Part shown: one piece after another, positions 1 to 52,766 of the stretch
Position numbering within the stretch: position 1 is the stretch's first letter
Layout of the letters: every line of letters begins with the position of its first letter
Source: Verrucomicrobiia bacterium
GTDB taxonomy: Bacteria; Patescibacteriota; Saccharimonadia; Saccharimonadales; JAGQNK01
Direction of reading: 5' to 3'
NCBI GenBank assembly: GCA_035489575.1
Contig: DATHJY010000006.1
Coordinates: forward strand, 1-52,766
Length of the DNA: 52,766 bases
Notes under the pieces: model-generated
Database searches by the model: none
Seen by the model: only the letters and a program-made list of their open reading frames with translations
Told to the model about the DNA's origin: nothing
Made by a program: the position numbers and the translations under genes

Positions 1-460
1 TGGCAGCTTGCGGAACTTGTCCTGTCTTTGTTATTGATTTCAAACGAAATACAGGACTGCACACAGTCCTCGCTGCGCAGGTAGCAGAACCTTCCCTGTC
101 TAATCTGTTTACCCAAAGCCAGCCTGGGCCCACAGATGCAAGTCGGCCCGAGGTCTTACTCTTCAAATCCTACAATACCCGCCAGGAAAGCTCGGGCGGT
201 TTGTATTGTCTTTAGGCGGATCAGGCTTTAGAGAAACAGATTGGACGCCTGATAGCTTGATACCCGCGGTCCGAGGACTGTTTGAGCCCCAGCTTGCTGG
301 GGTGAGTTCCGAGATCGTGGCCTTTTCTGCAGCGCAGCAGGCTGAGCCTGCTGGCAGGCAGAAAAGAGACCATGTCAGGAGCCGGATAGCAAGCTGTCAG
401 GTGGTCAGTCTTGTTTCTATAACCGCCTGTCTGACAAAGACAGTACAAGTACTTATAGGA
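1..460. ncRNA. Large structured RNA candidate, copy R1, cut by the window start; homolog of 8615-9066
   Basis: Conserved blocks occur in the same order as in 8615-9066. These are tgcggaacttgYcctg (9-24 vs 8706-8721), cagtcctcg (64-72 vs 8759-8767), caggctttag (222-231 vs 8885-8894), caggagccgga (376-386 vs 8972-8982) and taaccgcctgt (420-430 vs 9016-9026). The cagtcctcg block pairs with cgaggact (272-279 vs 8935-8942). Only short ORFs with no recognisable protein features overlap it. The strand is undetermined. Confidence 0.5.
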
Positions 461-463
461 TAG

Positions 464-531
464 ACACTTTTCGTCCTTTTGGACTCGTCAGTTCTGCTTT
501 TGCCACTAGTGTGGCACATCAGAAGAAGTGT
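464..531 (-). ncRNA. Type III hammerhead ribozyme (HHR-1)
   Basis: The minus strand reads ACACTT C TTCTG [23-nt loop with GCCAC/GTGGC hairpin] CAGAA CTGACGA GTCC-AAAA-GGAC GAA AAGTGT. The parts are stem III 5' strand, C17 cleavage site, closed stem I, CUGANGA core, closed stem II, GAA core and stem III 3' strand. The core is identical to the copy at 48103-48156, and stem III differs by a compensatory change. Confidence 0.8.
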
Positions 532-659
532 GCGCGTTCGTGAAGTGGGAGTTGGTTGTCGGGGGTTGGAAGATCCAACTGCGACCACTTCACGGCCTGA
601 CTGTATGCGCGGGGGGGGTAGTCAGGTCTTGACCAGAGTCGATGTCTGCGGGGTGCAGA

Positions 660-1154
660 CTAGGCGGGGATGTCCGGGGTGGTGGCCATGGTGGCGGTCT
701 GGCTGCGGGCCTCGGCGTTGGCCTGCTGTACGGTGGGGGTCCACCCGATGGCCTCGAGGGTCATGCCGATGTAGAAGCCCAGCCACAGCACGCCCATGCG
801 GGTGAGGTCGAGCACGTAGTGCAGGTGACCGTTCTTGTCGATGACGTAGTTGGCGGCCGTGCACTCCATCACGATGGTGATGGCGAGCAGGAGGAGGCCG
901 GCGATGATCGCCGTGAGGAACAGCGTGCCCCAGCCCTTGTACCAGTCGGAGGCACGGTTGAGCTGGATGCCGTCCTTGATGGACAGCTTGGCCGCGACGA
1001 CGCCGCTGAAGGTCGTCACGATGGCGATGCTGGACAGGACGAGGTCGCTGGTGAACTGCGTCGGCAGGAAGACGCCGGCGACGATGGCCGCGACGAGCAG
1101 GACCGCGTGGAGGGGGGTGAAGATGGTGCGAAAGATCTGGAGGAAGTGGGGCAT
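660..1154 (-). CDS. GC-rich hypothetical integral membrane protein, about 4 TM helices; distant paralog of 48282..48845
   Basis: ORF 660..1262 was trimmed to the ATG at 1152-1154 (MPHFLQIF...). It has four hydrophobic segments and GC-rich third codon positions. It shares HYV..D and GFY(I/V)G motifs and the same topology with the 48282..48845 product. Confidence 0.7.
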   Translation of the reverse strand: MPHFLQIFRTIFTPLHAVLLVAAIVAGVFLPTQFTSDLVLSSIAIVTTFSGVVAAKLSIKDGIQLNRASDWYKGWGTLFLTAIIAGLLLLAITIVMECTAANYVIDKNGHLHYVLDLTRMGVLWLGFYIGMTLEAIGWTPTVQQANAEARSQTATMATTPDIPA

Positions 1155-1217
1155 GGATCCGCCTTTGACTCTGATTCCCTTGGAAGGGGCATGCGAGAGG
1201 ATTCTCACAATAAATAC

Positions 1218-1226
1218 ATTATAACA
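1218..1226 (-). promoter_or_regulatory. Extended -10 promoter element TGtTATAAT for the 660..1154 gene
   Basis: The minus strand reads TGTTATAAT in an AT-rich spacer about 60 nt upstream of the ATG. An identical 9-mer sits at the equivalent position upstream of the paralog (48918-48926). Confidence 0.45.
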
Positions 1227-1281
1227 CAAAGACTGATAAAAAGCAATACTTATGACAGTCAAGAAACAGAGGTGGGATGTA

Positions 1282-1310
1282 TTGACTTTCTGGTATTTTT
1301 ATAGTATAAT
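1282..1310 (+). promoter_or_regulatory. Near-consensus sigma70-type promoter (TTGACT, 17-nt spacer, TATAAT)
   Basis: TTGACT lies at 1282-1287 and TATAAT at 1305-1310, separated by a 17-nt spacer. The element is 45 nt upstream of the ATG at 1355, in an AT-rich spacer between two divergent GC-rich genes. Confidence 0.6.
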
Positions 1311-1354
1311 CCCGCTCAGTCTGTATCGGAAGAACTTTCCAAGATTGGAGTGGT

Positions 1355-1840
1355 ATGACCATCTCTACCCAACCACGTCGACGGCTGCGGCCCATCGTGC
1401 TCGGCGCCCTACTGATATGCCTCGTGGCAGTCACTGGCGCTTGTGTGACGACCGGACCGTCCGAAGAGGCCACCGCCAAGGAGGAAGCCCGACAGGTTGC
1501 TCAAGAGGCAGCCCAGAGCAAGCTCGAAGCCCGTGGCTTCACGGTCGTGGAGATCTATAGCTTCGGCTATGACGACGAGACCGACTTCTCTCGGGGCACC
1601 TTCGTGACTCGTATCGATGACTGCGGGGTCGATTTAGACTTCGAGATCACCGGTGGCGAGCAGCTGGACATCTTCGTGTGGCGCGAGCCGCTGGAGTTGG
1701 AGGACGGCCAGTTCTTCGGCTATGAGCGCGAAAGGCGGTTCTTCGACAGCGAAGACGAGTACCGTGACCTTCGTGGTCTTGCCTGCTCGTCGCCCACCAC
1801 TGCCGACGCCATCGACATCGTCATTCCCTCGAGTCCCTGA
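1355..1840 (+). CDS. GC-rich hypothetical lipoprotein or secreted protein
   Basis: The N-terminus is MTISTQPRRRLRPIVLGALLICLVAVTGAC. It has a basic n-region, a hydrophobic core and a lipobox-like TGAC. The mature part is acidic, and GC3 is high. Confidence 0.7.
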   Translation: MTISTQPRRRLRPIVLGALLICLVAVTGACVTTGPSEEATAKEEARQVAQEAAQSKLEARGFTVVEIYSFGYDDETDFSRGTFVTRIDDCGVDLDFEITGGEQLDIFVWREPLELEDGQFFGYERERRFFDSEDEYRDLRGLACSSPTTADAIDIVIPSSP

Positions 1841-1856
1841 CCGACACAGAACCACC

Positions 1857-1920
1857 GAGCTGTACGTTTCCTGTGCCTTCCGAAAGGAAGGATCAACACC
1901 AAACAGGAAACGTACAGCTC
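1857..1920 (+). terminator. Long perfect hairpin downstream of the 1355..1840 gene
   Basis: An 18-bp perfect stem forms between gagctgtacgtttcctgt (1857-1874) and acaggaaacgtacagctc (1903-1920). The loop contains a nested ccttcc/ggaagg hairpin. No clean U-tract follows directly. Confidence 0.5.
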
Positions 1921-2065
1921 ATCACTAAGCTTTTATGCTCTCCCCAGTTGAAGATTTTTTATAAAAATGTTATTATAAGCTATTCATAGACACCTGATAC
2001 TACCCGTTCTTTTATCGTGGAAGTGACCAGAATGAAACACAAGAAGCGTATATAATTCTAAGAGT

Positions 2066-3340
2066 ATGTTTGTAGATAAAGTACAAGTTTTGGTCAAGGC
2101 CGGCGACGGCGGCAATGGTGCCGTTAGTTTTCGTCATGAGAAATTTATAGACAGAGGCGGCCCAGATGGCGGCGATGGCGGCGATGGCGGCGACATTATC
2201 TTTCAGGCCAGCCAAAGCGAAAATACCCTGGCTACCTTTCGGTTCCAAAAGCGGCTGGTTGCCGCAGATGGCCAACCCGGGCTCAAGACTAAAAAGCACG
2301 GCAGAAACGGCCAAGATATGACGGTCAGGGTGCCAGTAGGTACCGTGGTGACAGATACGGAAGGCAAGGTGCTAGCCGACCTAGTCCAAGAAGGCTACGA
2401 AGTGATTATTGCCGAGGGCGGCAAGGGCGGTTTTGGCAATGCTCACTTTGTTAGCAGTACGCGCCAGGCCCCGCGCATGGCCGAAAAAGGCGAAAAGGGT
2501 GACGATAGAGAGCTGACCCTAGAACTCAAGATGATCGCCGATGTCGGCCTGGTGGGTTTGCCAAACGCCGGCAAATCTACGCTACTGAGCGTTATTAGCA
2601 ATGCCAGGCCAGAGATTGCTAATTACCCCTTTACTACCCTCCGACCCAACCTGGGTGTGGTAGATGTGCATGACACTGCCCTTTTGTTTGCCGATATTCC
2701 GGGTCTCATAGAGGGTGCCAGCCAAGGCAAGGGGCTAGGGGATGAGTTCTTGCGCCACATAGAGCGTACGCTGGTACTGGTGCACATGATAGATGCCTAC
2801 CAAGACGATGTGACTGTTGCATACAAAACAATCCAAGACGAGCTAAAGGCTTACAAAATAGATCTCACCAAGCGTCCCCAGATAGTCGTGCTCAACAAGG
2901 TAGAAGGGCTGGACGACGACATCGTGGCTTCACTGCTGGCTGATCTGAAGGCCGTAACACCCCGGGGGGCTAAGCTGCTGGCTATTTCGGCACAGACCAA
3001 AGCAGGCGTAAAAGAGTTGCTGCTGGCAGTCAAAGACAAAGTAGCCAAAGAGCACGCTAAACAAGCCAAAAAACAAGAGGTAACTGACACGGCCATGCCG
3101 ATCCTACGACTCAAAAATACCGAGGACGCCTGGAAGGTAGAGAAGCTTGCTGGCGGCGGCTTCCGGGTTTCTGGCCGCAAGATAGAGCGCTTTGCTATGC
3201 GCACTGATTTTGAAAACTTTCACGCCACTCAGCGTCTGCGGGACATTATGAAAAAAATGGGCATCATGCACGAGCTCAGACGCCAAGGCCTGGAGACCGG
3301 CCACAAAATATTTATTGGACAAGACAACCTAGAGTACTAA
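2066..3340 (+). CDS. obg: GTPase Obg/CgtA
   Basis: The N-terminal Obg fold is present (FVDKVQVLVKAGDGGNGAVSFRHEKF..GGPDGGDGGDGG). The G-domain has GLPNAGKST and DIPGLIEGA. A C-terminal OCT/TGS-like extension is also present. Confidence 0.95.
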   Translation: MFVDKVQVLVKAGDGGNGAVSFRHEKFIDRGGPDGGDGGDGGDIIFQASQSENTLATFRFQKRLVAADGQPGLKTKKHGRNGQDMTVRVPVGTVVTDTEGKVLADLVQEGYEVIIAEGGKGGFGNAHFVSSTRQAPRMAEKGEKGDDRELTLELKMIADVGLVGLPNAGKSTLLSVISNARPEIANYPFTTLRPNLGVVDVHDTALLFADIPGLIEGASQGKGLGDEFLRHIERTLVLVHMIDAYQDDVTVAYKTIQDELKAYKIDLTKRPQIVVLNKVEGLDDDIVASLLADLKAVTPRGAKLLAISAQTKAGVKELLLAVKDKVAKEHAKQAKKQEVTDTAMPILRLKNTEDAWKVEKLAGGGFRVSGRKIERFAMRTDFENFHATQRLRDIMKKMGIMHELRRQGLETGHKIFIGQDNLEY

Positions 3341-3424
3341 AAGGCTTCCTAATCTGTTGTGACAGAGTTCACGCTTATGCTAAAGTAGTGATAAGTATAA
3401 AAAACATCAGCGAAAGGTCAGGCT

Positions 3425-3949
3425 ATGACGGCCAAGGGCACCAAAAAAGTACCTGCAAAGTCATCGAATAAGGGTAAACAAGTGAAGAAGGCAAGCAAGT
3501 TACCGGGGTTTTTCAGTCTAAGTAATAAAAAATTCATACTCTTGACGGTTTTTATCGTTGGCTTTGTGGTTGCGGGGTCGTACTGGCTTTATCAGAGTAG
3601 TTCTGCCAGAGTCGCCAAAGACGACAGTACGGTACAGGGGTGCGAGGCTCTAGGTGTTGTGCTCAAGCAGGGCTCTAAAGGTTCATGCGTGAAAGCTGTA
3701 CAAAAAGTTCTAAATAGTGCTAAAACCAAATATGGCAGTACGGCGCATTGGGGCTATTTAACCGAGGATGGAGTCTATGGCCCTGCTACTGCTTTGACGG
3801 TGGCTGCATACCAGAAGCGTGTCAATAGTTCTCCCTTTTTTCCAGATAGACGGCCCATTGATGTAGATGGGTCGGTGGGACCACAGACATGGTTCTGGTT
3901 CCGGCAGATTACTTGTGTCGATGTCAATACGCCTGCCTGCGGGGATTAA
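3425..3949 (+). CDS. Membrane-anchored peptidoglycan-binding-domain protein
   Basis: It has a basic N-terminus, one TM segment and a PG_binding_1-like repeat (VKAVQKVLN...DGVYGPATALTVAAYQ...VDGSVGPQTW). It is a tandem paralog of 3996..4520. Confidence 0.7.
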   Translation: MTAKGTKKVPAKSSNKGKQVKKASKLPGFFSLSNKKFILLTVFIVGFVVAGSYWLYQSSSARVAKDDSTVQGCEALGVVLKQGSKGSCVKAVQKVLNSAKTKYGSTAHWGYLTEDGVYGPATALTVAAYQKRVNSSPFFPDRRPIDVDGSVGPQTWFWFRQITCVDVNTPACGD

Positions 3950-3995
3950 TGATGTCGCTCGTATAGCAATATGTAAATAACAAAGGGGACAGACA

Positions 3996-4520
3996 ATGGC
4001 AGCCCGTGGTACCAAAACAGCATCCGTAAGATCAACAGCGAAAGGCAAGCAAGTGAAGAAGGCAAGCAAGCTACCGGGTTTTCTCAGTTTGAAAAACCAA
4101 AAATTTGTTATGTTACTGGTTTTTGTGGTTGGCTTTGGAGCGGCTGGATCGTACTGGCTCTTCCAGTCTAGTTCTGCTGCACCCGCCAAGCCTGGCTTTG
4201 ATCTCACTAAAGCCTGGGGGTGTAAGGGTACGGATGCCACACTTCGGGCGGCGCCCGGTGGCAAGGTCGGTTCTGAGGGCTCGTGCGCCAAAGCTGCGCA
4301 GAGTATAGTGAATGGTGCGAATCGTCTGTATCCCAATAGTAACTGGTCTATAATAGGAGAAGACGGTAAGTACGGGGGGCAGACGGCCGCCGCTGTGAGT
4401 GCTTATCAGGGATACATGAGAATTTCGGCAGATGGCGTTGTTGGCCCAGTCACCTGGGAAAAAATGCTCGATACGTGTGAGTATTTGCGTCGGCGGGATA
4501 TAGCTCCTTCCGGATGCTAG
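3996..4520 (+). CDS. Membrane-anchored peptidoglycan-binding-domain protein, tandem paralog
   Basis: It has the same length and architecture as 3425..3949. The N-terminus AKGKQVKKASKLPGF is conserved, and the domain motif is DGKYGGQTAAAVSAYQ...ADGVVGPVTW. Confidence 0.7.
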   Translation: MAARGTKTASVRSTAKGKQVKKASKLPGFLSLKNQKFVMLLVFVVGFGAAGSYWLFQSSSAAPAKPGFDLTKAWGCKGTDATLRAAPGGKVGSEGSCAKAAQSIVNGANRLYPNSNWSIIGEDGKYGGQTAAAVSAYQGYMRISADGVVGPVTWEKMLDTCEYLRRRDIAPSGC

Positions 4521-4577
4521 CGTAGTGCCAGGGTCGCCTGGCGCCCTCCTGGGCTAGAAAGGTTTAAGATAAAATAC

Positions 4578-5501
4578 GTGGATCTAGCGAAAATCAAGCG
4601 TGTGGTGCTGTGGGTGGCCGTCTTGGTCGGGTTTTTGGGGTTTGGCCAAAGCGCCTCTGCTGCAACCGGGACAATATACCTAGCCCCGGCGATCACTAAT
4701 CTGACAAATGGTGCAGAAGTATCAATGGCTCTGCGTATCAATCCGGGTGTGGACGTAAACGGCGTACAGGCCGAGATTACCTATGATGGTTCAAAGCTTC
4801 AGCTGGTCTCTGCCAGCGACGCTGGCAGTGCCTTTCCGGAAATAGCAGAACAGAACGTAGCGGCCAATCCTATATCGCTCACCCGAACTACTTCGGGGAA
4901 TACGGTGAACGTAGACTCACTTATTATCACGCTTCGCTTCAAGGCAGTGGCGGCCAGTGGCAGTACCACGATATCTCTCACGGGCAACGCTGCCCAAGGC
5001 ACGACAGTTACCAGTCCTGGGGTGCAGGGAGCAACCGTTACTTTTAGCTCTTCTAGCTCGCCGGCCCCACCAAGCTCACCCACTCCACCTACACCGTCTG
5101 GCGGTAGTAGCACGAGGCAACAGAACCAAAGTACTCCGCAGCCAGAAGATGTACCAGATGTGCCCGGAGCGGTCAATCAGCTGCCCGGAGTTGACCAGCT
5201 AACAAACGACCCCCAGCCTCTAACAGTACCCGACCCACGGGTATCGCACCGTATCTGGTGGCTCTTTGGCGTACTTGGCGTCATCGTTGTGCTGGGCGGT
5301 GCTTACTGGCTGATTCGTCGCCACCGATCTACACCGGCAGAGCTGGCTGCCGACCATCCCATTGATCGTACCTGGGCTACTCCGCCTGTCCACACGGAAG
5401 AAGACGAAGAAACCGACGAGCTGCTGAGCCATATCCCCGGCACGGCCAAGCCAGACCCTGGCAGTATCATTACGCCCAAGGCACCCCCCGAAAAAAAGTA
5501 A
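4578..5501 (+). CDS. Cohesin-like domain surface protein with Pro/Ser/Thr linker and C-terminal TM anchor
   Basis: The start codon is GTG and a signal peptide is present. The segment GTIYLAPA..GAEVSMALRINPGVDVNGVQAEITYDGSKLQLVS resembles cohesin domains. It is followed by a PS-rich linker and a TM segment (WWLFGVLGVIVVLGGAYWLI). Confidence 0.55.
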   Translation: MDLAKIKRVVLWVAVLVGFLGFGQSASAATGTIYLAPAITNLTNGAEVSMALRINPGVDVNGVQAEITYDGSKLQLVSASDAGSAFPEIAEQNVAANPISLTRTTSGNTVNVDSLIITLRFKAVAASGSTTISLTGNAAQGTTVTSPGVQGATVTFSSSSSPAPPSSPTPPTPSGGSSTRQQNQSTPQPEDVPDVPGAVNQLPGVDQLTNDPQPLTVPDPRVSHRIWWLFGVLGVIVVLGGAYWLIRRHRSTPAELAADHPIDRTWATPPVHTEEDEETDELLSHIPGTAKPDPGSIITPKAPPEKK

Positions 5502-5508
5502 CCTGCTT

Positions 5509-5537
5509 TTGATTAAGATTGCTATTTATGGTATAAA
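5509..5537 (+). promoter_or_regulatory. Sigma70-type promoter (TTGATT, 17-nt spacer, TATAAA)
   Basis: TTGATT lies at 5509-5514 and TATAAA at 5532-5537 with a 17-nt spacer. It is about 100 nt upstream of the GTG at 5638. Confidence 0.5.
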
Positions 5538-5637
5538 TAATTTGTTATCTCTTGAGGTAGCCTGTGTGATTGCGCACAGAAATTGACAACAAGGAAGAAG
5601 CAAGCAACAGGCTAGACACCAAAAAAGGAGGGGTCTA

Positions 5638-5922
5638 GTGGAGCTTACGTGGAAGCAGACTATCGCGCTTGTATCGCTCGCCGGCATTGCCTATTACTGT
5701 CGGAGCCAGATACCGGGCATCGCCGCGTTTTGTTACGACTGGCGATGGGCGTTCGTGTTCGGTTTGGCCGGTTCGGTGATTGCACTGACTCTGGGTTTCA
5801 TTGTGTTGCTCATGGTCATGCCACCGGAAGGAGAACATACCAATACCGGACCTCCGAAAGGGTACGTCTACCGACCCCCGCCTGACGAAGACGAAGGCGA
5901 AGACATCTCCTGGATGCTCTGA
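5638..5922 (+). CDS. Small hypothetical membrane protein (94 aa) with moderately elevated GC
   Basis: The GTG start is preceded by AGGAGG. It has two to three hydrophobic segments and an acidic C-terminus. A structured 3' UTR and a hammerhead ribozyme follow on the same strand. Confidence 0.6.
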   Translation: MELTWKQTIALVSLAGIAYYCRSQIPGIAAFCYDWRWAFVFGLAGSVIALTLGFIVLLMVMPPEGEHTNTGPPKGYVYRPPPDEDEGEDISWML

Positions 5923-5947
5923 CACGAATGCGGGTATCAGAATCTGT

Positions 5948-6087
5948 TCAAGGTCTCTGTTGTTCTAAAATGCTCCTCCGGGTGCCCGTTCGCCCTGATC
6001 CACCAATCGCACCGCAGGTGTGCTTGGCGAACCAGTCCGAATTATCACTTGAAGTGGTACATTTTGCCAACAAAGACGAGACCTTGA
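5948..6087 (+). ncRNA. Stem-closed structured 3' UTR element (S/E motif, copy 1)
   Basis: A closing helix forms between tcaaggtctc (5948-5957) and gagaccttga (6078-6087). The internal 32-mer at 6027-6058 matches 34590-34621 at 25 of 32 positions by hand count. The blocks tccggGtg and cgccctg are shared. A variable hairpin (gcacc/gtgtgc here, cgtaac/gttacg in copy 2) occupies the same position. Confidence 0.5.
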
Positions 6088-6122
6088 GCAGGTTCTCTGC
6101 CCCCTTATTCTTCCTTGTCGTC

Positions 6123-6189
6123 TCTCGATTCCATAACTGATAGTTATGCTGATGAGTCCTCCCTGGTTTGTGCAGGACGAAAATCGAGA
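6123..6189 (+). ncRNA. Type III hammerhead ribozyme (HHR-2)
   Basis: The plus strand reads TCTCGATT(6123-6130) C(6131) CATAACT-GAT-AGTTATG(6132-6148) CTGATGA(6149-6155) GTCCT-[13-nt loop]-AGGAC(6156-6178) GAA(6179-6181) AATCGAGA(6182-6189). All invariant core positions are present. Stems I and II are loop-closed and stem III is open. Confidence 0.85.
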
Positions 6190-6206
6190 AGTGATAGACT
6201 GGTGTA

Positions 6207-7652
6207 ATGAGCTCTTCGACTTTTCTGTTCTATGACTTAGAGACTTCGGGTGTTAGCGCCCGGGATGCGCGCATTATGCAGTTTGCTGGCCAGCGGACAG
6301 ACCTGCAGCTCAATCCCGTGGGTGAGCCGTTTAACTATTTGGTTCGCCTGAGCGACGATGTCCTGCCCGAGCCGGACGCCATTCTGATTACGGGCATCAC
6401 GCCCCAAAAAACCTTGGCCGAGGGAATGCACGAAGCTGAATTCTTAAAGATATTCCATCACGATATTGCCGCTCCAGGCACTATCTTTGTGGGCTTTAAT
6501 ACCGTACGGTTCGACGATGAGTTTATGCGCTACACTATGTATCGCAACTTTTATGACCCTTACGAATGGCAGTGGCAAAATGGCCGGTCACGTTGGGATA
6601 TCTTGGACGTAGTACGCATGACACGTGCCCTGAGGCCGCAGGGAATACAGTGGCCGTTTGACCCCAAGGGCAAGCCAACCAACCGACTAGAGTTGCTGAC
6701 CAAGCTGAATAAGCTGGATCACAGTCATGCTCATGACGCGCTCAATGACGTCCTGGCTACCATTGCGGTTGCTAAGATGATCCGCGACAAACAGCCCAAG
6801 CTATTTGATTTCTTGCTACAGATGCGCGACAAAAAAGAGGTGGCCAAGCTGGTCCAGGGTGGGCAGCCGTTTGTGTACAGCTCTGGCAAATACCCCAGCG
6901 AGTTCGAAAAAACTACTGTGGTTGGCAAGCTGGCTGACCATCCCCAGGCCCAGTCGGCCCTTGTCTTTGACCTGCGACACGATCCAGAGCCTTTCCTAAA
7001 ACTCAATCCCAATGAATTGGCCGAGGCCATGCGCTGGAGTCGCGACGAAAATGCCATCCGACTGCCGGTCAAGACCATCAAATTCAACCGTTGTCCGGCC
7101 ATAGCGCCCCTGGGAGTGCTCGATGCCGATAGCCAACAGCGGCTCAAGTTGGATCCGGCTGTCTATATGGCCAACTTCAAAAAACTGCAGGCTGCCCAGG
7201 AGCGCCTGAGTACCGGCGTATTGCAGGCGTTGGAGTTACTCGACAAGAAGATGCAAGCTCGCTTGCTGCAGGATGAGGCCGACGTAGATACTCGTTTGTA
7301 CGACGGCTTTTTTGACACCCAGGACAAGCTAAAGATGAGCACCGTGCGGGCTGCCACTGCCGAAGAGCTGGGTGGCTTAGACCTGACCTTTAAAGACGAT
7401 CGCCTGGAGGCACTGCTGCCACTGTATAAAGCCCGGAATCACCCCAAGTCACTGACCGCCGAAGAGCGGGCACTATGGGAAACGTTTCGGGAACGCAAGC
7501 TACTGGGCGGTGGCGACCAAAGCCGGGCCGCCAAGTTCTTTAACCGGCTGAGCGAGTTGTCGCAGCGCACCGACCTGACTGGCGAGCAGAAATATCTGCT
7601 GGAAGAGCTGCAATTATACGGCCAAGGTATACTGCCCGTTACTGAGCAATAG
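6207..7652 (+). CDS. sbcB: Exodeoxyribonuclease I
   Basis: There is strong similarity to E. coli ExoI along the full length. Matching segments include FLFYDLETSG, ILITGITPQ, FNTVRFDDEF..YRNFYDPYEWQW..SRWDILDV and HDALNDVLATIAVAK. Confidence 0.9.
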   Translation: MSSSTFLFYDLETSGVSARDARIMQFAGQRTDLQLNPVGEPFNYLVRLSDDVLPEPDAILITGITPQKTLAEGMHEAEFLKIFHHDIAAPGTIFVGFNTVRFDDEFMRYTMYRNFYDPYEWQWQNGRSRWDILDVVRMTRALRPQGIQWPFDPKGKPTNRLELLTKLNKLDHSHAHDALNDVLATIAVAKMIRDKQPKLFDFLLQMRDKKEVAKLVQGGQPFVYSSGKYPSEFEKTTVVGKLADHPQAQSALVFDLRHDPEPFLKLNPNELAEAMRWSRDENAIRLPVKTIKFNRCPAIAPLGVLDADSQQRLKLDPAVYMANFKKLQAAQERLSTGVLQALELLDKKMQARLLQDEADVDTRLYDGFFDTQDKLKMSTVRAATAEELGGLDLTFKDDRLEALLPLYKARNHPKSLTAEERALWETFRERKLLGGGDQSRAAKFFNRLSELSQRTDLTGEQKYLLEELQLYGQGILPVTEQ

Positions 7653-7800
7653 GGCGTGATTTTCCTGACGATGCCCGACGCATTGCCCGAAAGCTCCACC
7701 ATGACAGGCCAACAAAGCCAAAAAGAGCGATTGCCGCGCCTACAAAAGTTACCTGAATTGTGGTGCCTGGAACCAAACCCAGGACAATGAACTCCATCAT
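7639..7800 (-). CDS. Small hypothetical membrane protein (53 aa)
   Basis: ORF 7639..7956 was trimmed to ATGATG at 7795-7800, which is preceded by GAGGAG. It has one hydrophobic helix and a basic tail. Its 3' end overlaps the sbcB end convergently by 14 nt. Confidence 0.4.
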   Translation of the reverse strand: MMEFIVLGLVPGTTIQVTFVGAAIALFGFVGLSWWSFRAMRRASSGKSRPIAQ

Positions 7801-8091
7801 AAAGAATACTCCTCGCAACTTACGCACCAGCCAGCCTGCCACCCGGCACAGCCGGCTGCCCCGCTGGCTTCTTGGCCTCCAGCACATTTTTCCCCTGTGG
7901 TACTCCCTCAACGTACTAAAGTACGTCTCGGTCCGTTCCTCGGGAAGAAAATGCACTGGAGGCTCAAGTGCGTAAGCTGTGCCTACGTTAGTTTTTTAAA
8001 AGTGTGCTCTTTCGGTTCCCCTCAAGGTTGCCCACGTATATGGAGAGTATTTTAAATAAAGTTGTATAAAAAGCAAGTATATTTTATAGAG

Positions 8092-8541
8092 CTAATGCTT
8101 GCGGCGGCCAAAGAGATTGGCCGCAACCCAGTTTTTTACCCGGGCCCATCTGTTGCGATTGCCAAAGAAGCAGAGCAGAGCAAACCCTATGCAAAAAATG
8201 CCGGCCGACACCATCCATATCGCACTGTGGCGGACTAGCAGCAAGACGCCGGCAATCAGTAAAACTACAGTCGCTGTGTCAAAAAACACCCGGCGGGGTG
8301 GCGTAAAGATAACATCGCTAATTTTGTCGGCGTATTCACGCAGCAGGTCAATGTAGCGCTGGGCCCAGTCATGGTTTATTGCCAATAAACTCAGGCCTAT
8401 CAAGAAAAGGGGTATGCCACCCGGACCTGGCAGCCAGCCAGTCAGCAGTGCGGCAAGCATGCATAAAACAGCCAAGGTATCAAAAACAACCAGTTGGGCG
8501 TAGTGCTTTATGCGCGGCATAGAGTCAGTATAACAGGGCAT
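8092..8541 (-). CDS. PGPGW-motif transmembrane protein
   Basis: It contains GWLPGPGGIPLFLIGLSLL, characteristic of the PGPGW membrane protein family, and multiple TM segments. An alternative start lies at 8520. Confidence 0.65.
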   Translation of the reverse strand: MPCYTDSMPRIKHYAQLVVFDTLAVLCMLAALLTGWLPGPGGIPLFLIGLSLLAINHDWAQRYIDLLREYADKISDVIFTPPRRVFFDTATVVLLIAGVLLLVRHSAIWMVSAGIFCIGFALLCFFGNRNRWARVKNWVAANLFGRRKH

Positions 8542-8614
8542 GTTTGGGTTGGGTGCAGCCGCATGCCATTCTCAAAAAGGTTTCGGTAACTGCCCTTAGG
8601 GCAGTTTGACTGAG

Positions 8615-9066
8615 ATACTTTCTTGTGTTGACAAGAAAGTATCCAAAGAAGCAACCGGCGAACTGGAAACAACAATTGAAAAACTGCGTCGAGCTATCCG
8701 GCTCCTGCGGAACTTGCCCTGCCTTATTATTGTCTTCAATGGAAAGCAGGGCTTCAAACAGTCCTCGGACCGCGGCTTACCTCGACGCAGTTTTTCATCG
8801 GTTTCCACTGAGCCGGCATAGGCCTCCATGGATACAAGCCCTAAAGGGCTTGTTTTTTAATAGCCGAAGGCTGCTGCTTGGAACCAGGCTTTAGCCAAAC
8901 TGATTAGACGGCGGTAACCCGGTTGCTCGCGCTCCGAGGACTAGCCTTTAGGCCGACTAAAAGGAGTCCCGCAGGAGCCGGACAGCCGGGTTACCGGCGG
9001 CTAGTCATGTTTGGGTAACCGCCTGTTGTTTCTTTGGTACCTTTCTTGTCAACACAAGAAAGGTAC
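8615..9066. ncRNA. Large structured RNA candidate, copy R2 (complete); homolog of 1-460
   Basis: It is bounded by two 22-nt segments that are exact reverse complements (ctttcttgtgttgacaagaaag inside 8615-8642 and ctttcttgtcaacacaagaaag inside 9037-9066). A 12-bp long-range helix forms between 8697-8708 and 8971-8982. A second helix forms between 8760-8767 and 8935-8942. The conserved blocks are in the same order as in 1-460. No convincing ORF is present. Confidence 0.55.
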
Positions 9067-9196
9067 TCGCAGGAGCTGCTGAAAGCAGCTGCGAAATGGG
9101 TTTAGTTTTGCCTTGTGGTTTTGAGCCGGGAAAAAGATGAGTTACACCGAAGCCGTAACAGGGAGCAGTTGGTCGCTACTGAGCTGGGAGTTATGT

Positions 9197-10012
9197 TTAG
9201 GCAGGTTTGTAGCTGCCGAGGGTTGTTATGGTGCAGCCTTGGGCGCGCAGAACGTCGAAGACGTCGTGTTCCAGCTGTTCGTTTAGCCCGGCCTCGAAAT
9301 CTATATAAAAAGCGTAGTGGCGCTTGTCATTGGCAATGGGATGGCTGTCTAGCTTAGACAGGTTGATACTGGCTTGGGCAAAAGCACCGAGGGCGTCATA
9401 GAGCGCACCGGGTTGATGGTTGGTCTCTAGGATGATGCTGGTTTTGGTAGCTTCCGGCAGATGACTCTTATCTTTGTTTAGTAGGAAAAAGCGCGTGTAG
9501 TTGTGCTCGTCGTCGTTAATTGGCCCTGCCAGAATGGTGCCGCCATGTAATTCTGCGGCGCGTTTGCTGGCAATAGCAGCCCAGGGCTCCCGGGGGTTGG
9601 CCACGACGTATTTGACGCTTGCGGCCGTATCATGGGTTTCTTCTCGGTGCGCTTGTGGCATGGTGGCGTCCAGCCACAGCTCGCACTGCGCAAGGGCCAT
9701 GATTTGGGACATGACTGTTTGAATTTCTGTTAATTCTTTTGGTCCCGCCGCTATAAGGTATTGGTTGACATGCAAATAGGTTTCGCCCTGTACCCAGACC
9801 GAATTGCGCGCTAGCAGGCGATATACCGCGTTGATCGAGCCGTGCAGACTGTTCTCTACGCCAACAATGCCTTTGTCTGCTCTTTCGCTTTCGACTGCCT
9901 CGAATACTTGCTGAAACGTATCGCAGTGCAGCAGTTCTATATCTGTTCCAAGCATTTTCTGCGCTGCTTCGTGATGGAACGAACCAGCAATGCCTTGAAT
10001 AGCGACTTTCAT
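9197..10012 (-). CDS. pheA: Prephenate dehydratase
   Basis: The PDT domain is present (MKVAIQGIAGSFHHEAA...TRFFLL). A C-terminal ACT domain follows (PGALYDALGAFAQASINLSKLDSHPI). Confidence 0.85.
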   Translation of the reverse strand: MKVAIQGIAGSFHHEAAQKMLGTDIELLHCDTFQQVFEAVESERADKGIVGVENSLHGSINAVYRLLARNSVWVQGETYLHVNQYLIAAGPKELTEIQTVMSQIMALAQCELWLDATMPQAHREETHDTAASVKYVVANPREPWAAIASKRAAELHGGTILAGPINDDEHNYTRFFLLNKDKSHLPEATKTSIILETNHQPGALYDALGAFAQASINLSKLDSHPIANDKRHYAFYIDFEAGLNEQLEHDVFDVLRAQGCTITTLGSYKPA

Positions 10013-10109
10013 ACCCTAGAGGATAACACGCCATTACTAAGGGGGCTATTTCATGGTATGGTTTACCTTATCTTCTATAAAGAAGTCGTACCTCGAGAGG
10101 ATGGTGTAC

Positions 10110-10620
10110 ATGTCCACCCAGATGACCGCCTATGCCGATAGTCCGCCCCTGCAGCAATGGGCCACCGCCAACAGGCCCCGTAAGGGGCTGCTTTGGGAGC
10201 CTGGCTACTCGGAGCAGATCATGTTTGTGGCGGACCGGCTGGCCCCGCTCTTCCTGACCTACGAAGAGCTCAAGCTCACCCCCCGTGCGGGTGGTGGGCT
10301 CGCATACATCCAAGTCCGTCGGCCTGCCCGTGTACGGGATTGTGGTCCCCGGGAAGCTTGAGATGCGTCTGCGGTGCAACTTCTACGACTGGGTGATCAG
10401 CGTGAAGTCGGATGTTCCGATCGCCGACAACTTTCACAGCCTCTTTGGGCGTGACAAGCAGCAGTTGGATGTGTACAGCGAGGGCTTCTCGTCTGACTGG
10501 GTGTTCGGGCCATACGCTGCCAACAACCAGCGTTTTAGTCTGGAGCTGCCGGACAAGTACAGCCTGTATACCTTCTGCTACCTGTTGCGGGAGGGGCTGG
10601 GGCTGCGCGTCACAGACTGA
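10110..10620 (+). pseudogene. GC-rich hypothetical cytoplasmic protein gene, split by a frameshift in a C6 tract
   Basis: One reading frame runs from the ATG at 10110 to the stop at 10361 (MSTQMTAYADSPP...ELKLTP). The other frame stays open to 10620 (..VRVVGSHTSKSVGLPVYGIVVPGKLEM...GLRVTD). The switch point coincides with the cccccc run at 10279-10284. Removing one C gives a single ORF of about 170 aa. Confidence 0.6.
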
Positions 10621-10635
10621 CCGCGGTCCGCTTGT

Positions 10636-10682
10636 GCCGGGCGCCATTTTCTTCTTAGAACGTGGCGTCCGGCTTTTCTTTT
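10636..10682 (+). terminator. Rho-independent terminator
   Basis: The stem is gccgggcgcca (10636-10646) with tggcgtccggc (10663-10673), including one G-U pair. It is followed by ttttctttt. Confidence 0.7.
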
Positions 10683-10748
10683 ATGACTTGTAGCGCGAGG
10701 GAGTGGCTAGAAATTTCCTCTGTTTTTTGCTATAATTTTAGGCTGTTT

Positions 10749-13559
10749 ATGAGTGAGAAAATTGTTGTTAAGGGAGCGCGCGAGCATAACCTCAAAAACG
10801 TGAGTGTTGAGTTGCCGCGGAACAAGCTGGTAGTTATTACCGGCCTGTCTGGTAGTGGCAAATCTTCGCTGGCTTTTGACACTATTTACGCCGAAGGGCA
10901 GCGACGGTATGTCGAATCACTCAGTTCCTATGCCCGCCAGTTCTTGGGCCTTATGGAAAAGCCCGACGTAGATCAGATTGACGGTCTATCCCCGGCAATC
11001 TCTATCGACCAAAAATCCACTAGTCGCAACCCGCGCAGTACGGTGGCCACTGTCACTGAAATTTATGACTATTTACGCCTGTTATTTGCCCGTATTGGTG
11101 TGCCACATTGTCCTATTTGTGGCAAGCCAGTCGAACGACAAACTACCCAGGCTATCGTAGACCAAGTTGCGGCTATGCCAGAAAAAGCCCGGTTGATGAT
11201 CCTGGCACCGGTGGTCGAAGACAAAAAGGGAGCGTTCGAACACATCCCCGAACAATACCAGCGGGCCGGTTTTGCGCGTGCCCGCGTTGATGGCGTGGTT
11301 TATTCTCTGGACGAGTTCCCCGAACTAGACAAAAATTATAAGCACTCTATAGAAATTGTGGTGGATCGCCTAGTTAATGACGAAGACAGCCGCGGCCGCC
11401 TAACCCAAAGTGTCGAACAAGCCCTAGATATCACCGACGGCAAGCTGAAAGTAATCAACGCCGACGATAATAGCGGCCGGACCTTTAGCCTCATGTACGC
11501 CTGTATTGACCACCCCGACGTCATGATTCCAGAGCTAGAGCCCCGTACTTTTAGCTTTAATAGCCCGCATGGCGCCTGTCCTATCTGTACGGGCTTGGGT
11601 TCTCGGCTAGAGGTTGACCCAGAGCTGGTGATTCCTAATGGCCGGCTGACTATTGCCGAGGGTGCCATTCGACCCTTCAACCGTATCAACACTGATGCCT
11701 GGTACACCAAAAAGATGCAGGCAGTAGCGGATCGCTATGGCTTTAGCTTGCACATTGCAACGGGTGAGCTGACCAAAGATCAGCTGGATAAAATCCTGTA
11801 CGGAACGGGCAGCGAAAAGTATCGTGTGTCCCTGGGTATTGGCCGCACGTTCGAGACCGCTTATGAAGGAGTTATCCCTAATCTAGAACGCCGCCACAAA
11901 GAAACCGAGAGTGACTTTATGCGCCGTGATATCGAGCGCTTCATGCGTGAGCGCCCCTGCCATGAGTGTCGTGGCAAGCGCCTCAAGCCAGAAGTACTGG
12001 CGGTGACTGTGGGCGACAAATCCATTATGGATATCTGCGAAATGTCCATCGACGAAGCCATCGACTACTTCAATACTGTCAAATTCTCTGCAAAAGAGGC
12101 GCACATTGCCAATCAGGTTATTAAAGAGATCTGTGCGCGGCTGCAGTTCATGCAAGACGTGGGGCTGAACTATCTGAACCTGCTTAGAAGCGCGGTGACG
12201 CTGTCCGGCGGCGAAGCCCAGCGTATTCGTTTGGCTACTCAGATTGGGTCTGGTCTGCAGGGCGTGCTGTACGTACTGGACGAGCCAAGTATTGGCTTGC
12301 ACCAACGCGACAATGCCCGACTGATTAGTACGCTCAAGCATCTGCGCGACCTAGGCAACACGGTATTGGTGGTAGAACACGACGAAGACACTATTCGTAC
12401 GGCAGACTACTTACTAGACATTGGTCCAGGCGCTGGCATCCATGGTGGCGAAATAGTGGCCGAAGGTACGCCAGAAGAAGTGGCCAACAATCCAAAGAGT
12501 GTTACGGGCAAGTATTTGCTGGGCAAAAAAGAGATCCCCGTACCCAAGAAGCGTCGCAAAGGGAACGAGAAATCAATTCTGATCAAGGGCGCCCGCGAGA
12601 ATAACCTCAAAAACGTAACAGTCGAGATTCCTCTGGGCATGATGGTGGTTGTCAGCGGCGTATCTGGCTCTGGCAAATCGAGCCTGATCAACGATATTCT
12701 AGCCAAGGAACTGTCTGCTCGGCTGATGCGGGCCAACGAAGTACCAGGCAGTCATGACGAGATAGAGGGGATCAAGCACCTGGACAAGGCCATCGTGATA
12801 GACCAGTCACCCATTGGCCGGACGCCGCGCTCTAACCCTGCCACCTACACCGGCTTGTTTACGCCCATTCGTGAGCTGTTTGCCAGCACGCCAGAGGCCA
12901 AGATTCGTGGCTATAGCCCTGGACGCTTTAGCTTTAACGTGCGTGGTGGCCGGTGCGAAAACTGCTCTGGTGACGGCATCATCAAAATAGAAATGCACTT
13001 TTTGCCCGATGTGTACGTGCCATGCGAGGTCTGCAAGGGCAAGCGCTATAACCGCGAAGCGTTAGAGATTCATTACAAAGGCAAGACCATCAGCGATGTG
13101 CTAGAAATGACCTGCGAAACTGCGCTGGAATTCTTTGAAAACATCCCGACCATTGCCCGCAAGCTGCAGACTATTGTAGACGTAGGCTTGGGCTACATTG
13201 CCCTGGGCCAACCGGCCACCACGCTGTCTGGCGGCGAAGCTCAACGTGTTAAGCTTGCCACCGAACTGTCTCGCCGGGCCACGGGGCGGACATTATACAT
13301 CCTGGACGAACCAACCACCGGGCTGCACATGGACGACGTGAATAAACTGCTGGGTGTGCTGCACGCCCTGGTAGACACCGGTAACAGTATGGTCATAATC
13401 GAACACAATCTAGACGTTATTAAAAACGCTGACTGGCTGATAGACATGGGGCCAGAGGGCGGTGCCGGGGGCGGGCAAATCATAGCCCGCGGTACACCAG
13501 AGCAAGTGTCGCGAGTCAAAGAGTCCTACACCGGTCAGTACCTCAAGAAAATGCTCTAG
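10749..13559 (+). CDS. uvrA: Excinuclease ABC subunit A
   Basis: The N-terminus [54 protein letters not shown] is canonical. Two ABC modules and zinc-finger cysteines are present. The start was set at the ATG at 10749, downstream of an extended -10 (TGcTATAAT, 10728-10736). Confidence 0.95.
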
Positions 13560-13572
13560 AGCTGCTGATAAC

Positions 13573-14289
13573 TTAGTATTCGTTCGCTTTATAATGAAGC
13601 TGTTCTGAGGTGTAGGATTCACCGACTTGTGCCAGCTCAATAAATTTGAGCGTGGGTGCAAAATAATCTGGTTGCTGCACTAGCTCCGCGACAGTCATCC
13701 ACTGGTTATGTCCGCCGCTCCATGCGTCGGATAGTTCACCCGAAATTTCGGCTGCCTGTAGAATGCCGAACAGCTTGTCTTCTAGGAGTGATTCCTCTTC
13801 TTGGCTGTAATCCATACTCCTATGAAAAGCTCGCACGGTAAATGAGGCTGTCAGGCCAGTCTGCTTGCGAAGTTCTCGCCGCGCGGTTTCTGGCAAGTCC
13901 TCACCCCACTGCACAGGGCCGCTCATATGACCCCAGTATCCGTAGTACGGCTGGCGCAATCGTTTTTGAAACAGATATAATGGCTCGCCGGCCTGGCCGG
14001 GCTTGGCCACGATCAAAACAACCGATAGTTTTGGCTGTTTCTGAGTAGCGCGTTTTTGCTCGTTCAGATTATTGGCGAATTCTTTGCCTTGAACTGTCAG
14101 GCTGTAGAGCCCGTTTGGTAGTTTTTGTATGTAACCTATCTGCGCCAGCTTGCGCACATGGAACTTAAAGGTGTCGCTCTCCTGGCCAGTGGGCAGCATT
14201 AACTCAGTGAAGCGCGCAGTCGGGTTGCGGCGCAGCGTGCGAAGGATAGATAGCTGTGTTTTATGTAATTTTTCGGGCATAGTATGCAT
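13573..14289 (-). CDS. Winged-helix DNA-binding domain fused to a NUDIX hydrolase domain
   Basis: The N-terminus is wHTH-like (LSILRTLRRNPTARFTELM...FKFHVRKLAQIGYIQK). A Nudix-fold segment follows (GHMSGPVQWGEDLPETARRELRKQTG). The start is ambiguous among 14289, 14280 and 14319. Confidence 0.6.
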   Translation of the reverse strand: MHTMPEKLHKTQLSILRTLRRNPTARFTELMLPTGQESDTFKFHVRKLAQIGYIQKLPNGLYSLTVQGKEFANNLNEQKRATQKQPKLSVVLIVAKPGQAGEPLYLFQKRLRQPYYGYWGHMSGPVQWGEDLPETARRELRKQTGLTASFTVRAFHRSMDYSQEEESLLEDKLFGILQAAEISGELSDAWSGGHNQWMTVAELVQQPDYFAPTLKFIELAQVGESYTSEQLHYKANEY

Positions 14290-14407
14290 GTTTCTCTTTG
14301 GGCGCCAATTATTACACAATAGAAACGGATTTTCTAGGGGAGTGCTCTACCCTGGAAATGCCAGAGCTTGTTTTTTATTGTTAAGGAGCTAAAGTAAGGA
14401 AAACGAT

Positions 14408-15037
14408 ATGACAGCAGAACTGGCAGAGACAGGCAAAAATTTTATTACACTCGCTCAGGCAAAGCGTTCACGCTCTATTGGGGCGTACCGTGACGAGCTT
14501 GAAGCACACGGACGATTAACGGATGTGGTAGCTGAGTCTGTTGATAAGGCCGTCGCCGTTAGGGCGGGGAATAGACTTCTATGGTATCTGGCGGGACCAC
14601 TGACAGGCATGGATGAGCCAACTAAGAGACGATACGTGGACCTGAGCGAGCTTATCGCCATTCACGATTCGCCTGTCAGTATGTTTGGCTACGCACCGCA
14701 CGCACATGGTACAGACCCGATAAAGCATCCTGACGTGACACCGGCCGAAGTCAGGGACATAGACTACTTATGGTCTACGGTTGTGGCCGATGGGCATTTT
14801 AACTGCCTTCATCCAATGGGACACGGCAACGCTATAGAGGAGGGCTGGGCAGAAGAGGCTGGTATACCCAGTGTCTACTTGGTGCCACAAGACATGCAGC
14901 TATCACGGCTCGTGCTAGGTATGCGCAATGTAGTTGGGACTGTCAGATATGACTCGTTTGAAGCTGATGGCCTTGCCCAAGTCGATACCCTTCTAGAGGG
15001 GATAAGTGCGCAGTACACACAGGCATTTGATCAGTAA
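14408..15037 (+). CDS. Nucleoside 2-deoxyribosyltransferase-like protein
   Basis: The motifs YLAGPLTG and GNAIEEGWAEEAGIPSVYLV resemble the Rossmann-like nucleoside 2-deoxyribosyltransferase superfamily. The assignment is tentative. Confidence 0.4.
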   Translation: MTAELAETGKNFITLAQAKRSRSIGAYRDELEAHGRLTDVVAESVDKAVAVRAGNRLLWYLAGPLTGMDEPTKRRYVDLSELIAIHDSPVSMFGYAPHAHGTDPIKHPDVTPAEVRDIDYLWSTVVADGHFNCLHPMGHGNAIEEGWAEEAGIPSVYLVPQDMQLSRLVLGMRNVVGTVRYDSFEADGLAQVDTLLEGISAQYTQAFDQ

Positions 15038-15214
15038 GCTATAGACAAAAACATTTTTTTATGATCTAATTACTGAAGTTAAAGTTCTGCTTTGACGCCC
15101 TTTGACAGAGCTTACTTATCTCTAGTTGTGAACTAGTTGCAAGGGTGTAACCCTGTGCCGATCAATAGTCGGTAGAGGGTTACACCCGTTCATCAACCAC
15201 AGGAGAGTCTCAGA

Positions 15215-16102
15215 GTGTCTTTTCTCGATCACTTCCTCGAGCCCGTCTACGACGACTCGACACCGCGTCGGCTGAATCCCCTTGGCATCCTCGTTCTGTG
15301 CTCGCTGGTCTTCGCTGTCATCACCGCCCTGGCGTTCGCCTTCGGCGTGCATGATGATCACGAAGCTGCCAGCAATCCCCCCGTCAGCACCACCACGGCT
15401 CCGGCCGTCGACCCCACCACGTCCACCACCGCTCCGACCACCACCTTTACCACCATCGTCACCGACGATGGTGGAGACGCCGAGGTCGACTACTGGCTGA
15501 TGAGGGGTACTGAGCTGCAGTCCATGACGGACGAGGACTGTCTGGCGCAGGACCATTTCGCCTATCTCGGCCTGACCGAGACTGACATGCCCCGTTCCTA
15601 CCCGGACGACTCGTTCTTCCACTTCGACTGTGGCACAGGCTACTGGGGCTGGTATTTCCAAGGCGCCGCCGGTGACACGTGGCAGGCCAGCCGGATCCTT
15701 CTGAGCGATCTGCCGCTGTGCGACGATCTGCCCGCTGGCGAACTGTGTCACGCGATGTTGTCGCTCGACAAGATCGGTGTGCCAACCAACCTGCATCACC
15801 CGTACTTCGAGGATGCCCTCACCCTGAGCGAGATCCACGCCGGTGACACCGTCTGCCTGCGAACCATGAGCCGCACCCCCGGCAAGCCCTCGCTGGGAGA
15901 GACCCTGACCATCGAGAGCGTCGGCACCAGTGCCTACGTTCCCCACGACTCCGACAAGGTCACGGCCTACCCGGCCTACCGCCCGAAGACGGACGACGGC
16001 GAGGACACCCTCTCCTCCTACCGTTCGGCGGAAGACGACGGCCTGGCCCCGTTCTCCAACGGTTTGTGGTCCACCGACTACGTGACGGCAGGCGACTGCT
16101 GA
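15215..16102 (+). CDS. GC-rich hypothetical membrane-anchored or secreted protein
   Basis: The GTG start is preceded by AGGAG. It has an N-terminal TM segment (LGILVLCSLVFAVITALAFAF), a Thr/Pro-rich linker and a Cys- and acid-rich globular region. GC3 is very high. Confidence 0.7.
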   Translation: MSFLDHFLEPVYDDSTPRRLNPLGILVLCSLVFAVITALAFAFGVHDDHEAASNPPVSTTTAPAVDPTTSTTAPTTTFTTIVTDDGGDAEVDYWLMRGTELQSMTDEDCLAQDHFAYLGLTETDMPRSYPDDSFFHFDCGTGYWGWYFQGAAGDTWQASRILLSDLPLCDDLPAGELCHAMLSLDKIGVPTNLHHPYFEDALTLSEIHAGDTVCLRTMSRTPGKPSLGETLTIESVGTSAYVPHDSDKVTAYPAYRPKTDDGEDTLSSYRSAEDDGLAPFSNGLWSTDYVTAGDC

Positions 16103-16167
16103 TCTCCTAACCCCTTCACAACTTCATACGAGAGACTGAACGTTTACCGTTCGATGTAAGCTCTGTC

Positions 16168-16210
16168 TCTCACACAAGCCCATACCGCCAAACTATGGGC
16201 TTGTGTGAGA
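16168..16210 (+). terminator. Strong hairpin downstream of the 15215..16102 gene
   Basis: A 16-bp perfect stem forms between tctcacacaagcccat (16168-16183) and atgggcttgtgtgaga (16195-16210). No U-tract follows, so terminator function is inferred only. Confidence 0.45.
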
Positions 16211-16245
16211 ACTAAGGACAGATCAAAAATGGTATAGTGTTTTTT

Positions 16246-16713
16246 ATGAACAAAAACACTCTTTTTCAATATTGCCCCAAATTTGTATTATTCTCTGAAG
16301 ATAAGACAAAGGTCTTGTTTGCCAAGCGCTTTGGCGAGCAAGATTATGACGGCGTTTATTCGCTTATTGGCGGCAAAACCGAAATCACTGATGAGTCACT
16401 GTTGGCCGGGCTCAAGCGCGAAAAAGAAGAAGAGATTGGCGAGTCTGCCAAGGTTAGAATCTGCTGGAAGATGAGCTGCTACCAAATACTATTCCGCAAA
16501 AAAGATGGCAACAGTATGATTATTCCTCATCACGTGGCGCTGTATGATGGTGGCGAGATTCGGCTCAATCCCGAGGAGTACGCTGACTACAAATGGATAC
16601 CGATTGATGAGTTCCCGGCATTCGAACCCAAGATTGCAAATAATGTTGACGTTCTGCAGGCCGCACAGCGTTTGCTGCCACTTTTGACCGACGACGACTT
16701 TGACGAAGTTTAA
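16246..16713 (+). CDS. NUDIX hydrolase
   Basis: The Nudix box GGKTEITDESLLAGLKREKEEEIG is present. It is a close paralog of 51235..51702. Confidence 0.8.
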   Translation: MNKNTLFQYCPKFVLFSEDKTKVLFAKRFGEQDYDGVYSLIGGKTEITDESLLAGLKREKEEEIGESAKVRICWKMSCYQILFRKKDGNSMIIPHHVALYDGGEIRLNPEEYADYKWIPIDEFPAFEPKIANNVDVLQAAQRLLPLLTDDDFDEV

Positions 16714-17363
16714 TCTGCTTTTTTGTTGAGGGTTATGTCGCGCTTCCATATTTTTATGCGTTTTATGAGAAGTTTGCGATTGTCGGGTTCTTTCAGGATA
16801 TGGAAGGCGGACAGCGCGATGGTTAGTACTAGAATTGCCAAAATAACATCGGTAATATAGTTCTCTAGCCAGGGCATTTTGGTACCCAGCCAGTAACCCA
16901 GCAAGGTTACGCCGCCGCCCCATAGTACGCCACCGATGATATTAAAGAACATGAATCGTTGCCTGGACATTTTGCCGATACCGGCAACCATGGGCGCAAA
17001 AGTGCGCACCACTGGGACAAAGCGGGCCAAGATGATAGTCTTGCCGCCGTGTTTTTCATAAAACTCCTCGGCCCGCTCTAGGTGCTCGGGCTTGAATAAG
17101 ATGCTCTCTTTTTTGTGGAACAAGCGTTTGCCGGTGCGTCTACCAATGCTGTAGCCTACGTTGTCGCCAGCAATGGCCGAAATAATAACCACCATAATCA
17201 GCCACGGTAGCGGCAGCGTGCCTTGGGCTGCTAAAATACCGGCACCAAATAACAACGTGTCGCCCGGCAAAAAGAACCCTATAAGCAGCCCTGATTCGGC
17301 AAAGACGGTAGCGCCGATGGCGATCAGGCCACCACTAAGAATAATCTTATCAATACTTACCAC
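16710..17363 (-). CDS. DedA family membrane protein
   Basis: The DedA/SNARE-associated signature is present (ESGLLIGFFLPGDTLLFGAGILAAQG ... RFVPVVRTFAPMVAGI). Confidence 0.85.
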   Translation of the reverse strand: MVSIDKIILSGGLIAIGATVFAESGLLIGFFLPGDTLLFGAGILAAQGTLPLPWLIMVVIISAIAGDNVGYSIGRRTGKRLFHKKESILFKPEHLERAEEFYEKHGGKTIILARFVPVVRTFAPMVAGIGKMSRQRFMFFNIIGGVLWGGGVTLLGYWLGTKMPWLENYITDVILAILVLTIALSAFHILKEPDNRKLLIKRIKIWKRDITLNKKAD

Positions 17364-17411
17364 ATGACTAGCCTACCAGCCGCACCTTGTCACGTCCATC
17401 GATATTTCAGT

Positions 17412-17455
17412 ATATTTCAGGGTCGAACCCTGTACAGGGTTCGACCCTGAAATAT
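17412..17455. repeat. REP-like perfect palindrome (21-bp arms) upstream of the Y1 transposase
   Basis: The sequence is atatttcagggtcgaaccctg-ta-cagggttcgaccctgaaatat. The core tttcagggttcgaccctgaaa recurs at 18090-18120. Confidence 0.8.
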
Positions 17456-17466
17456 CGGTGTATAAT

Positions 17467-18081
17467 ATGCTTATGCCAAGTAGGAACCGAGTGAAAGTAT
17501 ACGGCCCTCAGCACGTCTATCACGTATATAATAGGGGCAACAACAAAGAACTAGTCTTTCGAGTGTCAGAGGATTACGCGGTTTTCCTTAATATCTTAAA
17601 AAGATATCTCGGAGAAAAGCAAGAGAATGATTCGCTAGGGAGATTGTATAAGAACTTTAGTAGCGAGATTGAGCTAGTGGCCTTTTGCTTGATGCCAAAT
17701 CACTACCATTTACTCCTGTATCAAGAGACCGCAGATGGCATTACAAAACTAATGAAAAGTATTACTGCCTCTTACACGGGCTATTTCAATAAAAAATATG
17801 AACATGTGGGCCATGTTTTTCAGGGGACGTTCAAGGCTTCGCTGATTGATCAAGAGAGCTACTGGCAGCATATTTCACGCTATATTCACTTAAATCCCCG
17901 GCAGTGGCGAAACTGGAGGTGGTCAAGCTTGCCTTATTATCTTGGTGAAAAACAATCTGATTGGGTGAAGCCGGAGCGTTTGTTAGGGGTATTTGAGGGG
18001 CATGATTACTTGAGTTTTGTATCTGACCATGAAGACCACAAGGCTATGCTCGATGAATTAAAGACCATGTTGGCCAACTAG
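17467..18081 (+). CDS. IS200/RAYT-type Y1 (HUH) transposase-like protein
   Basis: The motifs HVYNRGNN, FCLMPNHYHLLL (HUH) and YIHLNP are typical of the Y1_Tnp / REP-associated tyrosine transposase family. Alternative starts lie at 17458 (GTG) and 17473. Confidence 0.75.
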   Translation: MLMPSRNRVKVYGPQHVYHVYNRGNNKELVFRVSEDYAVFLNILKRYLGEKQENDSLGRLYKNFSSEIELVAFCLMPNHYHLLLYQETADGITKLMKSITASYTGYFNKKYEHVGHVFQGTFKASLIDQESYWQHISRYIHLNPRQWRNWRWSSLPYYLGEKQSDWVKPERLLGVFEGHDYLSFVSDHEDHKAMLDELKTMLAN

Positions 18082-18089
18082 AGGTCGTT

Positions 18090-18120
18090 ACCTATTTCAG
18101 GGTTCGACCCTGAAATAGGT
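18090..18120. repeat. REP-like palindrome downstream of the Y1 transposase
   Basis: The sequence acctatttcagggttcgaccctgaaataggt is a perfect palindrome. It shares its core with 17412-17455. Confidence 0.8.
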
Positions 18121-18167
18121 AGGAGTCATGCTAAAATAAGGTAACAAATTACTGACTTGGAGGGACT

Positions 18168-18863
18168 ATGTCCAGCGACACAATTGTGGTGGAACTACAG
18201 AAACGTGAAGTTATTCGAAAAGGCCTAGCGGGTTTGCGGGCAGAAGGAAGCATACCAGCCGTTATACACAACCACGGCAAAGAGTCTATACATGTCATGG
18301 GCGATTTCCGGATGCTGACCAAGGCTTATAGCGCTGCGGGCAAACACCATCCCGTCGAATTAACGGTAGATGGCAAGAAGCACCTGGCACTTATTAAAGA
18401 CGTTGACTTTGACCCGGCTAGGCACCAAATGCGCCACGTGGTTTTTCAGGCCATTCGACAAAACGAAAAGACAACTGCCGACATACCGGTGGTATTGGCT
18501 GGCGACGAAATCCCGGCCGAGAGAAAGTCACTGCTAGTACTGACACAGTTAGACACGGTTCAGGTAGAGGCCTTGCCACGCGACTTGCCCGACGAGCTGA
18601 CAGTAGATGGCACCAAGCTACAAGAAGTTGGCGACCACCTGTACGTATCTGACATTACCGCACCAGCAGGCGTGACTATCTTGACCGACCCAGAAGCGTC
18701 TATAGCGGTAGTAGAAATGCCCAAGGACCAAGCTGCCGAGGCTGATGCTTCTGCTGCTTCTCTGGCTGACGATGCTGGCACTACGGGCACAGACGATGAT
18801 GCCGAGCAGACCGAGGAAGCTACCGAAGGCGACGAAAAGCCTGCCGAAAAAACAGAACAATAG
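18168..18863 (+). CDS. rplY: 50S ribosomal protein L25, Ctc form
   Basis: The L25/Ctc N-domain is present (LRAEGSIPAVIHNHGKESIHV...HPVELTVDGKKHLALIKDVDFDP). A long acidic C-terminal extension follows. Confidence 0.85.
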   Translation: MSSDTIVVELQKREVIRKGLAGLRAEGSIPAVIHNHGKESIHVMGDFRMLTKAYSAAGKHHPVELTVDGKKHLALIKDVDFDPARHQMRHVVFQAIRQNEKTTADIPVVLAGDEIPAERKSLLVLTQLDTVQVEALPRDLPDELTVDGTKLQEVGDHLYVSDITAPAGVTILTDPEASIAVVEMPKDQAAEADASAASLADDAGTTGTDDDAEQTEEATEGDEKPAEKTEQ

Positions 18864-18886
18864 CGCGTCCAATCGACCGCTCTCAG

Positions 18887-18921
18887 CAGAGAACTCTACT
18901 AGGGTTCTCTGTCTGTATTTT
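18887..18921 (+). terminator. Rho-independent terminator after rplY
   Basis: The stem is cagagaac (18887-18894) with gttctctg (18904-18911). It is followed by tctgtatttt. Confidence 0.5.
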
Positions 18922-18935
18922 GTACAATAGAAGCC

Positions 18936-20813
18936 ATGGAACAAAAAGACGGCGGCAAGACTTCGCCCCGCGATTCAGACATGATGCACTCGTACGAGGC
19001 GCCCAAGGCTGAAAAGTCGTCTGAAACATCAGGCGAAAAGAAAAAGAAGGCCAAGGTGGGGGCTTTTGAGGCCGCTAATGTATCTGAAAAAAAGACCACT
19101 GACAGCAAGCCAAAGGCTGAGAGCCTGGCTGACCTCATTCAGATAGAGCCGGTCAAGCAAGCACCTGAGGCCGGAGACAAAAAGCCGGCGGAGTTTCTGG
19201 ATACTACAAGCACGAAGGACTCTGAGGCCTCCGATACACCCGAAACAGATGTGGAATTGCCCGATAATCTAGGAGAATTGTCTGAGGGCGAAGAGCGGGA
19301 AGCTCTGCAGCAAATACTAGAAGGTGAAGGTGAGCAGTTAGAGCTAGAGCATGCCGATACGCCCGAGGATTCACCGGCCGAGGCCGAGCTGGTAGTCGCT
19401 GCTGCATTTGTCCAGGCCGCCCATGAAAAGATCCAGGCCGGTAAGGACCGCAAGACAGCACTGGCCGAAGCCAAAGAAGAGGTGATTCGTGATCTGGAGC
19501 TAGCGCCCGAAGCCGGCGAGCCCATCGCCGAAGCAGCAGACGTGGATGCTGCTGACCTGACAGCAGATGCTTTGGCAGAGCCGGACGAGCCTATTACCGC
19601 AGAGTCGACACTGCCATTTAATACCGACCTAGACCCCGCCGACATACTGGACGATGACGAAACTATTGACCCGCTGACAACTACCACTACCGCGCATAGC
19701 AGCGGTACATCTCCTCCCCCACCTCCATCATTTCCTGTGCATCCCGCCGCACATGCGGCTGGCAATGGCGGTCTGCCGCCCATAGGCATGGGTATGGCAG
19801 CTCCCAACGCGTTGCCATCGTCACCTACGCCAGGAGAAGCTGCGGCCCGCCGGTCAACCTTTGAGATACATCGGGCACGGCGCCGCCGCGCCGACCTACT
19901 AGTGGGTGGAATTATTGGCTATATGATAGGACGCCGCAGTGGCCGGATTAGGACAGAAGAAAAAATGCGTCCGGTTCAGCAGTCGCTAGAGAAAAAGGTC
20001 AAGCAGCTACAATACGAAGTAACCGAAGGCACCAAGACTGTGCGCAAGATGACCGCCGAGCGCATAGCCGCCCAAGGTGAGCCTGCCCAGCAACGAATCA
20101 TTAACGCTGTGGAAGCTAGGGTAGCTCAGCGGGCAACTATGGCAGAAAAGCTTACTTCTACCCCATCTGGCGAGCAGATGTTTGCGCGGCCGTCTGAAAC
20201 CATTACGCCATCTGAGGCGGCACCTACAGCAGTCGAAGCGCGGCAACGGCAGGAGCGACACGAACGCATATTACGAGGACCCGACATCTTGCCTGTCTTG
20301 GTCCCTGGCATAGCAGCCGAAGCTATTGGCCGGGCCGAAACTGCCAAGCCAGAAAGATTGCCTATGGCTGATGTCTTGCAAGTAGCCGCCAAGATAGAGA
20401 TTGCCGGTACCAACGCCAAGGTACTGTACGAACAGGGTCGGTTGGAAAAACAAGATCTGCAAGTTATTGCCCAAGAATATGTGCGTGGCAGCAACCGCTA
20501 CGAGCGGATCCTTATAGAAAAACTGCGGCCACCACGTACGGCCGAAAGCATGGAACGAATCACCAGCCAGGCTGGCGCCATGGACGACAATGGACTGACA
20601 GGCGGAGGCACAGCGCCAATCTTGACCCCACTGGGCGGCGTGGAGACCACAACTCCCCAGCCGGACCAACCGCTCGACATGGCAGCCGACAACCGTTTGG
20701 CGCAGGCCAGGCTAGAGGCAGAGAACCAGAAGCGTTCGGGTACCACCACGCTCTTGGTTGTAGCTGTGGTGGCCGTGGTTGTACTGGTTGGCCTAGGTAT
20801 ACTTATTTTATAA
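18936..20813 (+). CDS. Large acidic low-complexity protein with internal and C-terminal TM anchors
   Basis: The 625-aa ORF has a highly acidic Glu/Ala/Asp-rich N-terminal half and a Pro-rich segment. An internal hydrophobic helix (LLVGGIIGYMIG) and a C-terminal TM segment (LLVVAVVAVVVLVGLGILIL) are present. I recognise no family. Confidence 0.6.
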   Translation: MEQKDGGKTSPRDSDMMHSYEAPKAEKSSETSGEKKKKAKVGAFEAANVSEKKTTDSKPKAESLADLIQIEPVKQAPEAGDKKPAEFLDTTSTKDSEASDTPETDVELPDNLGELSEGEEREALQQILEGEGEQLELEHADTPEDSPAEAELVVAAAFVQAAHEKIQAGKDRKTALAEAKEEVIRDLELAPEAGEPIAEAADVDAADLTADALAEPDEPITAESTLPFNTDLDPADILDDDETIDPLTTTTTAHSSGTSPPPPPSFPVHPAAHAAGNGGLPPIGMGMAAPNALPSSPTPGEAAARRSTFEIHRARRRRADLLVGGIIGYMIGRRSGRIRTEEKMRPVQQSLEKKVKQLQYEVTEGTKTVRKMTAERIAAQGEPAQQRIINAVEARVAQRATMAEKLTSTPSGEQMFARPSETITPSEAAPTAVEARQRQERHERILRGPDILPVLVPGIAAEAIGRAETAKPERLPMADVLQVAAKIEIAGTNAKVLYEQGRLEKQDLQVIAQEYVRGSNRYERILIEKLRPPRTAESMERITSQAGAMDDNGLTGGGTAPILTPLGGVETTTPQPDQPLDMAADNRLAQARLEAENQKRSGTTTLLVVAVVAVVVLVGLGILIL

Positions 20814-20982
20814 GGGCTCGAACTCGGGATATGGAACTGTCATAAGTAGGTTAGAGAAAGCAGAAGCAAGTTATTTGAAGTGGTGTGGGTGGTGGTAGCC
20901 TGATGGCGAACAGTTCCGAATAGTGTCGGTTTGTTAGCGCCACCAGGACTACCCTCCTTGGTTGTCGATCCCTTCGCTGCCT

Positions 20983-21219
20983 TCAGCCGTCGTGTGTGTG
21001 GGGTGAGTCGGAGTAGATGATGGCACCACAGCTGCACTCGAAGGGGATCATGGCATCGGACCACGGCACGAACAGGTTGGCGTTTCCGCTCAGGTCATCG
21101 CCAGTGGCGTCGGCGATGGCGAAGAGCGTGTGATCGTTGGAGAGGCCGAGATCTGTCTCGAGATCTGCGACTTTGAGGAGCCGGTCCACTTTCCTGGACT
21201 GCGCTGAGCTGGTGGACAT
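20983..21219 (-). CDS. GC-rich small hypothetical protein (78 aa)
   Basis: The sequence is MSTSSAQSRKVDRLLKVADLETDLGLSNDHTLFAIADATGDDLSGNANLFVPWSDAMIPFECSCGAIIYSDSPHTHDG. It has its own promoter and lies within a GC-rich patch. Coding status rests on ORF length and codon bias only. Confidence 0.5.
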   Translation of the reverse strand: MSTSSAQSRKVDRLLKVADLETDLGLSNDHTLFAIADATGDDLSGNANLFVPWSDAMIPFECSCGAIIYSDSPHTHDG

Positions 21220-21312
21220 CTGTCCTAGCCTTTCGGTGCTGGTCGTGTGGCTTTCAGCTTGCTTCTGCTTTGAGGTGTCTCGAGGACAGTGTTGTCTCTA
21301 CAAAACCTTTAT

Positions 21313-21341
21313 ATATTAAAATAAAAAAACTTATTTGTCAA
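21313..21341 (-). promoter_or_regulatory. Sigma70-type promoter (TTGACA, 17-nt spacer, TAATAT) for the small GC-rich gene
   Basis: On the minus strand, TTGACA is the reverse complement of 21336-21341 and TAATAT is the reverse complement of 21313-21318, with a 17-nt spacer. The surrounding tract is very AT-rich. Confidence 0.55.
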
Positions 21342-21433
21342 TTACTCTGTTCGTAGACCTCACTCGAGCTGCAGCAAAACCAGTAAGGACATTGCCAGCG
21401 CACGAATAGACTGGTTGTAGTCTGTGGTATCGG

Positions 21434-23245
21434 CTAGCGGTAGCCTTCGGCTTGTTTACTGAATAGTTCGTGGTACAAGCCTTTCTTTTTCATGAGGGCC
21501 TGGTGTGATCCTTGCTCGACAATCTTGCCGTGGTCTATCACGATGATGCGGTTGGCTCGGCGTACGGTGCTAAACCGGTGGCTGACTATCAGGGCCGTTT
21601 TGTCCTGATAGTGGTCAAAGATGTTGTTGAAGATGTCGTATTCGGCCTTAGCGTCTATGGCGCTGGTTGGCTCGTCTAGAATGATCATGTCGGCATTGCG
21701 GTAAAAGGCTCGGGCCAGGGCGACGCGCTGCCATTGTCCACCGCTGGGCTCGACACCTTTTTTGAAGCTGCTGTCCAGCACCGTGTCCCAGCCGTGGGCG
21801 TAGCCCTTGACCATCTCGTCTACGTTGCCAAAAGCCGCCGCTTGCTCAAGCTGTTTGCGGTTGGCTTTCTGGGTAGAGCGGCCAATCTCGATGTTTTCGG
21901 CAATGCTCAGCGGGTAGTGGTTGAAGTCTTGGAATAATGTGGCCAGCTGGGCGTACCAGGTCTCTATGGCTACCTCTTGCAGGTCCTGTCCGTCCACCAA
22001 AATCTGTCCGCTGGTGGGCTGGTAAAAACGGAGCAGCAGCTTTATGAGCGTGCTCTTGCCGGCACCATTTTCGCCAACCAGGGCAACATGCTCGCCCGAT
22101 TTTATTTCTATATTCAGGTTCTCAAAGATTGGTTCGGTCTGGTCTGGATAAGTAAATGACACGTCTTTGAAAACGATTGAGGGTGTAGCGCCAGCGGGCA
22201 GGGCGATGGCGTTTGGTGGATCGACAATACGAGGCTGAGCATCTACCAGGCTAAAGTAGCTGTCGGCAAACAACAAGCCCTCTTGCATACGGGTGAGGGT
22301 GCCAAAAATGCTGTTCAGGGCGCCACCAATGCGCAGCAGGGCACCAGACAAAAAGAAATAGCGCTCTAAAGAAATAGCGTGACTCAGGAATTGTTTTAGC
22401 AGTATCACGGCACCGGTAGCTGTGCCTCCCGCCTCTAGGACTTTGGTCAGCATGAGGGAACGGCTAGCTTTGCGGTACTTGCCCTCTTGTTCTCTATAAA
22501 ACCCTTGGTTCATGGTATCTATCTTGTTCAGGACAAAACTGGAAGCTTGAGAAGTCCGCAGCTCCATCTGGCCCTTTGCCTGACGAATGATGTATTCCAG
22601 ACCCCAAAAGATATGCCGAAAATCGCCCTTGCTGTCCCAGACAAACCACTGCATCTTGGCCATCCGGCTCTCGCCAATAAGGCTGGGTATCAAGAATAGG
22701 GCAATGAGTGGTACTAGCCACCAGGTGATTTGGGATACCACCGCTGTGATAGCCAGAAAGCGGATGAGGCCATAGATCAGCTCCAGGCAGGCGTCGGACA
22801 GGTTGGGTAGTTGCCAAATGTAGGCGCCGCTAATTTTGTTGAGCTGATTGCGCGTACTGGTTTCGTAAAAGCTGCCCAGATCAAATTTGCTGACAGATTT
22901 CAAAAAACTATTGATAGACCACTGTACCAGCGAGAAATACAGCATGCGCTTGCAGTAGCCCATGATCCAAAACCCAATGCCAATGACCACCACGGCCGTG
23001 ATATCCACCCACAGCCACAGCCAAATATTTTGCGTCTGGCCGGTCGCTACGAACAAGGCCAGCAGCGAGCCGAGCTTGGCGGTGGCGTAGATAGAGGCGA
23101 TGGTGCCACCAACCTCGACCAACGCACCCACGAAGTAGCCTACTATAGACGCACGGCGGATGTTCCAGCAGATTCGCAGCATGCGCAGCCCGATGCTCAA
23201 ACGTCGCTTGAACGTGAGGTCTGTGTCGTCTGTTTTATTCTTCAT
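21434..23245 (-). CDS. ABC exporter, fused permease/ATPase half-transporter (4 of 4)
   Basis: It has a six-TM-type N-domain. The NBD carries Walker A GENGAGKST, signature SGGQWQRVALARA and Walker B IILDEPTSAID. Confidence 0.9.
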   Translation of the reverse strand: MKNKTDDTDLTFKRRLSIGLRMLRICWNIRRASIVGYFVGALVEVGGTIASIYATAKLGSLLALFVATGQTQNIWLWLWVDITAVVVIGIGFWIMGYCKRMLYFSLVQWSINSFLKSVSKFDLGSFYETSTRNQLNKISGAYIWQLPNLSDACLELIYGLIRFLAITAVVSQITWWLVPLIALFLIPSLIGESRMAKMQWFVWDSKGDFRHIFWGLEYIIRQAKGQMELRTSQASSFVLNKIDTMNQGFYREQEGKYRKASRSLMLTKVLEAGGTATGAVILLKQFLSHAISLERYFFLSGALLRIGGALNSIFGTLTRMQEGLLFADSYFSLVDAQPRIVDPPNAIALPAGATPSIVFKDVSFTYPDQTEPIFENLNIEIKSGEHVALVGENGAGKSTLIKLLLRFYQPTSGQILVDGQDLQEVAIETWYAQLATLFQDFNHYPLSIAENIEIGRSTQKANRKQLEQAAAFGNVDEMVKGYAHGWDTVLDSSFKKGVEPSGGQWQRVALARAFYRNADMIILDEPTSAIDAKAEYDIFNNIFDHYQDKTALIVSHRFSTVRRANRIIVIDHGKIVEQGSHQALMKKKGLYHELFSKQAEGYR

Positions 23246-23248
23246 ATA

Positions 23249-25012
23249 TTAATCCTCTAAAAACCCGCCGGACTGGTGAGCCCAAAGTTTGGCATAGGTG
23301 CCTTTCTGTTTTAGTAGTTCTTTATGCGTGCCTTCCTCTATGATAGCCCCCTCTTCCAGGACCACAATGCGGTCCATTCGCTGAATGGTGCTGAGCCGGT
23401 GGGCAATCACGATAGCGGTGCGGCCCTTCATGAGCTCCCAGAGGGCTGCCTGAATAAGCACTTCGCTCTCAGAATCAAGGGCACTGGTGGCTTCGTCCAG
23501 GACCAAGATGGGTGCGTCTTTTAGCATAGCCCGGGCAATAGCTACCCGCTGACGCTGTCCGCCGGATAGCTTTACGCCGCGCTCACCCACCGGCGTATCG
23601 TATTGTTTGGGAAGCTGGGTTATAAACTCGTCTGCATGGGCTAGTTTGGCGGCTTTTTCTATCTGCTTGGTGGTGGCATCGGGTTTGCCGTAGGCGATGT
23701 TTTCACTGAGTGAACGGTGAAACAGGAGGGGTTCTTGGGGTACGTAAGCAATGGCTTGGCGCAAGCTGGTCTGGGTGACATCGGCAATATTCTGGCCATC
23801 GATCACGATCTGGCCATCGTCTATGTCAGAGAATCGCAGCAGCAACTTGGTCAGGGTGGTTTTGCCTCCGCCACTGGCACCAACCAGGCCCACCTTTTGG
23901 CCTGGTTGGATCACTAGGCTCATGTGCTCAAACAGGGCATCTGAATTATCTGCATGGGTAAAAGTTACATCCTCGAAGACGATTTTGCCCCGCTTGGCCG
24001 CCAGCTTCTGGGCATTCTTTTTGTCAGTCACCTCTATAGGCTGGTTCAGTATCTCAGTCATTTCCGAAGCATCTGTCAGGTTTTGTTCGATGTTGCGCGT
24101 CAAACTACTCAGGCCCCACAAGACAGACATGATCTGTGTCATATAGACCTGCACTAGTACCAGGGTGCCTACTGTCACATGGCCATGTTGCACCAGGAAT
24201 AGGGAAAGTACCAGTACGGTAGCTTGGAGTAGTATCATCATGGAGCCAAAGGTGGCATCGTTCTTGACGGCTCGCATCCAATATATATACTTTTTTTGCG
24301 CCCGGTCGACGGCCAGCTCATTAAACATCTTTGACTCTGGCTCTTCTGTGGCAAATGACTTAATAGCACTGGCATTGCCAATACTGTCTGCTAAGTAGCC
24401 GGTCAATTTTGTCTCGGCCTTGGCGACGGCTTTTGAGAATCTGATACGCTTCTTAGTCAGCCAGTAATTAAGCGCCACAAAAGCAGCAGACCAGACTACC
24501 ATAACTGCTGCTAGCGGGAGCGAGTAAAAGGCAATGACCACGGCCGACAGCACGACCAATATAAACATCTGCGACACATTGACAACCAAGGCGTCAGTCA
24601 GCGCCACATAGGCGTTAGCAAATCTGTTGGTCTGCGTAACTAATGATCCACTAAAACTGTTGGCATGGAACCGCTGACTTTGGTAAATCAAGTAATTATA
24701 GGCTCGCCGGTACAGATGTGGCTGCACTTTGGTTTCCATCCGCGATAGCTGAAGCAGACCAAAATCCAGGCATATCTGAGCTGCAACGCCCAGTCCAACA
24801 AATAGGGCAATATCAGTCGCAAAGCTACTCATATCTAACTGTCCTTGCTCGCTCCGGATGATTCTGTCAAAGGCTCGGGCTACAACCAAGGGCATCAGAA
24901 GTTTTTGCATGAACATACCACCAGTCCACAGGCCTACTGTAGAGAAGAGCAGGTTTTTATAGCGCAGGTTTTCGCGCAGGTATAGTTTTAGGGTTTGGGC
25001 TCCAACAGACAT
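23249..25012 (-). CDS. ABC exporter, fused permease/ATPase half-transporter (3 of 4)
   Basis: The NBD carries Walker A GASGGGKTT, signature LSGGQRQRVAIARA and Walker B LVLDEATSALD. The architecture is MsbA/MdlB-like. Confidence 0.9.
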   Translation of the reverse strand: MSVGAQTLKLYLRENLRYKNLLFSTVGLWTGGMFMQKLLMPLVVARAFDRIIRSEQGQLDMSSFATDIALFVGLGVAAQICLDFGLLQLSRMETKVQPHLYRRAYNYLIYQSQRFHANSFSGSLVTQTNRFANAYVALTDALVVNVSQMFILVVLSAVVIAFYSLPLAAVMVVWSAAFVALNYWLTKKRIRFSKAVAKAETKLTGYLADSIGNASAIKSFATEEPESKMFNELAVDRAQKKYIYWMRAVKNDATFGSMMILLQATVLVLSLFLVQHGHVTVGTLVLVQVYMTQIMSVLWGLSSLTRNIEQNLTDASEMTEILNQPIEVTDKKNAQKLAAKRGKIVFEDVTFTHADNSDALFEHMSLVIQPGQKVGLVGASGGGKTTLTKLLLRFSDIDDGQIVIDGQNIADVTQTSLRQAIAYVPQEPLLFHRSLSENIAYGKPDATTKQIEKAAKLAHADEFITQLPKQYDTPVGERGVKLSGGQRQRVAIARAMLKDAPILVLDEATSALDSESEVLIQAALWELMKGRTAIVIAHRLSTIQRMDRIVVLEEGAIIEEGTHKELLKQKGTYAKLWAHQSGGFLED

Positions 25013-25021
25013 GATTTCTCC

Positions 25022-26809
25022 TTATTCCTCTATAAATCCACCGGATTGATGCGCCCACAATGTAGCATAGGTGCCTTTTTTGCGCAGCAGCTGGGTATGG
25101 CTGCCTTCCTCTATGATCCGGCCGTCTTCTAGCACTATAATGCGGTCCATTTTTTGGATAGTGCTCAGGCGGTGGGCGATGACAACGGTGGTCCGGCCCT
25201 TCATGAGCTCGCGCAAGGCGGCTTGGATCAAACGCTCTGACTCACTATCTAGGGCACTGGTGGCTTCGTCAAGCACCAGTATGGGTGCGTCTTTTAAGAT
25301 GGCTCGGGCAATGGCTATACGTTGTCGCTGTCCGCCAGACAGCTTGACGCCACGTTCGCCAACCAATGTTTCGTAACCTTTTGGCAGTTTTTTGATGAAC
25401 TCGTGCGCATGGGCTTTGCGGGCTGCCTCCACTATCTCTTGTTCGGTTGCTTGGGGGTTGCCATAGGCAATGTTTTCACGAATACCGCGGTGGAATAGCA
25501 GTGGTTCTTGCGGTACGTAGGCAATGTGTTTGCGCAGATCTGCCTGGGTAATGTCGGCAATATTCTGGCCATCTAACAATATCTGGCCTTTGTCGATGTC
25601 ATTAAAGCGCAGCAGCAATTTGGTCAGGCTGGTCTTGCCCGAGCCCGAATGTCCAACTAGGCCAATTTTTTCGCGTGATTTGATGGCTAGGTTCAGGTCT
25701 ACGAACAGCGGATCGTCCGTGTTTGAGCCATCGTGAGCAAAGCCCATGTGTTGGAATGTAATCGCACCTTTGCCAATGCGAGCCGGCTGGGACTCAGCGG
25801 AATCTTTGACGCTTGGCTCTGTCTGCAGGACTTCCATCATGGACTGAGCATCACCAAACCCACGGTTATAGTTGCGTAGGGCGGTGTTGCAGAATTCCCA
25901 CAGTCTGTCGCGTAGGGTGCTGCTATAGGCAAATACCAGGAACACGGTTGCTACCGGCGCGTTGTAAACCACGACACTGGCGACGGCAATGGTGATGGCG
26001 GCAGCGTTGAGCAGCGCATTGATAAGCGAGAAGCTTATCTGGGCCCGCATAGATGCGACCATGTATCTTATATGAGTATGCCGCCATTTTTCGGTGCCTT
26101 CCATATAACGCTGACCCTCTGCTTTTTGGGCGGCAAAGCTTTTGATGGCCATGACATTGGTTATGCTGTCGGCCAAGTTGCCCGTCTGGCGATTGCTGGC
26201 ATCGGCTTCTTGCCGGGCGCGTAGCCGTACTGACTTGGTGATATAGATGGCTGCAACCACAAAAAAGACGCTAAAAGCGTTCAGGAAGAATACAAACAGC
26301 CTGGCCTTGTTCCACAGAATGACGCTCATAAATATGACAGACCACAACAGACCACCCGTGTTGTATACGGTGGTGTCAGTGATGCGAGTGTAGGCACTGG
26401 CCAGCTTATTTGCTTGCGAAACTAGCGAGCCGCCAAAAGTGTCGGCATGAAAGGTAGCGCTCAGTTTCATGAGGTGGTCAAAGACCTCTTGGTGGATGTC
26501 TCTGACAACCTTGCCCTCGAGCATCCAGTTGCAATACATGTTAATGCGCCAAATAACCACGCCGCCCAGGGAGGCAACTGCTACTACCGTAAGTATGTCT
26601 GGCCCAAAACTGCCCCATAAGTCGCCCCGCACGAAATTACCACTCGCCAGTCTGTTCAGGATGTTGGCAATCATGAGCGCTGGCAAAAATTCATTGAAAA
26701 GCAACGCCAGTGGCACCGTGAGGTACATGCCCCAAAACAAGAACGGGTAGCGTCGGCCATGACGCCAAAAGTATTTGAGAATTGCAGTGTTGGTGGTCAT
26801 TGGGTTCAT
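25022..26809 (-). CDS. ABC exporter, fused permease/ATPase half-transporter (2 of 4)
   Basis: The NBD carries Walker A GHSGSGKTS, signature LSGGQRQRIAIARA and Walker B LVLDEATSALD. Confidence 0.9.
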   Translation of the reverse strand: MNPMTTNTAILKYFWRHGRRYPFLFWGMYLTVPLALLFNEFLPALMIANILNRLASGNFVRGDLWGSFGPDILTVVAVASLGGVVIWRINMYCNWMLEGKVVRDIHQEVFDHLMKLSATFHADTFGGSLVSQANKLASAYTRITDTTVYNTGGLLWSVIFMSVILWNKARLFVFFLNAFSVFFVVAAIYITKSVRLRARQEADASNRQTGNLADSITNVMAIKSFAAQKAEGQRYMEGTEKWRHTHIRYMVASMRAQISFSLINALLNAAAITIAVASVVVYNAPVATVFLVFAYSSTLRDRLWEFCNTALRNYNRGFGDAQSMMEVLQTEPSVKDSAESQPARIGKGAITFQHMGFAHDGSNTDDPLFVDLNLAIKSREKIGLVGHSGSGKTSLTKLLLRFNDIDKGQILLDGQNIADITQADLRKHIAYVPQEPLLFHRGIRENIAYGNPQATEQEIVEAARKAHAHEFIKKLPKGYETLVGERGVKLSGGQRQRIAIARAILKDAPILVLDEATSALDSESERLIQAALRELMKGRTTVVIAHRLSTIQKMDRIIVLEDGRIIEEGSHTQLLRKKGTYATLWAHQSGGFIEE

Positions 26810-26812
26810 GAT

Positions 26813-28594
26813 TTAGTCTTCCAGAAATCCACCGGACTGGTGTTTCCATAGTGAGGCGTAAATGCCATTGTGTTGCAGCAACTCTTTATGCGAACCTTCC
26901 TCGACCACGGCGCCTTTTTCCATCACCAAGATACGATCCATCTTTTGGATAGTGCTGAGGCGGTGAGCGATCACAATGGCTGTGCGGCTTTCCATGAGTT
27001 TCCACAGGGCGTCTTGGATGAGCTTTTCGCTCTCAGAATCCAGAGCAGAGGTGGCTTCGTCCAGCACCAAGATAGGTGCATTTTTGAGCATGGCTCGGGC
27101 AATGGCGATTCGCTGGCGTTGTCCACCAGACAGCTTGACGCCGCGTTCGCCCACCAGCGTGTCATAGCCGTCAGACAGCTCCATGATGAATTCGTGGGCG
27201 TGGGCTACTTTAGCGGCAGCCTCGATCTCGGCCTGAGTAGCATTCGGTTTGCCGTAAGCAATATTCTCTGCGAGCGATCGGTGAAACAGCAACGGCTCTT
27301 GAGGCACATAGGTAATGGCCTGGCGCAGGTCAGCTTGGGTTACGGCGGTGATGTTTTGGCCGTCAATGAGAATCTGGCCGTCATGAATGTCCATGAACCG
27401 GAGCAGCAGTTTGGTAATGGTGGTCTTGCCACCACCACTGTGCCCCACCAGGCCGATCTTTTCGCCGGGCTGGATAGCAAAGCTGAGGTTCTTGAATAGC
27501 TTTTTGTTGGTTCTGTTCCCGGAGTAGCCAAAAGCTACGTCAGAAAACTCGATACCCCCGTGTTTGAATCGGGCAGGCTCTGGTTGCTCGGGGTCTGGGA
27601 CTTCCGGACCTAGACTGAGTATTTCGGTCATGTCAGCAGCATCTCCGAAGGAACGGTTCATGTTCTTCATAACAAACATGGCTTGCCACAGTCTCTCTGT
27701 CAGGCCGTAGGTATATGTAACAATCAAATACAGCGAGCCAATCTGGGCATTAAGCCGTGTGATGGCAAAGATTCCAACCCCAAAGGCCATGATGTTCAGG
27801 ATGGTAATAGTACTGTGACTAACATTTTCGTTCCTGAGTTGGGTGCGCATGAGCCTGAACTGAGCATCTACGGTGTGTGCTGTTTGCTTGCGGAAAATAT
27901 TCAGCTCTTGCTTTTCACCGGCAAAGGCTCGCACTGTTCCTACGTTAGTGATGTTATCTGCCAGCTTGGCTGTGCGTTCGCTCTCGCTGGTGGCGGCTGC
28001 GCGGTTTATGGGAGCTTGCTTGCGCATAAGAAAGAACATAATCACAAAGTACACCAGCGTTATGACGCTAAAGATACCGGCGTATAGTGGGTTAGTCAAA
28101 AATAGGATAGTCAAAGAGGCTATCAGCGCCGTCAGGCCGTTGACGATATTCCAGGTAAAGTCAGCCCAGAACTTGTCATGGGCGGCCGTGAACTTGTTGA
28201 CATTGGAAACTAACGAGCCACCAAAACGGTCGGCATGAAACTTGCTACCCATGTGCTGCAGGTGGTCAAACAGGTATTCTGCAGTTCGTCGTTCACTCAA
28301 GATGCTGTACTTCCAGGTGCAAATAGTCTGGGTCCGCCAGAAAAACAGGCCCGCCATGCTTGAGACGATGTACAGCAGAATATAGGGTTGCAGGGTTGCG
28401 AACGTCAGGGGCTGACCAGCTGCCGAAAGTTCCTGCATGCGGTTAAAGGCGGTCGCAATAATAAGGGGCGGCAAGACATCCGCTAGTAGCACAGCGAAGA
28501 CTACCCCAATAGTGCCATACCAAAACAGGAATGGATAAGGGCGGGTAAATTGCCAAAAGAGGCGCAGCGTTTTCTTAGTTGTAGACACAGCCAT
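26813..28594 (-). CDS. ABC exporter, fused permease/ATPase half-transporter (1 of 4)
   Basis: The NBD carries Walker A GHSGGGKTT, signature LSGGQRQRIAIARA and Walker B LVLDEATSALD. Confidence 0.9.
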   Translation of the reverse strand: MAVSTTKKTLRLFWQFTRPYPFLFWYGTIGVVFAVLLADVLPPLIIATAFNRMQELSAAGQPLTFATLQPYILLYIVSSMAGLFFWRTQTICTWKYSILSERRTAEYLFDHLQHMGSKFHADRFGGSLVSNVNKFTAAHDKFWADFTWNIVNGLTALIASLTILFLTNPLYAGIFSVITLVYFVIMFFLMRKQAPINRAAATSESERTAKLADNITNVGTVRAFAGEKQELNIFRKQTAHTVDAQFRLMRTQLRNENVSHSTITILNIMAFGVGIFAITRLNAQIGSLYLIVTYTYGLTERLWQAMFVMKNMNRSFGDAADMTEILSLGPEVPDPEQPEPARFKHGGIEFSDVAFGYSGNRTNKKLFKNLSFAIQPGEKIGLVGHSGGGKTTITKLLLRFMDIHDGQILIDGQNITAVTQADLRQAITYVPQEPLLFHRSLAENIAYGKPNATQAEIEAAAKVAHAHEFIMELSDGYDTLVGERGVKLSGGQRQRIAIARAMLKNAPILVLDEATSALDSESEKLIQDALWKLMESRTAIVIAHRLSTIQKMDRILVMEKGAVVEEGSHKELLQHNGIYASLWKHQSGGFLED

Positions 28595-28874
28595 AGCGGG
28601 GTTTCCTTACTCTCAGGTACACAAATAGTCTTACGCCTAAGTGTAGACGAACTAGTATTATTGTTTGTGATTTTTGTCTCTTCTGTACTATTGAATCGGC
28701 TCGTCCGATCCAAGGGCCCAGGTGGTAATATCCATTCTGCGCCAAAATTGCTATTTTTGGCTGCAAATCACCAGGATTTTCGCTCAAAAATTATCAATTC
28801 TGGCATCAGAAGCGAATTGCCACCTGGATCCTAGCAAATAGCGGATTGATCTAGTCAATCATAATAGAAAGGAA

Positions 28875-29297
28875 TTATACGCCAGTGCCAGCAGTATTGC
28901 CAAGTGGAATTCTCAGACTCCCGCGATCAATTGGTGCTGGGGGATTTTCTACGACTACGTTGTAAGTGGCCCGGTCCGTGACCGCCAGATGCCCCAGTGC
29001 TGGACATACCGGGACGCCTCTTTTCAGGATGAGAAGATGCCTTTCCTGGTAGATGTCAGGCTCGTTGCAGGCGTCTATCTTTTCGGTCAATGATTCGGCT
29101 GTCTCGTATCCAGGTCGAATAGGTAGCGAGGCATTGCGGTCTTCGTCTACAAGTACACCCGCCAACCTGACATCTGCCACGTTTATATTCCCCGAAAGTA
29201 TTCCCCGAACGGCTATACCGTAGGGCGAGAATATGGCTTCTTCTAGCTCGTCACAGGCGTCACCTCGCAAGGGACAGGTTTCGCATAATCTGGACAT
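28875..29297 (-). CDS. Hypothetical protein (140 aa) with an N-terminal Cys cluster
   Basis: The ORF has background GC and starts MSRLCETCPLRGDACDELEE. I recognise no family. It is the first gene on the minus strand ahead of the ABC array. Confidence 0.5.
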   Translation of the reverse strand: MSRLCETCPLRGDACDELEEAIFSPYGIAVRGILSGNINVADVRLAGVLVDEDRNASLPIRPGYETAESLTEKIDACNEPDIYQERHLLILKRGVPVCPALGHLAVTDRATYNVVVENPPAPIDRGSLRIPLGNTAGTGV

Positions 29298-29394
29298 GGA
29301 CGCTCCTTTATATAGAAGTAATGTATTTACTATATATTCTTTTGCGTGTAGGACAAGCTAGAGTAGAGCGCTGGCCTCTGTTATACTGGTGCTG

Positions 29395-30288
29395 ATGCAA
29401 AAAATTGTCTTGTATTACAAATTTGTACCAGTGGCTGATCCGGCCATGACCATGCGCTGGCAGCGCGAGCTATGCACTCGCCTGGGCCTGAAAGGCCGAG
29501 TGCTTATTTCTGTGCACGGCATCAATGGCACGCTGGGTGGTGGTATTGAGGCACTGCGTCAGTATAAGCGCGAGATGAACAAATCAGTGATCTTCAAGGG
29601 TATTACTTACAAGTGGAGCGACGGCACCAACCAAGATTTTCCAAAACTGCAGGTCAAGGTAAAAGACGAGATTGTAAACTTCCAGGCCGCTGACGAGATT
29701 GTGGTAACCGAAAAAGGCATAGCAAACGGTGGTAAGCACCTCAAACCTAAGCAGGTGCACGAGCTGCTGAAAGAGCGCGGAGATGATGTGGTGTTCTTTG
29801 ACGGCCGCAACAAGTTCGAAGCAGAGATCGGCAAGTTCAAGAACGCAGTGGTGCCGGACGTAGAGACCTCGCGCGATTTTGCCAAAGAGTTGGAAAACCC
29901 TAAATATAACGACATCAAAGACAAGCCGGTGGTCACTTATTGTACCGGTGGCATCAGGTGCGAGATCTTGAGCGCCATGATGAAAAATCGCGGCTTCAAA
30001 GAGGTCTATCAACTAGACGGCGGTATCGTAAAATACGGCGAGGCCTACAAAGACGAAGGCGAATGGGAAGGCAAGCTGCATATTTTTGATGGCCGCATGG
30101 TGACGCAGTTTAGTGATCAGGCAAAGGACATTGGTGTCTGTATTCACTGCCAGGGCAACACCAGCAACTACATTAACTGTGCCAACAAGCAGTGCAACAA
30201 GCTAGTGCTCGTCTGTCAGGATTGCACCGCTGATGACCTTTGCGCTACTTGCCTGGACGCTTCGATGGTGGTGCCAGCACCCGAATAG
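29395..30288 (+). CDS. trhO: Rhodanese-domain protein of the UPF0176/TrhO (YceA) family
   Basis: The N-terminus IVLYYKFVPVADP...LGLKGRVLISVHGINGTLGG is characteristic. The rhodanese active-site loop YCTGGIRCE and a C-terminal Cys-rich tail are present. Confidence 0.8.
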   Translation: MQKIVLYYKFVPVADPAMTMRWQRELCTRLGLKGRVLISVHGINGTLGGGIEALRQYKREMNKSVIFKGITYKWSDGTNQDFPKLQVKVKDEIVNFQAADEIVVTEKGIANGGKHLKPKQVHELLKERGDDVVFFDGRNKFEAEIGKFKNAVVPDVETSRDFAKELENPKYNDIKDKPVVTYCTGGIRCEILSAMMKNRGFKEVYQLDGGIVKYGEAYKDEGEWEGKLHIFDGRMVTQFSDQAKDIGVCIHCQGNTSNYINCANKQCNKLVLVCQDCTADDLCATCLDASMVVPAPE

Positions 30289-31144
30289 CATCCTTCAGGA
30301 CGCGGATATGCGCCGGGGTTGTGGTGATGATCTCGCCGTCTGCCTGAAGGGGTTGGTCGGGCTTGGTCCGGATGGTGGCTTTTTTGGCATAGATAAAGTG
30401 CACGCCAGCGCGTTTTTCGGGGCGGCGCGTGATAAATCCAAAGGCATCTTTCAGATATTCAACCCTGTTCAGGCTGGTGCTGTAGGCTATGGTTAGGCTG
30501 TCATCGTAGGCTGAAGTGCCATGGTCTACAACCGCTAAGCCGCGGTGACGCCCATTGCCAATGAGCAAGTGGTGGGTCTGAAATGAAGCCTTCTTGCCAT
30601 TGGCTTCTACCTCGCACCAGAAGGGTTCGTGCCGGGCCAATTCGCGTACCCCGCTGACAGCATAGGCAAACGAGCCAAGATACCGCTTGACCTTGTCTGT
30701 CACATTGTCGACGACTTGTACTGGATAGCCTAGGTCCGCAAAGTTGGCGAACAAGGTGTCGTTGATTCGTCCAAGCGAGGCATGTCTTTCGTGTTGCTTG
30801 GACAATACGGACAAGGAACGTTTGATCATGACGGGAATGCCAAGGCTCCGTACAAATCCGTTAGTAGTCCCAAGGGGAATGAAGCCATACAGCATATTTT
30901 TTTGTTTTTTCAGGGCATTTAGTACGGCCACTATGGTGCCGTCGCCACTGCCGACAATAACGCAGTCAATGTCTTTGGCGGCTTGCAGTTTTTTGAGTGC
31001 ATCCTTAAACCGTGATAAATCTTCTACGACAATAAAATCCTGAACGTCGAACGGACTGCCTGGCTTGGCAAAGAATTTTTTGACGAGCTTGATATTTTGG
31101 GCCGCCAAACGTGAATGGCTGTTTATGAAAACAATCGTACGCAT
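30245..31144 (-). CDS. Diacylglycerol/lipid kinase family protein (YegS/DagK-like)
   Basis: The motif VIVGSGDGTIVAVLNAL and a C-terminal beta-sandwich region typical of the DAGK_cat family are present. Confidence 0.8.
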   Translation of the reverse strand: MRTIVFINSHSRLAAQNIKLVKKFFAKPGSPFDVQDFIVVEDLSRFKDALKKLQAAKDIDCVIVGSGDGTIVAVLNALKKQKNMLYGFIPLGTTNGFVRSLGIPVMIKRSLSVLSKQHERHASLGRINDTLFANFADLGYPVQVVDNVTDKVKRYLGSFAYAVSGVRELARHEPFWCEVEANGKKASFQTHHLLIGNGRHRGLAVVDHGTSAYDDSLTIAYSTSLNRVEYLKDAFGFITRRPEKRAGVHFIYAKKATIRTKPDQPLQADGEIITTTPAHIRVLKDAIRVLAPPSKRPGK

Positions 31145-31185
31145 GAGATAATCTAAGTGTACTATGAAACCTTTTCATAGAAGAA

Positions 31186-31415
31186 CCACACCAAACAGGC
31201 CACAATCTTCGCACTTGGATGCTCAGTGCCTTTTCTCTGCGAGAACCGGACCGACAGGTCGGCACCCAAAACGTGGCAAAGCCACGTTATTGGCTTACCG
31301 TTCACGAATTAGCCGTGCCAATAGCACGGTGAAGGGAGGATCACAGCAGAAAAAGGTGCTGAGCGCCAAGAACACCGGCGGGCTTCTGGCCTTGCCAGAA
31401 GGCAGGCCGGTGTGG
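31186..31415 (+). ncRNA. Candidate structured RNA of about 230 nt, class unknown
   Basis: A closing helix forms between ccacacc (31186-31192) and ggtgtgg (31409-31415). A long imperfect duplex pairs cttggatgctcagtgcc with ggtgctgagcgccaag. Three local hairpins are present (cgtggc/gccacg, ccgtgc/gcacgg, cttctggc/gccagaag). The overlapping ORF 31164..31433 looks non-coding. The strand is assumed. Confidence 0.3.
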
Positions 31416-31429
31416 TGCGGAGTTGTGGA

Positions 31430-31963
31430 ATGAAGAAGTTGAAACGAGAGGCTACTACCCCCAAATTTGTACCCGACTTTATAGCACAGTCAGTTACTGA
31501 TGTGGATTTTGCGGCGCTTAAAGACATGGGCGTCGAGTATATTGCCTTTGACGCTGACAGTACGCTAGTAAACTATCGTGGCAAGGAACTTCCCAGGGAG
31601 TCTCGCGATTTTCTGCGACAGAATCGTAACCTATTTAAAGACTGGTGCATTGCCAGTAACCGGGTGACAAATGATCTTCAGCCATTGGCCGACAGCATCG
31701 ACGCCCATGTGATACGAGCTACTTTGTTTACGCGTAAACCCAACCAACGGTTCTTTACCAGAGTGGTCAGGCTGTTCAATGCCGAACCCCACAAGATTGC
31801 CATGATAGGAGACAAACTGATTGCCGATATGTTTGGTGCCAAGCGTGCTGGGTTTGTAACCGTATGGGTCGAATATATCGGCCGGGACAGCGCGCATGAC
31901 CGGCTGCTGAGGGTTCGAAAATTTGAAAAACATCTGATGAAACGTTATATGGAAAATGAATAA
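31430..31963 (+). CDS. HAD-superfamily phosphatase, YqeG-like subfamily IIIA
   Basis: The motifs are FDADSTLV (motif I) and IGDKLIADMFGAKRAGFVTVWV (motif III). Confidence 0.75.
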   Translation: MKKLKREATTPKFVPDFIAQSVTDVDFAALKDMGVEYIAFDADSTLVNYRGKELPRESRDFLRQNRNLFKDWCIASNRVTNDLQPLADSIDAHVIRATLFTRKPNQRFFTRVVRLFNAEPHKIAMIGDKLIADMFGAKRAGFVTVWVEYIGRDSAHDRLLRVRKFEKHLMKRYMENE

Positions 31964-33470
31964 AACCCTAGAGACTAAGTTAAAAGATCTGCCAAAAGAC
32001 CCCGGTGTGTATTTTCATAAGAATGCCGCGGGCGAGATTATTTATGTGGGCAAAGCTGCCAATCTCAAAAATCGGGTACGTCAGTATTTTCAAAAGAGCC
32101 GTGGCCGCGACCCAAAGACGGAAGTGTTAGTGGTCGACATCGTCGACACCGACTGGATGGTGGTAGAGAGCGAACTAGAGGCGCTGTTCTTAGAAGCCGA
32201 GATGATTCGTCGCTATATGCCGCGTTATAACATTTTGTTGCGTGACGACAAATCTATGTCGTACATCCGCATAGATTACGACAGCGACTACCCAACAGTC
32301 ACCACCACTCGCCGGCCCTTAGACGACGGCGCTCGGTATTTTGGGCCATACCTGAGCACGCAGAGCGTACGCCAAGCCCTGAAGTTTTTGCGCCATATTT
32401 TTCCGTTTGCTACCAAGCGTACGCCAGGACAAAAACGGGCCACGCTGCACTACCATCTGGGGCTGGATCCGGGGCTAGAAGAAGGCAAGACCAGCCTAGA
32501 AGAGTACCGAGCTAACTTACGCAAGCTGATGGCCATCATAGAGGGCAAGCGTAAAAGCATAGAAAAAGAGCTAGAGGGCGACATGAAACGCCTGGCCAGG
32601 GCCCAGGATTTTGAGGGGGCTGCTCATGTACGCAACCAGTTGCTGGCACTGCAGCGCTTGAGCAAGCAAGTAATTTTTAGCGACAAAGAATTCCTGGATA
32701 TTAGCAAAGACCACGCCCTGGGGGAATTGGTAGACCTCCTTGGTCTCAAAGATTACCCGCGGCGCATAGAGGGGTACGATATCAGCCACATGTCTGGCAC
32801 AGACGTTGTGGCCAGTATGGTGGTCTTTACCAATGGCGTCAGCAACAAGGGCGAATATCGCAAATTCAAAACCAAAAAAGATCACAACAACGACTTTTAT
32901 AATATGCACGAAACTATTACTCGGCGCTTGAGCGATCGTAACCGCAAAGCCTGGGGGCTGCCCAGTTTGGTGCTGATAGACGGCGGCAAGGGACAGCTGG
33001 ATGCCGCCACTCGCGCCCGGGACGAAGCCGGATGTCCAAAGATTCCATTTATAGGGTTGGCCAAGCGCGAAGAACAGATTGTCATAAAAAGGGATTTCTC
33101 TAACGTTACGCTGGATCTGGAAGTGCTGCAAAAACTAGGTGGCTTTGTGACCGAGAGCGACGATTTTATTCTGGTTAATGTGCCGCACTCTAGTAATCTT
33201 ACGAAGTTACTGCAACGGATTCGCGACGAATCACATCGTTTTGCTGTCAGCTATCACTCGATTCTAAAGACCAAGCGACAGACAGCAAGCTTGTTAGACG
33301 ATATCCCCAGCATTGGTCCTGCTACTCGCAAAAAACTATTGAAAACCTTTGGCAGTGTGCGCGGCATCACGCAAGCGCGTGATTTTGAATTAGAGAAAGT
33401 AGTGGGCACCAAAAAAGCGGCCATTCTAAGGCAGTACATTCATGCCCAAAAGCGCTCGGATAGTCTGTAG
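31956..33470 (+). CDS. uvrC: Excinuclease ABC subunit C, compact 504-aa form
   Basis: It has a GIY-YIG domain (GVYFHKNAAGEIIYVGKAANLKNRVRQYF) and a UVR domain (ARAQDFEGAAHVRNQLLAL). An RNase H-like endonuclease domain and a C-terminal HhH (IPSIGPATRKKLLKTFGS) follow. The start overlaps the upstream gene by 8 nt. Confidence 0.9.
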   Translation: MNKTLETKLKDLPKDPGVYFHKNAAGEIIYVGKAANLKNRVRQYFQKSRGRDPKTEVLVVDIVDTDWMVVESELEALFLEAEMIRRYMPRYNILLRDDKSMSYIRIDYDSDYPTVTTTRRPLDDGARYFGPYLSTQSVRQALKFLRHIFPFATKRTPGQKRATLHYHLGLDPGLEEGKTSLEEYRANLRKLMAIIEGKRKSIEKELEGDMKRLARAQDFEGAAHVRNQLLALQRLSKQVIFSDKEFLDISKDHALGELVDLLGLKDYPRRIEGYDISHMSGTDVVASMVVFTNGVSNKGEYRKFKTKKDHNNDFYNMHETITRRLSDRNRKAWGLPSLVLIDGGKGQLDAATRARDEAGCPKIPFIGLAKREEQIVIKRDFSNVTLDLEVLQKLGGFVTESDDFILVNVPHSSNLTKLLQRIRDESHRFAVSYHSILKTKRQTASLLDDIPSIGPATRKKLLKTFGSVRGITQARDFELEKVVGTKKAAILRQYIHAQKRSDSL

Positions 33471-33581
33471 CACTTAGACGGAATTTTTATATTTGTGGTT
33501 ATGCTTTTTCTGATATAGTGGCTGCCACGCTCAAATGAGCGAGATCGTTATCGGCACTAGACTACGGAAGGAGGACCCATC

Positions 33582-34478
33582 ATGAATGGGTCTTTGACAT
33601 CTCTGAGATCCCGCATCTTGGCACTGCTGCTGGCAGTGTTCATGACGGCGGGATTTGTCGTCGTTGCCGTTCCCGGCACGGCTTCGGCCGGCGACGGGCG
33701 TTCGGCGACCCCCGAGGGTGAGATCCGGGCGCAGTACATCCACAGCTTGGACCGCCAGCCGGACCAGGGTGGCTATGACAACTACATGTGGTTCGTCCGT
33801 GAGGACTGCCGCTGGGGCATCATGGACGCTTCGTTCAAGATCGCCAACAGCGCCGAGGCCCACCAGCGGTGGCACGACAACCCCCAGGACCTCGCCGGCA
33901 TGTTGTACGCCAGCCTGCTGGACCGCGCCCCTGACCCCGGTGGCCTGCAGACCTACACCGAGGCCATCCGCACCCGTGGGCTGGAGTGGGCCACGGCGTC
34001 CATGCTGGCTTCGCCCGAGTACGAGACCCGGCTGGGCAGCCTCTGTGCAGGCAGGCAGTCGTCCAGCGCAACCATGTTCACCTGGGAAGAGGCCCAGGCC
34101 TTCGTGGACAACGAGATCCTGCCGCGCGCCAAGGACCTGGCCATCGTGTGCGGCGCGACCCACGGGACTATGGTGTCCTTGGGGGCGCTGAAGGGCAGTG
34201 GCAACTTCGCCGTGTCGTTCGTGGGCATGTCCGCGTGGCTGGCCAACCAGTTCAACAGCATGTTCAGCATCGACCGCACCTGTGGCGCAGTCGCGCAGTA
34301 CCTGCTGGCAGCGCGCCGGATCAACCAGATCACCCTGCAGGGCGATCGCTACAACCCGGTGTTCATCCAGGCCGAGAGCGGCCAGCACCGCTGGTTGACC
34401 ACCGTGTTCGACGACTTCACGCTGCGGATCGGTCCCGACCCGACCCATTGGGATCCGTACTCCGGTTCCCATTTCTAG
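33582..34478 (+). CDS. GC-rich secreted protein with DUF4214-like repeats
   Basis: The signal peptide ends in TASA. Two repeats are of the DUF4214 type (SLDRQPDQGGYDNYMWFV and LLDRAPDPGGLQTYTEAI ... ASPEY). The RBS is GGAAGGAGG and GC3 is very high. Confidence 0.75.
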   Translation: MNGSLTSLRSRILALLLAVFMTAGFVVVAVPGTASAGDGRSATPEGEIRAQYIHSLDRQPDQGGYDNYMWFVREDCRWGIMDASFKIANSAEAHQRWHDNPQDLAGMLYASLLDRAPDPGGLQTYTEAIRTRGLEWATASMLASPEYETRLGSLCAGRQSSSATMFTWEEAQAFVDNEILPRAKDLAIVCGATHGTMVSLGALKGSGNFAVSFVGMSAWLANQFNSMFSIDRTCGAVAQYLLAARRINQITLQGDRYNPVFIQAESGQHRWLTTVFDDFTLRIGPDPTHWDPYSGSHF

Positions 34479-34501
34479 GGGTGAACCCGTAGGCCCCAGA
34501 A

Positions 34502-34657
34502 CCTATCCAAAATCTCCAGTTCCGTACCAAAACCACCCATTCCGGTGACAATCCGCCCTGGCCCGCCAGCCGTAACTACGGTTACGCCAGACGAACCAGA
34601 ACGAATTCTCCCTCGAAATGGATTGATTTTGGCTACGAAAGCGAGATCTTGGATAGG
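34502..34657 (+). ncRNA. Stem-closed structured 3' UTR element (S/E motif, copy 2)
   Basis: A closing helix forms between cctatccaaaatctc (34502-34516) and gagatcttggatagg (34643-34657) with one mismatch. Its internal blocks are homologous to 5948-6087, including the 32-mer 34590-34621. Confidence 0.5.
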
Positions 34658-34670
34658 CCCTTAACCGATC

Positions 34671-34712
34671 GTGCCTGGCGAAATGTAGCGCATTTCGCCA
34701 GGCACTCTAACT
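34671..34712 (+). terminator. Rho-independent terminator
   Basis: A perfect 15-bp stem forms between gtgcctggcgaaatg (34671-34685) and catttcgccaggcac (34691-34705). It is followed by tctaactttta. Confidence 0.65.
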
Positions 34713-34737
34713 TTTATAGCCATGTATAATAAAGGCC

Positions 34738-35427
34738 ATGCTACGAGTGGGTGGGATTATCCTATGTTTTTTGCTGATCGTCTGGTCGGCAAAAGTGATA
34801 GTGTTGGCTCTCAGTGTCAACCGCTACGCTGCCCACTGGCGCCAAACGGCCGGTCTGCCCCAGGAAAACCAGATACGGTACATTGCGCTGGGTGATTCGA
34901 CGGCCCAGGCCATAGGTGCCAGTAAGCCAACGAAAGGATATGTTGGTTTGGTGGCGGGGGCATTATCCCAAAAACACAAAGCTTCGGTACACGTTACCAA
35001 CATCAGTGTTAGCGGTGCGACCGTCCGGGATGCGCTAGAGAAGCAGCTGCCCCAGTTGCAATATATGCTGACCACGCCTGCCACCGTCCTCACCATAGAG
35101 ATTGGCGCCAATGACATGAAAAACTACCACCAGCAGGAATTTGGCAGCCAGATTGACCAGCTTTTTTCACAGTTGCCAAAGCAGACGGTGGTGTCGACCA
35201 TTCCCTATTTTGGCCACGGCCGCTACTGGCGCTTAGAGAAAAATGTGCGTCCGGCAAATGCCATCATCGAAAAGGCCGCCAAGCACTATGGTTTGCGAGT
35301 GGCGCCGCTGTATGACGTGACAAAGCAGCGAGACAATCCACTCGTCTACGCGGCTGATTACTTTCATCCAAGCAACAGGGGTTATCGCAACTGGTTCGAC
35401 GCCTTTTGGCTGATATTGGATTCCTAA
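34738..35427 (+). CDS. SGNH/GDSL-family hydrolase
   Basis: It has an N-terminal TM or signal segment. Block I is IALGDSTAQ with the catalytic Ser, and block V is DYFHPS. Confidence 0.75.
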   Translation: MLRVGGIILCFLLIVWSAKVIVLALSVNRYAAHWRQTAGLPQENQIRYIALGDSTAQAIGASKPTKGYVGLVAGALSQKHKASVHVTNISVSGATVRDALEKQLPQLQYMLTTPATVLTIEIGANDMKNYHQQEFGSQIDQLFSQLPKQTVVSTIPYFGHGRYWRLEKNVRPANAIIEKAAKHYGLRVAPLYDVTKQRDNPLVYAADYFHPSNRGYRNWFDAFWLILDS

Positions 35428-35439
35428 GCTGTTATACCG

Positions 35440-35601
35440 ATAGCCAGCCTACTACAAACTTCGCCTCCTACCCAGTGTCTCAGCGGCCAGAAACTCCCAT
35501 ACCTCGCTCAACGTATCAACGGATATGCCTCACTCGGTCTGAAAGCTTCTGACTCACTGAGGCATCTGGCTAAAAGACGAGGTTTGTAGTACGCTGGCTA
35601 T
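35440..35601. ncRNA. Stem-closed intergenic element of about 160 nt, class unknown
   Basis: A 20-bp closing helix forms between atagccagcctactacaaac (35440-35459) and gtttgtagtacgctggctat (35582-35601) with one mismatch. An internal hairpin pairs gcctca with tgaggc. It lies between the GDSL hydrolase gene and pepP. Confidence 0.35.
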
Positions 35602-35634
35602 GACTGTTCGTCAAGGGAGACAGGGGAGACTTTT

Positions 35635-36858
35635 ATGAGACCCGAATTTACTTCGGAATTCTTTCGGCAGAATCGTGAGCGACTACGGACACTCTTTACG
35701 GGGACTGCGCCTATTATTTTGACTGCCAATGGGCAGATGCAGCGTAATGGTGATACGGCCTTTCCGTTTCGTCAGGACAGTAACTTCTGGTACCTGACTG
35801 GCATAGAAGAGTCCGACGCTATTTTGGTTATGGACAAAAACAAAGAGTACATTATATTGCCCGAGCGCGAAGAGTGGCGCAATACGTTTGACGGAGCGGT
35901 GAGTACCGAAAGGCTTTCACATATTTCTGGCATAGCTGACATACTGACTGATAAAACCGGTTGGAAGCAGCTGGCTCACCGACTCAAAAAAGTGCGACAC
36001 GTCGCAACACTGTCTGCACCACCTGCCTACGTTGACCACTACAACCTGTACACCAATCCGGCACGAGCTCGCCTGCTGGCCCGCCTCAAAGTTGAAGCCG
36101 GCGAAGAGCTGGAGCTGCTAGACTTGCGCCCGCATTTGGCACGCATGCGATCAGTCAAGCAGCCTATTGAACTTGAGGCCATGCAGCATGCTATGGATAT
36201 TACTATTGAAGGACTCAAGCTGATCTACAAAAAGCGCCAAAAATATGAATACGAACGAGACATACATGCTGACCTTACTGCTCTGTTTATCAAAAAGGGT
36301 GCCAAGCATGCGTATCCTCCCATTATTGCTACGGGTGCCGGGACGGCTACGGTGCACTATTCGGCGAACGATCAAGCCATCGACCCTTCCGGACTATTGC
36401 TCATGGACGTCGGGGCCGAAGTATCTGGTTATGCGGCGGATATTTCTCGAACCTACGCACTGAGCGAACCGAGTAAGCGTCAAAGGGCCGTGTACGATGC
36501 GGTTGTGGAGGTCTATGATTATGCTTCCTCGCTCTTAAAGCCAGGCGTTGTGTATCGGGAATACGAAGGACAGGTAGAGCACTTTATGGGCGAAAAACTG
36601 CGCGAGCTTGGGCTGATTAAGCTGATAGAAAAAGAAGAGGTGCGCAAGTTTTACCCCCACTATACCTCGCACTTTTTGGGACTTGAGACACATGATATCT
36701 ACGATCCGGATAGACCATTTGAGCCGGGCATGGTGTTGACCATAGAGCCCGGTATTTACATCCCGGCAGAGGGAATTGGCGTGCGCATAGAAGACGATGT
36801 GCTGATCACCTCTAACGGTATAGAGAACCTAACCAAAAAGATACCCCTTACGCTTTAA
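35635..36858 (+). CDS. pepP: Xaa-Pro aminopeptidase (M24B)
   Basis: The M24 metal-ligand context is present (DVGAEVSGYAADISRTY, HFLGLETHD, IEPGIYIP, GVRIEDDVLIT). Confidence 0.85.
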   Translation: MRPEFTSEFFRQNRERLRTLFTGTAPIILTANGQMQRNGDTAFPFRQDSNFWYLTGIEESDAILVMDKNKEYIILPEREEWRNTFDGAVSTERLSHISGIADILTDKTGWKQLAHRLKKVRHVATLSAPPAYVDHYNLYTNPARARLLARLKVEAGEELELLDLRPHLARMRSVKQPIELEAMQHAMDITIEGLKLIYKKRQKYEYERDIHADLTALFIKKGAKHAYPPIIATGAGTATVHYSANDQAIDPSGLLLMDVGAEVSGYAADISRTYALSEPSKRQRAVYDAVVEVYDYASSLLKPGVVYREYEGQVEHFMGEKLRELGLIKLIEKEEVRKFYPHYTSHFLGLETHDIYDPDRPFEPGMVLTIEPGIYIPAEGIGVRIEDDVLITSNGIENLTKKIPLTL

Positions 36859-36901
36859 CCACAAGCATTTTGCCCATGGCTTTGTTACAATGGAGGGTAA
36901 T

Positions 36902-37267
36902 ATGCAGAAAGGACCAGTGAGCCGGTTTTTTATTCGTTGGTTTGTGTGCGGGCTGGGGCTATGGATTGCTGCAGGTCTGCTGGGGGAGCGCATCAACTAC
37001 GATAGCCGTATAGGCGTCATTATCTTGGCGGGCCTTATCTTGGCGCTGGTAAACGCTATTATCAAGCCCATTGTCGTTATTTTATCTCTGCCGGCTATCT
37101 TGTTTAGCCTGGGGCTGTTCATGATTGTGATCAACGGTTTCATGGTTTATTTGGTAGGGTGGCTGTATCCTCAGCTCGAAATTGCCTCTTTTGGGACGGC
37201 TATGGTTGCCGGCCTGGTGATTGGCCTGGTAAACTACCTGGTATCCACCATCTTAGAGGAGAGATAA
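36902..37267 (+). CDS. Four-TM membrane protein of the phage-holin-IV/DUF360 type
   Basis: The segment FIRWFVCGLGLWIAAGLL..INAIIKPIVVILSLPAILFSLGLFMIVINGFMVYL matches the family pattern. Confidence 0.6.
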   Translation: MQKGPVSRFFIRWFVCGLGLWIAAGLLGERINYDSRIGVIILAGLILALVNAIIKPIVVILSLPAILFSLGLFMIVINGFMVYLVGWLYPQLEIASFGTAMVAGLVIGLVNYLVSTILEER

Positions 37268-37277
37268 ATTTCTGTTT

Positions 37278-37487
37278 ATGAGCATCTACAACTACATTAC
37301 GATTGGGTCCATGGTTGCGCTGACCATTCTTGTTCTTATGCAAACTCGGGGCGCTTCACTGGGCGCAGGCCTTGGCGGAGGCGGCGAGGTTAACACCGTG
37401 CGCCGTGGATCTGACCGCACCATCCACCAGATAACAATCGTCTTAGCTTTTGTTTTCGCCGGCTCTATTATCCTGGGAATCGTTTAA
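37278..37487 (+). CDS. secG: Preprotein translocase subunit SecG
   Basis: It is 69 aa with two TM helices. The central Gly-rich loop LMQTRGASLGAGLGGGGE is present. Confidence 0.75.
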   Translation: MSIYNYITIGSMVALTILVLMQTRGASLGAGLGGGGEVNTVRRGSDRTIHQITIVLAFVFAGSIILGIV

Positions 37488-37530
37488 GGACAAATCCCAA
37501 GTCATAAACACTAGTACCAGTAGTTTGGCG

Positions 37531-38346
37531 CTAGTGTTGTTCTAAGGTTTTTAGATCCTCAGGCACGCCATAGAATGCTGCGGGTTTATTACACAGCTTC
37601 GCCCACATTTGATCATATAAAGAATAGTGCCACTCCTCTGTAGGGTTGTTTGCCATGGCAACTCCACCCACGGATTCAGAGGTCAAGATATTGTAAAGCA
37701 CTCTGCGGGCGTACAGGGCTTTTTCGAATTTCTTGTCTTCTAGGGCATGCTTTTCGAGGTAATCGGTAAAGATAGCATCTTTGCCAAATTCGGCAGGGCC
37801 TCGCCCCACGTCCAGGCGCTCGCCGCCAACCACCTTTAGGTTCAGGTCTACTGCGCCGCCAGTAAAATGTGGTGGCATGGAAGTTTTAGACCATTCGGGG
37901 TAGGCTACTACGTGCTTGCGGCGCTCTTTGATTTGTTCTTCGGACCAGTTGGGGTGCTGCCTCTTCAGCAGATTGGGCAGAAGTTCGTCGTGTATAAGGG
38001 CGATGAGCTCTGGCGAACGAAAGCCGTCTCCGATATAGAGCTCGAGCGTCCCACCAAATATCTCTTTCAGCTCTGTTGCTTGGCGCAGAAACTCATTAGT
38101 GGCAGCTAGCTTCTTGGCAACAGACTTGCGTACAAATATATGTGGGCTCACTCCGGGTACTGGATCGCCCGTGACATTATTCTCCCTACTATAATAGCTG
38201 ACTCCCCCTAGTCCGTAGTCTTTGATAGAAACAAGTGGTTCAGTATAGAATGGGCTATTTGTGTCAATTGGGTGGTCTCGGTAGTCAAGCTTACGCTTAC
38301 GTTGGCCGTCCAGATTGGGGATAGGGGCGAGTAGGTCGATCTTCAT
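37531..38346 (-). CDS. M15-family D-Ala-D-Ala dipeptidase/carboxypeptidase-like protein (VanX/VanY type)
   Basis: The zinc-ligand context is PPHFTGGAVDL (the HxxGxAxD motif) and EEWHY. Confidence 0.6.
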   Translation of the reverse strand: MKIDLLAPIPNLDGQRKRKLDYRDHPIDTNSPFYTEPLVSIKDYGLGGVSYYSRENNVTGDPVPGVSPHIFVRKSVAKKLAATNEFLRQATELKEIFGGTLELYIGDGFRSPELIALIHDELLPNLLKRQHPNWSEEQIKERRKHVVAYPEWSKTSMPPHFTGGAVDLNLKVVGGERLDVGRGPAEFGKDAIFTDYLEKHALEDKKFEKALYARRVLYNILTSESVGGVAMANNPTEEWHYSLYDQMWAKLCNKPAAFYGVPEDLKTLEQH

Positions 38347-38444
38347 ACTCTGCCATTATCGCATAGGTTATCTTAGCAAACTGCCTGGTTGGGGTTCTTA
38401 AGGCTCAGGTTTCCCCTGCATAAGTGCTAAAATAGTGAAAGTTT

Positions 38445-40223
38445 ATGATTGATCGTACTACCAAATTGCGCTGGCGCCGACGCGTGCGCCAGCGCCGACG
38501 CCAGGTCGAAGACATAGGTATCCAGGCCGAAGAACAGCTAGAAGAGCATTTCTTTAAGCGGCTGAGTCGTCTGACGGATGTACGACGGTTTGTGGTCAGT
38601 TGGGTTCTCCTGGTCACGCTTCTTATTATTGGATCAGTCACGCAGCTCCGGGGCCTGAGCCAATACTACCAAAAGCTTGCCCCAGCCCCAGGGGGTACTT
38701 ATACAGAAGGCGTTATTGGTAGCTTTACCACCGCTAACCCTCTGTATGCTACTACTGCGGCCGATGCGGCTGCGGCTCGTCTGGTGTTCTCTGGACTGTT
38801 CAAGTACGACCAAAACAACCAACTAACCGGCGACTTGGCCAAGCGTCTGGACGTCGACGAACGGGGCAACCGCTTTACTATAACGCTGCGCGACAATGTG
38901 AAATGGCACGACGGTCATCCGCTGACATCGGCAGACGTGCTGTACACCTATAAGATCATCCAAAATCCTGATGCTAAGTCACCACTGTTCAATAGCTGGA
39001 AAGGCATCACTGTAGAGGCACCCACAGAGAAGACGATCGTCTTTACACTACCCAATGTTCTGGCGTCTTTCCCGACGGGCCTCACCAATGGCATCGTTCC
39101 CAAGCACCTTCTAGAATCAACCCAGCCGGGGCAGTTGCGCACCATACGATTCAATACCATGGCCCCCGTTGGGTCGGGTCCGTTCAGGTGGGAGGCGCTG
39201 GAAGTAGCCGGCGAGACCCAGGAGAACCGCGAAGAGCGTATTGGGCTGATCCCGAACGAACTGTATTATCACGGTGTTCCACAGCTGGATCATTTTATTC
39301 TGAGGACATTTCGGTCCGAGGAACAGATGCTGGACAGCTTCCGCGGCGGTGAGCTAACGGCTATGTCTGGTCTGACCAGCTTGCCGGACAACGTGCGTTC
39401 TTCTGAAACCATAGAACATAACATTCCGCTGACTGGTGAAGTTATGGTGTTCTTCAAAAATACTATCGAGCCCTTCAATGACCCTATTGTGCGTAAAGCG
39501 CTAGTGTTGGCTGTAGATGTTGCGTCTGCTACCAAAGACCTAGAGTATCCGGTTATCTTGGCCAAGGCACCATTGCTGGCGTCGCAGCTGGGCTATGACA
39601 AAACGCTCACGCAGCTGCCCTATGATACTGATACGGCCAGTAAACTCCTCGATGCCAGCGGCTGGGTAAAGGGTCCAGATGGTATACGGTCTAAAGCCGG
39701 CAAGGTGCTGAGTTTCCAGCTATCGGCCCAGAGTACTAGTGAATACACGGCCGTAACGGGCTATCTGCAAAAGGCTTGGCGGGATATTGGGGTTGATGCT
39801 CAGGTCATGTTGCAGTCTGATGCTGACGTGCAGGGCATTGTCAGCCGCCACGACTACGAGGCTGTGCTGTACGGTATCTCGCTGGGAACTGATCCCGATG
39901 TATTTGCATATTGGCATAGTTCGCAGGCCGACCCTCGTGCACCGAGCCGTCTGAACTTATCAGAATATATCTCTACCGGAGCCGACAAAGCGCTAGAGGC
40001 AGGCCGCACTCGCTCGGACGCCGCCATACGTGCCAGCAAATACCGTCCGTTTCTAGAGGCGTGGCGGAGCGATGCACCAGCACTAGCCTTGTACCAACCA
40101 CGTTTCTTGTATGTGACACATGGTGACGTTGCAGGCTTTGCACCCAAAGTGCTCAACACACCGACTGACCGCTTCAACGCTATAGAAGGCTGGACTATCC
40201 GCCAGCAAAAAGTCAGCAAATAA
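38445..40223 (+). CDS. ABC transporter substrate-binding protein, family 5 (peptide/nickel type)
   Basis: It has an N-terminal TM anchor. SBP_bac_5-like regions follow (TFTLRDNVKWHDGHPLTSADVLYTY ... DYEAVLYG). Confidence 0.8.
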   Translation: MIDRTTKLRWRRRVRQRRRQVEDIGIQAEEQLEEHFFKRLSRLTDVRRFVVSWVLLVTLLIIGSVTQLRGLSQYYQKLAPAPGGTYTEGVIGSFTTANPLYATTAADAAAARLVFSGLFKYDQNNQLTGDLAKRLDVDERGNRFTITLRDNVKWHDGHPLTSADVLYTYKIIQNPDAKSPLFNSWKGITVEAPTEKTIVFTLPNVLASFPTGLTNGIVPKHLLESTQPGQLRTIRFNTMAPVGSGPFRWEALEVAGETQENREERIGLIPNELYYHGVPQLDHFILRTFRSEEQMLDSFRGGELTAMSGLTSLPDNVRSSETIEHNIPLTGEVMVFFKNTIEPFNDPIVRKALVLAVDVASATKDLEYPVILAKAPLLASQLGYDKTLTQLPYDTDTASKLLDASGWVKGPDGIRSKAGKVLSFQLSAQSTSEYTAVTGYLQKAWRDIGVDAQVMLQSDADVQGIVSRHDYEAVLYGISLGTDPDVFAYWHSSQADPRAPSRLNLSEYISTGADKALEAGRTRSDAAIRASKYRPFLEAWRSDAPALALYQPRFLYVTHGDVAGFAPKVLNTPTDRFNAIEGWTIRQQKVSK

Positions 40224-40234
40224 ACTTTTCTTGC

Positions 40235-41011
40235 TTACTTTATGGCTTCTTTGGTCATGAAGTCTTTGACGCTGGCAACGGTGTCCATGAACTGGCTGGG
40301 GAAGATAATAGTACTGTTCTTTTCTACGGCTATCTCGTTTAGTACCTGGAGGTTGCGGAGTTGCAGGGCGATAGGATGCTGGGCAATGATGTCAGCCGCT
40401 TCACCCAGTTTGGCGGCGCTTTGGGCCTCACCCTCGGCGGCGATAATCTTGGCCCGCTTTTCGCGCTCGGCCTCGGCCTCTTTGGCCATGGCCCGCTGCA
40501 TGCTGTCTGGCAGTTGGATGTCTTTGAGTTCGACGGTGCTGACGTAGATGCCCCATTTTTCTGTGGCGTTGTCTAGGATACCCTTGATGGCTTCGTTAAT
40601 CTTGGCGGTGTTACTGAGTACTTCGTCCAGTGTGCTCTGGCCAACAATATTGCGCACGGTGGTTTGAGCAATCTGATAGGTGGCATTCATAACGTTAGCA
40701 ATCTCTACGATAGATTTGGTAGCGTCGGTGACGTTGTAGTAGGCAACGGCCGCAACATCTATGGATACGTTGTCTCTGGTGATAATCTTTTGCGAGTCTA
40801 CGGGCAGGGTGATGATGCGTATATCAACTTTTCGCATCTGGTCTACCACGGGAATGATCAGCCTGAGTCCGGGCTGTTTAATGTCCGGGCGTACTCTGCC
40901 TAGGCGAAACACCACACCACGTTCGTATTGGTTGATGAGCCGCAACCCCGTGACTACCAAAAAGCCGATGACCATTAGCAGAAAGACTAAAAACCCCATA
41001 GTATACTCCAT
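40235..41011 (-). CDS. SPFH/Band 7 (stomatin-like) protein
   Basis: The segments [31 protein letters not shown] and a coiled [17 protein letters not shown] are present. An alternative start lies at 40999. Confidence 0.85.
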
Positions 41012-41060
41012 TGTTACTTATGCCAAAAACTATACCACGAACCCATTTCATATCTATGCT

Positions 41061-41576
41061 CTAGACCCATATTCCTAGTATGCCGCCGACAGCCATGACT
41101 AGCAGGGGGTTGGCCTTCCATTTGGCGATGGCTAGAAACGACCCAGCGCCGATACAGACAAGCCACAGGCTAGACGAGAAGTCGGGAGGCAGCAGGTGGA
41201 TAGCCGTAACGGCTACAACGCCCGGCGCCGCCAGACTGACGCCTTTTACAAAATATTGGACATGGGGGTGGTCGGCAACGCTGCTTAAATATTTGGCGGC
41301 CAGCAAGGACAGTATCCATGGCGCGATATAAATACCCAGCGCACCCACTCCAAACCCTGCAATGCCGCCCACCCGGTAGCCCATAAATGCAGCAGCGCCG
41401 TTGGCAGCCGGGCCAGGCGTGGCATAGCCAAAAGCCAATACCGCAGACAGGTCAATGGCTGTTATCCAGTGAGTCTGCACTACCCCGACCTGGTAGAAAA
41501 AGGCCGGCCCACCCCCACCAAAAGTGATCAGGCTAATGGTCACCATGTTTATGAAAAGATGCAGTAGTTCACCCAT
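41061..41576 (-). CDS. Chromate transporter (CHR) family protein, C-terminal half
   Basis: The segment ITFGGGGPAFFYQ...FGYATPGPAANGAAFMGY is typical of a CHR domain. The start at 41576 overlaps the upstream half-gene by 8 nt. Confidence 0.75.
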   Translation of the reverse strand: MGELLHLFINMVTISLITFGGGGPAFFYQVGVVQTHWITAIDLSAVLAFGYATPGPAANGAAAFMGYRVGGIAGFGVGALGIYIAPWILSLLAAKYLSSVADHPHVQYFVKGVSLAAPGVVAVTAIHLLPPDFSSSLWLVCIGAGSFLAIAKWKANPLLVMAVGGILGIWV

Positions 41577-42129
41577 GGGCTTTTCGCTCCTTGGTATTCC
41601 AGAAAGACAGCAAGGCGGCTGTCGCGCCAAATACAAAAACGATAATCACCGGGTTACACCCCATCCACCGGATTGTGGCTGATGTAAATATCAGCATCCA
41701 CATCCAGGGGTGGCTGACATGTTTCTTGCCAATTCGGTAGGCGTTGGCCAGCATGACGCCGCCCAGTGCAGCGCTGACTCCGCCTAAATGCTCTAGCGCT
41801 TGCGAGCCTTGCAAGAACCGGAAATACACCACAGAAAATACCAAGAACAATATCAAAGCTGGTGTCACGTATGACGCTACGGCGACACAAGCGCCCCGGA
41901 CTCCCCTGAGCTGGTAGCCGATGTTGGACACGATTTGTATCTGCGTAGCTCCTGGCAAAATTTGGGCGTATGCAACGGCCGTGTGGACCTGGCGCTTTGT
42001 CAGCTCCTTGGTGTCGGCAAACTCTTTTTCTAATAACAAGGCCGTGGTGGACCAGCCACCAAAAGCAGTGGCCCCGACTTTTAGAAAAGTCCGAACCAAA
42101 CCTCCATACCGAATAGGCTGTGTTTTCAT
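41569..42129 (-). CDS. Chromate transporter (CHR) family protein, N-terminal half
   Basis: The segment FLKVGATAFGGWSTTALL...AYAQILPGATQIQI is typical of a CHR domain. Confidence 0.75.
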   Translation of the reverse strand: MKTQPIRYGGLVRTFLKVGATAFGGWSTTALLLEKEFADTKELTKRQVHTAVAYAQILPGATQIQIVSNIGYQLRGVRGACVAVASYVTPALILFLVFSVVYFRFLQGSQALEHLGGVSAALGGVMLANAYRIGKKHVSHPWMWMLIFTSATIRWMGCNPVIIVFVFGATAALLSFWNTKERKAHG

Positions 42130-42326
42130 GTGTCATAACCCCAAAGTCTCTTGTTTGTGTTTTGTAAGAGGCCGCTGATCATTATATGCCGCAGGGGCCG
42201 CTGCAAAAAGCCGAATAATTCATAAATAGATTCACAAGAGAGCGGAGCAATGTTGGACCGGGCTCCATAGCCCCTCGAAGCATAAGAAGCGGTACAATAC
42301 AGTCTGAAGTAAGGAGACTAGGAGAT

Positions 42327-43013
42327 ATGGCCGAGAGAGCCGAGTACGTTGGGTGGGACGATATCGTGGACACCAGCTTAGAAGCCGGGGCTTCTAAGCT
42401 TGGCAGGTTGGTGGCGGCGGACTTGGTACCGCCGACATTTGTTGACCTTCCCGGGGTTGTGGCGCCCGTAAGTATTGTGGCAGCCGCAAGTGACAGAAGT
42501 GTCAGCTACATTATTTCCGATGCAATGAGCATGAACCTGACGGAGATGGCTCACACCTTCGAGATCCTGACAGAGGAAGATCTAGAGGACTTCCCGCGGC
42601 TGAGGCGGGGCTCCGAACGGTTCGCCCGCCCCTTAGCATATGGTGACATGAGCGAAATAGGTTCTGATCTCCTCCTGAACGAAGCGTTCGAAATAAACCC
42701 ATTCCTGCGTGGCCGAGGAGCTGGTGTGGCTTTGCACGAGAGCTTGGTCCGGGTTGCGGGTAACCTCGGCTTTAAGTTTTTAACAGGGCATCAGGACAAT
42801 GCGGGGAGTCTTCGCTTTTTTCTGAACCGCGGCCGCTACAGCCTGACCGACATTAGGGATGACAGGCTGCACGAGTTTGATTGTGTGAAAGCGCCGCTTT
42901 TTAGAGCGCCGGATCTGGACTTCTTTACCATAAAGTTTTTGCAGCCAGACGACATCGCCCAGTACGTGAAGCCAGATAAAATAAGGGAGCCAGTGGCTCT
43001 TCGGGAAGATTGA
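42327..43013 (+). CDS. Putative GNAT-like acetyltransferase-fold protein with moderately elevated GC
   Basis: The segment RGRGAGVALHESLVRVAGNLGFKFLTGHQDNAGSLRFFLNRGY resembles GNAT motif A. The assignment is tentative. Confidence 0.4.
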   Translation: MAERAEYVGWDDIVDTSLEAGASKLGRLVAADLVPPTFVDLPGVVAPVSIVAAASDRSVSYIISDAMSMNLTEMAHTFEILTEEDLEDFPRLRRGSERFARPLAYGDMSEIGSDLLLNEAFEINPFLRGRGAGVALHESLVRVAGNLGFKFLTGHQDNAGSLRFFLNRGRYSLTDIRDDRLHEFDCVKAPLFRAPDLDFFTIKFLQPDDIAQYVKPDKIREPVALRED

Positions 43014-43044
43014 CGTATTTGTTGTTAAATGTTAAAATATACTA

Positions 43045-43233
43045 ATGATTGTGATACCCGATACGGGTGAGCTAAGGTTTCAGGCTGAGCGTGCTGACGC
43101 TGACCTGTTGACGACCCTAGCTGATCCCATGGTCCGCTGGGGTGGAATCGAGCGCATTCGCCAAATACACAATATCTTGCGCGATCGTCGGCCGGATATT
43201 CTAGAAGAAAGCCCCTTGGGGGCAAGGAGTTGA
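43045..43233 (+). CDS. Small hypothetical protein (62 aa)
   Basis: The ORF stop TGA at 43231-43233 lies within a few nucleotides of the next ORF start. I recognise no family. Confidence 0.35.
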   Translation: MIVIPDTGELRFQAERADADLLTTLADPMVRWGGIERIRQIHNILRDRRPDILEESPLGARS

Positions 43234-43238
43234 AGGCG

Positions 43239-43601
43239 GTGCGAACCGAAGCAGCTACTCGGTACTTGGTTGCCGAGCATGGGTTGCGCCTGGAAGATGG
43301 CGTGCTGTTTTCGGCAGATCGTCTCCATGCCGCCAATGCCCTTACATCGGCATGGGTGCTTTCCGGCGGACGGGGCGCAGAGACAACCCTGCCCAGCACT
43401 GGTGCGGCCCTGGTCGTAGAATACGCTTTCCGTGGACCCGAAGGGGAGCCTCAGGCTGAGTTGGGGTCCGAGATTATCACACCGGCAGGGCTGTCGATTC
43501 ATGCTGCCTTTATGGGCGAGCAACCCTTGGCTCGTGTTCCCATGAATGTTGACCATGCTATCGCCGCCAGTCGCCAGATACTCGATTTCTATGCCGCCTA
43601 G
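43239..43601 (+). CDS. Hypothetical protein (about 120 aa)
   Basis: The ORF track start is a TTG at 43230. The GTG at 43239 has AAGGAG 9 nt upstream and is preferred. I recognise no family. Confidence 0.4.
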   Translation: MRTEAATRYLVAEHGLRLEDGVLFSADRLHAANALTSAWVLSGGRGAETTLPSTGAALVVEYAFRGPEGEPQAELGSEIITPAGLSIHAAFMGEQPLARVPMNVDHAIAASRQILDFYAA

Positions 43602-43608
43602 ATGGCGG

Positions 43609-43812
43609 TCAAATCTTAAGCAGTTCGAAAACTCTGTGAATGAGAAAGCCTGGCCATGCGACTGCCTTGAGAAGCGCGGCAACAACGTTCCAAAACCCAT
43701 CTGCTCGCTGTACAAAATAAACTGCTGCCCCAATGTAGGTCATCAGAAACACGCCGCCGAGTGGCCCGTTTTTGTGAATAATGTTTACTTTTTTGGTGTC
43801 TTCTTTTGCCAT
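43609..43812 (-). CDS. Small membrane protein (67 aa)
   Basis: The sequence starts MAKEDTKKVNIIHKNGPLGGVFLMTYIGAAVYFV and has two hydrophobic helices. Confidence 0.5.
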   Translation of the reverse strand: MAKEDTKKVNIIHKNGPLGGVFLMTYIGAAVYFVQRADGFWNVVAALLKAVAWPGFLIHRVFELLKI

Positions 43813-43941
43813 AACCAACCCCTTTATTTATGTGCTTAATTATACGCCACCTGTGAGCTCCGGGAGCAACGCGGACTGTAACTACTATGTCCGGCAGACG
43901 CTCGTGCCAGATTTGTGATACTGTATATGCATAAATTGTCT

Positions 43942-45339
43942 ATGAAAAAGCTTAACCGACTTAAGCGCTGGTTTGTACAAAGCCCCAAGCACATACGCGT
44001 GTTGTTCATCGCCGTTTTTGCCGGAATAGGGCTGGCTACGCTGCTGGTGACTAACGCCGCCACACCCACCGCTTCGATTGATCTCTGTGAAAATACACCA
44101 CTCGAGGGCAATGCCTTTATTGGTCATGATCATCCCAATACGTCGTGTGGTCACTATGTGTCATTTGGACTGAATCCACCCACCAATGTCAGCACCTCGC
44201 TTACCCTCACGGCGTCGGGCATTGTGGCACCTATTGATATTTCCAATACGCGAGTAGCCGGCGATAACAGGCTATTTATTACCAGCCAGCGTGGCAAGAT
44301 TCATGTGTCCAACAAAGATGGCTCTAATGTGGCCAACGCAGTGTTCTTGGACCTGAGCTCCCGAATTGTTACTGGTGGAGAGCAGGGTTTGTTGGGCCTG
44401 GCATTTGACCCTAACTACGCCCAAAACGGTTATTTCTACGTAAACTATATCGTCAATAGCAATCGAGGCACCTTTAACGGGCAGGCTATTAGTGCTGGCG
44501 ATACGGTCATCTCACGGTTTACTCGGAGCAGCGGTAACCCCAACGTTGCAGATCCTAATTCTGAGCTGGTAATTCTGGGCTATGACCAGCCAGAAGAGAA
44601 TCATAACGGTGGTGGCCTGCAGTTTGGTCCAGATGGATTCTTGTATATTGCCACTGGTGACGGTGGTGGCTCTAACGATGGTCACGGGCAGCACTGCGTC
44701 TATGGCAACGGGCAGTGTCTGAGCACCTATCTTGCCAAAATTCTGCGCATCGACGTCGCAGGAGCCACTGCCGCCCAACGGTACAAAATACCTGCCGGTA
44801 ACCCCTTTGCAAGTACTCCTGGTGCCAAGCCCGAGATTTGGCACTACGGTCTGCGCAATCCGTGGCGCTTTAGCTTTGACCGTACCACAGGCGATATGCT
44901 GATCGGCGACGTTGGTCAGGGCGAATGGGAAGAGATCGACTTTTCGGCAGCCGGTGTAGGCGGCAAGAACTTTGGCTGGCGTTGCCGCGAGGGCGCGCAC
45001 CCATTCAACGCCCAAGACAATCCCAATTGCAGTAACGTCAACGCCTTTACCAATCCCATTTATGAGTACAGTCACGGCAACGGCTGCTCGGTAAGCGGTG
45101 GCTATATCTATCGCGGCACCCAACATCCAGAATTCCAGGGGACTTATATCTTTAGCGATTACTGCAACAGCACACTCCGCTACCTCACCAAGAAAGCAGA
45201 TGGTACCTGGGGTCTGACGCAGACGATCAACGCCGGTATTTCCGAAGAAGGCCTGAGTAGCTTTGGCGAAGACGTCGGAGGCGAACTATATCTGGCGATT
45301 CTCTCCGGCAACGTCTACCGTATAGACGTCAGCCACTAG
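43942..45339 (+). CDS. PQQ-dependent sugar dehydrogenase-like beta-propeller protein (YliI/sorbosone dehydrogenase type)
   Basis: The start is set at MKKLNRLKRW, followed by a signal or TM segment. The motifs GLLGLAFDPNY, ENHNGGGLQFGPDGFLYIATGDGG and GLRNPWRFSFD are present. Confidence 0.8.
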   Translation: MKKLNRLKRWFVQSPKHIRVLFIAVFAGIGLATLLVTNAATPTASIDLCENTPLEGNAFIGHDHPNTSCGHYVSFGLNPPTNVSTSLTLTASGIVAPIDISNTRVAGDNRLFITSQRGKIHVSNKDGSNVANAVFLDLSSRIVTGGEQGLLGLAFDPNYAQNGYFYVNYIVNSNRGTFNGQAISAGDTVISRFTRSSGNPNVADPNSELVILGYDQPEENHNGGGLQFGPDGFLYIATGDGGGSNDGHGQHCVYGNGQCLSTYLAKILRIDVAGATAAQRYKIPAGNPFASTPGAKPEIWHYGLRNPWRFSFDRTTGDMLIGDVGQGEWEEIDFSAAGVGGKNFGWRCREGAHPFNAQDNPNCSNVNAFTNPIYEYSHGNGCSVSGGYIYRGTQHPEFQGTYIFSDYCNSTLRYLTKKADGTWGLTQTINAGISEEGLSSFGEDVGGELYLAILSGNVYRIDVSH

Positions 45340-45404
45340 CCAGAAGCGTCCACGATTTGCATAAGGATTTTGACAGGCTTTGTCAAACAAGGCTAGAATA
45401 CCTT

Positions 45405-46547
45405 ATGGAACAATTTACTCTAGCTCTCACGTTTGACGATGTATTGCTCAGGCCACGCTACTCGGGGTTTGAACGGTCAGAGATTGATCTCTCGACCCAG
45501 CTAACAAGAAATATTCAGCTTCATGCGCCGCTGATAGCTGCTCCTATGGACACGGTCGTTGAGAGCGAATTAGCGATTGCATTGGGTACACAGGGCGGGA
45601 TTGGATTTGTGCACCGCAATTTGGCAATTCCGCAGCAAGCAGCTGAAGTCAAAAAAATAAAAGCCGCGGGGTTACTGGCTGGTGCGGCTGTTGGCTCTAG
45701 CCCGGGTTACGAGGAGCGTGTCAGGCAACTGGTACGGGCGAGTGTCGATGTGTTGATCGTAGACTCGGCACATGGACACGCGCAGCGGGTTATTTTGGCG
45801 GTGCATTATATTAAAAAACATTTTGATGTAGATGTCATAGCCGGTAGCGTTGCAACAACTGAAGGTGCCAAGGCACTCATAGAGGCTGGCGCAGACGGAC
45901 TGCGCGTTGGGATGGGGCCAGGGGCGATTTGCTCGACACGAATTATTTCGGGCATGGGTGTCCCGCAGCTGACGGCGATTTTGGATACAGCTAAAGTAGC
46001 GTATCGATACGGCGTACCGATAATCGCTGACGGCGGCATTACTTATTCTGGCGATATCGTCAAAGCCTTGGCTGCTGGTGCTTCTGGTGTGATGATGGGC
46101 CGAATTTTTGCAGCCACCATAGAGGCACCCGGCAAAACCGTCAAACTGGCGCCACATGAAGTACCGGCTCGCTTTCGCAGTATTGTCAACGGTGCTAAAG
46201 AATATACGTTCAAAGAATATCGCGGTATGGGCTCGGTCGCGGCTATGAAGAAGGGTCTCGCTATTAGCTCCGAAGACGAGTTCCATGGCAAAAGCTACAA
46301 AGACGATGTGTTGATTGCTGAGGGCGTAGAAGGTTTGGTGCCGTGCACTGGCAGTGTGGAGGCGTTGGTGTCGCAACTGCTCGGTGGCTTACGCTCCGGT
46401 TTTTATTACACGGGCGCTCAGTCTATTGCGGAGTTGTGGGAAACTGCCCAGTTTACTCGCATCACCCAAGCCAGCTTAAGCGAAAGCCATCCACATGACC
46501 TGTATGTGACCTACGGCGGCGAAAACTACCAACCAACAGATGTGTAA
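45405..46547 (+). CDS. guaB: IMP dehydrogenase lacking the CBS/Bateman subdomain
   Basis: The segments [16 protein letters not shown] and the catalytic loop [11 protein letters not shown] are present, along with IADGGI and GRIFA. The sequence goes from VKKIKA directly into GLLAGAAVG, where the CBS pair normally sits. The start at 45405 is preceded by TTGACA, an 18-nt spacer and TAGAAT. Confidence 0.85.
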
Positions 46548-46553
46548 TTCTAT

Positions 46554-47609
46554 TTAGGTGCCGTACTTGGAGGCCAACAGGCTCAGGTCTAGCACGTTGA
46601 CCCGGCCGTCGCTGTTGATGTCTGAGCGACCTAGGTTGGCGCCTTGTTGGCCGTACCTGGATGCAAAGATGCTGAGGTCCAGGATGTTTACCTTGGTGTC
46701 TTGATTGATATCTTCTGCGCGGAAAGTAGGCGCGGGTGTAGGCGGCGGGGTCGGAGGAGGCGTAGGTGTAGGAGTTGGTGTGGGTGTTGGGGGAGGCGTA
46801 GGCGGCGGCGTTGGGGGTGGAGTGGGCGCTTGATTCGAAACAGTCACACTTACGGCGGCACTGGTGGCAACGTTGCCCTCGGCGTCATAGGCTTTGGCGG
46901 TCAGGCTGTGTACTCCGTTGCTCACCGAAGTGGTGTTCCAGCTGATAGTGAAGGGGCTGGCCGCATCCTCTAAGATAAGTTGATTGCCTCTAAAGAATTC
47001 AACGCGCGTTACGCCTTGAGCATCGGTGGCATTGGCGGTGAGGGCGACGGTGCCAGAAACGGTCTGGCCATTTGTGGGAGCGGTCAGAGACACGGTGGGC
47101 GGAGTGGTATCCAGTGGGGGCGTGGCACAGTTGTCTCCCAGCCCAGTGGGTACACAGCCGGAATCAGCCGTAAATACAACCCTATCCAGTCTCATGCCTG
47201 TTTCTCTGCCAACCATGCGAATGGTGTGATTGCCGGCGGTCAGGTTAACGGTGATCTTGGAATTGGTGTTGCCGTCACGATGATTTACCCATGTCCAGGT
47301 GTTGGTGGGCAGGGTGTTGTCCCCCACAACTACACCGCAGGTGGTGTCGTCGATCTCTAAATAATACGAATTGTTGGTGGCGTCTGGTGCACTGACTCGA
47401 CTCCAGATGGTGTAGGTAGCGGTGGCCGGCAGCGAAACGGTTTGGGTAGCCGATCCATTAGGGGTGGGCAGGGTGGCGCAAGCTGCCGAAGACCGCTGGA
47501 CAAATCCCAAAATCAGCACAAGGGCAACCAACCCTGACAAGGCGGCCAGAAGAAGGTTAAAATATTTAGCGCGAACTACCGAAGCGTAATGTGTCTGCAT
47601 GAGCGGCAT
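46554..47609 (-). CDS. Secreted protein with Ig-like domain, Pro/Thr linker and C-terminal type-I dockerin
   Basis: It has a signal or TM segment and an Ig-like segment (TVSLTAPTNGQTVSGTVALTANATDAQGVTRVEFF). A linker (PTPPPTPPPTPPPTPTPTPTP...) follows. The dockerin repeats are duplicated (DINQDTKVNILDLSIFASRYG and DINSDGRVNVLDLSLLASKYG). Confidence 0.8.
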   Translation of the reverse strand: MPLMQTHYASVVRAKYFNLLLAALSGLVALVLILGFVQRSSAACATLPTPNGSATQTVSLPATATYTIWSRVSAPDATNNSYYLEIDDTTCGVVVGDNTLPTNTWTWVNHRDGNTNSKITVNLTAGNHTIRMVGRETGMRLDRVVFTADSGCVPTGLGDNCATPPLDTTPPTVSLTAPTNGQTVSGTVALTANATDAQGVTRVEFFRGNQLILEDAASPFTISWNTTSVSNGVHSLTAKAYDAEGNVATSAAVSVTVSNQAPTPPPTPPPTPPPTPTPTPTPTPPPTPPPTPAPTFRAEDINQDTKVNILDLSIFASRYGQQGANLGRSDINSDGRVNVLDLSLLASKYGT

Positions 47610-47654
47610 ATAACTTCTCTTCAGATTACTTTTAACGCTGACTGCTGTCAAACG

Positions 47655-48059
47655 TTAAAGGCTGGTGGTCTCTACTATCTGGCACCGAAAGCCTTCTATA
47701 TTTACGGTCGACCAGGTTTCGATGCCATCTTCACTGGCTTTGTCGTAGCCAAATTTATTGCCGCGGCGGGTAAAGTACTCGCTGTAGTCGTCGAAACCAA
47801 GGCTCTTGCTTACTTTGTATATGACCGAAGTGCCTTTGTGGCATTTCTCTAAACTGGCTCCCACAGGGGGAATCGCATTGTGTGGAATGTTCTGCTTGGC
47901 CTGGCCGTATGCCCTGAGCGCTCCTCTTGGTGTCGACGAGAATAAGGTGCCCGCCAAATACAGATAGATCAAAAGAGCCACCATGCCAATTGCCAGACCG
48001 GCTATGCCCCAAAGCAGCATAAGCCTGCGCTTGGCAAACGGGCGTTTAGCATTTTTCAT
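47655..48059 (-). CDS. Membrane-anchored hypothetical protein
   Basis: The start is set at MKNAKRPFAKRR (ATG at 48057-48059), followed by one TM segment. I recognise no family. HHR-3 lies 44 nt upstream on the same strand. Confidence 0.55.
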   Translation of the reverse strand: MKNAKRPFAKRRLMLLWGIAGLAIGMVALLIYLYLAGTLFSSTPRGALRAYGQAKQNIPHNAIPPVGASLEKCHKGTSVIYKVSKSLGFDDYSEYFTRRGNKFGYDKASEDGIETWSTVNIEGFRCQIVETTSL

Positions 48060-48102
48060 TACTATCAGCATAGCAAGGTCCGGTACGGAACCAACCAAAT
48101 TT

Positions 48103-48156
48103 AACGCTTTTCGTCCTTTTGGACTCGTCAGTTCTGACCATATCAGAAGAAGCGTT
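48103..48156 (-). ncRNA. Type III hammerhead ribozyme (HHR-3)
   Basis: The minus strand reads AACGCTT C TTCTGA-TATGG-TCAGAA CTGACGA GTCC-AAAA-GGAC GAA AAGCGTT. The element is a complete 54-nt minimal hammerhead. Confidence 0.85.
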
Positions 48157-48281
48157 TGGCATGAAGTAAGGTATGGTTTGATGATCTAAAAGATCAAAAG
48201 ATCAAAAGATGAGGTCCCTCCTCATCACCCTACTTCATGGCCTAGTCGTGGCTAGGACTTTTCCCAAGGTCTTGTCCCGGA

Positions 48282-48845
48282 TCAGTTGGTGCTTGCGTCG
48301 GTCGACTCGTCGCCAGGAACCAGGCGCAGAGGGGTAACAGGTGCCAGCGGACGCGGCTGTTGGGCCGGCGACGGTGCGGACACGCGCCCGGGGAACGAGC
48401 CATCGCGGAGCGCGAACAACGTGTTCAGGACAAAGCCGACGTAGAAGCCGACCGCTGTCAGCGCGATGCGCGTGGTGTCAGGGGTGTCGATGCCCACGTA
48501 GTGGTAGTCCTGCTGGAACGACCAGATGAACATCTCCGTTATGCCGATACCGAAGGCCAAGCCGAACAGAGAGAGCCAGATCGAGTTGCGCCAATGGGAG
48601 AGGGAATCCCCCAAGGAGTGCTTGCCCTCTGCGAGGGTGACCAAGCTCGTGAGTCCACCGGCCAGAATGGCTGCAGCCGTGGTGCAAGCCACCAGCCCAG
48701 CCGGACTCTTGATGGTTCCGAGGCCGAAGGGCCAGATGATCACCATGACCATCACGGGGGCGATCAAGACCTCTGCGGTCTTGCGCATGTTGCGCCAGCC
48801 GCTCGGTGTGATCACAACATCCAGGGCGTGCCGGATGTTTGACAT
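48282..48845 (-). CDS. GC-rich hypothetical integral membrane protein, about 4 TM helices; distant paralog of 660..1154
   Basis: ORF 48282..48992 was trimmed to the ATG at 48843-48845 (MSNIRHALDVV...). It has four hydrophobic segments and a Pro-rich disordered C-terminus. GC3 is high. Confidence 0.7.
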   Translation of the reverse strand: MSNIRHALDVVITPSGWRNMRKTAEVLIAPVMVMVIIWPFGLGTIKSPAGLVACTTAAAILAGGLTSLVTLAEGKHSLGDSLSHWRNSIWLSLFGLAFGIGITEMFIWSFQQDYHYVGIDTPDTTRIALTAVGFYVGFVLNTLFALRDGSFPGRVSAPSPAQQPRPLAPVTPLRLVPGDESTDASTN

Positions 48846-48917
48846 GTTTAGCGTCCTTTCACGGGACAACTTGGGAACTTCCTGGTTTTTGGTCGAGTGG
48901 GAAGTACACTTACCAAT

Positions 48918-48926
48918 ATTATAACA
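48918..48926 (-). promoter_or_regulatory. Extended -10 promoter element TGtTATAAT for the 48282..48845 gene
   Basis: The 9-mer is the same as at 1218-1226, at a similar distance from the start codon. Confidence 0.45.
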
Positions 48927-49037
48927 TATTTCTTTTATAATACGATATCTGCAACGGATTGCACGCCCTTCATTTATCTGTAGATTGACCAAGCAGTGGA
49001 TAGTTACCTACACTTATACAAAAGATTAAGGGGAATT

Positions 49038-49496
49038 ATGCACAAAACGTCACTGGGGTATGTAGCTGTTATCGGTCGGATTAGATTCAGCGTTGATCCG
49101 TGGTACTTACGGAAGATTCCAGTGCGGGCCGCTGCTGCGGTTGGCTTTTTGTACTTCACTGGGTCACTTATAGGCGTTTTGGCTGGTGGGCCCATTAGTT
49201 TTTATGCACCAATTGGCGGGATCTTGGCAGCTCTTGCAGTGTTTGTGCACCAGACGGTCGAACTGTGGGGAGGCATGTTGTTTCGCCGGCGTCTGCGAGC
49301 GGCTGGACGGCGTGGCCAGGTGCTATTTGTGCCCGGCCAACTTGTCCAAGAGATAGCGCGTATATATGAAGAGCGTGATAAGCCATTGCCCCTCAGGCTG
49401 TCGGATGCCCAAAAAACTACGCTGCGTACAGCAGTAGAAAGCTATCACAAGAGTGGTATGAGTCCAAAACTGCAACGGATGCTTGAGTCTCTTTAA
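49038..49496 (+). CDS. Hypothetical membrane protein
   Basis: The start MHKTSLGY is preceded by AAGGGG. It has two hydrophobic helices and a basic loop. I recognise no family. Confidence 0.5.
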   Translation: MHKTSLGYVAVIGRIRFSVDPWYLRKIPVRAAAAVGFLYFTGSLIGVLAGGPISFYAPIGGILAALAVFVHQTVELWGGMLFRRRLRAAGRRGQVLFVPGQLVQEIARIYEERDKPLPLRLSDAQKTTLRTAVESYHKSGMSPKLQRMLESL

Positions 49497-49596
49497 CGTT
49501 TATTAAAAATCAAAAGTGTTATGAGAAAAAACTAATATGACAACTACAAAAAGCAAGAGAGGATAGGTGAAGAAAGCTTAACTACGGGGTATTAAG

Positions 49597-50052
49597 ATGT
49601 TTAAATCCTTATCTACTAAGTTCTACAAATCCGCGGTAGCGGTCGTTGCGCTTGCTTTTGCGACTGCAGCCATATCTGCACCCGGCAAAGCAGCAGCCCA
49701 TGGCTTGCCACCGTGTAGTCCGCCCCAGCCGTGCTCACCAACTATTATGCAGTGCGAAGCGTATCGGCCCATTCTTCAGCTCTGGGTGCAGAATCAAAAG
49801 CTGTGTGTTGCGGCTTTGCAGGGTTTTATACACAATCTCGCCGCCCACTACTATACGGGGCCTATAGACGGCAAATTCGGTAAGGGAACCTACTATGCAG
49901 TACAAGCTTTTCAGGACGATGCCACTATTGGCCTGGAGGCTGATGGCATTGTCGGAACACAAACCTGGAACTATATTGATTTTCTTTGTAATTTTAGTAA
50001 TGAAAACAGCACACCCTGGTACGCTTGCCGAACTGATTTCATCATGGTCTAG
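49597..50052 (+). CDS. Secreted peptidoglycan-binding-domain protein
   Basis: A signal peptide is present (AFATAAISAPGKAAA). The segment LQGFIHNL...GPIDGKFGKGTYYAVQAFQ...ADGIVGTQTW is PG_binding_1-like. Confidence 0.65.
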   Translation: MFKSLSTKFYKSAVAVVALAFATAAISAPGKAAAHGLPPCSPPQPCSPTIMQCEAYRPILQLWVQNQKLCVAALQGFIHNLAAHYYTGPIDGKFGKGTYYAVQAFQDDATIGLEADGIVGTQTWNYIDFLCNFSNENSTPWYACRTDFIMV

Positions 50053-50068
50053 AAACCTGCCTTGACAG

Positions 50069-50107
50069 ACCATATAAAAACCTGACACTAGGCCAGGTTT
50101 TTATATG
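50069..50107 (+). terminator. Rho-independent terminator
   Basis: A 15-bp stem forms between ccatataaaaacctg (50069-50083) and caggtttttatatgg (50093-50107). The 3' arm is T-rich. Confidence 0.6.
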
Positions 50108-50332
50108 GTGCACTACATCGACTGTCGTGGAACACTACCTATGACAGCATTTGCTGATAACGAGAAGCTACTCGAACTCGACTGCACAACCAGTGAAGCA
50201 CTTGCGAGGGCTACAACAACTAGGTAAAAGGTAAATATTACATTGGTATGTTAGCAGGACTATCATACACTATATATGGTGCTAGAGCTTATGGGCAAAA
50301 ACCTTAAATAAACACAAACTACGGAGAAAGAG

Positions 50333-51223
50333 ATGAAAGATGTGGGCACCAATACCCCGTCAATTTTTAATAGCCAGCGACTACTGTTTGACCGAGCTAT
50401 GCCAACTCCCAAGACCCATACTGGGACTGTAACCGATGACTACTATACACATGGCTGGACGGTTATTGACGACATACCCAATGCGCAAACAGCTCTGGCG
50501 ACTCAGCAAGCCTTTATCCATAGCATTGATTCAGGTAAAGTCACTTTGCACGCTCGTTTTCAATCGCGCATACGACTTGCTAAGGCCGATCAGATACCAG
50601 TGTGTGATGACATAGTGGCCACCAGCTTTCAAGTATTGCATTTTGACATGGGACAACCATTAGTGGAAAGCAACAGTCAGTTGCTTGTAACCCATGTTGG
50701 CATTTATCTGCCGAAAACTACCCTGCATATGGTTACAGCCCGCACACGGCTCGTAGAACTTAGTGGCTTATTGGAGGGCCTGTGCTTGACGCCTCTAGAA
50801 ATCGAGAATCGGATTGTGCGGTATGTCCGTAAGTATGGTGATGGCTGGGCTAATCACAACACACTTCGTCTCGCATGTTTCGCAAGGTTTATTGACGCCC
50901 TGCATGACACGCATGAGCTCGAGAAAGAAATAGACAAAACCGTTGGCCAGTGGTTTCAGACCGATAAGCAGCTGAACGAAGGTAGTGCATACGAGCAAGA
51001 GCAAGACTTTTACAAACGCCACGGAGTGGAACTGACAAAAGTCGAGCGTCAGATTGCCCTTAAACCTGGTCAGTTATTGATACTTGATAACACGCGAGTT
51101 ATACATGGCCGAATCGGCAAACGAAAAACGAAAGAACTTTATAATTTCATGTTTGGCATAGAGTCGACAATGTACGATGATATTGCGGCATTACGAAGAC
51201 AGATTGCTGAGCTTGTTGCTTAA
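50333..51223 (+). CDS. Hypothetical protein, possibly Fe(II)/2-oxoglutarate oxygenase-like
   Basis: An HxD-like LHFDMG and a distal LILDNTRVIHGR resemble the TauD/clavaminate-synthase-like facial triad context. The assignment is tentative. Confidence 0.35.
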   Translation: MKDVGTNTPSIFNSQRLLFDRAMPTPKTHTGTVTDDYYTHGWTVIDDIPNAQTALATQQAFIHSIDSGKVTLHARFQSRIRLAKADQIPVCDDIVATSFQVLHFDMGQPLVESNSQLLVTHVGIYLPKTTLHMVTARTRLVELSGLLEGLCLTPLEIENRIVRYVRKYGDGWANHNTLRLACFARFIDALHDTHELEKEIDKTVGQWFQTDKQLNEGSAYEQEQDFYKRHGVELTKVERQIALKPGQLLILDNTRVIHGRIGKRKTKELYNFMFGIESTMYDDIAALRRQIAELVA

Positions 51224-51234
51224 GGAGCCAACTT

Positions 51235-51702
51235 ATGACTGACGCCACTTACTTCCAATATTGCCCGAAACAAATAGTTTTCTCGAAAGACAAAACAAAG
51301 GTGTTGCTGGCTCAACGAAAAGACGAGCAGGATTACAATGGCATCTTCAGCTTCATTGGCGGCAAGACCGAAATCACGGACGAGTCGCTGCTGGCCGGAT
51401 TAAAGCGCGAAAAGGATGAAGAAATTGGAGTTGATGCCAAACTGAACATCTGCTGGACCATGAGTTGCTTTCAGGAGCTCTACCGAAAAAAGGACGGCAA
51501 AAGCATGGTTTTGCCTCATCATGTAGCCATCTTTCAACGTGGCGAGATAAGTCTGAACGGCAACGAATACGCCCAATACAAGTGGGTACCTGTCAATGAA
51601 GTTGAGTTCTTCCAGCCAGCGATACGTACCACTTGGCCGGCGGTACAGGCTGCGTTACGGCTGCTACCGCTACTCAATAGTGATGATTTCGCAGAAATTT
51701 AG
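51235..51702 (+). CDS. NUDIX hydrolase, paralog of 16246..16713
   Basis: The Nudix box GGKTEITDESLLAGLKREKDEEIG is present. It aligns with 16246..16713 along the whole length (FQYCPK, ICW.MSC.Q, YKW.P). Confidence 0.8.
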   Translation: MTDATYFQYCPKQIVFSKDKTKVLLAQRKDEQDYNGIFSFIGGKTEITDESLLAGLKREKDEEIGVDAKLNICWTMSCFQELYRKKDGKSMVLPHHVAIFQRGEISLNGNEYAQYKWVPVNEVEFFQPAIRTTWPAVQAALRLLPLLNSDDFAEI

Positions 51703-51776
51703 AAACCCATCTACTCTTTGTAATTTTTCATATTGCATGGTCACTTCCACAAGATAGCCGCTATGCTCGCCTTATT

Positions 51777-51960
51777 ATTTTGGAGAGAGAGGACTTGGTC
51801 ACGCAAGCACGCCCCCAGAACTTTCACGATTGGCAACCAGTTGCCATCGGAAAGTTCCCTTGCGGACAGCCACTGGCTGTCCTCACCTATCGGTTCAAGT
51901 CCTCCGGCTACAAAACAACAGGACGACCACTAAAGGGTCGCCCAGTTGTTTTGGTGCGCC
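51777..51960. repeat. tRNA-3'-end-like repeat unit X1
   Basis: It shares modules with 52572-52766. These are attttgg..agagaggacttggtcac, gcaagcacgc, cccagaa, a covarying hairpin followed by tcacct (gacagcc/ggctgtc vs gacatgcc/ggcatgtc), and ggttcRagKcc. The unit ends in a nested hairpin followed by ttggtgcgc. Confidence 0.5.
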
Positions 51961-52072
51961 AATGCGCCGTTAGATGGAACCCAATTTATGACAGTATTTT
52001 GCTGATGTATCAAAAGTTAGTCGATCTTGGCTTTCAATATCGGGGTGGAGAAATATTTACTGAGATAAAGTC

Positions 52073-52474
52073 TTACGAAACTGAAGCTTCAGCAAACAAG
52101 GATTGATATCGCGCTATGAGATCAGAGAAAGTTACGATACCCTCAGCCGCGACTTTTCGTTGCTTATCTAGCGCGGAGTCGTATTTTTCGGCCAGCTCCC
52201 GGTTGCGTGTAACATTTGCTTCTGTTGTCGGGGGCAATCCATCAGTCGGAGATTCTACGACAACCACCTCAATGTCTTCTCCTCGGAAGAGCCGGACAGC
52301 AATGAGGTTATGGCCGTCAATGGCAACGAGTTTGCCTTTCTCGTCTTTGCGGACGAGAGGAGTAGGTGGTAAATTGTCAGCATTACCCTCATGCAAACAC
52401 GCAAAAATAAATCTTACAGTTCTTTCCTTCAGAAAATCCTGTGATGGGGCAATTTGTTCAGGTGATACAAGCAT
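52073..52474 (-). CDS. ParB N-terminal-domain-like (ParB/Srx fold) protein
   Basis: The segment KLVAIDGHNLIAVRLFRGEDIEVVVV resembles the ParB-like nuclease domain core (DGHHR-type). The assignment is tentative. Confidence 0.4.
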   Translation of the reverse strand: MLVSPEQIAPSQDFLKERTVRFIFACLHEGNADNLPPTPLVRKDEKGKLVAIDGHNLIAVRLFRGEDIEVVVVESPTDGLPPTTEANVTRNRELAEKYDSALDKQRKVAAEGIVTFSDLIARYQSLFAEASVS

Positions 52475-52571
52475 GAAGCCAGTGTATCAGAACCAAAGAG
52501 GACTTGAACCAAATAACAGATACAAAACAAAAAGACGCCAGCAAGCCGGTCGTCTTCTTATCTGTAAAACT

Positions 52572-52766
52572 ATTTTGGTGCGCGAGAGAGGACTTGGTCA
52601 CCTCTGGCGACCCCGCAACTTCATGGCGGCAAGCACGCTTGCCCCAGAAGATTGCCTTGCGACATGCCACAGGCATGTCTCACCTCCACGCCTTTTTGGG
52701 TGAAGGTTCGAGGCCCTGTGAACCAATTTAAAAAGCCTACCCTTGGCAGGCTTCTCAAATTGGTGC
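52572..52766. repeat. tRNA-3'-end-like repeat unit X2, runs to the window end
   Basis: It starts with attttggtgcgcgagagaggacttggtcacctct. On the minus strand this reads like a T-arm plus acceptor plus CCA (..agagg tgaccaagt cctct ctcgcgc a cca). It shares modules with X1. The window ends in another ttggtgc. Confidence 0.5.

What the first reader, a model, noticed from the sequence alone, without database searches (positions are those of the whole stretch)
15104..16210. GC-rich secreted-protein cassette bracketed by inverted repeats that would pair the 5' and 3' UTRs
The repeat gacagagcttac (15104-15115) is the exact reverse complement of gtaagctctgtc (16156-16167). Likewise agttgtgaa (15124-15132) is the reverse complement of ttcacaact (16115-16123). 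A two-part helix can therefore enclose the whole 15215..16102 ORF.

The 5' UTR also has a 12-bp hairpin (15143-15154 with 15176-15187). A 16-bp hairpin follows the bracket (16168-16210).

Analogous ORF-bracketing repeats occur in three other cassettes:
- 5585-5599 with 6108-6122 (13 of 15)
- 20857-20870 with 21258-21271 (14 of 14)
- 48263-48279 with 48862-48875 (6+8 bp with a bulge)

The repeat sequences differ between cassettes, so they are not the ends of one transposon family. End-pairing of the mRNA, or a recombination structure, is a possible role.
Basis: seen in the sequence. Interest (0 to 1): 0.65.

Follow-up and report, generated by a model that had tools for sequence, protein, structure and literature searches.

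The report
End-clamped mRNA frame around GC-rich gene
The inverted repeats around this GC-rich surface-protein gene are the two strands of a conserved helix, most likely RNA, that ties the start of its message to its end; about a fifth of the GC-rich genes of this tiny Saccharimonadales bacterium have such a helix and its ordinary genes do not.

Summary
In this 1.5-Mb Saccharimonadales (TM7) genome, 18 of 104 GC-rich genes have an exact bracketing inverted repeat of at least 11 nt (0.5 expected). Only 3 of 555 backbone genes do (1.9 expected).

The arms belong to the gene unit and are selected for pairing. Eight orthologous units were found, with proteins only 21-60% identical, in different gene neighbourhoods. 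Seven were scored, and all 12 pairs are kept in all seven. Six of the 12 pairs show changes on both sides, and two sequences have a sense-strand U·G.

A second unit in the window (20857/21258) shows three compensatory doubles in its orthologue. The flanking 5' and 3' hairpins also covary, with G·U on the sense strand.

Promoters lie 30-60 nt upstream of the 5' arm, always in the sense orientation. There is no target duplication, no shared terminal repeat, no Rfam family and no hammerhead.

Best reading: a long-range 5'UTR-3'UTR "clamp" within a stereotyped mRNA frame, comparable to hbs and icaR. Its function (stability, or coupling to translation) is inferred.

The parts
15060..15069 (+). Candidate -10 region (TATGATCTAAT) of the unit's promoter. 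It is weak in this genome.
   Evidence: The sister contig L018 has TATGATATAAT at the homologous position. More distant orthologues have canonical TTGACx-17-TAtAAT promoters 30-50 nt upstream of the 5' arm. The simple scan finds no canonical promoter in this genome itself. Inferred.
15078..15096 (+). Leader hairpin between the presumed TSS and the 5' arm.
   Evidence: Present in the MFE fold of the full mRNA and in the UTR co-fold. Across 26 clamped units, the 45 nt before the 5' arm fold at a mean of -10.6 kcal/mol, against -5.4 for shuffles, p = 3e-8.
15104..15115 (+). 5' arm of the clamp helix (GACAGAGCUUAC).
   Evidence: 12/12 complementary to 16156-16167. Unique in the genome. Conserved or covarying in 7 orthologues. 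Pair probability about 1.0 in the full-length fold.
15119..15132 (+). 5' strand of the second long-range helix (UCUCU + AGUUGUGAA).
   Evidence: Pairs with 16131-16135 and 16115-16123 in the folds. The 9-bp part was found. L012 has a different but complementary sequence (TAGATTGT/ACAATCTA) at the same spacing. This helix is not seen in all orthologues.
15136..15197 (+). Large 5'UTR hairpin (core 15143-15154/15176-15187) between the clamp and the Shine-Dalgarno sequence.
   Evidence: The stem is kept with changes on both sides in G021. In the sister contig two A-U pairs are replaced by G·U on the sense strand.
15201..15205 (+). Shine-Dalgarno sequence AGGAG. It is predicted to pair with CUCCU just after the stop codon.
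   Evidence: UTR co-fold. A comparable pairing of the SD region with the 3'UTR appears in 4 of 8 orthologues (G000, L018, G021, G127). Prediction only.
15215..16102 (+). ORF of 295 aa. It has an N-terminal membrane anchor, a Thr/Pro-rich linker, and a C-terminal domain with 4 conserved Cys. GC3 is 0.82.
   Evidence: Some orthologues carry lipoprotein-type signal peptides. There is no Pfam family and no PDB fold match, although the C-terminal domain scores pLDDT about 85. Homologues were found only in Saccharimonadales genomes and metagenomes.
16104..16108 (+). Anti-SD-like CUCCU one base after the stop codon.
   Evidence: Pairs with the SD region in the folds. Inferred.
16115..16135 (+). 3' strand of the second long-range helix (UUCACAACU ... 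AGAGA), lying in a conserved 3'UTR block.
   Evidence: The block CACAACU..ACGAGAGACYGAACG is conserved in 5 of 8 orthologues.
16137..16153 (+). Small 3'UTR hairpin (UGAACG-uuuac-CGUUCG) at the junction beside the clamp.
   Evidence: Folds. Conserved in L018 and L012.
16156..16167 (+). 3' arm of the clamp helix (GUAAGCUCUGUC).
   Evidence: Same evidence as for the 5' arm.
16168..16210 (+). Terminal hairpin (17 bp, 9-nt loop) directly abutting the 3' arm. It has no U-tract.
   Evidence: In 8 orthologues there are 18 consensus pairs, 11 of them with compensatory changes. There are about 10 G·U cells on the sense strand against 3 A·C. It is not called as an intrinsic terminator.
5585..6122 (+). 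Analogous unit (a). Arms 5585-5599/6108-6122 (14/15, one A·C) around ORF 5638-5922 (94 aa, membrane protein).
   Evidence: Promoter TTGCTA..TATAAAT lies upstream. No orthologue was found, so conservation could not be tested.
20857..21271 (-). Analogous unit (b). Arms 20857-20870/21258-21271 (14/14) around ORF 20983-21219 (78 aa).
   Evidence: The orthologue in G250 (61% aa identity) has GAAAGCAAGTGCAA/TTGCACTTGCTTTC, which is three compensatory double changes. A TTGACA promoter ends 41 nt upstream of the 5' arm.
48263..48875 (-). Analogous unit (c). A 6+8 bp helix with a 3-nt bulge around ORF 48282-48845 (187 aa).
   Evidence: The sister contig keeps the 5' arm but only CCCAA/UUGGG + GUUG/CAAC of the pairing. 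This is the weakest of the four.

Best explanation
The unit 15060-16210 is a self-contained, monocistronic expression unit. Its mRNA is closed by a long-range helix (a 'clamp') between the 5'UTR (15104-15115) and the 3'UTR (16156-16167).

The clamp sits at a junction of several structures:
- a leader hairpin on the 5' side;
- a 17-bp terminal hairpin that abuts the 3' arm;
- further inward, a second 5'-3' helix, a large 5'UTR hairpin, and a possible pairing of the Shine-Dalgarno sequence with CUCCU just after the stop codon.

What is shown:
- the complementarity;
- its strong excess on GC3-rich genes;
- its conservation with compensatory changes;
- its position inside the predicted transcript;
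- its thermodynamic plausibility.

What is inferred:
- The clamp, with the two terminal hairpins, hides both mRNA ends and nearby cleavage sites from the Bacillus-type decay enzymes this genome encodes (RNase Y, two RNase J, RNase III). This would make the message long-lived.
- Through the stop-proximal anti-SD, stability or re-initiation would be coupled to ongoing translation.

The same frame is used by a whole class of fast-evolving, GC3-rich accessory genes of Saccharimonadales. Here the gene encodes a membrane-anchored or lipoprotein surface protein.
For: Excess on GC-rich genes:
- 18/104 GC-rich genes against 3/555 backbone genes have an exact bracketing repeat of at least 11 nt. Expected numbers are 0.5 and 1.9.
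- Of 65 single-ORF GC islands, 18 have a Watson-Crick helix score of at least 24, against 2.2 expected.

Conservation of the clamp:
- Orthologous units were found in G021, G242, G127, G185, G111, metagenome L012 and sister contig L018. Protein identity is 21-60%.
- All keep the helix at the homologous place.
- In the seven scored sequences (L018, whose arms are identical to G000's, was found later): 12 pairs, 100% of 84 cells paired, 6 pairs changed on both sides, and 13 compensatory cells. Slid controls give 25-51% paired.
- Unit 20857/21258 has three compensatory doubles.

Sense-strand evidence:
- The terminal pair is U·G in G242 and L012.
- The 3' hairpin has about 10 G·U cells against 3 A·C.
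- The sister 5' hairpin has two G·U pairs where G000 has A-U.

Position in the transcript:
- Canonical promoters lie 30-60 nt upstream of the 5' arm in the orthologues and in 15-17 of 26 clamped units of this genome.
- No promoter-like site lies between the arm and the ORF.

Folding and enzymes:
- In full-length mRNA folds of three orthologues the clamp is in the MFE structure with probability about 1.0.
- RNase III, two RNase J and RNase Y are encoded.

Precedents: the 14-bp hbs 5'/3'UTR interaction (PMC5737220) and the icaR 3'UTR-SD pairing (PMC3868564).
Against: - There are no RNA data.
- In this genome itself the promoter is non-canonical.
- Covariation of two arms would also be produced by any DNA process that needs identical inverted sites.
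- A genome-wide sense-versus-antisense test on helix ends was inconclusive. A·C juxtapositions at the inner helix end are even commoner than G·U.
- The terminal hairpin lacks a U-tract, so where the transcript ends is unknown.
- The second helix and the SD/anti-SD pairing are present in only some orthologues.
- Only 17-30% of GC-rich genes show a clear clamp.
- The explanation does not say why the feature is tied to high GC3.
Confidence: 0.72

Rival explanations
1. RNase III processing stem or insulator. The clamp, extended by the second helix to about 26 bp of interrupted duplex, is a cleavage site. Cleavage would excise the cassette mRNA from read-through transcripts and give it context-independent ends, as the stems flanking 16S and 23S rRNA do. 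This is still an RNA helix, but its role would be processing rather than protection.
For: - RNase III is encoded.
- 12 + 5 + 9 bp of 5'-3' duplex is predicted in G000, L018 and L012.
- The upstream gene 14408-15037 is on the same strand, so read-through is possible.
- icaR 5'-3' pairing creates an RNase III substrate (PMC3868564).
Against: - G185 and G111 have only a 12-14 bp clamp. From general knowledge, this is shorter than typical RNase III substrates of about 20 bp.
- Each unit appears to have its own promoter, so excision is not obviously needed.
- The duplex is interrupted by a three-way junction.
Confidence: 0.15
2. DNA inversion switch. The repeats are crossover sites. The promoter lies outside and the ORF inside, so inversion would turn the gene off and on, giving phase variation of a surface protein.
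For: - The geometry fits: the promoter is outside the repeats and the ORF inside.
- The product is a fast-evolving surface protein.
- The arms are exact and sharply bounded.
- Co-evolution of the two arms is expected for recombination sites too.
Against: - In 26 units of this genome and in all eight orthologous units of this cassette (this genome's included), no ORF was found in the flipped orientation relative to its promoter.
- The arms are only 11-15 bp and differ between units, so one recombinase could not recognise them all.
- No recombinase is adjacent. The Y1 transposase-like gene 1.3 kb away is absent from the sister contig, which nevertheless keeps identical arms.
- The mismatch between the arms in G242 and L012 is a U·G on the sense strand.
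- The neighbouring hairpins show RNA-type G·U on the sense strand.
- Nested further helices have no role in an inversion site.
Confidence: 0.06
3. Terminal inverted repeats of a mobile gene cassette, or arms of a palindromic target split by an insertion. Either would be a footprint of how the GC-rich gene was inserted.
For: - The GC-rich ORF lies in AT-rich flanks.
- The distribution is patchy: 8 of 401 genomes of the order.
- The gene neighbourhoods differ in different families.
Against: - The arms travel with the gene into different neighbourhoods, so they are not target sequence.
- There are no target-site duplications.
- The 12-mer is unique in the genome.
- The conserved unit extends outside both arms, to the promoter and leader and to the 3' hairpin.
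- The unit is at the same site in the sister species, with 72% DNA identity in the CDS, so it is old and vertically inherited there.
- GC3 is 0.82-0.83 in orthologues only 40% identical, so this is not a recent import.
- No homologue outside Saccharimonadales-type genomes appeared in a 5.8-billion-protein search.
Confidence: 0.04
4. Chance complementarity.
For: A single 12-mer match between two flanks of about 150 nt has a per-gene probability of about 1e-3. A few such matches are therefore expected per genome.
Against: The 36-fold excess is confined to GC-rich genes, and the pairing is conserved with covariation.
Confidence: 0.01

Closest known systems
B. subtilis hbs mRNA 5'/3'-UTR interaction (Braun, Durand & Condon 2017, PMC5737220)
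   Same: [quoted passage not shown] The organism has RNase Y and RNase J, and the 5'UTR is structured. There the pairing modulates RNase Y cleavage. This genome encodes the same nucleases.
   Different: hbs is a single housekeeping gene. Here the feature is a stereotyped frame on dozens of GC3-rich accessory genes per genome. Each unit has its own arm sequence, the terminal hairpin abuts the 3' arm, and further 5'-3' helices are present. No experimental evidence exists here.
S. aureus icaR mRNA 3'UTR-Shine-Dalgarno pairing (Ruiz de los Mozos et al. 2013, PMC3868564)
   Same: A C-rich 3'UTR motif pairs with the SD region of the same mRNA. This blocks initiation and creates an RNase III substrate. 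In G000, L018, G021 and G127 the SD region is predicted to pair with CUCCU/CCUC just after the stop codon.
   Different: The conserved, covarying element here is the clamp, which lies upstream of the SD and does not contain it. The SD pairing is present in only about half of the orthologues and is only predicted.
Processing stems formed by the sequences flanking 16S and 23S rRNA (RNase III substrates; general knowledge)
   Same: Complementary sequences about 1 kb or more apart enclose a whole functional RNA and bring its ends together.
   Different: Those stems are longer, they enclose a non-coding RNA, and they are removed by cleavage. Here a 12-bp helix encloses an ORF, and cleavage is not shown.
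Invertible DNA segments ('invertons', Hin/Gin/fimS-type switches; general knowledge)
   Same: Short inverted repeats flank a segment whose orientation relative to a promoter would decide expression.
   Different: There is no recombinase, no shared site consensus and no flipped copies. The arms show RNA-type wobble.
Integron gene cassettes with attC (general knowledge)
   Same: They are single promoter-poor ORFs of foreign-looking composition, carrying a structured, sequence-variable, covarying palindromic element.
   Different: attC is one compact site at the 3' end, with R''/R' core sequences, in arrays beside an integrase. Here the two arms bracket the ORF, the units are dispersed, each has a promoter, and the core motif is absent.

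Membership tests
Bacterial mRNA with 5'UTR-3'UTR long-range pairing (hbs / icaR type) | Complementary segments upstream of the start codon and downstream of the stop codon of the same gene. | tested here: met
   12/12 plus 9/9 nested helices. Pair probability about 1.0 in the full-length fold.
Bacterial mRNA with 5'UTR-3'UTR long-range pairing (hbs / icaR type) | Both segments lie within one transcript. | tested here: inconclusive
   Promoter motifs lie upstream of the 5' arm in the orthologues and in most units, and none lies between the arm and the ORF. However, the G000 promoter is weak, the 3' end is unknown, and no RNA data were available.
Bacterial mRNA with 5'UTR-3'UTR long-range pairing (hbs / icaR type) | The pairing is maintained in evolution (compensatory changes). 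| tested here: met
   6 of 12 pairs are changed on both sides, and 100% of cells are paired in 7 sequences. A second unit has 3 double changes.
Bacterial mRNA with 5'UTR-3'UTR long-range pairing (hbs / icaR type) | The pairing alters RNase cleavage, mRNA half-life or translation. | not testable with these tools
   Only the presence of RNase III, J (two copies) and Y is shown.
icaR-type SD sequestration by the 3'UTR | A 3'UTR motif base-pairs with the Shine-Dalgarno region. | tested here: inconclusive
   Predicted in 4 of 8 orthologues, including G000 (AGGAG with CUCCU). Absent in the other four.
Invertible DNA segment (inverton) | Both orientations of the segment occur. | tested here: not met
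   There are 0 flipped units among 26 units of this genome and all eight copies of this cassette. Heterogeneity at the level of reads could not be tested.
Invertible DNA segment (inverton) | A site-specific recombinase is nearby and the sites share a consensus. | tested here: not met
   The neighbours are UvrA, NUDIX and VTT. The Y1_Tnp-like gene is absent from the sister contig that keeps the arms. Arm sequences differ between units.
Transposon / MITE with terminal inverted repeats | Repeats lie at the very ends of the mobile unit, are shared by copies, and are flanked by a target-site duplication. | tested here: not met
   The 12-mer is unique. There is no duplication. Conservation extends beyond both arms.
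Integron cassette (attC) | A compact attC with R''(RYYYAAC)/R'(GTTRRRY) cores at the 3' end of the ORF, in an array. | tested here: not met
   The arms bracket the ORF and lack the cores. The units are dispersed and have their own promoters.
Hammerhead-terminated accessory-gene unit (as noted elsewhere in this scan) | A hammerhead ribozyme at the 3' end of the unit. | tested here: not met
   No Rfam match in the window at gathering score. None in 15000-16300 up to E = 10, and none in the sister unit.
Intrinsic terminator | A GC-rich hairpin followed by a U-tract. | tested here: not met
   The 17-bp hairpin 16168-16210 is followed by AACUAAGG, and the scan does not call it.

The most novel reading that the evidence does not exclude
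Saccharimonadales run a dedicated, portable expression scaffold for fast-evolving host-interface genes. The scaffold consists of a promoter, a leader hairpin, the 5' clamp arm, a GC3-rich ORF, the 3' clamp arm and a terminal hairpin.

The clamp would turn each message into an end-protected 'closed' mRNA. A stop-proximal anti-SD would make that closure responsive to terminating ribosomes. This would be a bacterial counterpart of the eukaryotic closed-loop mRNA.

The whole framed unit, not the naked gene, would be what is gained, lost and exchanged between genomes. The high GC3, kept at 0.82-0.83 over deep divergence, would be functionally tied to this mode of expression.
Probability: 0.2. Interest if true: 0.9.

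Novelty: new variant of a known kind. Interest (0 to 1): 0.7.

Why it matters
Pairing of the 5' and 3' UTRs of a bacterial mRNA is known from a few individually studied genes, such as hbs and icaR. Here it appears as a systematic, evolutionarily maintained design. It marks a whole class of GC3-rich, fast-evolving accessory genes in an ultra-small epibiotic bacterium. Many of these genes encode surface proteins.

If the clamp controls mRNA life-time or couples it to translation, it would be a lineage-wide post-transcriptional layer in Patescibacteria. These organisms have few classical regulators.

It would also give a simple sequence signature for finding the host-interaction gene set in uncultured genomes: a GC3-rich ORF with covarying bracketing arms.

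The unexplained link between the clamp and a codon bias held at GC3 about 0.82 over deep divergence bears on a further question. These genes may not be 'stolen' from high-GC hosts. They may be native genes kept GC-rich for a reason.

I found no description of this in 8.4 million searchable papers and preprints.

Tried and rejected
1. Insertion into a pre-existing palindrome, with the arms as target sequence. Rejected: the arms accompany the gene in other genomes with other neighbours.
2. The TTGACA at the start of the 5' arm as the -35 box of the unit's promoter. Rejected: no -10 lies at the right spacing, and real promoters lie 30-60 nt further upstream.
3. Target-site duplications, including the TTTTTTATGA direct repeat 15055/16240. 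The duplication is not adjacent to the arms and is absent from other units.
4. IS200/IS605-like ends (TTAC ... hairpin ... TCAA). The two hairpins are unrelated in sequence, and the nearby Y1 gene is missing from the sister contig.
5. Hammerhead or any other Rfam family. None found.
6. RNAduplex energies of 190-nt flanks. These were uninformative because of non-specific long duplexes.
7. Sense-versus-antisense G·U test at helix ends. Inconclusive: the inner ends are enriched for both A·C and G·U.
8. 'GC-richness reflects extra mRNA folding'. As a class, GC-rich CDSs are no more folded than synonymous shuffles (mean z -1.16 against -0.98 for backbone genes, p = 0.81). This particular CDS is more folded (z = -3.05).
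9. More orthologues. Scans of genome contigs and metagenome contigs gave one locus each. A 6-sequence alignment was too divergent to scan with. Units (a) and (c) have no usable orthologues in 401 genomes.
10. Protein function. No Pfam family and no PDB fold match.
11. Sequencing runs and reads. The rest of the sister contig could not be searched.
Full report
**Observation**

- 15104-15115 (GACAGAGCTTAC) is the exact reverse complement of 16156-16167.
- 15124-15132 is the exact reverse complement of 16115-16123, nested inside the first pair.
- The 5' hairpin core 15143-15154/15176-15187 is an exact 12 bp within a longer imperfect stem.
- The hairpin after the bracket, 16168-16184/16194-16210, is 17 bp rather than 16.
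- The three analogues exist. 5585/6108 is 14 of 15, 20857/21258 is 14 of 14, and 48263/48862 is 6+8 bp with a 3-nt bulge.
- The ORF 15215-16102 has 63.7% GC (GC3 0.82). Its flanks are at 41-45% and the genome at 51.5%.

**Is it more than chance?**

The window is a whole contig of a 1.52-Mb, 14-contig genome. The genome belongs to Candidatus Saccharimonadales, a TM7/Patescibacteria lineage.

I made crude ORF calls and took genes with at least 30 nt of intergenic DNA on both sides. For each I recorded the longest exact inverted repeat between the two flanks. As a control I paired the left flank of one gene with the right flank of another.
- GC-rich genes (GC at least 0.585): 18 of 104 have a repeat of at least 11 nt, against 0.5 expected.
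- Backbone genes: 3 of 555, against 1.9 expected. One of these three is the hairpin-flanked Y1 transposase-like gene.
- Fisher odds ratio 38.5, p = 9e-13.

A second approach used HMM-defined GC islands. Fifteen of 101 islands have a repeat of at least 11 nt, against 1.2 expected. Of 65 single-ORF islands, 18 have a strong Watson-Crick helix, against 2.2 expected.

The arms are sharply bounded and sit at the GC transition. They differ between units, although many begin with (T)TGACA or contain AAGCAGAC. The 12-mer of this unit occurs nowhere else in the genome.

**Whose repeats are they?**

Orthologues of the 295-aa protein are rare: 8 of 401 genomes of the order, plus one soil metagenome contig and one Logan contig. 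Protein identity to the window's protein is only 21-60%.

In every orthologue a bracketing repeat sits at the homologous place. The 5' arm starts with the conserved (UU)GACAG. The 3' arm ends in CUGUC and abuts a conserved hairpin, CUCACCA...UGGUGAG.

| Genome | 5' arm | 3' arm |
|---|---|---|
| G000, G021, L018 | GACAGAGCTTAC | GTAAGCTCTGTC |
| G242, L012 | GACAGAGCTTAT | GTAAGCTCTGTC (U·G on the sense strand) |
| G127 | GACAGAGCATAC | GTATGCTCTGTC |
| G185 | GACAGCGTGAGA | TCTCACGCTGTC |
| G111 | GACAGCGTACGAA | TTCGTACGCTGTC |

Seven of these sequences were counted on an alignment anchored on the invariant outer parts. L018, whose arms are identical to G000's, was found afterwards.
- All 84 cells of the 12 pairs are standard pairs.
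- 6 pairs changed on both sides, giving 13 compensatory cells.
- Sliding the partner by 1-3 columns drops pairing to 25-51%.

The alignment is hand-anchored and has few sequences, so the shuffle counts should not be read as probabilities. The pattern itself is unambiguous.

Unit (b) behaves the same way. Its orthologue in G250 (61% aa identity) has GAAAGCAAGTGCAA/TTGCACTTGCTTTC where the window has AAAGCAGAAGCAAG/CTTGCTTCTGCTTT. That is three double changes.

Unit (c) is weaker. The sister contig keeps the 5' arm but only 5+4 bp of the pairing. Unit (a) has no detectable orthologue.

The neighbours of the orthologous units differ between families: HIT, KhpA/B and a cytidylyltransferase. In the sister species the unit lies at the same site, between uvrA and the NUDIX gene. 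The NUDIX protein is 88% identical there and the cassette protein 60%.

The arms therefore belong to the unit, not to a target site, and they are kept complementary by selection.

**RNA or DNA?**

Covariation of two arms alone does not separate an RNA helix from a pair of DNA recombination sites. Six further observations favour RNA on the sense strand.

1. The position of the promoters.
   - The orthologues have canonical TTGACx-17-TAtAAT promoters 30-50 nt upstream of the 5' arm.
   - Among 26 clamped units of this genome, 15 have a strong promoter match on the sense side. Its -10 ends 31-62 nt before the arm.
   - Two of the three apparent opposite-side cases were units where I had picked the wrong strand for the ORF.
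   - No unit has its ORF flipped relative to its promoter.
2. In this unit no promoter-like site lies between the 5' arm and the ORF. However, the unit's own promoter is weak: TATGATCTAAT, where the sister contig has TATGATATAAT.
3. The structures that touch the clamp show RNA-type wobble on the sense strand.
   - The 3' hairpin has 18 consensus pairs, 11 of them with compensatory changes. It has about 10 G·U cells against 3 A·C.
   - The 5' hairpin covaries with G021. In the sister contig it has two G·U pairs where G000 has A-U.
   - The only non-Watson-Crick cells in the clamp are U·G on the sense strand.
4. There are further nested 5'-3' helices.
   - G000, L018 and L012 have UCUCU/AGAGA plus a 8-9-bp helix of different sequence at the same spacing.
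   - In G000, L018, G021 and G127 the SD region pairs with CUCCU/CCUC or a longer stretch right after the stop codon.
5. In full-length folds of three orthologous mRNAs (1.0-1.1 kb) the clamp is in the MFE structure with pair probability about 1.0.
6. The 45 nt before the 5' arm and the 55 nt after the 3' arm are more structured than shuffles across the 26 units (p = 3e-8 and 1e-4).

One test I expected to help did not. At the inner ends of the helices, both A·C (48%) and G·U (24%) juxtapositions are enriched over a cross-unit control (21% and 7%). This gives no strand asymmetry.

**What it is not**

- It matches no Rfam family, and no hammerhead is present in this unit or in the sister unit.
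- It is not a transposon. The arm sequence is unique, there is no target duplication, and conservation extends outside the arms.
- It is not an attC site.
- It is not a canonical terminator, because there is no U-tract.
- It does not look like a recent import.
  - GC3 is 0.82-0.83 in four orthologues that are as little as 40% identical, and their flanks are 43% GC.
  - A search of 5.8 billion proteins found only three relatives, none with a name or a Pfam domain.

**The gene**

The protein has an N-terminal membrane anchor; some orthologues have lipoprotein-type signal peptides instead. A Thr/Pro-rich linker follows, then a C-terminal domain of about 200 aa with four conserved cysteines. The domain is modelled with pLDDT of about 85. 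It has no Pfam family and no PDB fold match. It is most likely a fast-evolving surface protein. 'Secreted or surface' is supported; the function is unknown.

**Mechanism (inferred)**

The genome encodes RNase Y, two RNase J paralogues and RNase III. This is the Bacillus-type decay system.

In B. subtilis hbs, a 14-bp 5'/3'UTR interaction modulates RNase Y cleavage in the leader (PMC5737220). In S. aureus icaR, a 3'UTR motif pairs with the SD region, blocks initiation and creates an RNase III substrate (PMC3868564).

By analogy, I propose that the clamp and the two terminal hairpins form a compact junction. This junction would bury both mRNA ends and adjacent cleavage sites, making the message long-lived. 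The stop-proximal anti-SD, where present, would couple this to translation.

A processing role remains possible, with RNase III cutting the 12+14-bp interrupted duplex. Nothing here explains why the frame is tied to high GC3. As a class, the GC-rich CDSs are no more folded than synonymous-codon shuffles (mean z -1.16 against -1.0 for backbone genes, p = 0.81). This particular CDS is more folded (z = -3.05).

**Relation to earlier notes of this scan**

After I had stated my reading, look-ups showed that other agents had described 'end-clamped' GC-rich units in this and other Saccharibacteria genomes, some with hammerheads. These are unchecked AI notes. I treated them as leads.

The hammerhead reported elsewhere is not present in this unit.

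I found no published description.

**Verdict**

It is untested experimentally.
- The recombination alternative is unsupported.
- Novelty: a new variant of a known kind. Long-range 5'/3'UTR pairing appears here as a class-wide, stereotyped frame.
- Interest: 0.7.

Noticed in passing
window 17413-18117: A Y1_Tnp (IS200-like) ORF, 17458-18081, has GC 0.42. It lies between a perfect palindromic hairpin (TATTTCAGGGTCGAACCCTG/ ...CAGGGTTCGACCCTGAAATA, 17413-17454) and another copy of the arm at 18098-18117. The whole unit of about 700 nt is absent from the sister contig, where the VTT gene is followed directly by the L25 gene. It looks like a recent insertion of an IS200/IS605- or RAYT-like element.
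   Followed up: partly
L018 3926-4100; window 7816-7950 (-) and 31198-31371 (+): The sister species has a very stable structured insertion of about 170 nt (z = -8.5, no Rfam hit) inside the 3'UTR of the orthologous cassette, between the second helix and the small hairpin. Diverged copies (70-82% identity) occur at six or more places in this genome, two of them in the window. This is a dispersed structured repeat that can land inside the clamped frame without destroying it.
   Followed up: partly
window 13573-15037: Two genes lie between uvrA and the cassette: an HTH+NUDIX gene on the minus strand, and a 209-aa ORF without a Pfam match. Both are absent from the sister contig, where uvrA is followed directly by the cassette promoter.
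   Followed up: no
G000 C7:15995-16627 and C7:16762-17963: Two neighbouring GC-rich units share the same clamp arm (ACAAGCAGACAGGA) and nearly identical 3' flanks around different ORFs. Either the frames are paralogous or an ORF has been exchanged within a frame.
   Followed up: no
26 clamped units of G000 (for example window 15116/16155, 20871/21257): The first unpaired juxtaposition at the inner end of the clamp is A·C in 48% of units and G·U in 24%. The cross-unit control gives 21% and 7%. The 5' arms are typically preceded by a U-rich run, often ACCUUUAU-like. The 3' arm is often preceded by a C-run.
   Followed up: partly
L002 (G021) 1455-1467 with 2273-2285: In the G021 orthologue a 13-nt stretch covering the SD and the start codon (AGGGAGTAGACAT) is 92% complementary to the 3'UTR just upstream of the 3' clamp arm. 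This would be a much stronger occlusion of the SD and start codon than in G000.
   Followed up: partly
window 16232-16248: The downstream NUDIX gene starts (ATG 16246) only about 9 nt after a TATAGT box. This suggests a leaderless or very short-leader mRNA right after the cassette's terminal hairpin.
   Followed up: no

What the first reader, a model, noticed from the sequence alone, without database searches (positions are those of the whole stretch)
34502..34657. Conserved stem-closed element of about 150 nt shared by two unrelated cassette 3' UTRs (with 5948-6087)
Both elements start a few nucleotides to tens of nucleotides after the stop codon of a GC-rich cassette gene on the plus strand. 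Both are closed by a 10-15 bp helix. They contain the same ordered blocks:
- tccggGtg
- cgccctg
- a hairpin whose stem sequence differs but pairs in both copies
- a 32-mer with 25 of 32 identical positions (6027-6058 vs 34590-34621)

The upstream coding sequences are unrelated (a 94-aa membrane protein vs a DUF4214-like secreted protein). The element is therefore a portable non-coding module. Copy 1 is followed by a hammerhead, and copy 2 by a strong terminator.
Basis: seen in the sequence. Interest (0 to 1): 0.65.

Follow-up and report, generated by a model that had tools for sequence, protein, structure and literature searches.

The report
Hairpin MITE family in a Saccharibacterium
The two look-alike 160-base hairpins are old copies of a small non-coding jumping-DNA element (a MITE) that borrows the end sequences of an IS5-type insertion sequence and is scattered through this tiny soil Saccharibacteria genome; it is an ordinary kind of element, though I found no description of it for this phylum.

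Summary
Window 5937-6098 and 34496-34663 are homologous (blastn E 6e-10) and each folds into one long rod hairpin (z -6.6 and -5.8).

They are not a private two-copy 3'-UTR RNA module. They belong to a dispersed family:
- 16 full-length copies in the 1.52-Mb genome, plus truncated ones.
- About 30 copies in a sister genus.
- Hits in 12 of 41 related Saccharimonadales genomes.

Evidence that the family is a MITE:
- The core is 162 bp, with 19-bp terminal inverted repeats (GARCCYRTYCCARATCTCC).
- It has a 3-bp TWA target-site duplication: 15 direct against 1 inverted among TWA/TWA flanks.
- Tandem copies share exactly one TTA.
- The terminal 20 nt match the ends of a 940-bp IS5-family insertion sequence (DUF4096 plus DDE, NF033580) found in the sister genus. 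They are 100% identical there and 19/20 for window copy 2.
- The own genome has no such transposase, so its copies are orphan fossils.

Evidence against a dedicated strand-specific RNA:
- Copies lie sense, antisense and between convergent genes.
- G-U pairs are not enriched over A-C (39 against 50).

Still unexplained: stem covariation is strong, and the UACG-tipped apical core is shared with sibling families that have other termini. No Rfam match; no paper found.

The parts
34496..34663 (+). Family copy 2 (the flagged element). It consists of a 3-nt 5' flank CCA, the 162-nt core 34499-34660, and a 3' flank TTA.
   Evidence: CM R1 scores 179.2 bits, E 1.9e-42. nhmmer scores 182.7 bits. It folds as a rod hairpin, z -5.8.
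34499..34517 (+). 5' terminal inverted repeat of copy 2, GAACCTATCCAAAATCTCC.
   Evidence: With the A before it, 19 of 20 nt match the end of the G001 IS5-family insertion sequence. It pairs with 34642-34660.
34642..34660 (+). 3' terminal inverted repeat of copy 2, GGAGATCTTGGATAGGCCC. The outermost bases have decayed from GGTTC to GGCCC.
   Evidence: Sequence read; family alignment.
5937..6098 (+). Family copy 1. The core 5940-6095 is 156 nt. It is the most diverged full-length copy in this genome.
   Evidence: CM R1 scores 112.6 bits. blastn to other copies gives E 2e-19. It folds as a rod hairpin, z -6.6.
28712..28833 (+). Shortened relative of the family (122 nt), lying antisense between two minus-strand genes.
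   Evidence: CM R1 scores 50.6 bits, E 6.7e-11. MFE is -50.2 kcal/mol. Context.
35438..35603 (+). Sibling-family rod hairpin with different termini (ATAGCCAGCC...GCTGGCTAT) but the same apical core (CAACGTATC-AACG-GATATGCC).
   Evidence: CM R1 scores 35 bits, E 4.4e-7. Inverted repeat I2. Tip census.

Best explanation
[quoted passage not shown] It is a 162-bp non-coding palindromic DNA with 19-bp terminal inverted repeats. An IS5-family DDE transposase supplied in trans binds those repeats. The element is cut out and pasted into TWA (TAA/TTA) sites, and the three target bases are duplicated.

**State in this genome.** No matching transposase remains here. The 16 copies, including the two in the window, are therefore old, diverged (about 65-80% identical), probably immobile relics.

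**Why they sit where they do.** Stop codons supply TAA targets, and the short spacers just after genes are the sites that tolerate an insertion in this compact genome. That is why many copies abut gene ends.

**Inferred, not shown.** When a copy is co-transcribed, its rod hairpin must form in the mRNA. It may then act incidentally as a 3' barrier or an RNase III site.

**Shown:** the family, the TIRs, the TSD, the TIR match to an IS, the lack of a transposase here, and the mixed orientation.
**Inferred:** trans-mobilisation by that IS family and any RNA effect.
For: **Copy number and spread**
- 16 full-length copies lie on 9 contigs, plus truncated copies and solo-end remnants.
- The sister genus G001 has about 30 loci. 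Hits occur in 12 of 41 relatives, but in only 1 of 150 genomes sampled evenly across the phylum.

**Boundaries**
- Ends are sharp at GARCC...GGYTC, and the modal core length is 162 nt.

**Target-site duplication**
- Among copies with TWA on both sides, 15 are direct (TTA/TTA or TAA/TAA) and 1 is inverted. TTT/TTT, ACA/ACA and AAT/AAT pairs also occur.
- Tandem copies in G001 are joined by exactly one TTA.

**Parent-type insertion sequence**
- G001:C5 carries a 940-bp element bounded by exact inverted GAACCCATCCAAAATCTC.
- It encodes DUF4096 plus DDE_Tnp_1. It matches NF033580 'IS5 family transposase' at 142.6 bits against a cutoff of 110, and has an A9 frameshift site.
- Its terminal 20 nt are 100% identical to G001 MITE copies and 19/20 to window copy 2. 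There is no similarity further in.

**No partner in the own genome**
- tblastn with this transposase finds nothing.
- The two DDE_Tnp_1 genes present have unrelated ends.

**Orientation**
- Copies are about 10 sense, 3 antisense, 2 between convergent genes and 1 unclear.

**Occupied and empty sites**
- A copy lies upstream of uvrA in G001, and none does in the window.
- A sibling element is inserted precisely in G001 at a site that is empty in this genome (L052 against C13:200650).
- In 5 of the 6 nearest of 80 Saccharimonadales sbcB loci the Obg-like gene directly abuts sbcB. The islet carrying copy 1 is absent from all 6.

**Consistent outside knowledge**
- A 3-bp TWA duplication is typical of the IS5-related PIF/Harbinger group (PMC4482050).
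Against: - No transposition event was observed.
- The only matching IS found has an extra frameshift near the orfA N-terminus. It may be defective, or this may be a MAG assembly error.
- Only 4 of the 16 own-genome copies keep a perfect TSD.
- The interior is unrelated to the IS, so the element is not a simple deletion derivative.
- The interior stems covary far more than the controls: 28 of 54 pairs have double changes, against 15.8 +/- 1.9 in shuffles and 4-9 in slid registers. Conserved asymmetric loops are kept as well. A plain selfish-DNA model does not predict this by itself.
- Sense orientation is somewhat favoured (about 10:3).
- Families with other termini share the same apical core.
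Confidence: 0.85

Rival explanations
1. The element is primarily a functional structured RNA module. It would be a 3'-UTR stabiliser, processing site or terminator that marks the ends of accessory-gene transcripts, and its spread by transposition would be secondary (a domesticated MITE).
For: - The rod fold is very stable.
- Covariation is strong, with 28 of 54 pairs changed on both sides and 0 of 500 shuffles reaching that.
- On the strand the CM scores best, the apical loop reads C(UACG)G, a UNCG-type tetraloop (own knowledge). That tip is conserved across sibling families.
- About 10 of the 13 copies lying between co-directional genes are sense.
- Both window copies sit right after accessory genes, next to a hammerhead and a terminator.
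Against: - Three family copies are antisense to both neighbouring genes. Sibling families also occur between divergent genes (10 cases) and antisense (8 cases).
- G-U/U-G cells number 39 and A-C/C-A cells 50, so there is no single-strand RNA signature.
- No promoter or discrete RNA ends are known.
- Copy 2 needs a separate canonical terminator just downstream.
- Most relatives lack the element entirely (29 of 41).
Confidence: 0.1
2. The element is a REPIN-like palindrome mobilised by the RAYT/IS200-type Y1 transposase encoded in the same window (17458-18081).
For: - Two Y1_Tnp genes exist in the genome.
- The one in the window is flanked by perfect palindromes, as RAYTs are (I7 and I18).
- The element is a long hairpin found in many copies.
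Against: - The palindromes flanking the Y1 gene (CAGGGTTCGACCCTG) share nothing with the element.
- The element has a 3-bp TSD and classical TIRs that match a DDE-type IS. By my own knowledge, Y1 and REP systems do not produce these.
Confidence: 0.03
3. The elements are attC-like recombination sites at the ends of integron-type gene cassettes.
For: - They are imperfect hairpins of attC-like size.
Against: - The ends are GARCC...GGYTC, not RYYYAAC...GTTRRRY.
- Copies are dispersed over 9 contigs and are not in arrays.
- Orientation is mixed.
- The TSD and the match to IS ends point to transposition instead.
Confidence: 0.01

Closest known systems
Bacterial MITEs derived from IS5-family insertion sequences; eukaryotic Tourist/PIF-Harbinger MITEs are the analogue
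   Same: - Small non-coding element.
- TIRs identical to those of a DDE IS5-family IS.
- 3-bp TWA target duplication (PIF/Harbinger: TWA, PMC4482050).
- Many dispersed copies that outlive the transposase.
   Different: - The interior is unrelated to the IS; only the terminal 20 nt are shared.
- The whole element is one near-perfect rod hairpin with covarying stems.
- No named ISfinder entry could be checked, because that database is not among the tools.
- My assignment to the IS1031/IS427 subgroup (3-bp duplication, ends GAG/GA) rests on memory of the ISfinder family table.
Correia/NEMIS elements of Neisseria, ERIC of enterobacteria and RUP of Streptococcus (long-hairpin MITEs)
   Same: - Palindromic repeats of about 100-160 bp with TIRs.
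- Short AT-rich target duplication.
- Intergenic, often co-transcribed, and folding into long RNA hairpins.
   Different: - No sequence relation.
- Different host phylum.
- The RNA processing effects known for Correia (own knowledge) are untested here.
Rickettsia palindromic elements (RPE)
   Same: - Palindromic repeats in a reduced genome.
- One copy (C5:6434-6601) is read through as the C-terminal end of an ORF.
- Core plus TSD is 165 nt, a multiple of three.
   Different: - Nearly all copies of this family are intergenic.
- Open frames through the element are common but not universal.
- RPEs have no known parent IS (own knowledge).
REP/REPIN elements with RAYT
   Same: - Hairpin-forming dispersed repeats.
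- A RAYT-like gene is present in the window.
   Different: - This element has a TSD and DDE-type TIRs.
- The palindromes at the RAYT gene are unrelated to it.

Membership tests
MITE (non-autonomous DDE-transposon derivative) | Small size and no coding capacity for a transposase | tested here: met
   The core is 156-162 nt. tblastn with the matching transposase finds no homolog in the genome.
MITE (non-autonomous DDE-transposon derivative) | Terminal inverted repeats | tested here: met
   The terminal helix has 17 pairs, and 89% of its cells are paired across 15 copies.
MITE (non-autonomous DDE-transposon derivative) | Target-site duplication of fixed length | tested here: met
   A 3-bp TWA duplication, with 15 direct against 1 inverted among TWA/TWA flanks, plus 3 other identical triplets. 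Tandem copies share one TTA. Only 4 of the 16 copies in the own genome are still perfect.
MITE (non-autonomous DDE-transposon derivative) | Multiple dispersed copies | tested here: met
   16 full-length copies on 9 contigs, and about 30 loci in G001.
MITE (non-autonomous DDE-transposon derivative) | TIRs shared with an autonomous IS | tested here: met
   The 940-bp IS5-family IS in G001 (L075 834-1773) shares its terminal 20 nt, at 100% with G001 MITE copies and 19/20 with window copy 2. The IS copy may carry a disabling frameshift.
MITE (non-autonomous DDE-transposon derivative) | Insertion polymorphism (filled versus empty sites) | tested here: inconclusive
   The site upstream of uvrA is filled in G001 and has no element here, but the spacers do not align. 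A precise filled/empty pair was found only for a sibling family (L052). The sbcB-upstream islet is absent in relatives as a whole block.
Rfam structured RNA families | Covariance-model match at or above the gathering score | tested here: not met
   No matches in the window at gathering threshold. In E-value mode only miRNA-like hairpin noise appears, at 21 bits or less.
REPIN/RAYT system | The repeat matches the palindromes flanking the RAYT gene, and there is no TSD | tested here: not met
   The RAYT-flanking palindrome CAGGGTTCGACCCTG is absent from the element, and a TSD is present.
Integron attC | R''/R' core sites (RYYYAAC / GTTRRRY) and same-orientation arrays next to intI | tested here: not met
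   The ends are GARCC/GGYTC. Copies are dispersed and mixed in orientation. intI was not searched for.
Intrinsic terminator | GC-rich hairpin directly followed by a U-run | tested here: not met
   No T-run follows the family's 3' end. Copy 2 is followed by a separate terminator-like hairpin at 34671-34716.

The most novel reading that the evidence does not exclude
The rod hairpin itself is a selected module. MITE families with different termini (TWA|GARCC... and TATAGC/TATAAC...) keep three things in common:
- the same length, about 162-168 nt;
- covarying stems;
- one shared UACG-tipped apical core of about 35 nt.

This would mean that Saccharibacteria maintain, or that their transposons must carry, a common hairpin scaffold with a function of its own. 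Two possible functions are:
- a single-strand DNA fold needed for transposition;
- an RNA 3'-end or stability element that, together with the hammerheads, delimits accessory-gene transcripts.
Probability: 0.18. Interest if true: 0.6.

Novelty: new member of a known kind. Interest (0 to 1): 0.33.

Why it matters
- **Annotation.** These hairpins should be masked as mobile DNA in Saccharibacteria (TM7) genomes, not called as RNA genes or regulatory 3' UTRs.
- **Markers.** They give markers of recent against ancient transposon activity. The sister genus still has the IS and fresh duplications; this genome holds only fossils.
- **Genome biology.** A 99%-complete 1.5-Mb epibiont-type genome still carries about 40 palindromic repeats. 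These tend to lie beside lineage-specific accessory genes.
- **Open question.** The covariation and the core shared across families are worth a dedicated look, but they do not change the basic classification.

Tried and rejected
- **Rfam.** The window at gathering threshold and both copies in E-value mode gave no family. Only a sub-threshold hammerhead beside copy 1 and miRNA-like noise appeared.
- **RAYT/REPIN link.** PF01797 finds 2 genes, but their flanking palindromes are unrelated.
- **Own-genome DDE transposases as partners.** The two PF01609 hits have ends GGGGTTTCGTGATTCAC, which are unrelated. PF13359 gave none.
- **Deletion-derivative origin.** There is no similarity to the IS beyond the terminal 20 nt.
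- **Strand test by G-U against A-C.** No asymmetry was found.
- **Translatable-element idea for this family.** Open frames through the element are frequent but inconsistent.
- **Metagenome scan with the DUF4214 protein, looking for near-identical strains.** Only two distant hits (40% and 52% identity) came back, with no element in them.
- **Flank mapping of 22 G001 loci (20 with the family-type TIRs and 2 sibling-family) onto this genome.** Most flanks have no homolog, so these copies sit in variable DNA.
- **Literature for IS1031/IS427 subgroup properties.** No usable table was found. That assignment rests on memory.

Full report
**1. Observation**

Window 5930-6110 and 34485-34670 align end to end. 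A blastn search of copy 2 against the whole 1.52-Mb assembly recovers copy 1 at E 6e-10. Copy 1 hits a third locus at E 2e-19. Each stretch folds into one long rod hairpin: -66.1 and -55.2 kcal/mol, z -6.6 and -5.8, with 0 of 200 shuffles as stable.

Both lie 17-20 nt after the stop codon of a plus-strand gene. One gene encodes a 94-aa protein with no Pfam hit. The other encodes a DUF4214 protein.

Three corrections apply.
- The element is longer than flagged. The cores are 5940-6095 and 34499-34660.
- The closing helix is 17-19 bp.
- The quoted 32-mer is one base out of register.

**2. It is a dispersed family, not a pair**

nhmmer and a covariance model (R1, built from 15 copies) find 16 full-length copies on 9 of the 14 contigs. 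They also find shortened copies and two solo-end remnants that sit directly after TAA stop codons. The window holds four members.

The assembly is 99% complete. sbcB neighbours identify the lineage as Candidatus Saccharibacteria / Saccharimonadales MAGs.

R1 hits occur in 12 of 41 relatives. The sister genus G001 has about 30 loci, and other families of the order have 21 and 13 matches. In 150 genomes spread evenly over the phylum only one other genome hits.

**3. Anatomy**

The ends are sharp: NNN|GA(A/G)CC...GG(C/T)TC|NNN, with a modal core of 162 nt. The outer 19 nt form terminal inverted repeats with consensus GARCCYRTYCCARATCTCC.

The flanking triplets are TAA or TTA in many copies. Where both sides are TWA, they are identical in 15 cases and mutually inverted in 1. 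An inverted-repeat extension would give the opposite pattern. TTT/TTT, ACA/ACA and AAT/AAT pairs also occur. In G001 several copies stand head to tail, separated by exactly one TTA. This is a 3-bp target-site duplication at TWA.

In 7-9 of the 16 own-genome copies this flanking TWA is the stop codon of the neighbouring gene, or lies within 20 nt of it.

**4. Parent insertion sequence**

A Pfam DDE_Tnp_1_2 search of relatives found one gene in G001. Around it, the motif GAACCCATCCAAAATCTC occurs exactly, in inverted orientation, 940 bp apart.

Between these ends lie:
- a DUF4096 orfA;
- a DDE orfB (NF033580 'IS5 family transposase', 142.6 bits against a cutoff of 110);
- an A9 slippery run joining the two.

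The terminal 20 nt of this IS are 100% identical to G001 MITE copies and 19/20 to window copy 2. Nothing further in is similar. One extra frameshift near the orfA start may make this IS copy defective, or it may be an assembly error.

The own genome has no homolog of this transposase. Its two other DDE genes have unrelated ends.

This fits the state of the copies. G001 has the IS and mostly intact duplications. This genome has only diverged copies, and 4 of 16 keep an intact duplication.

A 3-bp TWA duplication is the hallmark of the IS5-related PIF/Harbinger group (PMC4482050). By my recollection of the ISfinder table, the IS1031 subgroup of IS5 also makes 3-bp duplications and has GAG ends. 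I could not verify this in the held literature.

**5. DNA element or RNA gene?**

I called genes with a dicodon model.

| Set | Sense between co-directional genes | Antisense | Between convergent genes | Between divergent genes | Unclear |
|---|---|---|---|---|---|
| 16 family copies | about 10 | 3 | 2 | 0 | 1 |
| 37 rod hairpins with the shared tip | 16-17 | 8 | 2 | 10 | 0 |

Stem cells that are G-U/U-G number 39, and A-C/C-A number 50. Neither strand therefore shows the wobble tolerance expected of a constrained RNA. Rfam has no match.

**6. Occupancy**

- In 5 of the 6 nearest of the 80 sbcB loci the Obg-like gene directly abuts sbcB. None of the 6 carries the islet.
- Here a 2.9-kb islet (3341-6206) intervenes. 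It holds four small genes, copy 1 and a hammerhead-like fold.
- G001 has a copy upstream of uvrA where the window has none.
- A sibling element in G001 sits at a site that is empty here, with the flanks otherwise conserved.
- Most G001 copies lie in DNA with no counterpart in this genome.

**7. What remains odd**

- The hairpin is maintained by compensatory change. 28 of 54 pairs have double changes, against 15.8 +/- 1.9 in shuffles (0 of 500 reach the observed value) and 4-9 in slid registers.
- Part of this lies in the TIR helix, where both ends must fit one transposase. The interior helices covary too, while conserved asymmetric loops are kept.
- At least 35 rod hairpins in this genome share a TAnC-(UACG/UAUG)-GnTA tip and a core of about 35 nt, although they fall into at least two terminus classes.
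- Possible causes are selection for fold-back single-strand DNA during transposition, self-templated repair of the palindrome, or an RNA role. I regard these as open.

**8. Verdict**

This is a real element, correctly noticed. It is a MITE family tied to an IS5-family insertion sequence, and it is present here as orphan relics.

The kind is well known. I found no description of this family or its host phylum: no papers combine Saccharibacteria with 'miniature inverted-repeat', and one irrelevant paper turned up for Patescibacteria, 'insertion sequence' and MITE.

Earlier notes of this scan describe similar palindromic elements in other Saccharibacteria. I treated them as leads. I tested the duplication, the parent IS and the conserved tip independently.

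Noticed in passing
window 6123-6189 (+): A type III hammerhead-like fold lies 28 nt after copy 1. Its parts are stem III TCTCGATT/AATCGAGA, C17 at 6131, stem I 6132-6148, CUGAUGA 6149-6155, stem II GUCC...GGAC with a 15-nt loop, and GAAA 6179-6182. Rfam RF00008 gives only 19 bits (cutoff 48.5, E 0.23).
   Followed up: partly
window 17412-18117: An IS200/RAYT-like Y1 transposase gene lies at 17458-18081 (PF01797, E 3e-10). A perfect 44-nt palindrome (17412-17455) precedes it and a matching arm (18098-18117) follows; the core motif is CAGGGTTCGACCCTG. A second Y1 gene is at C14:3004-3237.
   Followed up: partly
window 3341-6206: A 2.9-kb lineage-specific islet lies between an Obg-like 424-aa gene and sbcB. 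It holds two paralogous 174-aa genes, a cohesin-domain protein, a 94-aa protein, copy 1 and the hammerhead. In 5 of the 6 nearest relatives checked (of 80 Saccharimonadales sbcB loci) the two flanking genes are directly adjacent.
   Followed up: partly
window 35438-35603 (+) and own genome generally: At least 35 rod hairpins of about 165 nt in the genome share a UACG/UAUG-tipped apical core, but they fall into at least two terminus classes (TWA|GARCC... and TATAGC/TATAAC...). The window member at 35438-35603 is of the second class.
   Followed up: partly
window 40-500 and 8618-9062: Several shared blocks of 30-58 nt and long inverted repeats link these two regions, for example 43-nt arms at 8618-8660 and 9020-9062. 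No Rfam hit. The nature of this is unknown.
   Followed up: no
window 21434-28594 (-): Four tandem genes of about 590-600 aa lie here. The last three (23249-28594) are paralogues, with 300-nt blocks at 71-74% identity repeating every 1773-1791 nt.
   Followed up: no
L075 1777-1831 (G001:C5): A mini-element of about 55 nt, made of little more than two TIRs (GAACTATCCAAGGTCTCTC...GAGGTTTGGGATGGGCTC), sits directly after the IS. Only the TTA triplet lies between them.
   Followed up: no
own genome C5:6412-7548 (-): A 378-aa ORF reads straight through a family copy (6434-6601), so its last 60 or so codons are element-encoded. The 5' junction carries a 21-nt tandem duplication (GATGCCAAGAACCTAYCCAAG).
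   Followed up: no

What the first reader, a model, noticed from the sequence alone, without database searches (positions are those of the whole stretch)
48103..48156. Minimal 54-nt type III hammerhead ribozyme between a GC-rich cassette gene and the next core gene
The minus strand reads AACGCUU-C-UUCUGA-UAUGG-UCAGAA-CUGACGA-GUCC-AAAA-GGAC-GAA-AAGCGUU. It lies about 125 nt downstream of the stop of 48282..48845 and 44 nt upstream of the start of 47655..48059, all on the minus strand.

The placement (cassette gene, structured 3' UTR, ribozyme, next gene) matches the sbcB locus at 6123-6189. Three hammerheads in 53 kb, all at the downstream boundary of a compositionally atypical gene, suggest they act as insulators or processing sites for the cassettes.
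Basis: partly seen in the sequence, partly recalled or inferred. Interest (0 to 1): 0.8.

Follow-up and report, generated by a model that had tools for sequence, protein, structure and literature searches.

The report
Hammerhead ribozyme ending a gene cassette
A complete self-cleaving hammerhead RNA sits at the end of a small, fast-evolving, GC-rich membrane-protein gene in a Saccharibacteria (TM7) chromosome, and the same "gene plus ribozyme" layout recurs in over a hundred related genomes, pointing to a natural job for bacterial hammerheads.

Summary
Window 48103-48156 (minus strand) is a complete type III hammerhead with every catalytic-core nucleotide. It scores 40.2 bits on Rfam RF00008 (below the 48.5 cut-off, E=2.5e-5) and 59.3 bits (E~5e-17) on a model built from 76 relatives. 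The window holds exactly three hammerheads.

The window is Saccharibacteria. This hammerhead form is concentrated in Saccharibacteria and other Patescibacteria (82 of 120 genome loci).

It is the last module of an ~850-nt unit: TGTTATAAT promoter, 5' UTR, 187-aa four-helix membrane protein (GC3 0.73), Y-shaped 3' UTR, ribozyme. In a relative, similarity starts at the promoter and stops at the ribozyme's 3' edge.

Across about 150 hammerheads:
- GC is 3-7 points higher for ~600 nt upstream and drops right after (p=2e-16).
- The upstream gene is co-oriented (91 vs 24); the downstream gene often is not (66 vs 41).

In orthologues of the paralogous cassette (465-1290), UTRs and ribozyme are about 96% identical while the protein evolves at dN/dS 0.6-1.2.

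Best reading: a portable, factor-independent 3'-end-forming and insulating element for accessory gene cassettes. Cleavage was not shown. The hammerhead is a known kind; the cassette context appears new. "Minimal", "core gene" and "all three" need correction.

The parts
48103..48156 (-). Type III hammerhead ribozyme. Helix III 48150-48156 / 48103-48109; cleavage 3' of C48149; helix I plus loop 1 48132-48148; core CUGACGA 48125-48131; helix II plus loop 2 48113-48124; GAA 48110-48112.
   Evidence: Sequence. Rfam RF00008 full-length match, 40.2 bits, E=2.5e-5. Family model R1 59.3 bits, E about 5e-17. The MFE fold is the hammerhead junction. The orthologue in L122 keeps core and helices, with a C-to-U change in helix I that keeps the pair as G-U.
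48158..48242 (-). Y-shaped 3'-UTR structure directly abutting the ribozyme. It has a long outer stem (AUGAAGUAGGG / CCUUACUUCAU) enclosing a terminator-like hairpin (48208-48226, followed by a U-tract) and a second hairpin.
   Evidence: Fold of 48285..48095, -60.1 kcal/mol, z=-3.7. Terminator-like site. The outer stem is kept in paralogue copy 3 through G-C to A-U changes on both sides. It is 89.7% identical in L122, against 78% for the coding region.
48282..48845 (-). Cargo gene: 187-aa protein with four predicted transmembrane helices. GC 0.58 and GC3 0.73 for the longest-ORF extent 48282-48992 (not recomputed for the ATG-48845 start). No Pfam or PHROG family.
   Evidence: ORF and GC3. Pfam and PHROGs empty. 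Hydropathy. One homologue at 62% identity in 5.8 billion proteins. In-frame indels against L122. dN/dS 0.60. The AlphaFold model is all-helical but low confidence, pLDDT 50.
48846..48950 (-). Cassette promoter and 5' UTR. Extended -10 box TGTTATAAT at 48918-48926, with a Shine-Dalgarno-like AAAGGA before the ATG. Similarity to the relative starts here (about 48950).
   Evidence: Alignment A2; sequence. TGTTATAAT occurs only twice in the window, both times upstream of a hammerhead-linked cassette gene.
47655..48059 (-). Co-oriented downstream ORF (134 aa, no family). Its upstream RNA would begin with the 5'-OH ribozyme body after cleavage. It is followed by a Big_7/dockerin gene at 46554-47651.
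   Evidence: ORFs. Pfam. No promoter-like site on the minus strand between ribozyme and ATG. Absent next to the cassette in L122.
465..530 (-). Paralogous hammerhead (copy 3). It has the identical core CAGAACUGACGAGUCCAAAAGGACGAAAAG and a 17-nt hairpin inserted in loop 1 after UGUG.
   Evidence: 43.0 bits. The orthologue in L269 at 6910-6975 is nearly identical.
531..1290 (-). Paralogous cassette 3: -10 box TGTTATAAT at 1218-1226, a 164-aa membrane protein at 660-1154 (GC3 0.88), and a structured 3' UTR with the same outer stem.
   Evidence: The protein aligns with the 187-aa cargo at 25% identity with shared motifs. Orthologue in L269.
6123..6189 (+). Third hammerhead (sbcB locus). Helix I CAUAACUGAUAGUUAUG is typical of the family; loop 2 is expanded to 13-15 nt. 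It lies 17 nt before the sbcB start.
   Evidence: 46.7 bits. A distant relative, L270, has Obg and SbcB adjacent with no hammerhead.

Best explanation
**What it is.** The element is a catalytically complete type III hammerhead ribozyme. It forms the 3'-terminal module of a self-contained accessory-gene unit of about 850 nt in a Saccharibacteria chromosome. The unit consists of its own extended -10 promoter, a 5' UTR, a fast-evolving GC-rich four-helix membrane protein, a Y-shaped 3'-UTR structure, and the ribozyme.

**Proposed mechanism.**
1. RNA polymerase starts at the cassette promoter.
2. Transcripts that pass the leaky terminator-like hairpin run into the ribozyme.
3. The ribozyme folds and cleaves after C48149.
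4. The upstream product is the cassette mRNA. It ends in a large stem structure, a short tail and a 2',3'-cyclic phosphate. Such an end is defined and should resist 3' exonucleases and tailing.
5. The downstream product starts with a 5'-OH and the folded ribozyme body.
6. Whatever lies downstream (here a 134-aa ORF and a dockerin protein gene) is thereby physically uncoupled from the cassette transcript.

The ribozyme thus acts as a portable, factor-independent 3'-end-forming and insulating device. It lets such a gene unit work wherever it sits.

**Shown:** motif, fold, family membership, cassette boundaries, strand and composition statistics, and selective constraint.

**Inferred:** that cleavage happens in the cell, and what the new RNA ends do to stability and expression.
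For: **Motif and fold**
- Complete core and three helices.
- 59.3 bits on a family model.
- In 76 relatives, 95.5% of cells are paired, and 11 of the 12 variable pairs show changes on both sides.
- 122 of 135 raw pattern matches fold as type III.

**Organism and family distribution**
- 82 of 120 genome loci with this form are Saccharibacteria or other Patescibacteria.
- The window's Obg is closest to Saccharimonadales/Saccharibacteria proteins.

**Discrete unit**
- Similarity to relative L122 begins at the promoter (about 48950) and ends at the ribozyme's 3' edge (about 48105). The neighbours on both sides differ.

**3'-end role**
- The upstream gene is on the ribozyme's strand in 91 cases and on the opposite strand in 24. 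The median distance from stop codon to ribozyme is 87 nt.
- The downstream gene is co-oriented in 66 cases and opposite in 41.
- In L138/L147 the ribozyme faces the 3' end of a convergent nusA gene.
- The 110 nt upstream of the ribozyme are unusually structured: median z -2.4 against -0.8 downstream, p=1.5e-6.

**Selection**
- For the paralogous cassette 3, 3' UTR plus ribozyme are about 96% identical and promoter plus 5' UTR about 93% identical between orthologues. The coding region is about 82% identical.
- Cargo dN/dS is 0.6 and 1.2, against 0.04-0.06 for Obg and Big_7.

**Composition**
- GC is +3 to +7 points from -100 to -700 and -6.7 points in the first 100 nt downstream, p=1.7e-16.
- GC3 of the upstream ORF is +0.14 above the locus median, p=3e-14.
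- Viral contigs show only a short-range effect.

**Precedent**
- Bacterial hammerheads flanking single genes cleave in vitro and in vivo (Perreault 2011, PMC3088659).
Against: - No cleavage data exist for this RNA.
- It scores below Rfam's gathering threshold.
- Loop 1 (UAUGG) departs from the family's near-invariant UG at its second position, so the rate could be low.
- A terminator-like hairpin with a U-tract lies upstream of the ribozyme. If it is efficient, few transcripts reach the ribozyme.
- In L138/L147 an intrinsic terminator follows the ribozyme within about 10 nt, so termination alone does not explain the need for it.
- Two GC-rich genes in the window lack a hammerhead, and the sbcB copy follows an ordinary-looking gene.
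Confidence: 0.55

Rival explanations
1. **Recombination or mobility determinant.** The hammerhead sequence, at the RNA or the DNA level, marks or mediates cassette exchange. Its conserved core would serve as the crossover or insertion point. This would be a ribozyme-based analogue of an integron attC site, and RNA cleavage would be secondary.
For: - Breakpoints coincide with ribozyme edges.
  - Window vs L122: similarity ends at the 3' edge.
  - L138 vs L147 (99% identical genomes): different cargo (541 vs 1851 nt, one with an IS) ends exactly at the 5' edge of an identical ribozyme.
  - L015 vs L016: similarity resumes inside the core, and L015's helix III has a C-C mismatch, as expected for a chimera.
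- A Nomurabacteria locus and a Saccharimonadia locus share only a 131-nt 3' UTR plus ribozyme module at 87% identity.
- Cargo dS (0.18-0.47) is well below the genome background of about 1.0.
- A Y1 (IS200-like) single-strand transposase gene lies in the window.
Against: - The unpaired catalytic core is strictly conserved and the helices covary with G-U pairs. That fits selection on RNA catalysis, not on a DNA site.
- No integrase or recombinase lies next to any cassette in the window.
- Cassettes 2 and 3 are inherited at the same loci in the closest relatives.
- Breakpoints at the edges of a strongly constrained element are expected anyway, because changes inside it are removed by selection.
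- Only three or four informative pairs were available.
Confidence: 0.15
2. **5' processing for the downstream gene.** The ribozyme would work like the synthetic RiboJ insulator. Its purpose would be to give the next gene's mRNA a uniform 5'-OH end with a folded leader, independent of the upstream transcript.
For: - In the window and in L122 a co-oriented gene starts 43-50 nt after the ribozyme, with no promoter-like site between them.
- sbcB starts 17 nt after copy 1.
- The median distance from ribozyme to a co-oriented downstream start is 52 nt.
Against: - The downstream gene is on the opposite strand in 41 of 107 cases, including a convergent nusA.
- Between window and L122 the ribozyme stays with the upstream gene while the downstream gene is replaced.
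Confidence: 0.15
3. **Damping of cargo expression.** 3'-UTR cleavage would destabilise the cassette mRNA and keep a potentially harmful, newly acquired membrane protein at a low level. Mammalian Clec2 3'-UTR hammerheads act in this way.
For: - The cargo genes are small membrane proteins with atypical composition and dN/dS near 1.
- Where a terminator follows the ribozyme, cleavage removes it from the mRNA.
Against: - A large, conserved stem structure stays at the new 3' end, which should protect the mRNA rather than expose it.
- The cassettes carry strong consensus extended -10 promoters.
Confidence: 0.1
4. **Chance match or decaying relic with no function.**
For: - The Rfam score is below the gathering cut-off.
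- Some family members look damaged, for example L091 at 680-732 with a broken helix II.
Against: - E about 5e-17 on the family model, and three copies in 53 kb.
- The core is identical in paralogues and orthologues while the neighbouring coding sequence diverges.
Confidence: 0.03

Closest known systems
Type III hammerhead ribozymes (Rfam RF00008, clan CL00010), in particular the bacterial and prophage hammerheads that flank single genes (Perreault et al. 2011, PMC3088659)
   Same: Same catalytic core, same three-helix topology open at helix III, and intergenic position in a co-oriented gene string. Perreault et al. proposed processing of long transcripts into gene-length mRNAs and showed cleavage for three bacterial arrangements.
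   Different: - Here the ribozymes are single and scattered among housekeeping genes of a Saccharibacteria chromosome, not clustered in a prophage. The cargo has no PHROG hits.
- Each ribozyme is tied to the 3' UTR of a GC-rich, fast-evolving gene that has its own promoter.
- I found no paper linking hammerheads with Saccharibacteria or the candidate phyla radiation.
Phage 'morons': autonomous promoter-gene-terminator units of atypical composition inserted between phage genes (my own knowledge; Hendrix and colleagues, about 2000)
   Same: A single gene with its own sigma-70-type promoter and a structured 3' end. Composition differs from the neighbours. The unit is present or absent between otherwise syntenic genomes.
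   Different: The unit is chromosomal, not in a phage. The 3' end carries a ribozyme in addition to, or instead of, an intrinsic terminator.
Integron gene cassettes with attC sites
   Same: Diverse, mostly unknown cargo genes, each followed by a structured 3' element. Cargo turns over at a fixed boundary.
   Different: No IntI integrase was found. The cassettes carry their own promoters. The 3' element has a conserved ribozyme core rather than an attC fold. In the window the cassettes are single, not in arrays.
RiboJ and related synthetic ribozyme insulators (sTRSV hammerhead plus hairpin; my own knowledge)
   Same: A type III hammerhead placed between transcription units, so that cleavage uncouples the RNA on its two sides.
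   Different: RiboJ is engineered to standardise the 5' end of the downstream gene. The natural element tracks the upstream gene's 3' end.
Retrozymes, viroid-like and Obelisk-type circular RNAs with type III hammerheads (my own knowledge)
   Same: A type III hammerhead associated with a unit of about 1 kb, in some cases encoding one small protein.
   Different: Those need a hammerhead at both ends of the unit, or a circular template. Each window cassette has one hammerhead, a DNA promoter, and vertical inheritance at a fixed chromosomal site.

Membership tests
Hammerhead ribozyme, type III (Rfam RF00008) | Conserved core: C3 U4 G5 A6 N7 G8 A9, G12 A13 A14, an A15.1-U16.1 pair, and N17 not G | tested here: met
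   CUGACGA, GAA, the closing A-U pair and C17 are all present.
Hammerhead ribozyme, type III (Rfam RF00008) | Three helices around the core, with helices I and II closed by loops and helix III open to the 5' and 3' ends | tested here: met
   Helix III has 7 bp, helix I 6-7 bp and helix II 4 bp. This is the MFE fold of the 54-mer and also holds within 191 nt of context.
Hammerhead ribozyme, type III (Rfam RF00008) | Score at or above Rfam's curated gathering threshold (48.5 bits) | tested here: not met
   40.2 bits, E=2.5e-5, with full-length alignment. The loss comes from the short loop 2 and from loop 1. A model built from close relatives gives 59.3 bits. This is a curation threshold, not a structural feature.
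Hammerhead ribozyme, type III (Rfam RF00008) | Helices supported by covariation in homologues | tested here: met
   In 76 relatives, 6 of 6 pairs of helix I and 5 of 6 pairs of helix III change on both sides, and 95.5% of cells are paired, against 34-46% when partners are slid. The sequences were pre-selected for pairing, but 122 of 135 unselected pattern matches fold. The L122 orthologue keeps helix I through a G-U pair.
Hammerhead ribozyme, type III (Rfam RF00008) | Loop 1 - loop 2 tertiary contact that gives fast cleavage at physiological Mg2+ | not testable with these tools
   In the family, loop 1 has an invariant U followed by a near-invariant G, and the last three positions of loop 2 are at least 90% A. 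This copy has UAUGG and AAAA.
Hammerhead ribozyme, type III (Rfam RF00008) | Site-specific self-cleavage giving a 2',3'-cyclic phosphate and a 5'-OH | not testable with these tools
   No experiment or transcript data were available.
Integron gene cassette | IntI tyrosine recombinase with attI nearby; promoterless cassettes ending in attC | tested here: not met
   No integrase domain was found in 50 window ORFs scanned with Pfam. The cassette has its own TGTTATAAT promoter.
Retrozyme / viroid-like circular RNA unit | Two same-strand hammerheads (or a circular template) bounding the unit | tested here: not met
   Each cassette has only one hammerhead. The nearest same-strand copy is 47 kb away.
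Phage moron | Autonomous promoter-gene-terminator unit of atypical composition, located in a phage or prophage genome | tested here: inconclusive
   Promoter, single gene, terminator-like hairpin and atypical GC3 are present. The phage context is absent: there is no phage DNA or protein match and no PHROG hit.

The most novel reading that the evidence does not exclude
Hammerhead-terminated gene units could form a previously unrecognised gene-exchange system in Saccharibacteria and other Patescibacteria. In this reading the conserved 3' module (structured stem plus ribozyme) is the constant part and diverse, fast-evolving cargo genes are swapped next to it. The ribozyme sequence would itself act as the recombination or insertion boundary, functionally like an integron attC site but built on a catalytic RNA. 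Frequent recombination with GC-biased repair could then also explain the high GC3 and the low synonymous divergence of the cargo.
Probability: 0.12. Interest if true: 0.9.

Novelty: new variant of a known kind. Interest (0 to 1): 0.62.

Why it matters
The natural role of the hundreds of bacterial hammerheads has stayed unclear since they were found in 2010-2011. Three consistent signals emerge here:
- a large, tight subfamily concentrated in Saccharibacteria and other Patescibacteria;
- a fixed place in the 3' UTR of co-oriented, GC-rich, rapidly evolving accessory genes;
- UTRs and ribozyme far more conserved than the proteins.

Together these turn the question into a directly testable model: ribozyme-made mRNA 3' ends and transcript insulation for accessory gene units. 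The test organisms now have culture and genetic systems. The pattern also flags hammerheads as markers of gene turnover in these reduced genomes. In addition, gene callers can pick the wrong strand in such GC-rich units, which hides the cargo proteins from databases.

Tried and rejected
**Searches that found nothing**
- Rfam at gathering thresholds gave no hit.
- Megablast of the region against phages gave no match.
- tblastn of two GC-rich proteins against phages gave no match.
- A 30-nt lineage-specific pattern found nothing in metagenome contigs. A 25-nt version gave 26 loci.

**Cargo proteins**
- Homologue searches gave one relative for the 187-aa protein and none for the 164-aa protein. 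The second result is partly an artefact of strand mis-calling in the relative.
- An origin from Actinobacteria hosts could therefore be neither shown nor excluded.
- Structure prediction gave pLDDT 50, too poor for fold search, so no fold search was run.
- Pfam and PHROGs were empty for the window's cargo proteins.

**Ideas rejected**
- *A general sequence motif upstream of all family members.* None exists. A CTTGTC box is present in only a 14% subset.
- *A circular-RNA or retrozyme reading.* There is only one hammerhead per unit.
- *An integron.* There is no integrase, and the cassettes have their own promoters.
- *Other weak Rfam hits* (mir-8517, P10, MIAT and others). These are chance matches or plain hairpins.

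Full report
**The observation**

The minus strand of 48156..48103 reads AACGCUU-C-UUCUGA-UAUGG-UCAGAA-CUGACGA-GUCC-AAAA-GGAC-GAA-AAGCGUU. This is a complete type III hammerhead.
- All core nucleotides are present: CUGANGA, GAA, the A15.1-U16.1 pair and C17.
- Helix III has 7 bp and is open to the outside. Helix I has 6-7 bp and helix II has 4 bp.
- The minimum-free-energy fold of the 54-mer, and of 191 nt of context, is exactly this junction.

Rfam at gathering thresholds reports nothing in the window. In E-value mode, Hammerhead_3 (RF00008) aligns end to end at 40.2 bits against a cut-off of 48.5, E=2.5e-5.

A motif scan finds three canonical hammerheads. A covariance model built from 76 relatives finds the same three:

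| Position | Strand | Bits |
|---|---|---|
| 48104-48155 | - | 59.3 (E about 5e-17) |
| 6125-6187 | + | 46.7 |
| 465-530 | - | 43.0 |

The next hit scores 10 bits. The stated distances are right: 125 nt after the stop codon and 43 nt before the ATG at 48059.

**What the window is**

The window is a bacterial chromosome segment. It carries Obg, SbcB, UvrA, UvrC, ribosomal protein L25, an IMPDH-family enzyme, four ABC exporters, and cohesin/dockerin and peptidoglycan-binding proteins. It has no phage similarity. The named proteins closest to its Obg (65-69% identity) are from Candidatus Saccharimonadales/Saccharibacteria.

**The hammerhead family**

I scanned one genome per species with the pattern CTGANGAGTCCNNNNGGACGAAA.
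- 51 loci are Saccharibacteria and 31 are other Patescibacteria.
- 122 of 135 matches fold as type III. Helix I is an 18-nt hairpin with a loop near UGUGUA. Helix II is GUCC-NAAA-GGAC. Cleavage usually follows a C.
- In an alignment of 76 of them, helix I (6 of 6 pairs) and helix III (5 of 6) change on both sides. 95.5% of cells are paired, against 34-46% for slid partners.
- The loops are conserved: U then G in loop 1, AAA in loop 2.

The window copy is therefore short but not 'minimal' in the biochemical sense.

The same core also occurs in viral contigs, but only 39 of 129 matches there have this type III form. I found no paper linking hammerheads with Saccharibacteria or the candidate phyla radiation. 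Perreault et al. 2011 (PMC3088659) described hammerheads flanking single genes in prophages, showed cleavage for three cases, and proposed processing of long transcripts.

**Anatomy of the unit that ends in the ribozyme**

The upstream gene (48845..48282) encodes a 187-aa protein with four predicted membrane helices. It matches no Pfam or PHROG family. The enclosing ORF 48282-48992 has GC3 0.73 in a genome of about 52% GC.

Its only database relative (62% identity) lies on contig L122. That contig comes from a close relative of the window organism (GSDH 87% and Big_7 83% identical).
- Nucleotide similarity between the two loci starts at an AT-rich promoter, GTATTATAAAAGAAATATGTTATAATATT (about 48950).
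- It ends at the 3' edge of the ribozyme (about 48105).
- The flanking genes on both sides are unrelated.

The exact box TGTTATAAT occurs only twice in the window. Both copies lie 64-73 nt upstream of the start of a hammerhead-linked gene.

Between the stop codon and the ribozyme lies a Y-shaped structure (48242..48158; z=-3.7). It contains a terminator-like hairpin followed by a U-tract.

Copy 3 (465-530) ends a paralogous unit.
- It has the same -10 box.
- Its 164-aa membrane protein aligns with the first at 25% identity with shared motifs.
- It has the same outer stem, kept through changes on both sides.
- Its ribozyme core is identical.

Loop 1 tolerates inserted hairpins: 17 nt in copy 3 and about 35 nt in the L122 orthologue.

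**Selection**

The orthologue of cassette 3 lies at the same locus in relative L269.
- 3' UTR plus ribozyme are about 96% identical.
- The -10 box plus 5' UTR are about 93% identical.
- The coding region is about 82% identical, with a 12-nt in-frame indel.

For cassette 2, the 3' UTR is 89.7% identical and the coding region 78%.

Nei-Gojobori estimates:

| Gene | dN/dS | dS |
|---|---|---|
| Cargo 2 | 0.60 | 0.47 |
| Cargo 3 | 1.23 | 0.18 |
| Obg | 0.04 | 1.04 |
| Big_7 | 0.06 | 0.97 |

The RNA elements are therefore under strong constraint, while the proteins evolve under relaxed or diversifying selection. The low dS may reflect recent exchange, constraint on synonymous sites, or the GC3 bias. 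I could not separate these.

A more distant relative, L270, has LysM/CHAP, Obg and SbcB directly adjacent, with gaps of 146 and 98 nt and no hammerhead. This is the empty state for the blocks that carry copies 3 and 1.

**Does the pattern generalise?**

Yes. The figures below come from hammerheads in 146 loci of other genomes and metagenomes.
- GC relative to the locus mean is +3 to +7 points from -100 to -700. It is -6.7 points in the first 100 nt downstream and at baseline beyond that (paired p=1.7e-16).
- GC3 of the ORF just upstream exceeds the locus median by 0.14. It is positive in 82% of cases (p=3e-14).
- In viral contigs the excess is confined to the last 200 nt.
- The gene upstream is on the ribozyme's strand in 91 cases and on the opposite strand in 24, with a median of 87 nt from stop codon to ribozyme. 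The downstream gene is co-oriented in 66 cases and opposite in 41.
- The 110 nt upstream are more structured than the 110 nt downstream (median z -2.4 against -0.8, p=1.5e-6).
- The cargo is diverse: NUDIX, SPFH, DUF4419, many small membrane proteins and many unknowns.

The ribozyme is thus a 3'-UTR element of the upstream gene, not a leader of the downstream one.

**Turnover at the ribozyme**
- L138 and L147 are 99% identical. They differ by a 541-nt versus a 1851-nt segment with different cargo, one including an IS. The segment ends exactly at the 5' edge of an identical ribozyme. There the ribozyme faces a convergent nusA gene and is followed by an intrinsic terminator.
- L015 and L016 share the promoter region and the 3' half of the ribozyme but carry different cargo. 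L015's helix III has a C-C mismatch, as expected for a chimera.
- A Nomurabacteria locus and a Saccharimonadia locus share only a 131-nt 3' UTR plus ribozyme module.

These cases fit cargo exchange next to a constant 3' module. They are few, however, and breakpoints at the edge of a constrained element are expected in any case.

**Mechanism**

The best-supported reading is ribozyme-made 3' ends and transcript insulation.
1. Transcription from the cassette promoter that passes the leaky terminator-like hairpin reaches the ribozyme.
2. Cleavage after C48149 leaves the cassette mRNA with a large 3' stem and a cyclic phosphate.
3. It also severs the cassette mRNA from the downstream RNA, which then starts with a 5'-OH ribozyme body.

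The motif, context, strand bias and constraint are shown. Cleavage in the cell and its effect on stability are inferred.

Three rivals remain open:
- a role of the ribozyme sequence in cassette exchange;
- 5' processing for the next gene;
- damping of cargo expression.

- Only two of the three copies follow a clearly atypical gene.
- The sbcB copy has an ordinary upstream gene (GC3 0.65) and an unstructured 3' UTR.
- Two GC-rich genes lack a hammerhead.
- The 'next core gene' is not conserved at this locus in the nearest relative.

**Limits**
- ORF calls are heuristic.
- Structure z-scores use mononucleotide shuffles.
- E-values from the home-made model are rough.
- dS was not corrected for composition.
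- The source of the GC-rich cargo is unknown.

Noticed in passing
window 17458-18081 (+): A 207-aa ORF with a Y1_Tnp (IS200-like HUH transposase) domain, E=3e-10. Enzymes of this type act on single-stranded DNA hairpins. A link to the hairpin-rich cassette ends is pure speculation.
   Followed up: no
window 15215-16102 (+) and 33582-34478 (+): Two further GC-rich genes (GC3 0.82 and 0.88; the second has a DUF4214 domain) have no hammerhead. The first is preceded by a 44-nt near-perfect hairpin at 15144-15187, which Rfam weakly mis-scores as mir-8517.
   Followed up: partly
L269 7086-7601 (+) versus 7107-7586 (-): In the relative, the gene caller annotated the antisense ORF of the GC-rich cargo gene. 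The true protein (62% identical to window 660-1154) is therefore missing from the protein database and the window protein looks like a singleton. Such units may be systematically mis-called.
   Followed up: yes
L046 2475-6528 (+) and L013 3339-6411 (+): Dense same-strand hammerhead arrays: 10 in about 4 kb and 6 in about 3 kb. Some spacers of 130-300 nt have no clear ORF. The L046 array lies in a phage-like region (PHROG helicase and phrog_4652 hits). Small RNAs may be released there.
   Followed up: partly
L015 1527-1579 and L016 6420-6473: Two syntenic loci share the promoter region and the 3' half of the hammerhead but have unrelated cargo and different helix I. L015's helix III carries a C-C mismatch, as if two hammerheads had recombined within the conserved core.
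   Followed up: partly
L060 7420-7550 and L091 604-732: A Nomurabacteria MAG and a Saccharimonadia MAG share only a 131-nt 3' UTR plus hammerhead module at 87% identity. The L091 copy has a broken helix II and may be inactive.
   Followed up: partly
window 6100-6122 and 21 other loci: A CTTGTC box lies within about 35 nt upstream of the hammerhead in 22 of 155 cases, against about 4 expected from control windows. It forms the 3' strand of the upstream stem and marks a subfamily that includes window copy 1.
   Followed up: partly
window 48180-48215 (-): The 3' UTR contains two tandem copies of UCUUUUGA followed by a variant copy (UCUUUUAG). The L122 orthologue has one unit fewer.
   Followed up: no
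L010, L041, L051, L052, L055, L066, L078, L081, L083, L118: Ten MAGs of 31-47% GC labelled 'uncultured Gammaproteobacteria' (eleven loci counting the Pseudomonadales-labelled L022) carry the same hammerhead form, some in identical tandem pairs. I could not tell whether these are true hosts or binning errors.
   Followed up: no
window 21434-28594 (-): Four consecutive paralogous ABC exporter genes (587-603 aa each) lie on the minus strand.
   Followed up: no
window 1-2065 and 3341-6206, against L270 8856-9000 and 10690-10786: The LysM/CHAP-Obg and Obg-SbcB intergenic regions are insertion hot spots. They are empty in a distant relative and filled with different sets of small genes in three closer relatives (L269, JGI 3300078620 and the window).
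   Followed up: partly

What the first reader, a model, noticed from the sequence alone, without database searches (positions are those of the whole stretch)
48103..48926. Whole-module paralogy between the cassettes at 464-1226 and 48103-48926
The two minus-strand cassettes share every non-coding part in the same order:
- the extended -10 TGTTATAAT (1218-1226 and 48918-48926)
- 5' UTR motifs (ttccaag / ttcccaag, and caaaggcgga / gaaaggacgc before the ATG)
- a roughly 4-TM protein with weak but same-order similarity (W-rich loop, HYV..D, GFY[IV]G)
- aggtcttg just past the stop
- a local hairpin (cctgact/agtcagg vs cctag/ctagg)
- a long hairpin closed by cRtgaagt / acttcaYg (539-594 vs 48160-48239)
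- the hammerhead

The proteins have diverged much more than the RNA elements. This argues that the regulatory scaffold is conserved while the cargo evolves. The protein function is unknown. Small multi-TM proteins of this kind are often immunity or transport accessory proteins, but that is speculation.
Basis: seen in the sequence. Interest (0 to 1): 0.7.

Follow-up and report, generated by a model that had tools for sequence, protein, structure and literature searches.

The report
Two hammerhead-tailed membrane-protein gene cassettes
Two distant loci in this probably Saccharibacteria-like soil genome are old duplicates of one self-contained gene unit (strong promoter, fast-evolving 4-helix membrane protein, folded 3' tail, self-cleaving hammerhead RNA), and the hammerhead belongs to a large family, scoring below Rfam's cut-off, that sits behind many small genes in these ultrasmall bacteria.

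Summary
Their statistical weight is very uneven.

Strong evidence:
- Both cassettes end in a type III hammerhead with an identical 23-nt core. Their variable stems are more alike (83%) than either is to 84 other family members (at most 69%).
- The two proteins are real but remote homologs. hhalign gives score 39.3 and E 1e-5, against at most 21 in 121 control runs.
- Both coding regions are extreme GC3 outliers (0.98 and 0.81, against 0.46-0.74 in 20 other window ORFs measured).
- TGTTATAAT occurs only twice in the window, once at each cassette.

Weak evidence:
- Outside the hammerhead and the -10 box, DNA alignment of the UTRs is no better than shuffled controls.

New evidence:
- Each cassette has one ortholog elsewhere (L095, L003). 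There the UTRs are 83-95% identical while the proteins are only 34-36% and 62-63% identical.
- The same hammerhead core occurs in 91 stretches of species-representative genomes, nearly all labelled Patescibacteria. It lies behind diverse small genes, most of the ten scanned having no confident Pfam family, and usually follows a stable hairpin.
- A third hammerhead lies at 6123-6190.

Most likely role (inferred): self-cleavage sets a hairpin-protected mRNA 3' end and separates the unit from downstream transcription. The protein's function is unknown.

The parts
1218..1246 (-). cas1 promoter: -35-like TTGCTT (1241-1246), 17-nt spacer, extended -10 TGTTATAAT (1218-1226)
   Evidence: Read from the sequence. 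TGTTATAAT occurs only here and at cas2. The TTGCTT and TGnTATAAT layout is kept in ortholog L095.
1155..1211 (-). cas1 5' UTR (the start point is inferred). It has a hairpin near the 5' end, GUGAGAAUCCUCUCGC (1193-1208), a second small hairpin CCCUUCCAAGGG, and AAAGGCGGA before the ATG.
   Evidence: Folds. It is 85% identical to L095 from the first hairpin onward.
660..1154 (-). cas1 ORF, 164 aa, four predicted transmembrane helices, GC3 0.98
   Evidence: The only homologs in two libraries of 5.8 and 1.84 billion sequences are P0004 and, remotely, cas2/P0003.
596..626 (-). cas1 small 3' UTR hairpin CCUGACU...AGUCAGG. CAAGACCU (624-631) overlaps its 5' arm.
   Evidence: Kept in L095 with a U-A to U-G change.
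539..594 (-). cas1 long hairpin closed by CGUGAAGUGG / CCCACUUCACG
   Evidence: the fold of the whole 3' UTR has z -4.5. L095 keeps it, with a compensatory change GUCG/CGAC to GUUG/CAAC.
461..533 (-). cas1 type III hammerhead with a 17-nt extra hairpin in loop I. Predicted cleavage is 3' of C525.
   Evidence: Model R1 gives 57.1 bits, E 2.5e-18. The core is at 469-491.
48918..48926 (-). cas2 extended -10 TGTTATAAT
   Evidence: The promoter plus 5' UTR is 95% identical to L003.
48846..48911 (-). cas2 5' UTR (the start point is inferred). It contains ACUUCC...GGAAGU, UUCCCAAG and GAAAGGACG.
   Evidence: It is not significantly structured by minimum free energy (z -0.3).
48282..48845 (-). cas2 ORF, 187 aa, four predicted transmembrane helices, GC3 0.81
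   Evidence: Its ortholog P0003 is 62-63% identical.
48241..48256 (-). cas2 small 3' UTR hairpin CCUAG...CUAGG. CAAGACCU lies at 48267-48274.
48160..48239 (-). cas2 long branched hairpin closed by CAUGAAGUAGGGU / ACCUUACUUCAUG. Inside it is a terminator-like stem (48208-48226) followed by UUUUGAUC repeats.
   Evidence: L003 keeps it, with G-U changed to A-U and one repeat unit fewer.
48101..48157 (-). cas2 type III hammerhead. Predicted cleavage is 3' of C48149.
   Evidence: Model R1 gives 66.6 bits. Rfam Hammerhead_3 gives 40.2 bits, E 2.5e-5, below the gathering score of 48.5.
5638..6190 (+). A third unit built on the same plan, with an unrelated protein. It has a 94-aa hydrophobic ORF (5638-5922), a ~200-nt 3' UTR and a type III hammerhead (6123-6190, predicted cleavage 3' of C6131). 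It lies directly before the exonuclease I gene (6207-7652).
   Evidence: (42.7 bits)

Best explanation
The two loci are diverged paralogs of one self-contained, single-gene expression module in a genome that is probably Saccharibacteria-like (Patescibacteria/CPR).

**Layout of each module**
- An extended -10 promoter.
- A 5' UTR of about 60 nt.
- A GC3-rich ORF for a lineage-restricted, fast-evolving membrane protein with four helices.
- A 3' UTR with a small hairpin and a long hairpin.
- A type III hammerhead ribozyme.

**Proposed mechanism**
- The ribozyme folds as it is transcribed and cuts 3' of its C17. This is C525 in cas1 and C48149 in cas2, 14 and 11 nt after the long hairpin.
- The mRNA therefore ends in a 2',3'-cyclic phosphate just behind a stable hairpin. 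That end should resist 3' exonucleases and tailing.
- The ribozyme body, now with a 5'-OH, stays on whatever is transcribed downstream.
- The net effect is a defined 3' end, a stable message, and insulation from the neighbouring genes.

**What is shown**
- The anatomy of both modules.
- Heavy covariation in the ribozyme stems across the family.
- The paralogy of the two modules.
- UTRs conserved more than coding sequence in both ortholog pairs.
- The family-wide link of this hammerhead to the 3' ends of small genes and to an upstream hairpin.

**What is inferred**
- Cleavage in the cell.
- The effect on mRNA stability.
- The transcription start sites.
- The taxonomic placement of the window.
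For: **Hammerheads**
- The catalytic core is canonical and identical in both cassettes.
- Model R1 finds three hammerheads in the window.
- Across 85 family members, stems I and III are 95% paired. There are 389 cells with changes on both sides, against 107 in shuffles.

**Paralogy**
- hhalign of {cas1, P0004} against {cas2, P0003} gives probability 82%, E 1.1e-5 over 81 columns.
- Controls score far lower: 12.3 for the reversed profile, and at most 21.2 in 120 shuffles, against 39.3 for the real pair.
- Invariant residues include E97, D116, T118, R119, G126, F127, Y128 and G130.
- Hammerhead variable positions are 0.83 identical between cas1 and cas2, against at most 0.69 to any other member.
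- The stem I form CAGAACUGAYGAGUCC is found only in these modules and their two orthologs among 112 loci.
- GC3 is 0.98, 0.93, 0.81 and 0.87 in the four genes, against 0.46-0.74 in the 20 other window ORFs measured.
- TGTTATAAT occurs only at the two cassettes.

**Module as the conserved unit**
- UTR identity between orthologs is 83-95%. Coding DNA is 60-73% identical and the proteins 34-36% and 62-63%.
- Identity drops to 28-65% immediately outside the span from promoter to hammerhead.
- The adjacent 365-aa gene has omega 0.056. The two cassette genes have omega 0.60 and 1.8.

**Role as a 3' element**
- In 90 loci with an upstream gene call, the upstream gene is co-oriented in 71. The downstream gene is co-oriented in only 49 of 92.
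- The median gap from the stop codon to the hammerhead is 98 nt.
- The 100 nt before the hammerhead fold with mean z -3.5, against -0.85 at random sites.
- The upstream proteins are unrelated to each other: 81 clusters among 88 proteins.

**Precedent**
- Perreault et al. 2011 (PMC3088659) proposed that bacterial hammerheads flanking genes cut long transcripts into gene-length mRNAs.
Against: - There are no RNA data. No RNA run holds these loci, so cleavage and its effect are untested.
- Outside the hammerhead and the -10 box, UTR similarity between cas1 and cas2 is not above shuffled controls. Descent of the whole module, as opposed to gene plus ribozyme, rests on a few short co-linear motifs.
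- The protein family has only four members, so the profiles are thin.
- The omega values are inflated by the GC3 constraint on synonymous sites.
- A terminator-like hairpin inside the cas2 long hairpin could end many transcripts before they reach the ribozyme.
- Terminator-like sites after the hammerhead are not clearly enriched: 15 of 91, against 9 of 97 in controls.
- The gene calls used for the family statistics were crude ORF picks.
- The organism was inferred only from the labels of the genomes that share the hammerhead core.
Confidence: 0.6

Rival explanations
1. The two units were assembled independently. The hairpin-plus-hammerhead is a generic 3' element that this lineage attaches behind many unrelated genes. 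On this view the two cassettes share only family-wide traits and a consensus promoter, and they were not duplicated as a unit.
For: - The element sits behind 81 unrelated protein clusters among 88 proteins.
- An upstream hairpin is general in the family.
- UTR alignment outside the hammerhead is not above shuffled controls.
Against: - The proteins are homologous well beyond composition and topology controls.
- The two ribozymes are nearest relatives in their variable parts.
- Both genes share the extreme GC3.
- Both long hairpins are closed by the same AGGCCRUGAAGU / ACUUCAYG sequence.
Confidence: 0.12
2. The genes are paralogs, but the ribozyme similarity comes from later gene conversion between dispersed hammerhead copies rather than from inheritance with the gene.
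For: - In one assembly (SRP192927_co2_309; L007, L057, L070), four 3' UTR-plus-hammerhead copies are 80-96% identical. They lie behind proteins that share only 13-18% global identity. This shows that 3' modules can be homogenised or re-used within a genome.
- cas1 and cas2 hammerhead identity (0.83) is about as high as the ortholog values of 0.86-0.90.
Against: - The identical tract is only 33 nt.
- Stem III differs by a compensatory pair.
- The hairpin closers outside the ribozyme are also shared.
- No longer conversion tract is visible.
Confidence: 0.15
3. The modules are mobile gene cassettes that move as promoter-to-ribozyme units, and the hairpins serve as recombination sites.
For: - Conservation has sharp boundaries at the -35 region and at the end of the hammerhead.
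- The genes immediately flanking cas2 differ between the window and L003.
- A hammerhead-tailed gene lies in a lower-GC island of a Mycobacterium contig.
Against: - The cas1 position next to obg is syntenic with its ortholog.
- cas2 and L003 lie in the same larger syntenic block.
- The sequence reads and the repeat search showed no target duplications or flanking repeats. I did not search the window for a recombinase.
- The cassettes carry their own promoters, and the hairpin closers are not attC-like.
Confidence: 0.08
4. The ribozyme lowers expression instead of stabilising the message. Cleavage would remove a downstream terminator or protective 3' structure and expose the mRNA to decay. Alternatively, the ribozyme mainly serves the downstream gene by giving it a structured 5'-OH leader.
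For: - Some family members have an intrinsic terminator right after the hammerhead (L095; several more).
- Several downstream ORFs start within 0-25 nt of the ribozyme. The ORF at 47655-48098 starts 5 nt after the cas2 hammerhead.
Against: - Downstream genes are co-oriented only about half the time (49 of 92), while upstream genes are co-oriented in 71 of 90.
- A stable hairpin just before the cut site is the rule, which fits protection of the upstream product.
Confidence: 0.2

Closest known systems
Bacterial and prophage hammerhead ribozymes that flank genes (Perreault et al. 2011, PMC3088659)
   Same: - The catalytic core is canonical.
- The ribozymes lie between genes.
- Several copies occur per region.
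- The proposed role is cutting transcripts into gene-length mRNAs.
   Different: - Those are described as often lying near integrases and prophages. From my own recollection, not checked here, type II is the common bacterial form.
- Here the ribozymes are type III and lie in apparently ordinary chromosomal context (obg, exonuclease I, IMP dehydrogenase, ABC transporters).
- One ribozyme follows each gene, preceded by a stable hairpin.
- Only 7 contigs in the viral contig collection carry this core.
Rfam Hammerhead_3 (RF00008, clan CL00010)
   Same: The architecture and core are the same. The cas2 ribozyme aligns end to end with the model.
   Different: - All ten tested members of this family with a reported match score 35-48.3 bits, below the gathering score of 48.5.
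- The cas1 ribozyme was not reported at all.
- Standard annotation would therefore miss them.
Engineered ribozyme insulators such as RiboJ, and 3' stem-loop or REP stabilisers of upstream mRNA in E. coli (from my own knowledge, not checked here)
   Same: A self-cleaving RNA or a 3' hairpin is used to make the expression of one unit independent of its neighbours and to protect the 3' end.
   Different: - These modules are natural.
- They combine both devices.
- They are placed at the 3' end of the gene.
- The functional effect has not been measured.
The repeated 3' module of one low-GC assembly (L007, L057, L070)
   Same: Near-identical 3' UTR, hairpin and hammerhead lie behind different small secreted or lipoprotein-like ORFs. 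This is the same pattern of conserved scaffold and divergent cargo.
   Different: - The copies there are far more recent, at 80-96% identity.
- Two of them are in tandem.
- In the window only the ribozyme and short motifs remain alike.

Membership tests
Hammerhead ribozyme, type III | Conserved core CUGANGA ... GAAA with an NUH cleavage triplet | tested here: met
   - CUGACGAG...CGAAA is present, with UUC before stem I, in both cassettes.
- The third copy has CUGAUGAG.
Hammerhead ribozyme, type III | Three helices around the core. Stems I and II are closed by loops and stem III is open. Covariation should support the helices. | tested here: met
   - In 85 sequences, 95.4% of cells are paired.
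- 11 of the 12 variable pairs show changes on both sides.
- 389 cells have changes on both sides, against 107 in shuffles.
- Versions with the partner slid by 1-3 columns are 32-45% paired.
- Stem II was invariant because of how the sequences were collected.
Hammerhead ribozyme, type III | Reaches Rfam's curated gathering score for RF00008 | tested here: not met
   - cas2 scores 40.2 against 48.5, and cas1 is not reported.
- Relatives score 35.4-48.3.
- This is a threshold issue. The core and the helices are canonical.
Hammerhead ribozyme, type III | Self-cleavage at the predicted site | not testable with these tools
   No RNA runs are available. This needs in vitro transcription or end mapping.
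Hammerhead ribozyme, type III | A loop I to loop II tertiary contact that gives fast cleavage | not tested
   - The only hint is that a UG in loop I is at least 90% conserved.
- Insertions in cas1 and L003 come after GAUGYG.
- No 3D test was done.
One protein family containing cas1 and cas2 | Profile-to-profile similarity beyond what composition and topology give | tested here: met
   - hhalign gives probability 82%, E 1.1e-5, score 39.3.
- The reversed profile scores 12.3. The best of 120 column shuffles scores 21.2. This includes shuffles that keep the hydrophobic segments in place.
One protein family containing cas1 and cas2 | Same topology and shared invariant residues | tested here: met
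   - A hydropathy scan gives four hydrophobic segments in each protein.
- The AF2 model has four helices and a beta hairpin, but its mean pLDDT is only 59.8.
- 15 columns are invariant, including D-x-T-R and G-F-Y-x-G.
Any described protein family (Pfam, PHROGs, NCBIfam, PDB sequences) | A significant profile match | tested here: not met
   - The best Pfam hits have E 0.016-0.028 and score far below the cut-offs.
- There are no hits in PHROGs, NCBIfam or PDB.
Integron gene cassette | A promoterless ORF followed by an attC hairpin with RYYYAAC/GTTRRRY core sites | tested here: not met
   - Each unit has its own extended -10 promoter.
- The hairpins are closed by CRTGAAGT/ACTTCAYG.
- I did not search the window for an intI integrase.
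Type I toxin-antitoxin | A very small hydrophobic toxin, typically under 60 aa, with an overlapping antisense RNA | tested here: not met
   - The proteins are 164 and 187 aa.
- The promoter scan found one antisense-strand site within the cassettes (48156-48185, + strand, 9 of 12 matches, in the cas2 3' UTR), no more than the shuffles give, and none in cas1.
- Antisense transcription itself could not be tested.

The most novel reading that the evidence does not exclude
Hammerhead-tailed cassettes could be a dedicated expression platform of Patescibacteria. On this reading, dozens of small, GC3-enriched, mostly family-less genes per genome are each given a strong promoter and a 3' end made by a ribozyme and protected by a hairpin. 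This would yield unusually long-lived mRNAs in cells with very few ribosomes. The untranslated platform would be kept, and sometimes copied or homogenised, while the protein cargo turns over quickly, perhaps under pressure from hosts or phages. A bolder form of the idea draws on two observations: the actinobacteria-like codon bias (GC3 up to 0.98), and a hammerhead-tailed gene inside a Mycobacterium contig. These could point to exchange of such cassettes between the epibionts and their high-GC hosts.
Probability: 0.15. Interest if true: 0.85.

Novelty: new variant of a known kind. Interest (0 to 1): 0.6.

Why it matters
Hammerhead ribozymes have been known in bacteria since 2010-2011, but their natural role there is still largely guesswork. 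This window leads to a large and coherent set that could make the question testable.
- More than 100 type III hammerheads were found in 91 stretches from species-representative genomes, nearly all labelled Patescibacteria.
- All the ones tested fall below Rfam's threshold.
- They sit consistently in the 3' UTRs of small genes, after a stable hairpin.

The two cassettes and their orthologs add a rare pattern. The untranslated regions are much better conserved than the protein they flank. That marks the RNA scaffold as the selected part and gives clear constructs for experiments. Four text searches of the held paper library found no paper linking hammerheads to Saccharibacteria or Patescibacteria. 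That library is incomplete.

Tried and rejected
- **Rfam at gathering threshold:** nothing found. At the E-value threshold only the cas2 hammerhead appeared.
- **tRNA search:** none found.
- **DNA alignment of the cassettes:**
  - Only the hammerhead scored above shuffles.
  - Two further core-pattern matches, at 16388 and 29690, lie inside ORFs and were not found by the covariance model. I treat them as chance.
- **Homolog searches:**
  - cas1 alone, cas2 alone and the 4-sequence profile gave only P0003.
  - The exhaustive HMMER search added P0004.
- **Metagenome scan for hairpin closers plus the hammerhead stem:** 17 hits, none with a hammerhead, so all chance.
- **RNA-seq:** only DNA runs hold the loci.
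- **Structure prediction from 4 sequences:** mean pLDDT 59.8, too low for a fold search, so I ran none.
- **Divergent neighbour genes (161 aa and 166 aa):** not homologous, so the duplicated unit does not extend beyond the promoter.
- **The third cassette's UTRs:** no similarity to cas1 or cas2.
- **Terminators after the hammerhead:** not clearly enriched with my crude detector.
- **Integron cassette, type I toxin and prophage readings:** considered and set aside (see the membership tests).
Full report
**1. What is there**

cas1 consists of:
- TTGCTT, a 17-nt spacer and TGTTATAAT (1218-1246);
- a 5' UTR of about 57 nt;
- an ORF at 660-1154 encoding 164 aa;
- a small hairpin (596-626);
- a long hairpin closed by CGUGAAGUGG/CCCACUUCACG (539-594);
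- a hammerhead (461-533).

cas2 consists of:
- TGTTATAAT (48918-48926);
- a 5' UTR of about 66 nt;
- an ORF at 48282-48845 encoding 187 aa;
- a small hairpin (48241-48256);
- a branched long hairpin closed by CAUGAAGUAGGGU/ACCUUACUUCAUG (48160-48239);
- a hammerhead (48101-48157).

**2. The hammerheads are real**

- The 23-nt core CTGACGAGTCCAAAAGGACGAAA is identical in both cassettes and is not expected by chance.
- Rfam's Hammerhead_3 model aligns the cas2 copy end to end, but at 40.2 bits, below its gathering score of 48.5. It does not report cas1, which carries a 17-nt extra hairpin in loop I.
- A scan of one genome per species for the exact core found 91 stretches. Nearly all are labelled Patescibacteria, mostly Saccharibacteria. 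From this I infer that the window is a soil Saccharibacteria-like chromosome. Its genes fit that view: obg, exonuclease I, IMP dehydrogenase, cohesin and dockerin proteins, and ABC transporters.
- I aligned 85 of the short copies. Stems I and III covary heavily. 95% of cells are paired, and 389 cells have changes on both sides, against 107 in shuffles. Versions with the partner slid by 1-3 columns are only 32-45% paired.
- The covariance model R1 built from that alignment finds three hammerheads in the window. They are the two cassette copies and a third at 6123-6190(+). The third follows a 94-aa hydrophobic ORF and precedes the exonuclease I gene.
- R1 also finds extra copies in the fetched loci, up to four within 2 kb.
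- All relatives tested fall below Rfam's threshold.
- Only 7 viral contigs carry the core.

**3. Is the resemblance between the two cassettes more than chance?**

The answer depends on the element.

Not above chance by formal alignment against dinucleotide shuffles:
- The 3' UTRs without the hammerhead give local z 1.8, with 65 of 1000 shuffles as good.
- The 5' UTRs give local z 2.2. The global z of 3.3 is carried by the -10 box.
- Coding DNA gives z 2.0 against mononucleotide shuffles.
- BLASTN and the repeat finder see only the 33-nt hammerhead as shared between the two cassettes.
- CAAGACCT, found after both stops, is absent from the cas2 ortholog.
- A stable hairpin before the ribozyme is general in this family. 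The mean fold z is -3.5, against -0.85 at random sites.

Four independent lines do support common descent:
- **(i) Protein homology.**
  - BLASTP gives only a 29-residue match.
  - Each protein has one relative: P0004 for cas1 (34-36% identity) and P0003 for cas2 (62-63%).
  - The two 2-sequence profiles align over 81 columns with score 39.3 and E 1.1e-5.
  - The reversed profile scores 12.3. 120 column shuffles reach at most 21.2. These include shuffles that keep the hydrophobic segments in place.
  - D-x-T-R and G-F-Y-x-G are invariant in all four proteins.
- **(ii) Ribozyme variable positions.**
  - cas1 and cas2 are 83% identical there.
  - Neither exceeds 69% with any of 84 other members.
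  - Their stem I form occurs only in these modules and their orthologs.
  - Stem III differs by one compensatory pair.
- **(iii) Codon composition.** GC3 is 0.98, 0.93, 0.81 and 0.87 in the four genes. The 20 other window ORFs measured have 0.46-0.74.
- **(iv) The -10 box.** TGTTATAAT occurs only at the two cassettes.

The shared junction AGGCCRUGAAGU, between the small and long hairpins, and its complement are suggestive. By my estimate they are only a 3-6% event on their own.

**4. Orthologs show that the RNA scaffold is the conserved part**

- P0004 sits next to obg, as cas1 does.
- P0003 lies in a contig that is partly syntenic with the window, about 82% identical in a neighbouring gene.
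- Both orthologs carry the whole module.
- cas1 versus L095:
  - the 5' UTR is 85% identical and the 3' UTR 83%;
  - coding DNA is 60% identical and the protein 34-36%.
- cas2 versus L003:
  - the promoter plus 5' UTR is 95% identical and the 3' UTR 90.5%;
  - coding DNA is 73% identical and the protein 62-63%.
- Identity falls to 28-65% right outside the -35 region and the end of the ribozyme.
- Hairpins keep pairing through compensatory or wobble changes.
- The ribozyme tolerates large insertions: 17 and 36 nt in loop I, and 15 and 55 nt in loop II.
- Nei-Gojobori omega is 0.60 for cas2 and 1.8 for cas1, against 0.056 for the neighbouring gene. The GC3 constraint lowers dS, so I read this only as fast protein change.

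**5. Family context**

- Upstream genes are co-oriented with the ribozyme in 71 of 90 loci. Downstream genes are co-oriented in 49 of 92.
- The upstream genes are small, with a median of about 160 aa, and end a median of 98 nt before the ribozyme.
- They fall into 81 clusters among 88 proteins.
- Of ten scanned, only one passes a Pfam cut-off.
- They exceed the GC3 of long ORFs in the same locus by 0.14 on average.
- The ribozyme is therefore a general 3' element of small genes. This makes it notable that the two copies in this window follow homologous proteins.
- One low-GC assembly has four near-identical 3' modules behind proteins of 13-18% identity. There the same pattern of kept scaffold and changed cargo is recent.

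**6. Mechanism**

Shown:
- the anatomy of the modules;
- covariation in the ribozyme stems;
- the position of the ribozyme relative to genes and hairpins.

Inferred:
- The type III ribozyme cuts after C17, 11-14 nt past the long hairpin.
- The mRNA is left with a 2',3'-cyclic phosphate behind a stable stem.
- The ribozyme body goes to the downstream RNA.
- This should fix the 3' end, protect the message and insulate the unit.
- The idea extends the suggestion of Perreault et al. 2011 for gene-flanking bacterial hammerheads.

Open points:
- A terminator-like stem with a U-rich tail inside the cas2 long hairpin may end some transcripts early.
- Some relatives have a terminator just after the ribozyme.

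**7. The protein**

- It has four predicted helices and a short beta hairpin between helices 3 and 4. The model is of low confidence, with mean pLDDT 59.8.
- No family matched in Pfam, PHROGs, NCBIfam or PDB sequences.
- Its function is unknown. The immunity or transport idea is untested.

**8. Verdict**

  - Paralogy of gene plus ribozyme is likely.
  - Homology of every UTR part is not shown.
  - 'Scaffold conserved while cargo evolves' is well supported by the orthologs.
- It is a new variant of a known kind of element.
- Four text searches of the held paper library found no paper linking hammerheads with Saccharibacteria or Patescibacteria. That library is incomplete.

Noticed in passing
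window 5638-6190 (+): There is a third unit of the same design. It has a likely promoter (TGGTATAAA near 5528-5536), a 94-aa hydrophobic ORF, a ~200-nt 3' UTR and a type III hammerhead at 6123-6190 with a 15-nt stem II loop. The hammerhead ends 17 nt before the exonuclease I start codon. Its protein and UTRs are unrelated to cas1 and cas2.
   Followed up: partly
window 660-1154 and 48282-48845; L095 148-603; L003 5956-6450: The cassette coding regions are extreme GC3 outliers, at 0.98, 0.81, 0.93 and 0.87. The 20 other window ORFs measured have 0.46-0.74. Across 70 other loci, the genes followed by a hammerhead also exceed the GC3 of neighbouring long ORFs, by 0.14 on average. The cause is unknown. 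It could be expression-linked codon bias, selection on mRNA stability, or foreign origin.
   Followed up: partly
window 48190-48226 (-): Inside the cas2 long hairpin lies a terminator-like stem, GAUGAGGAGGGACCUCAUC. It is followed by three tandem UUUUGAUC units, where ortholog L003 has two. Early termination and formation of the outer stem might compete.
   Followed up: no
window 1141-1151 and 48899-48905 (-); L095 about 156-163: An ACUUC stretch lies near the 5' end of each mRNA. In cas1 it is CCCACUUCC at codons 2-4, in L095 it is AACUUCA, and in cas2 and L003 it is UACUUCC near the start of the 5' UTR. It is complementary to the GAAGU of the long hairpin's 5' arm. A 5'-3' end pairing is conceivable, but this could be chance.
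   Followed up: no
L074 4497-5126 (Mycobacterium asiaticum contig NZ_LZLS01000065.1): A hammerhead of the same family, with its upstream 160-aa ORF, lies in a 53-57% GC stretch of a contig that is otherwise 61-68% GC. That contig also encodes a glycine-rich PE_PGRS-like ORF. This could reflect transfer between Saccharibacteria-like bacteria and an actinobacterium, or a mobile element.
   Followed up: partly
L007 451-541 and 1750-1840; L057; L070 (one assembly, SRP192927_co2_309, labelled Gammaproteobacteria, GC about 30%): Four copies of a near-identical 3' UTR plus hammerhead (80-96% identity) lie behind different small lipoprotein-like ORFs, two of them in tandem. Other non-coding blocks are repeated around them. 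The taxonomic label looks doubtful.
   Followed up: partly
L019 1001-1058 and L092 1051-1108: A small membrane-protein gene followed by a hammerhead lies on the opposite strand inside an rRNA operon spacer, between two tRNAs and the 23S gene. Its upstream hairpin shows compensatory changes between the two genomes.
   Followed up: no
window 21434-28594 (-): Four tandem paralogous ORFs of about 590 aa, the one scanned being an ABC-transporter ATPase fusion. Blocks repeated at about 74% identity recur every ~1.78 kb.
   Followed up: no
window 3416-4189 (+): Two adjacent 174-aa paralogs with a peptidoglycan-binding domain, sharing a 203-nt block at 71% identity.
   Followed up: no
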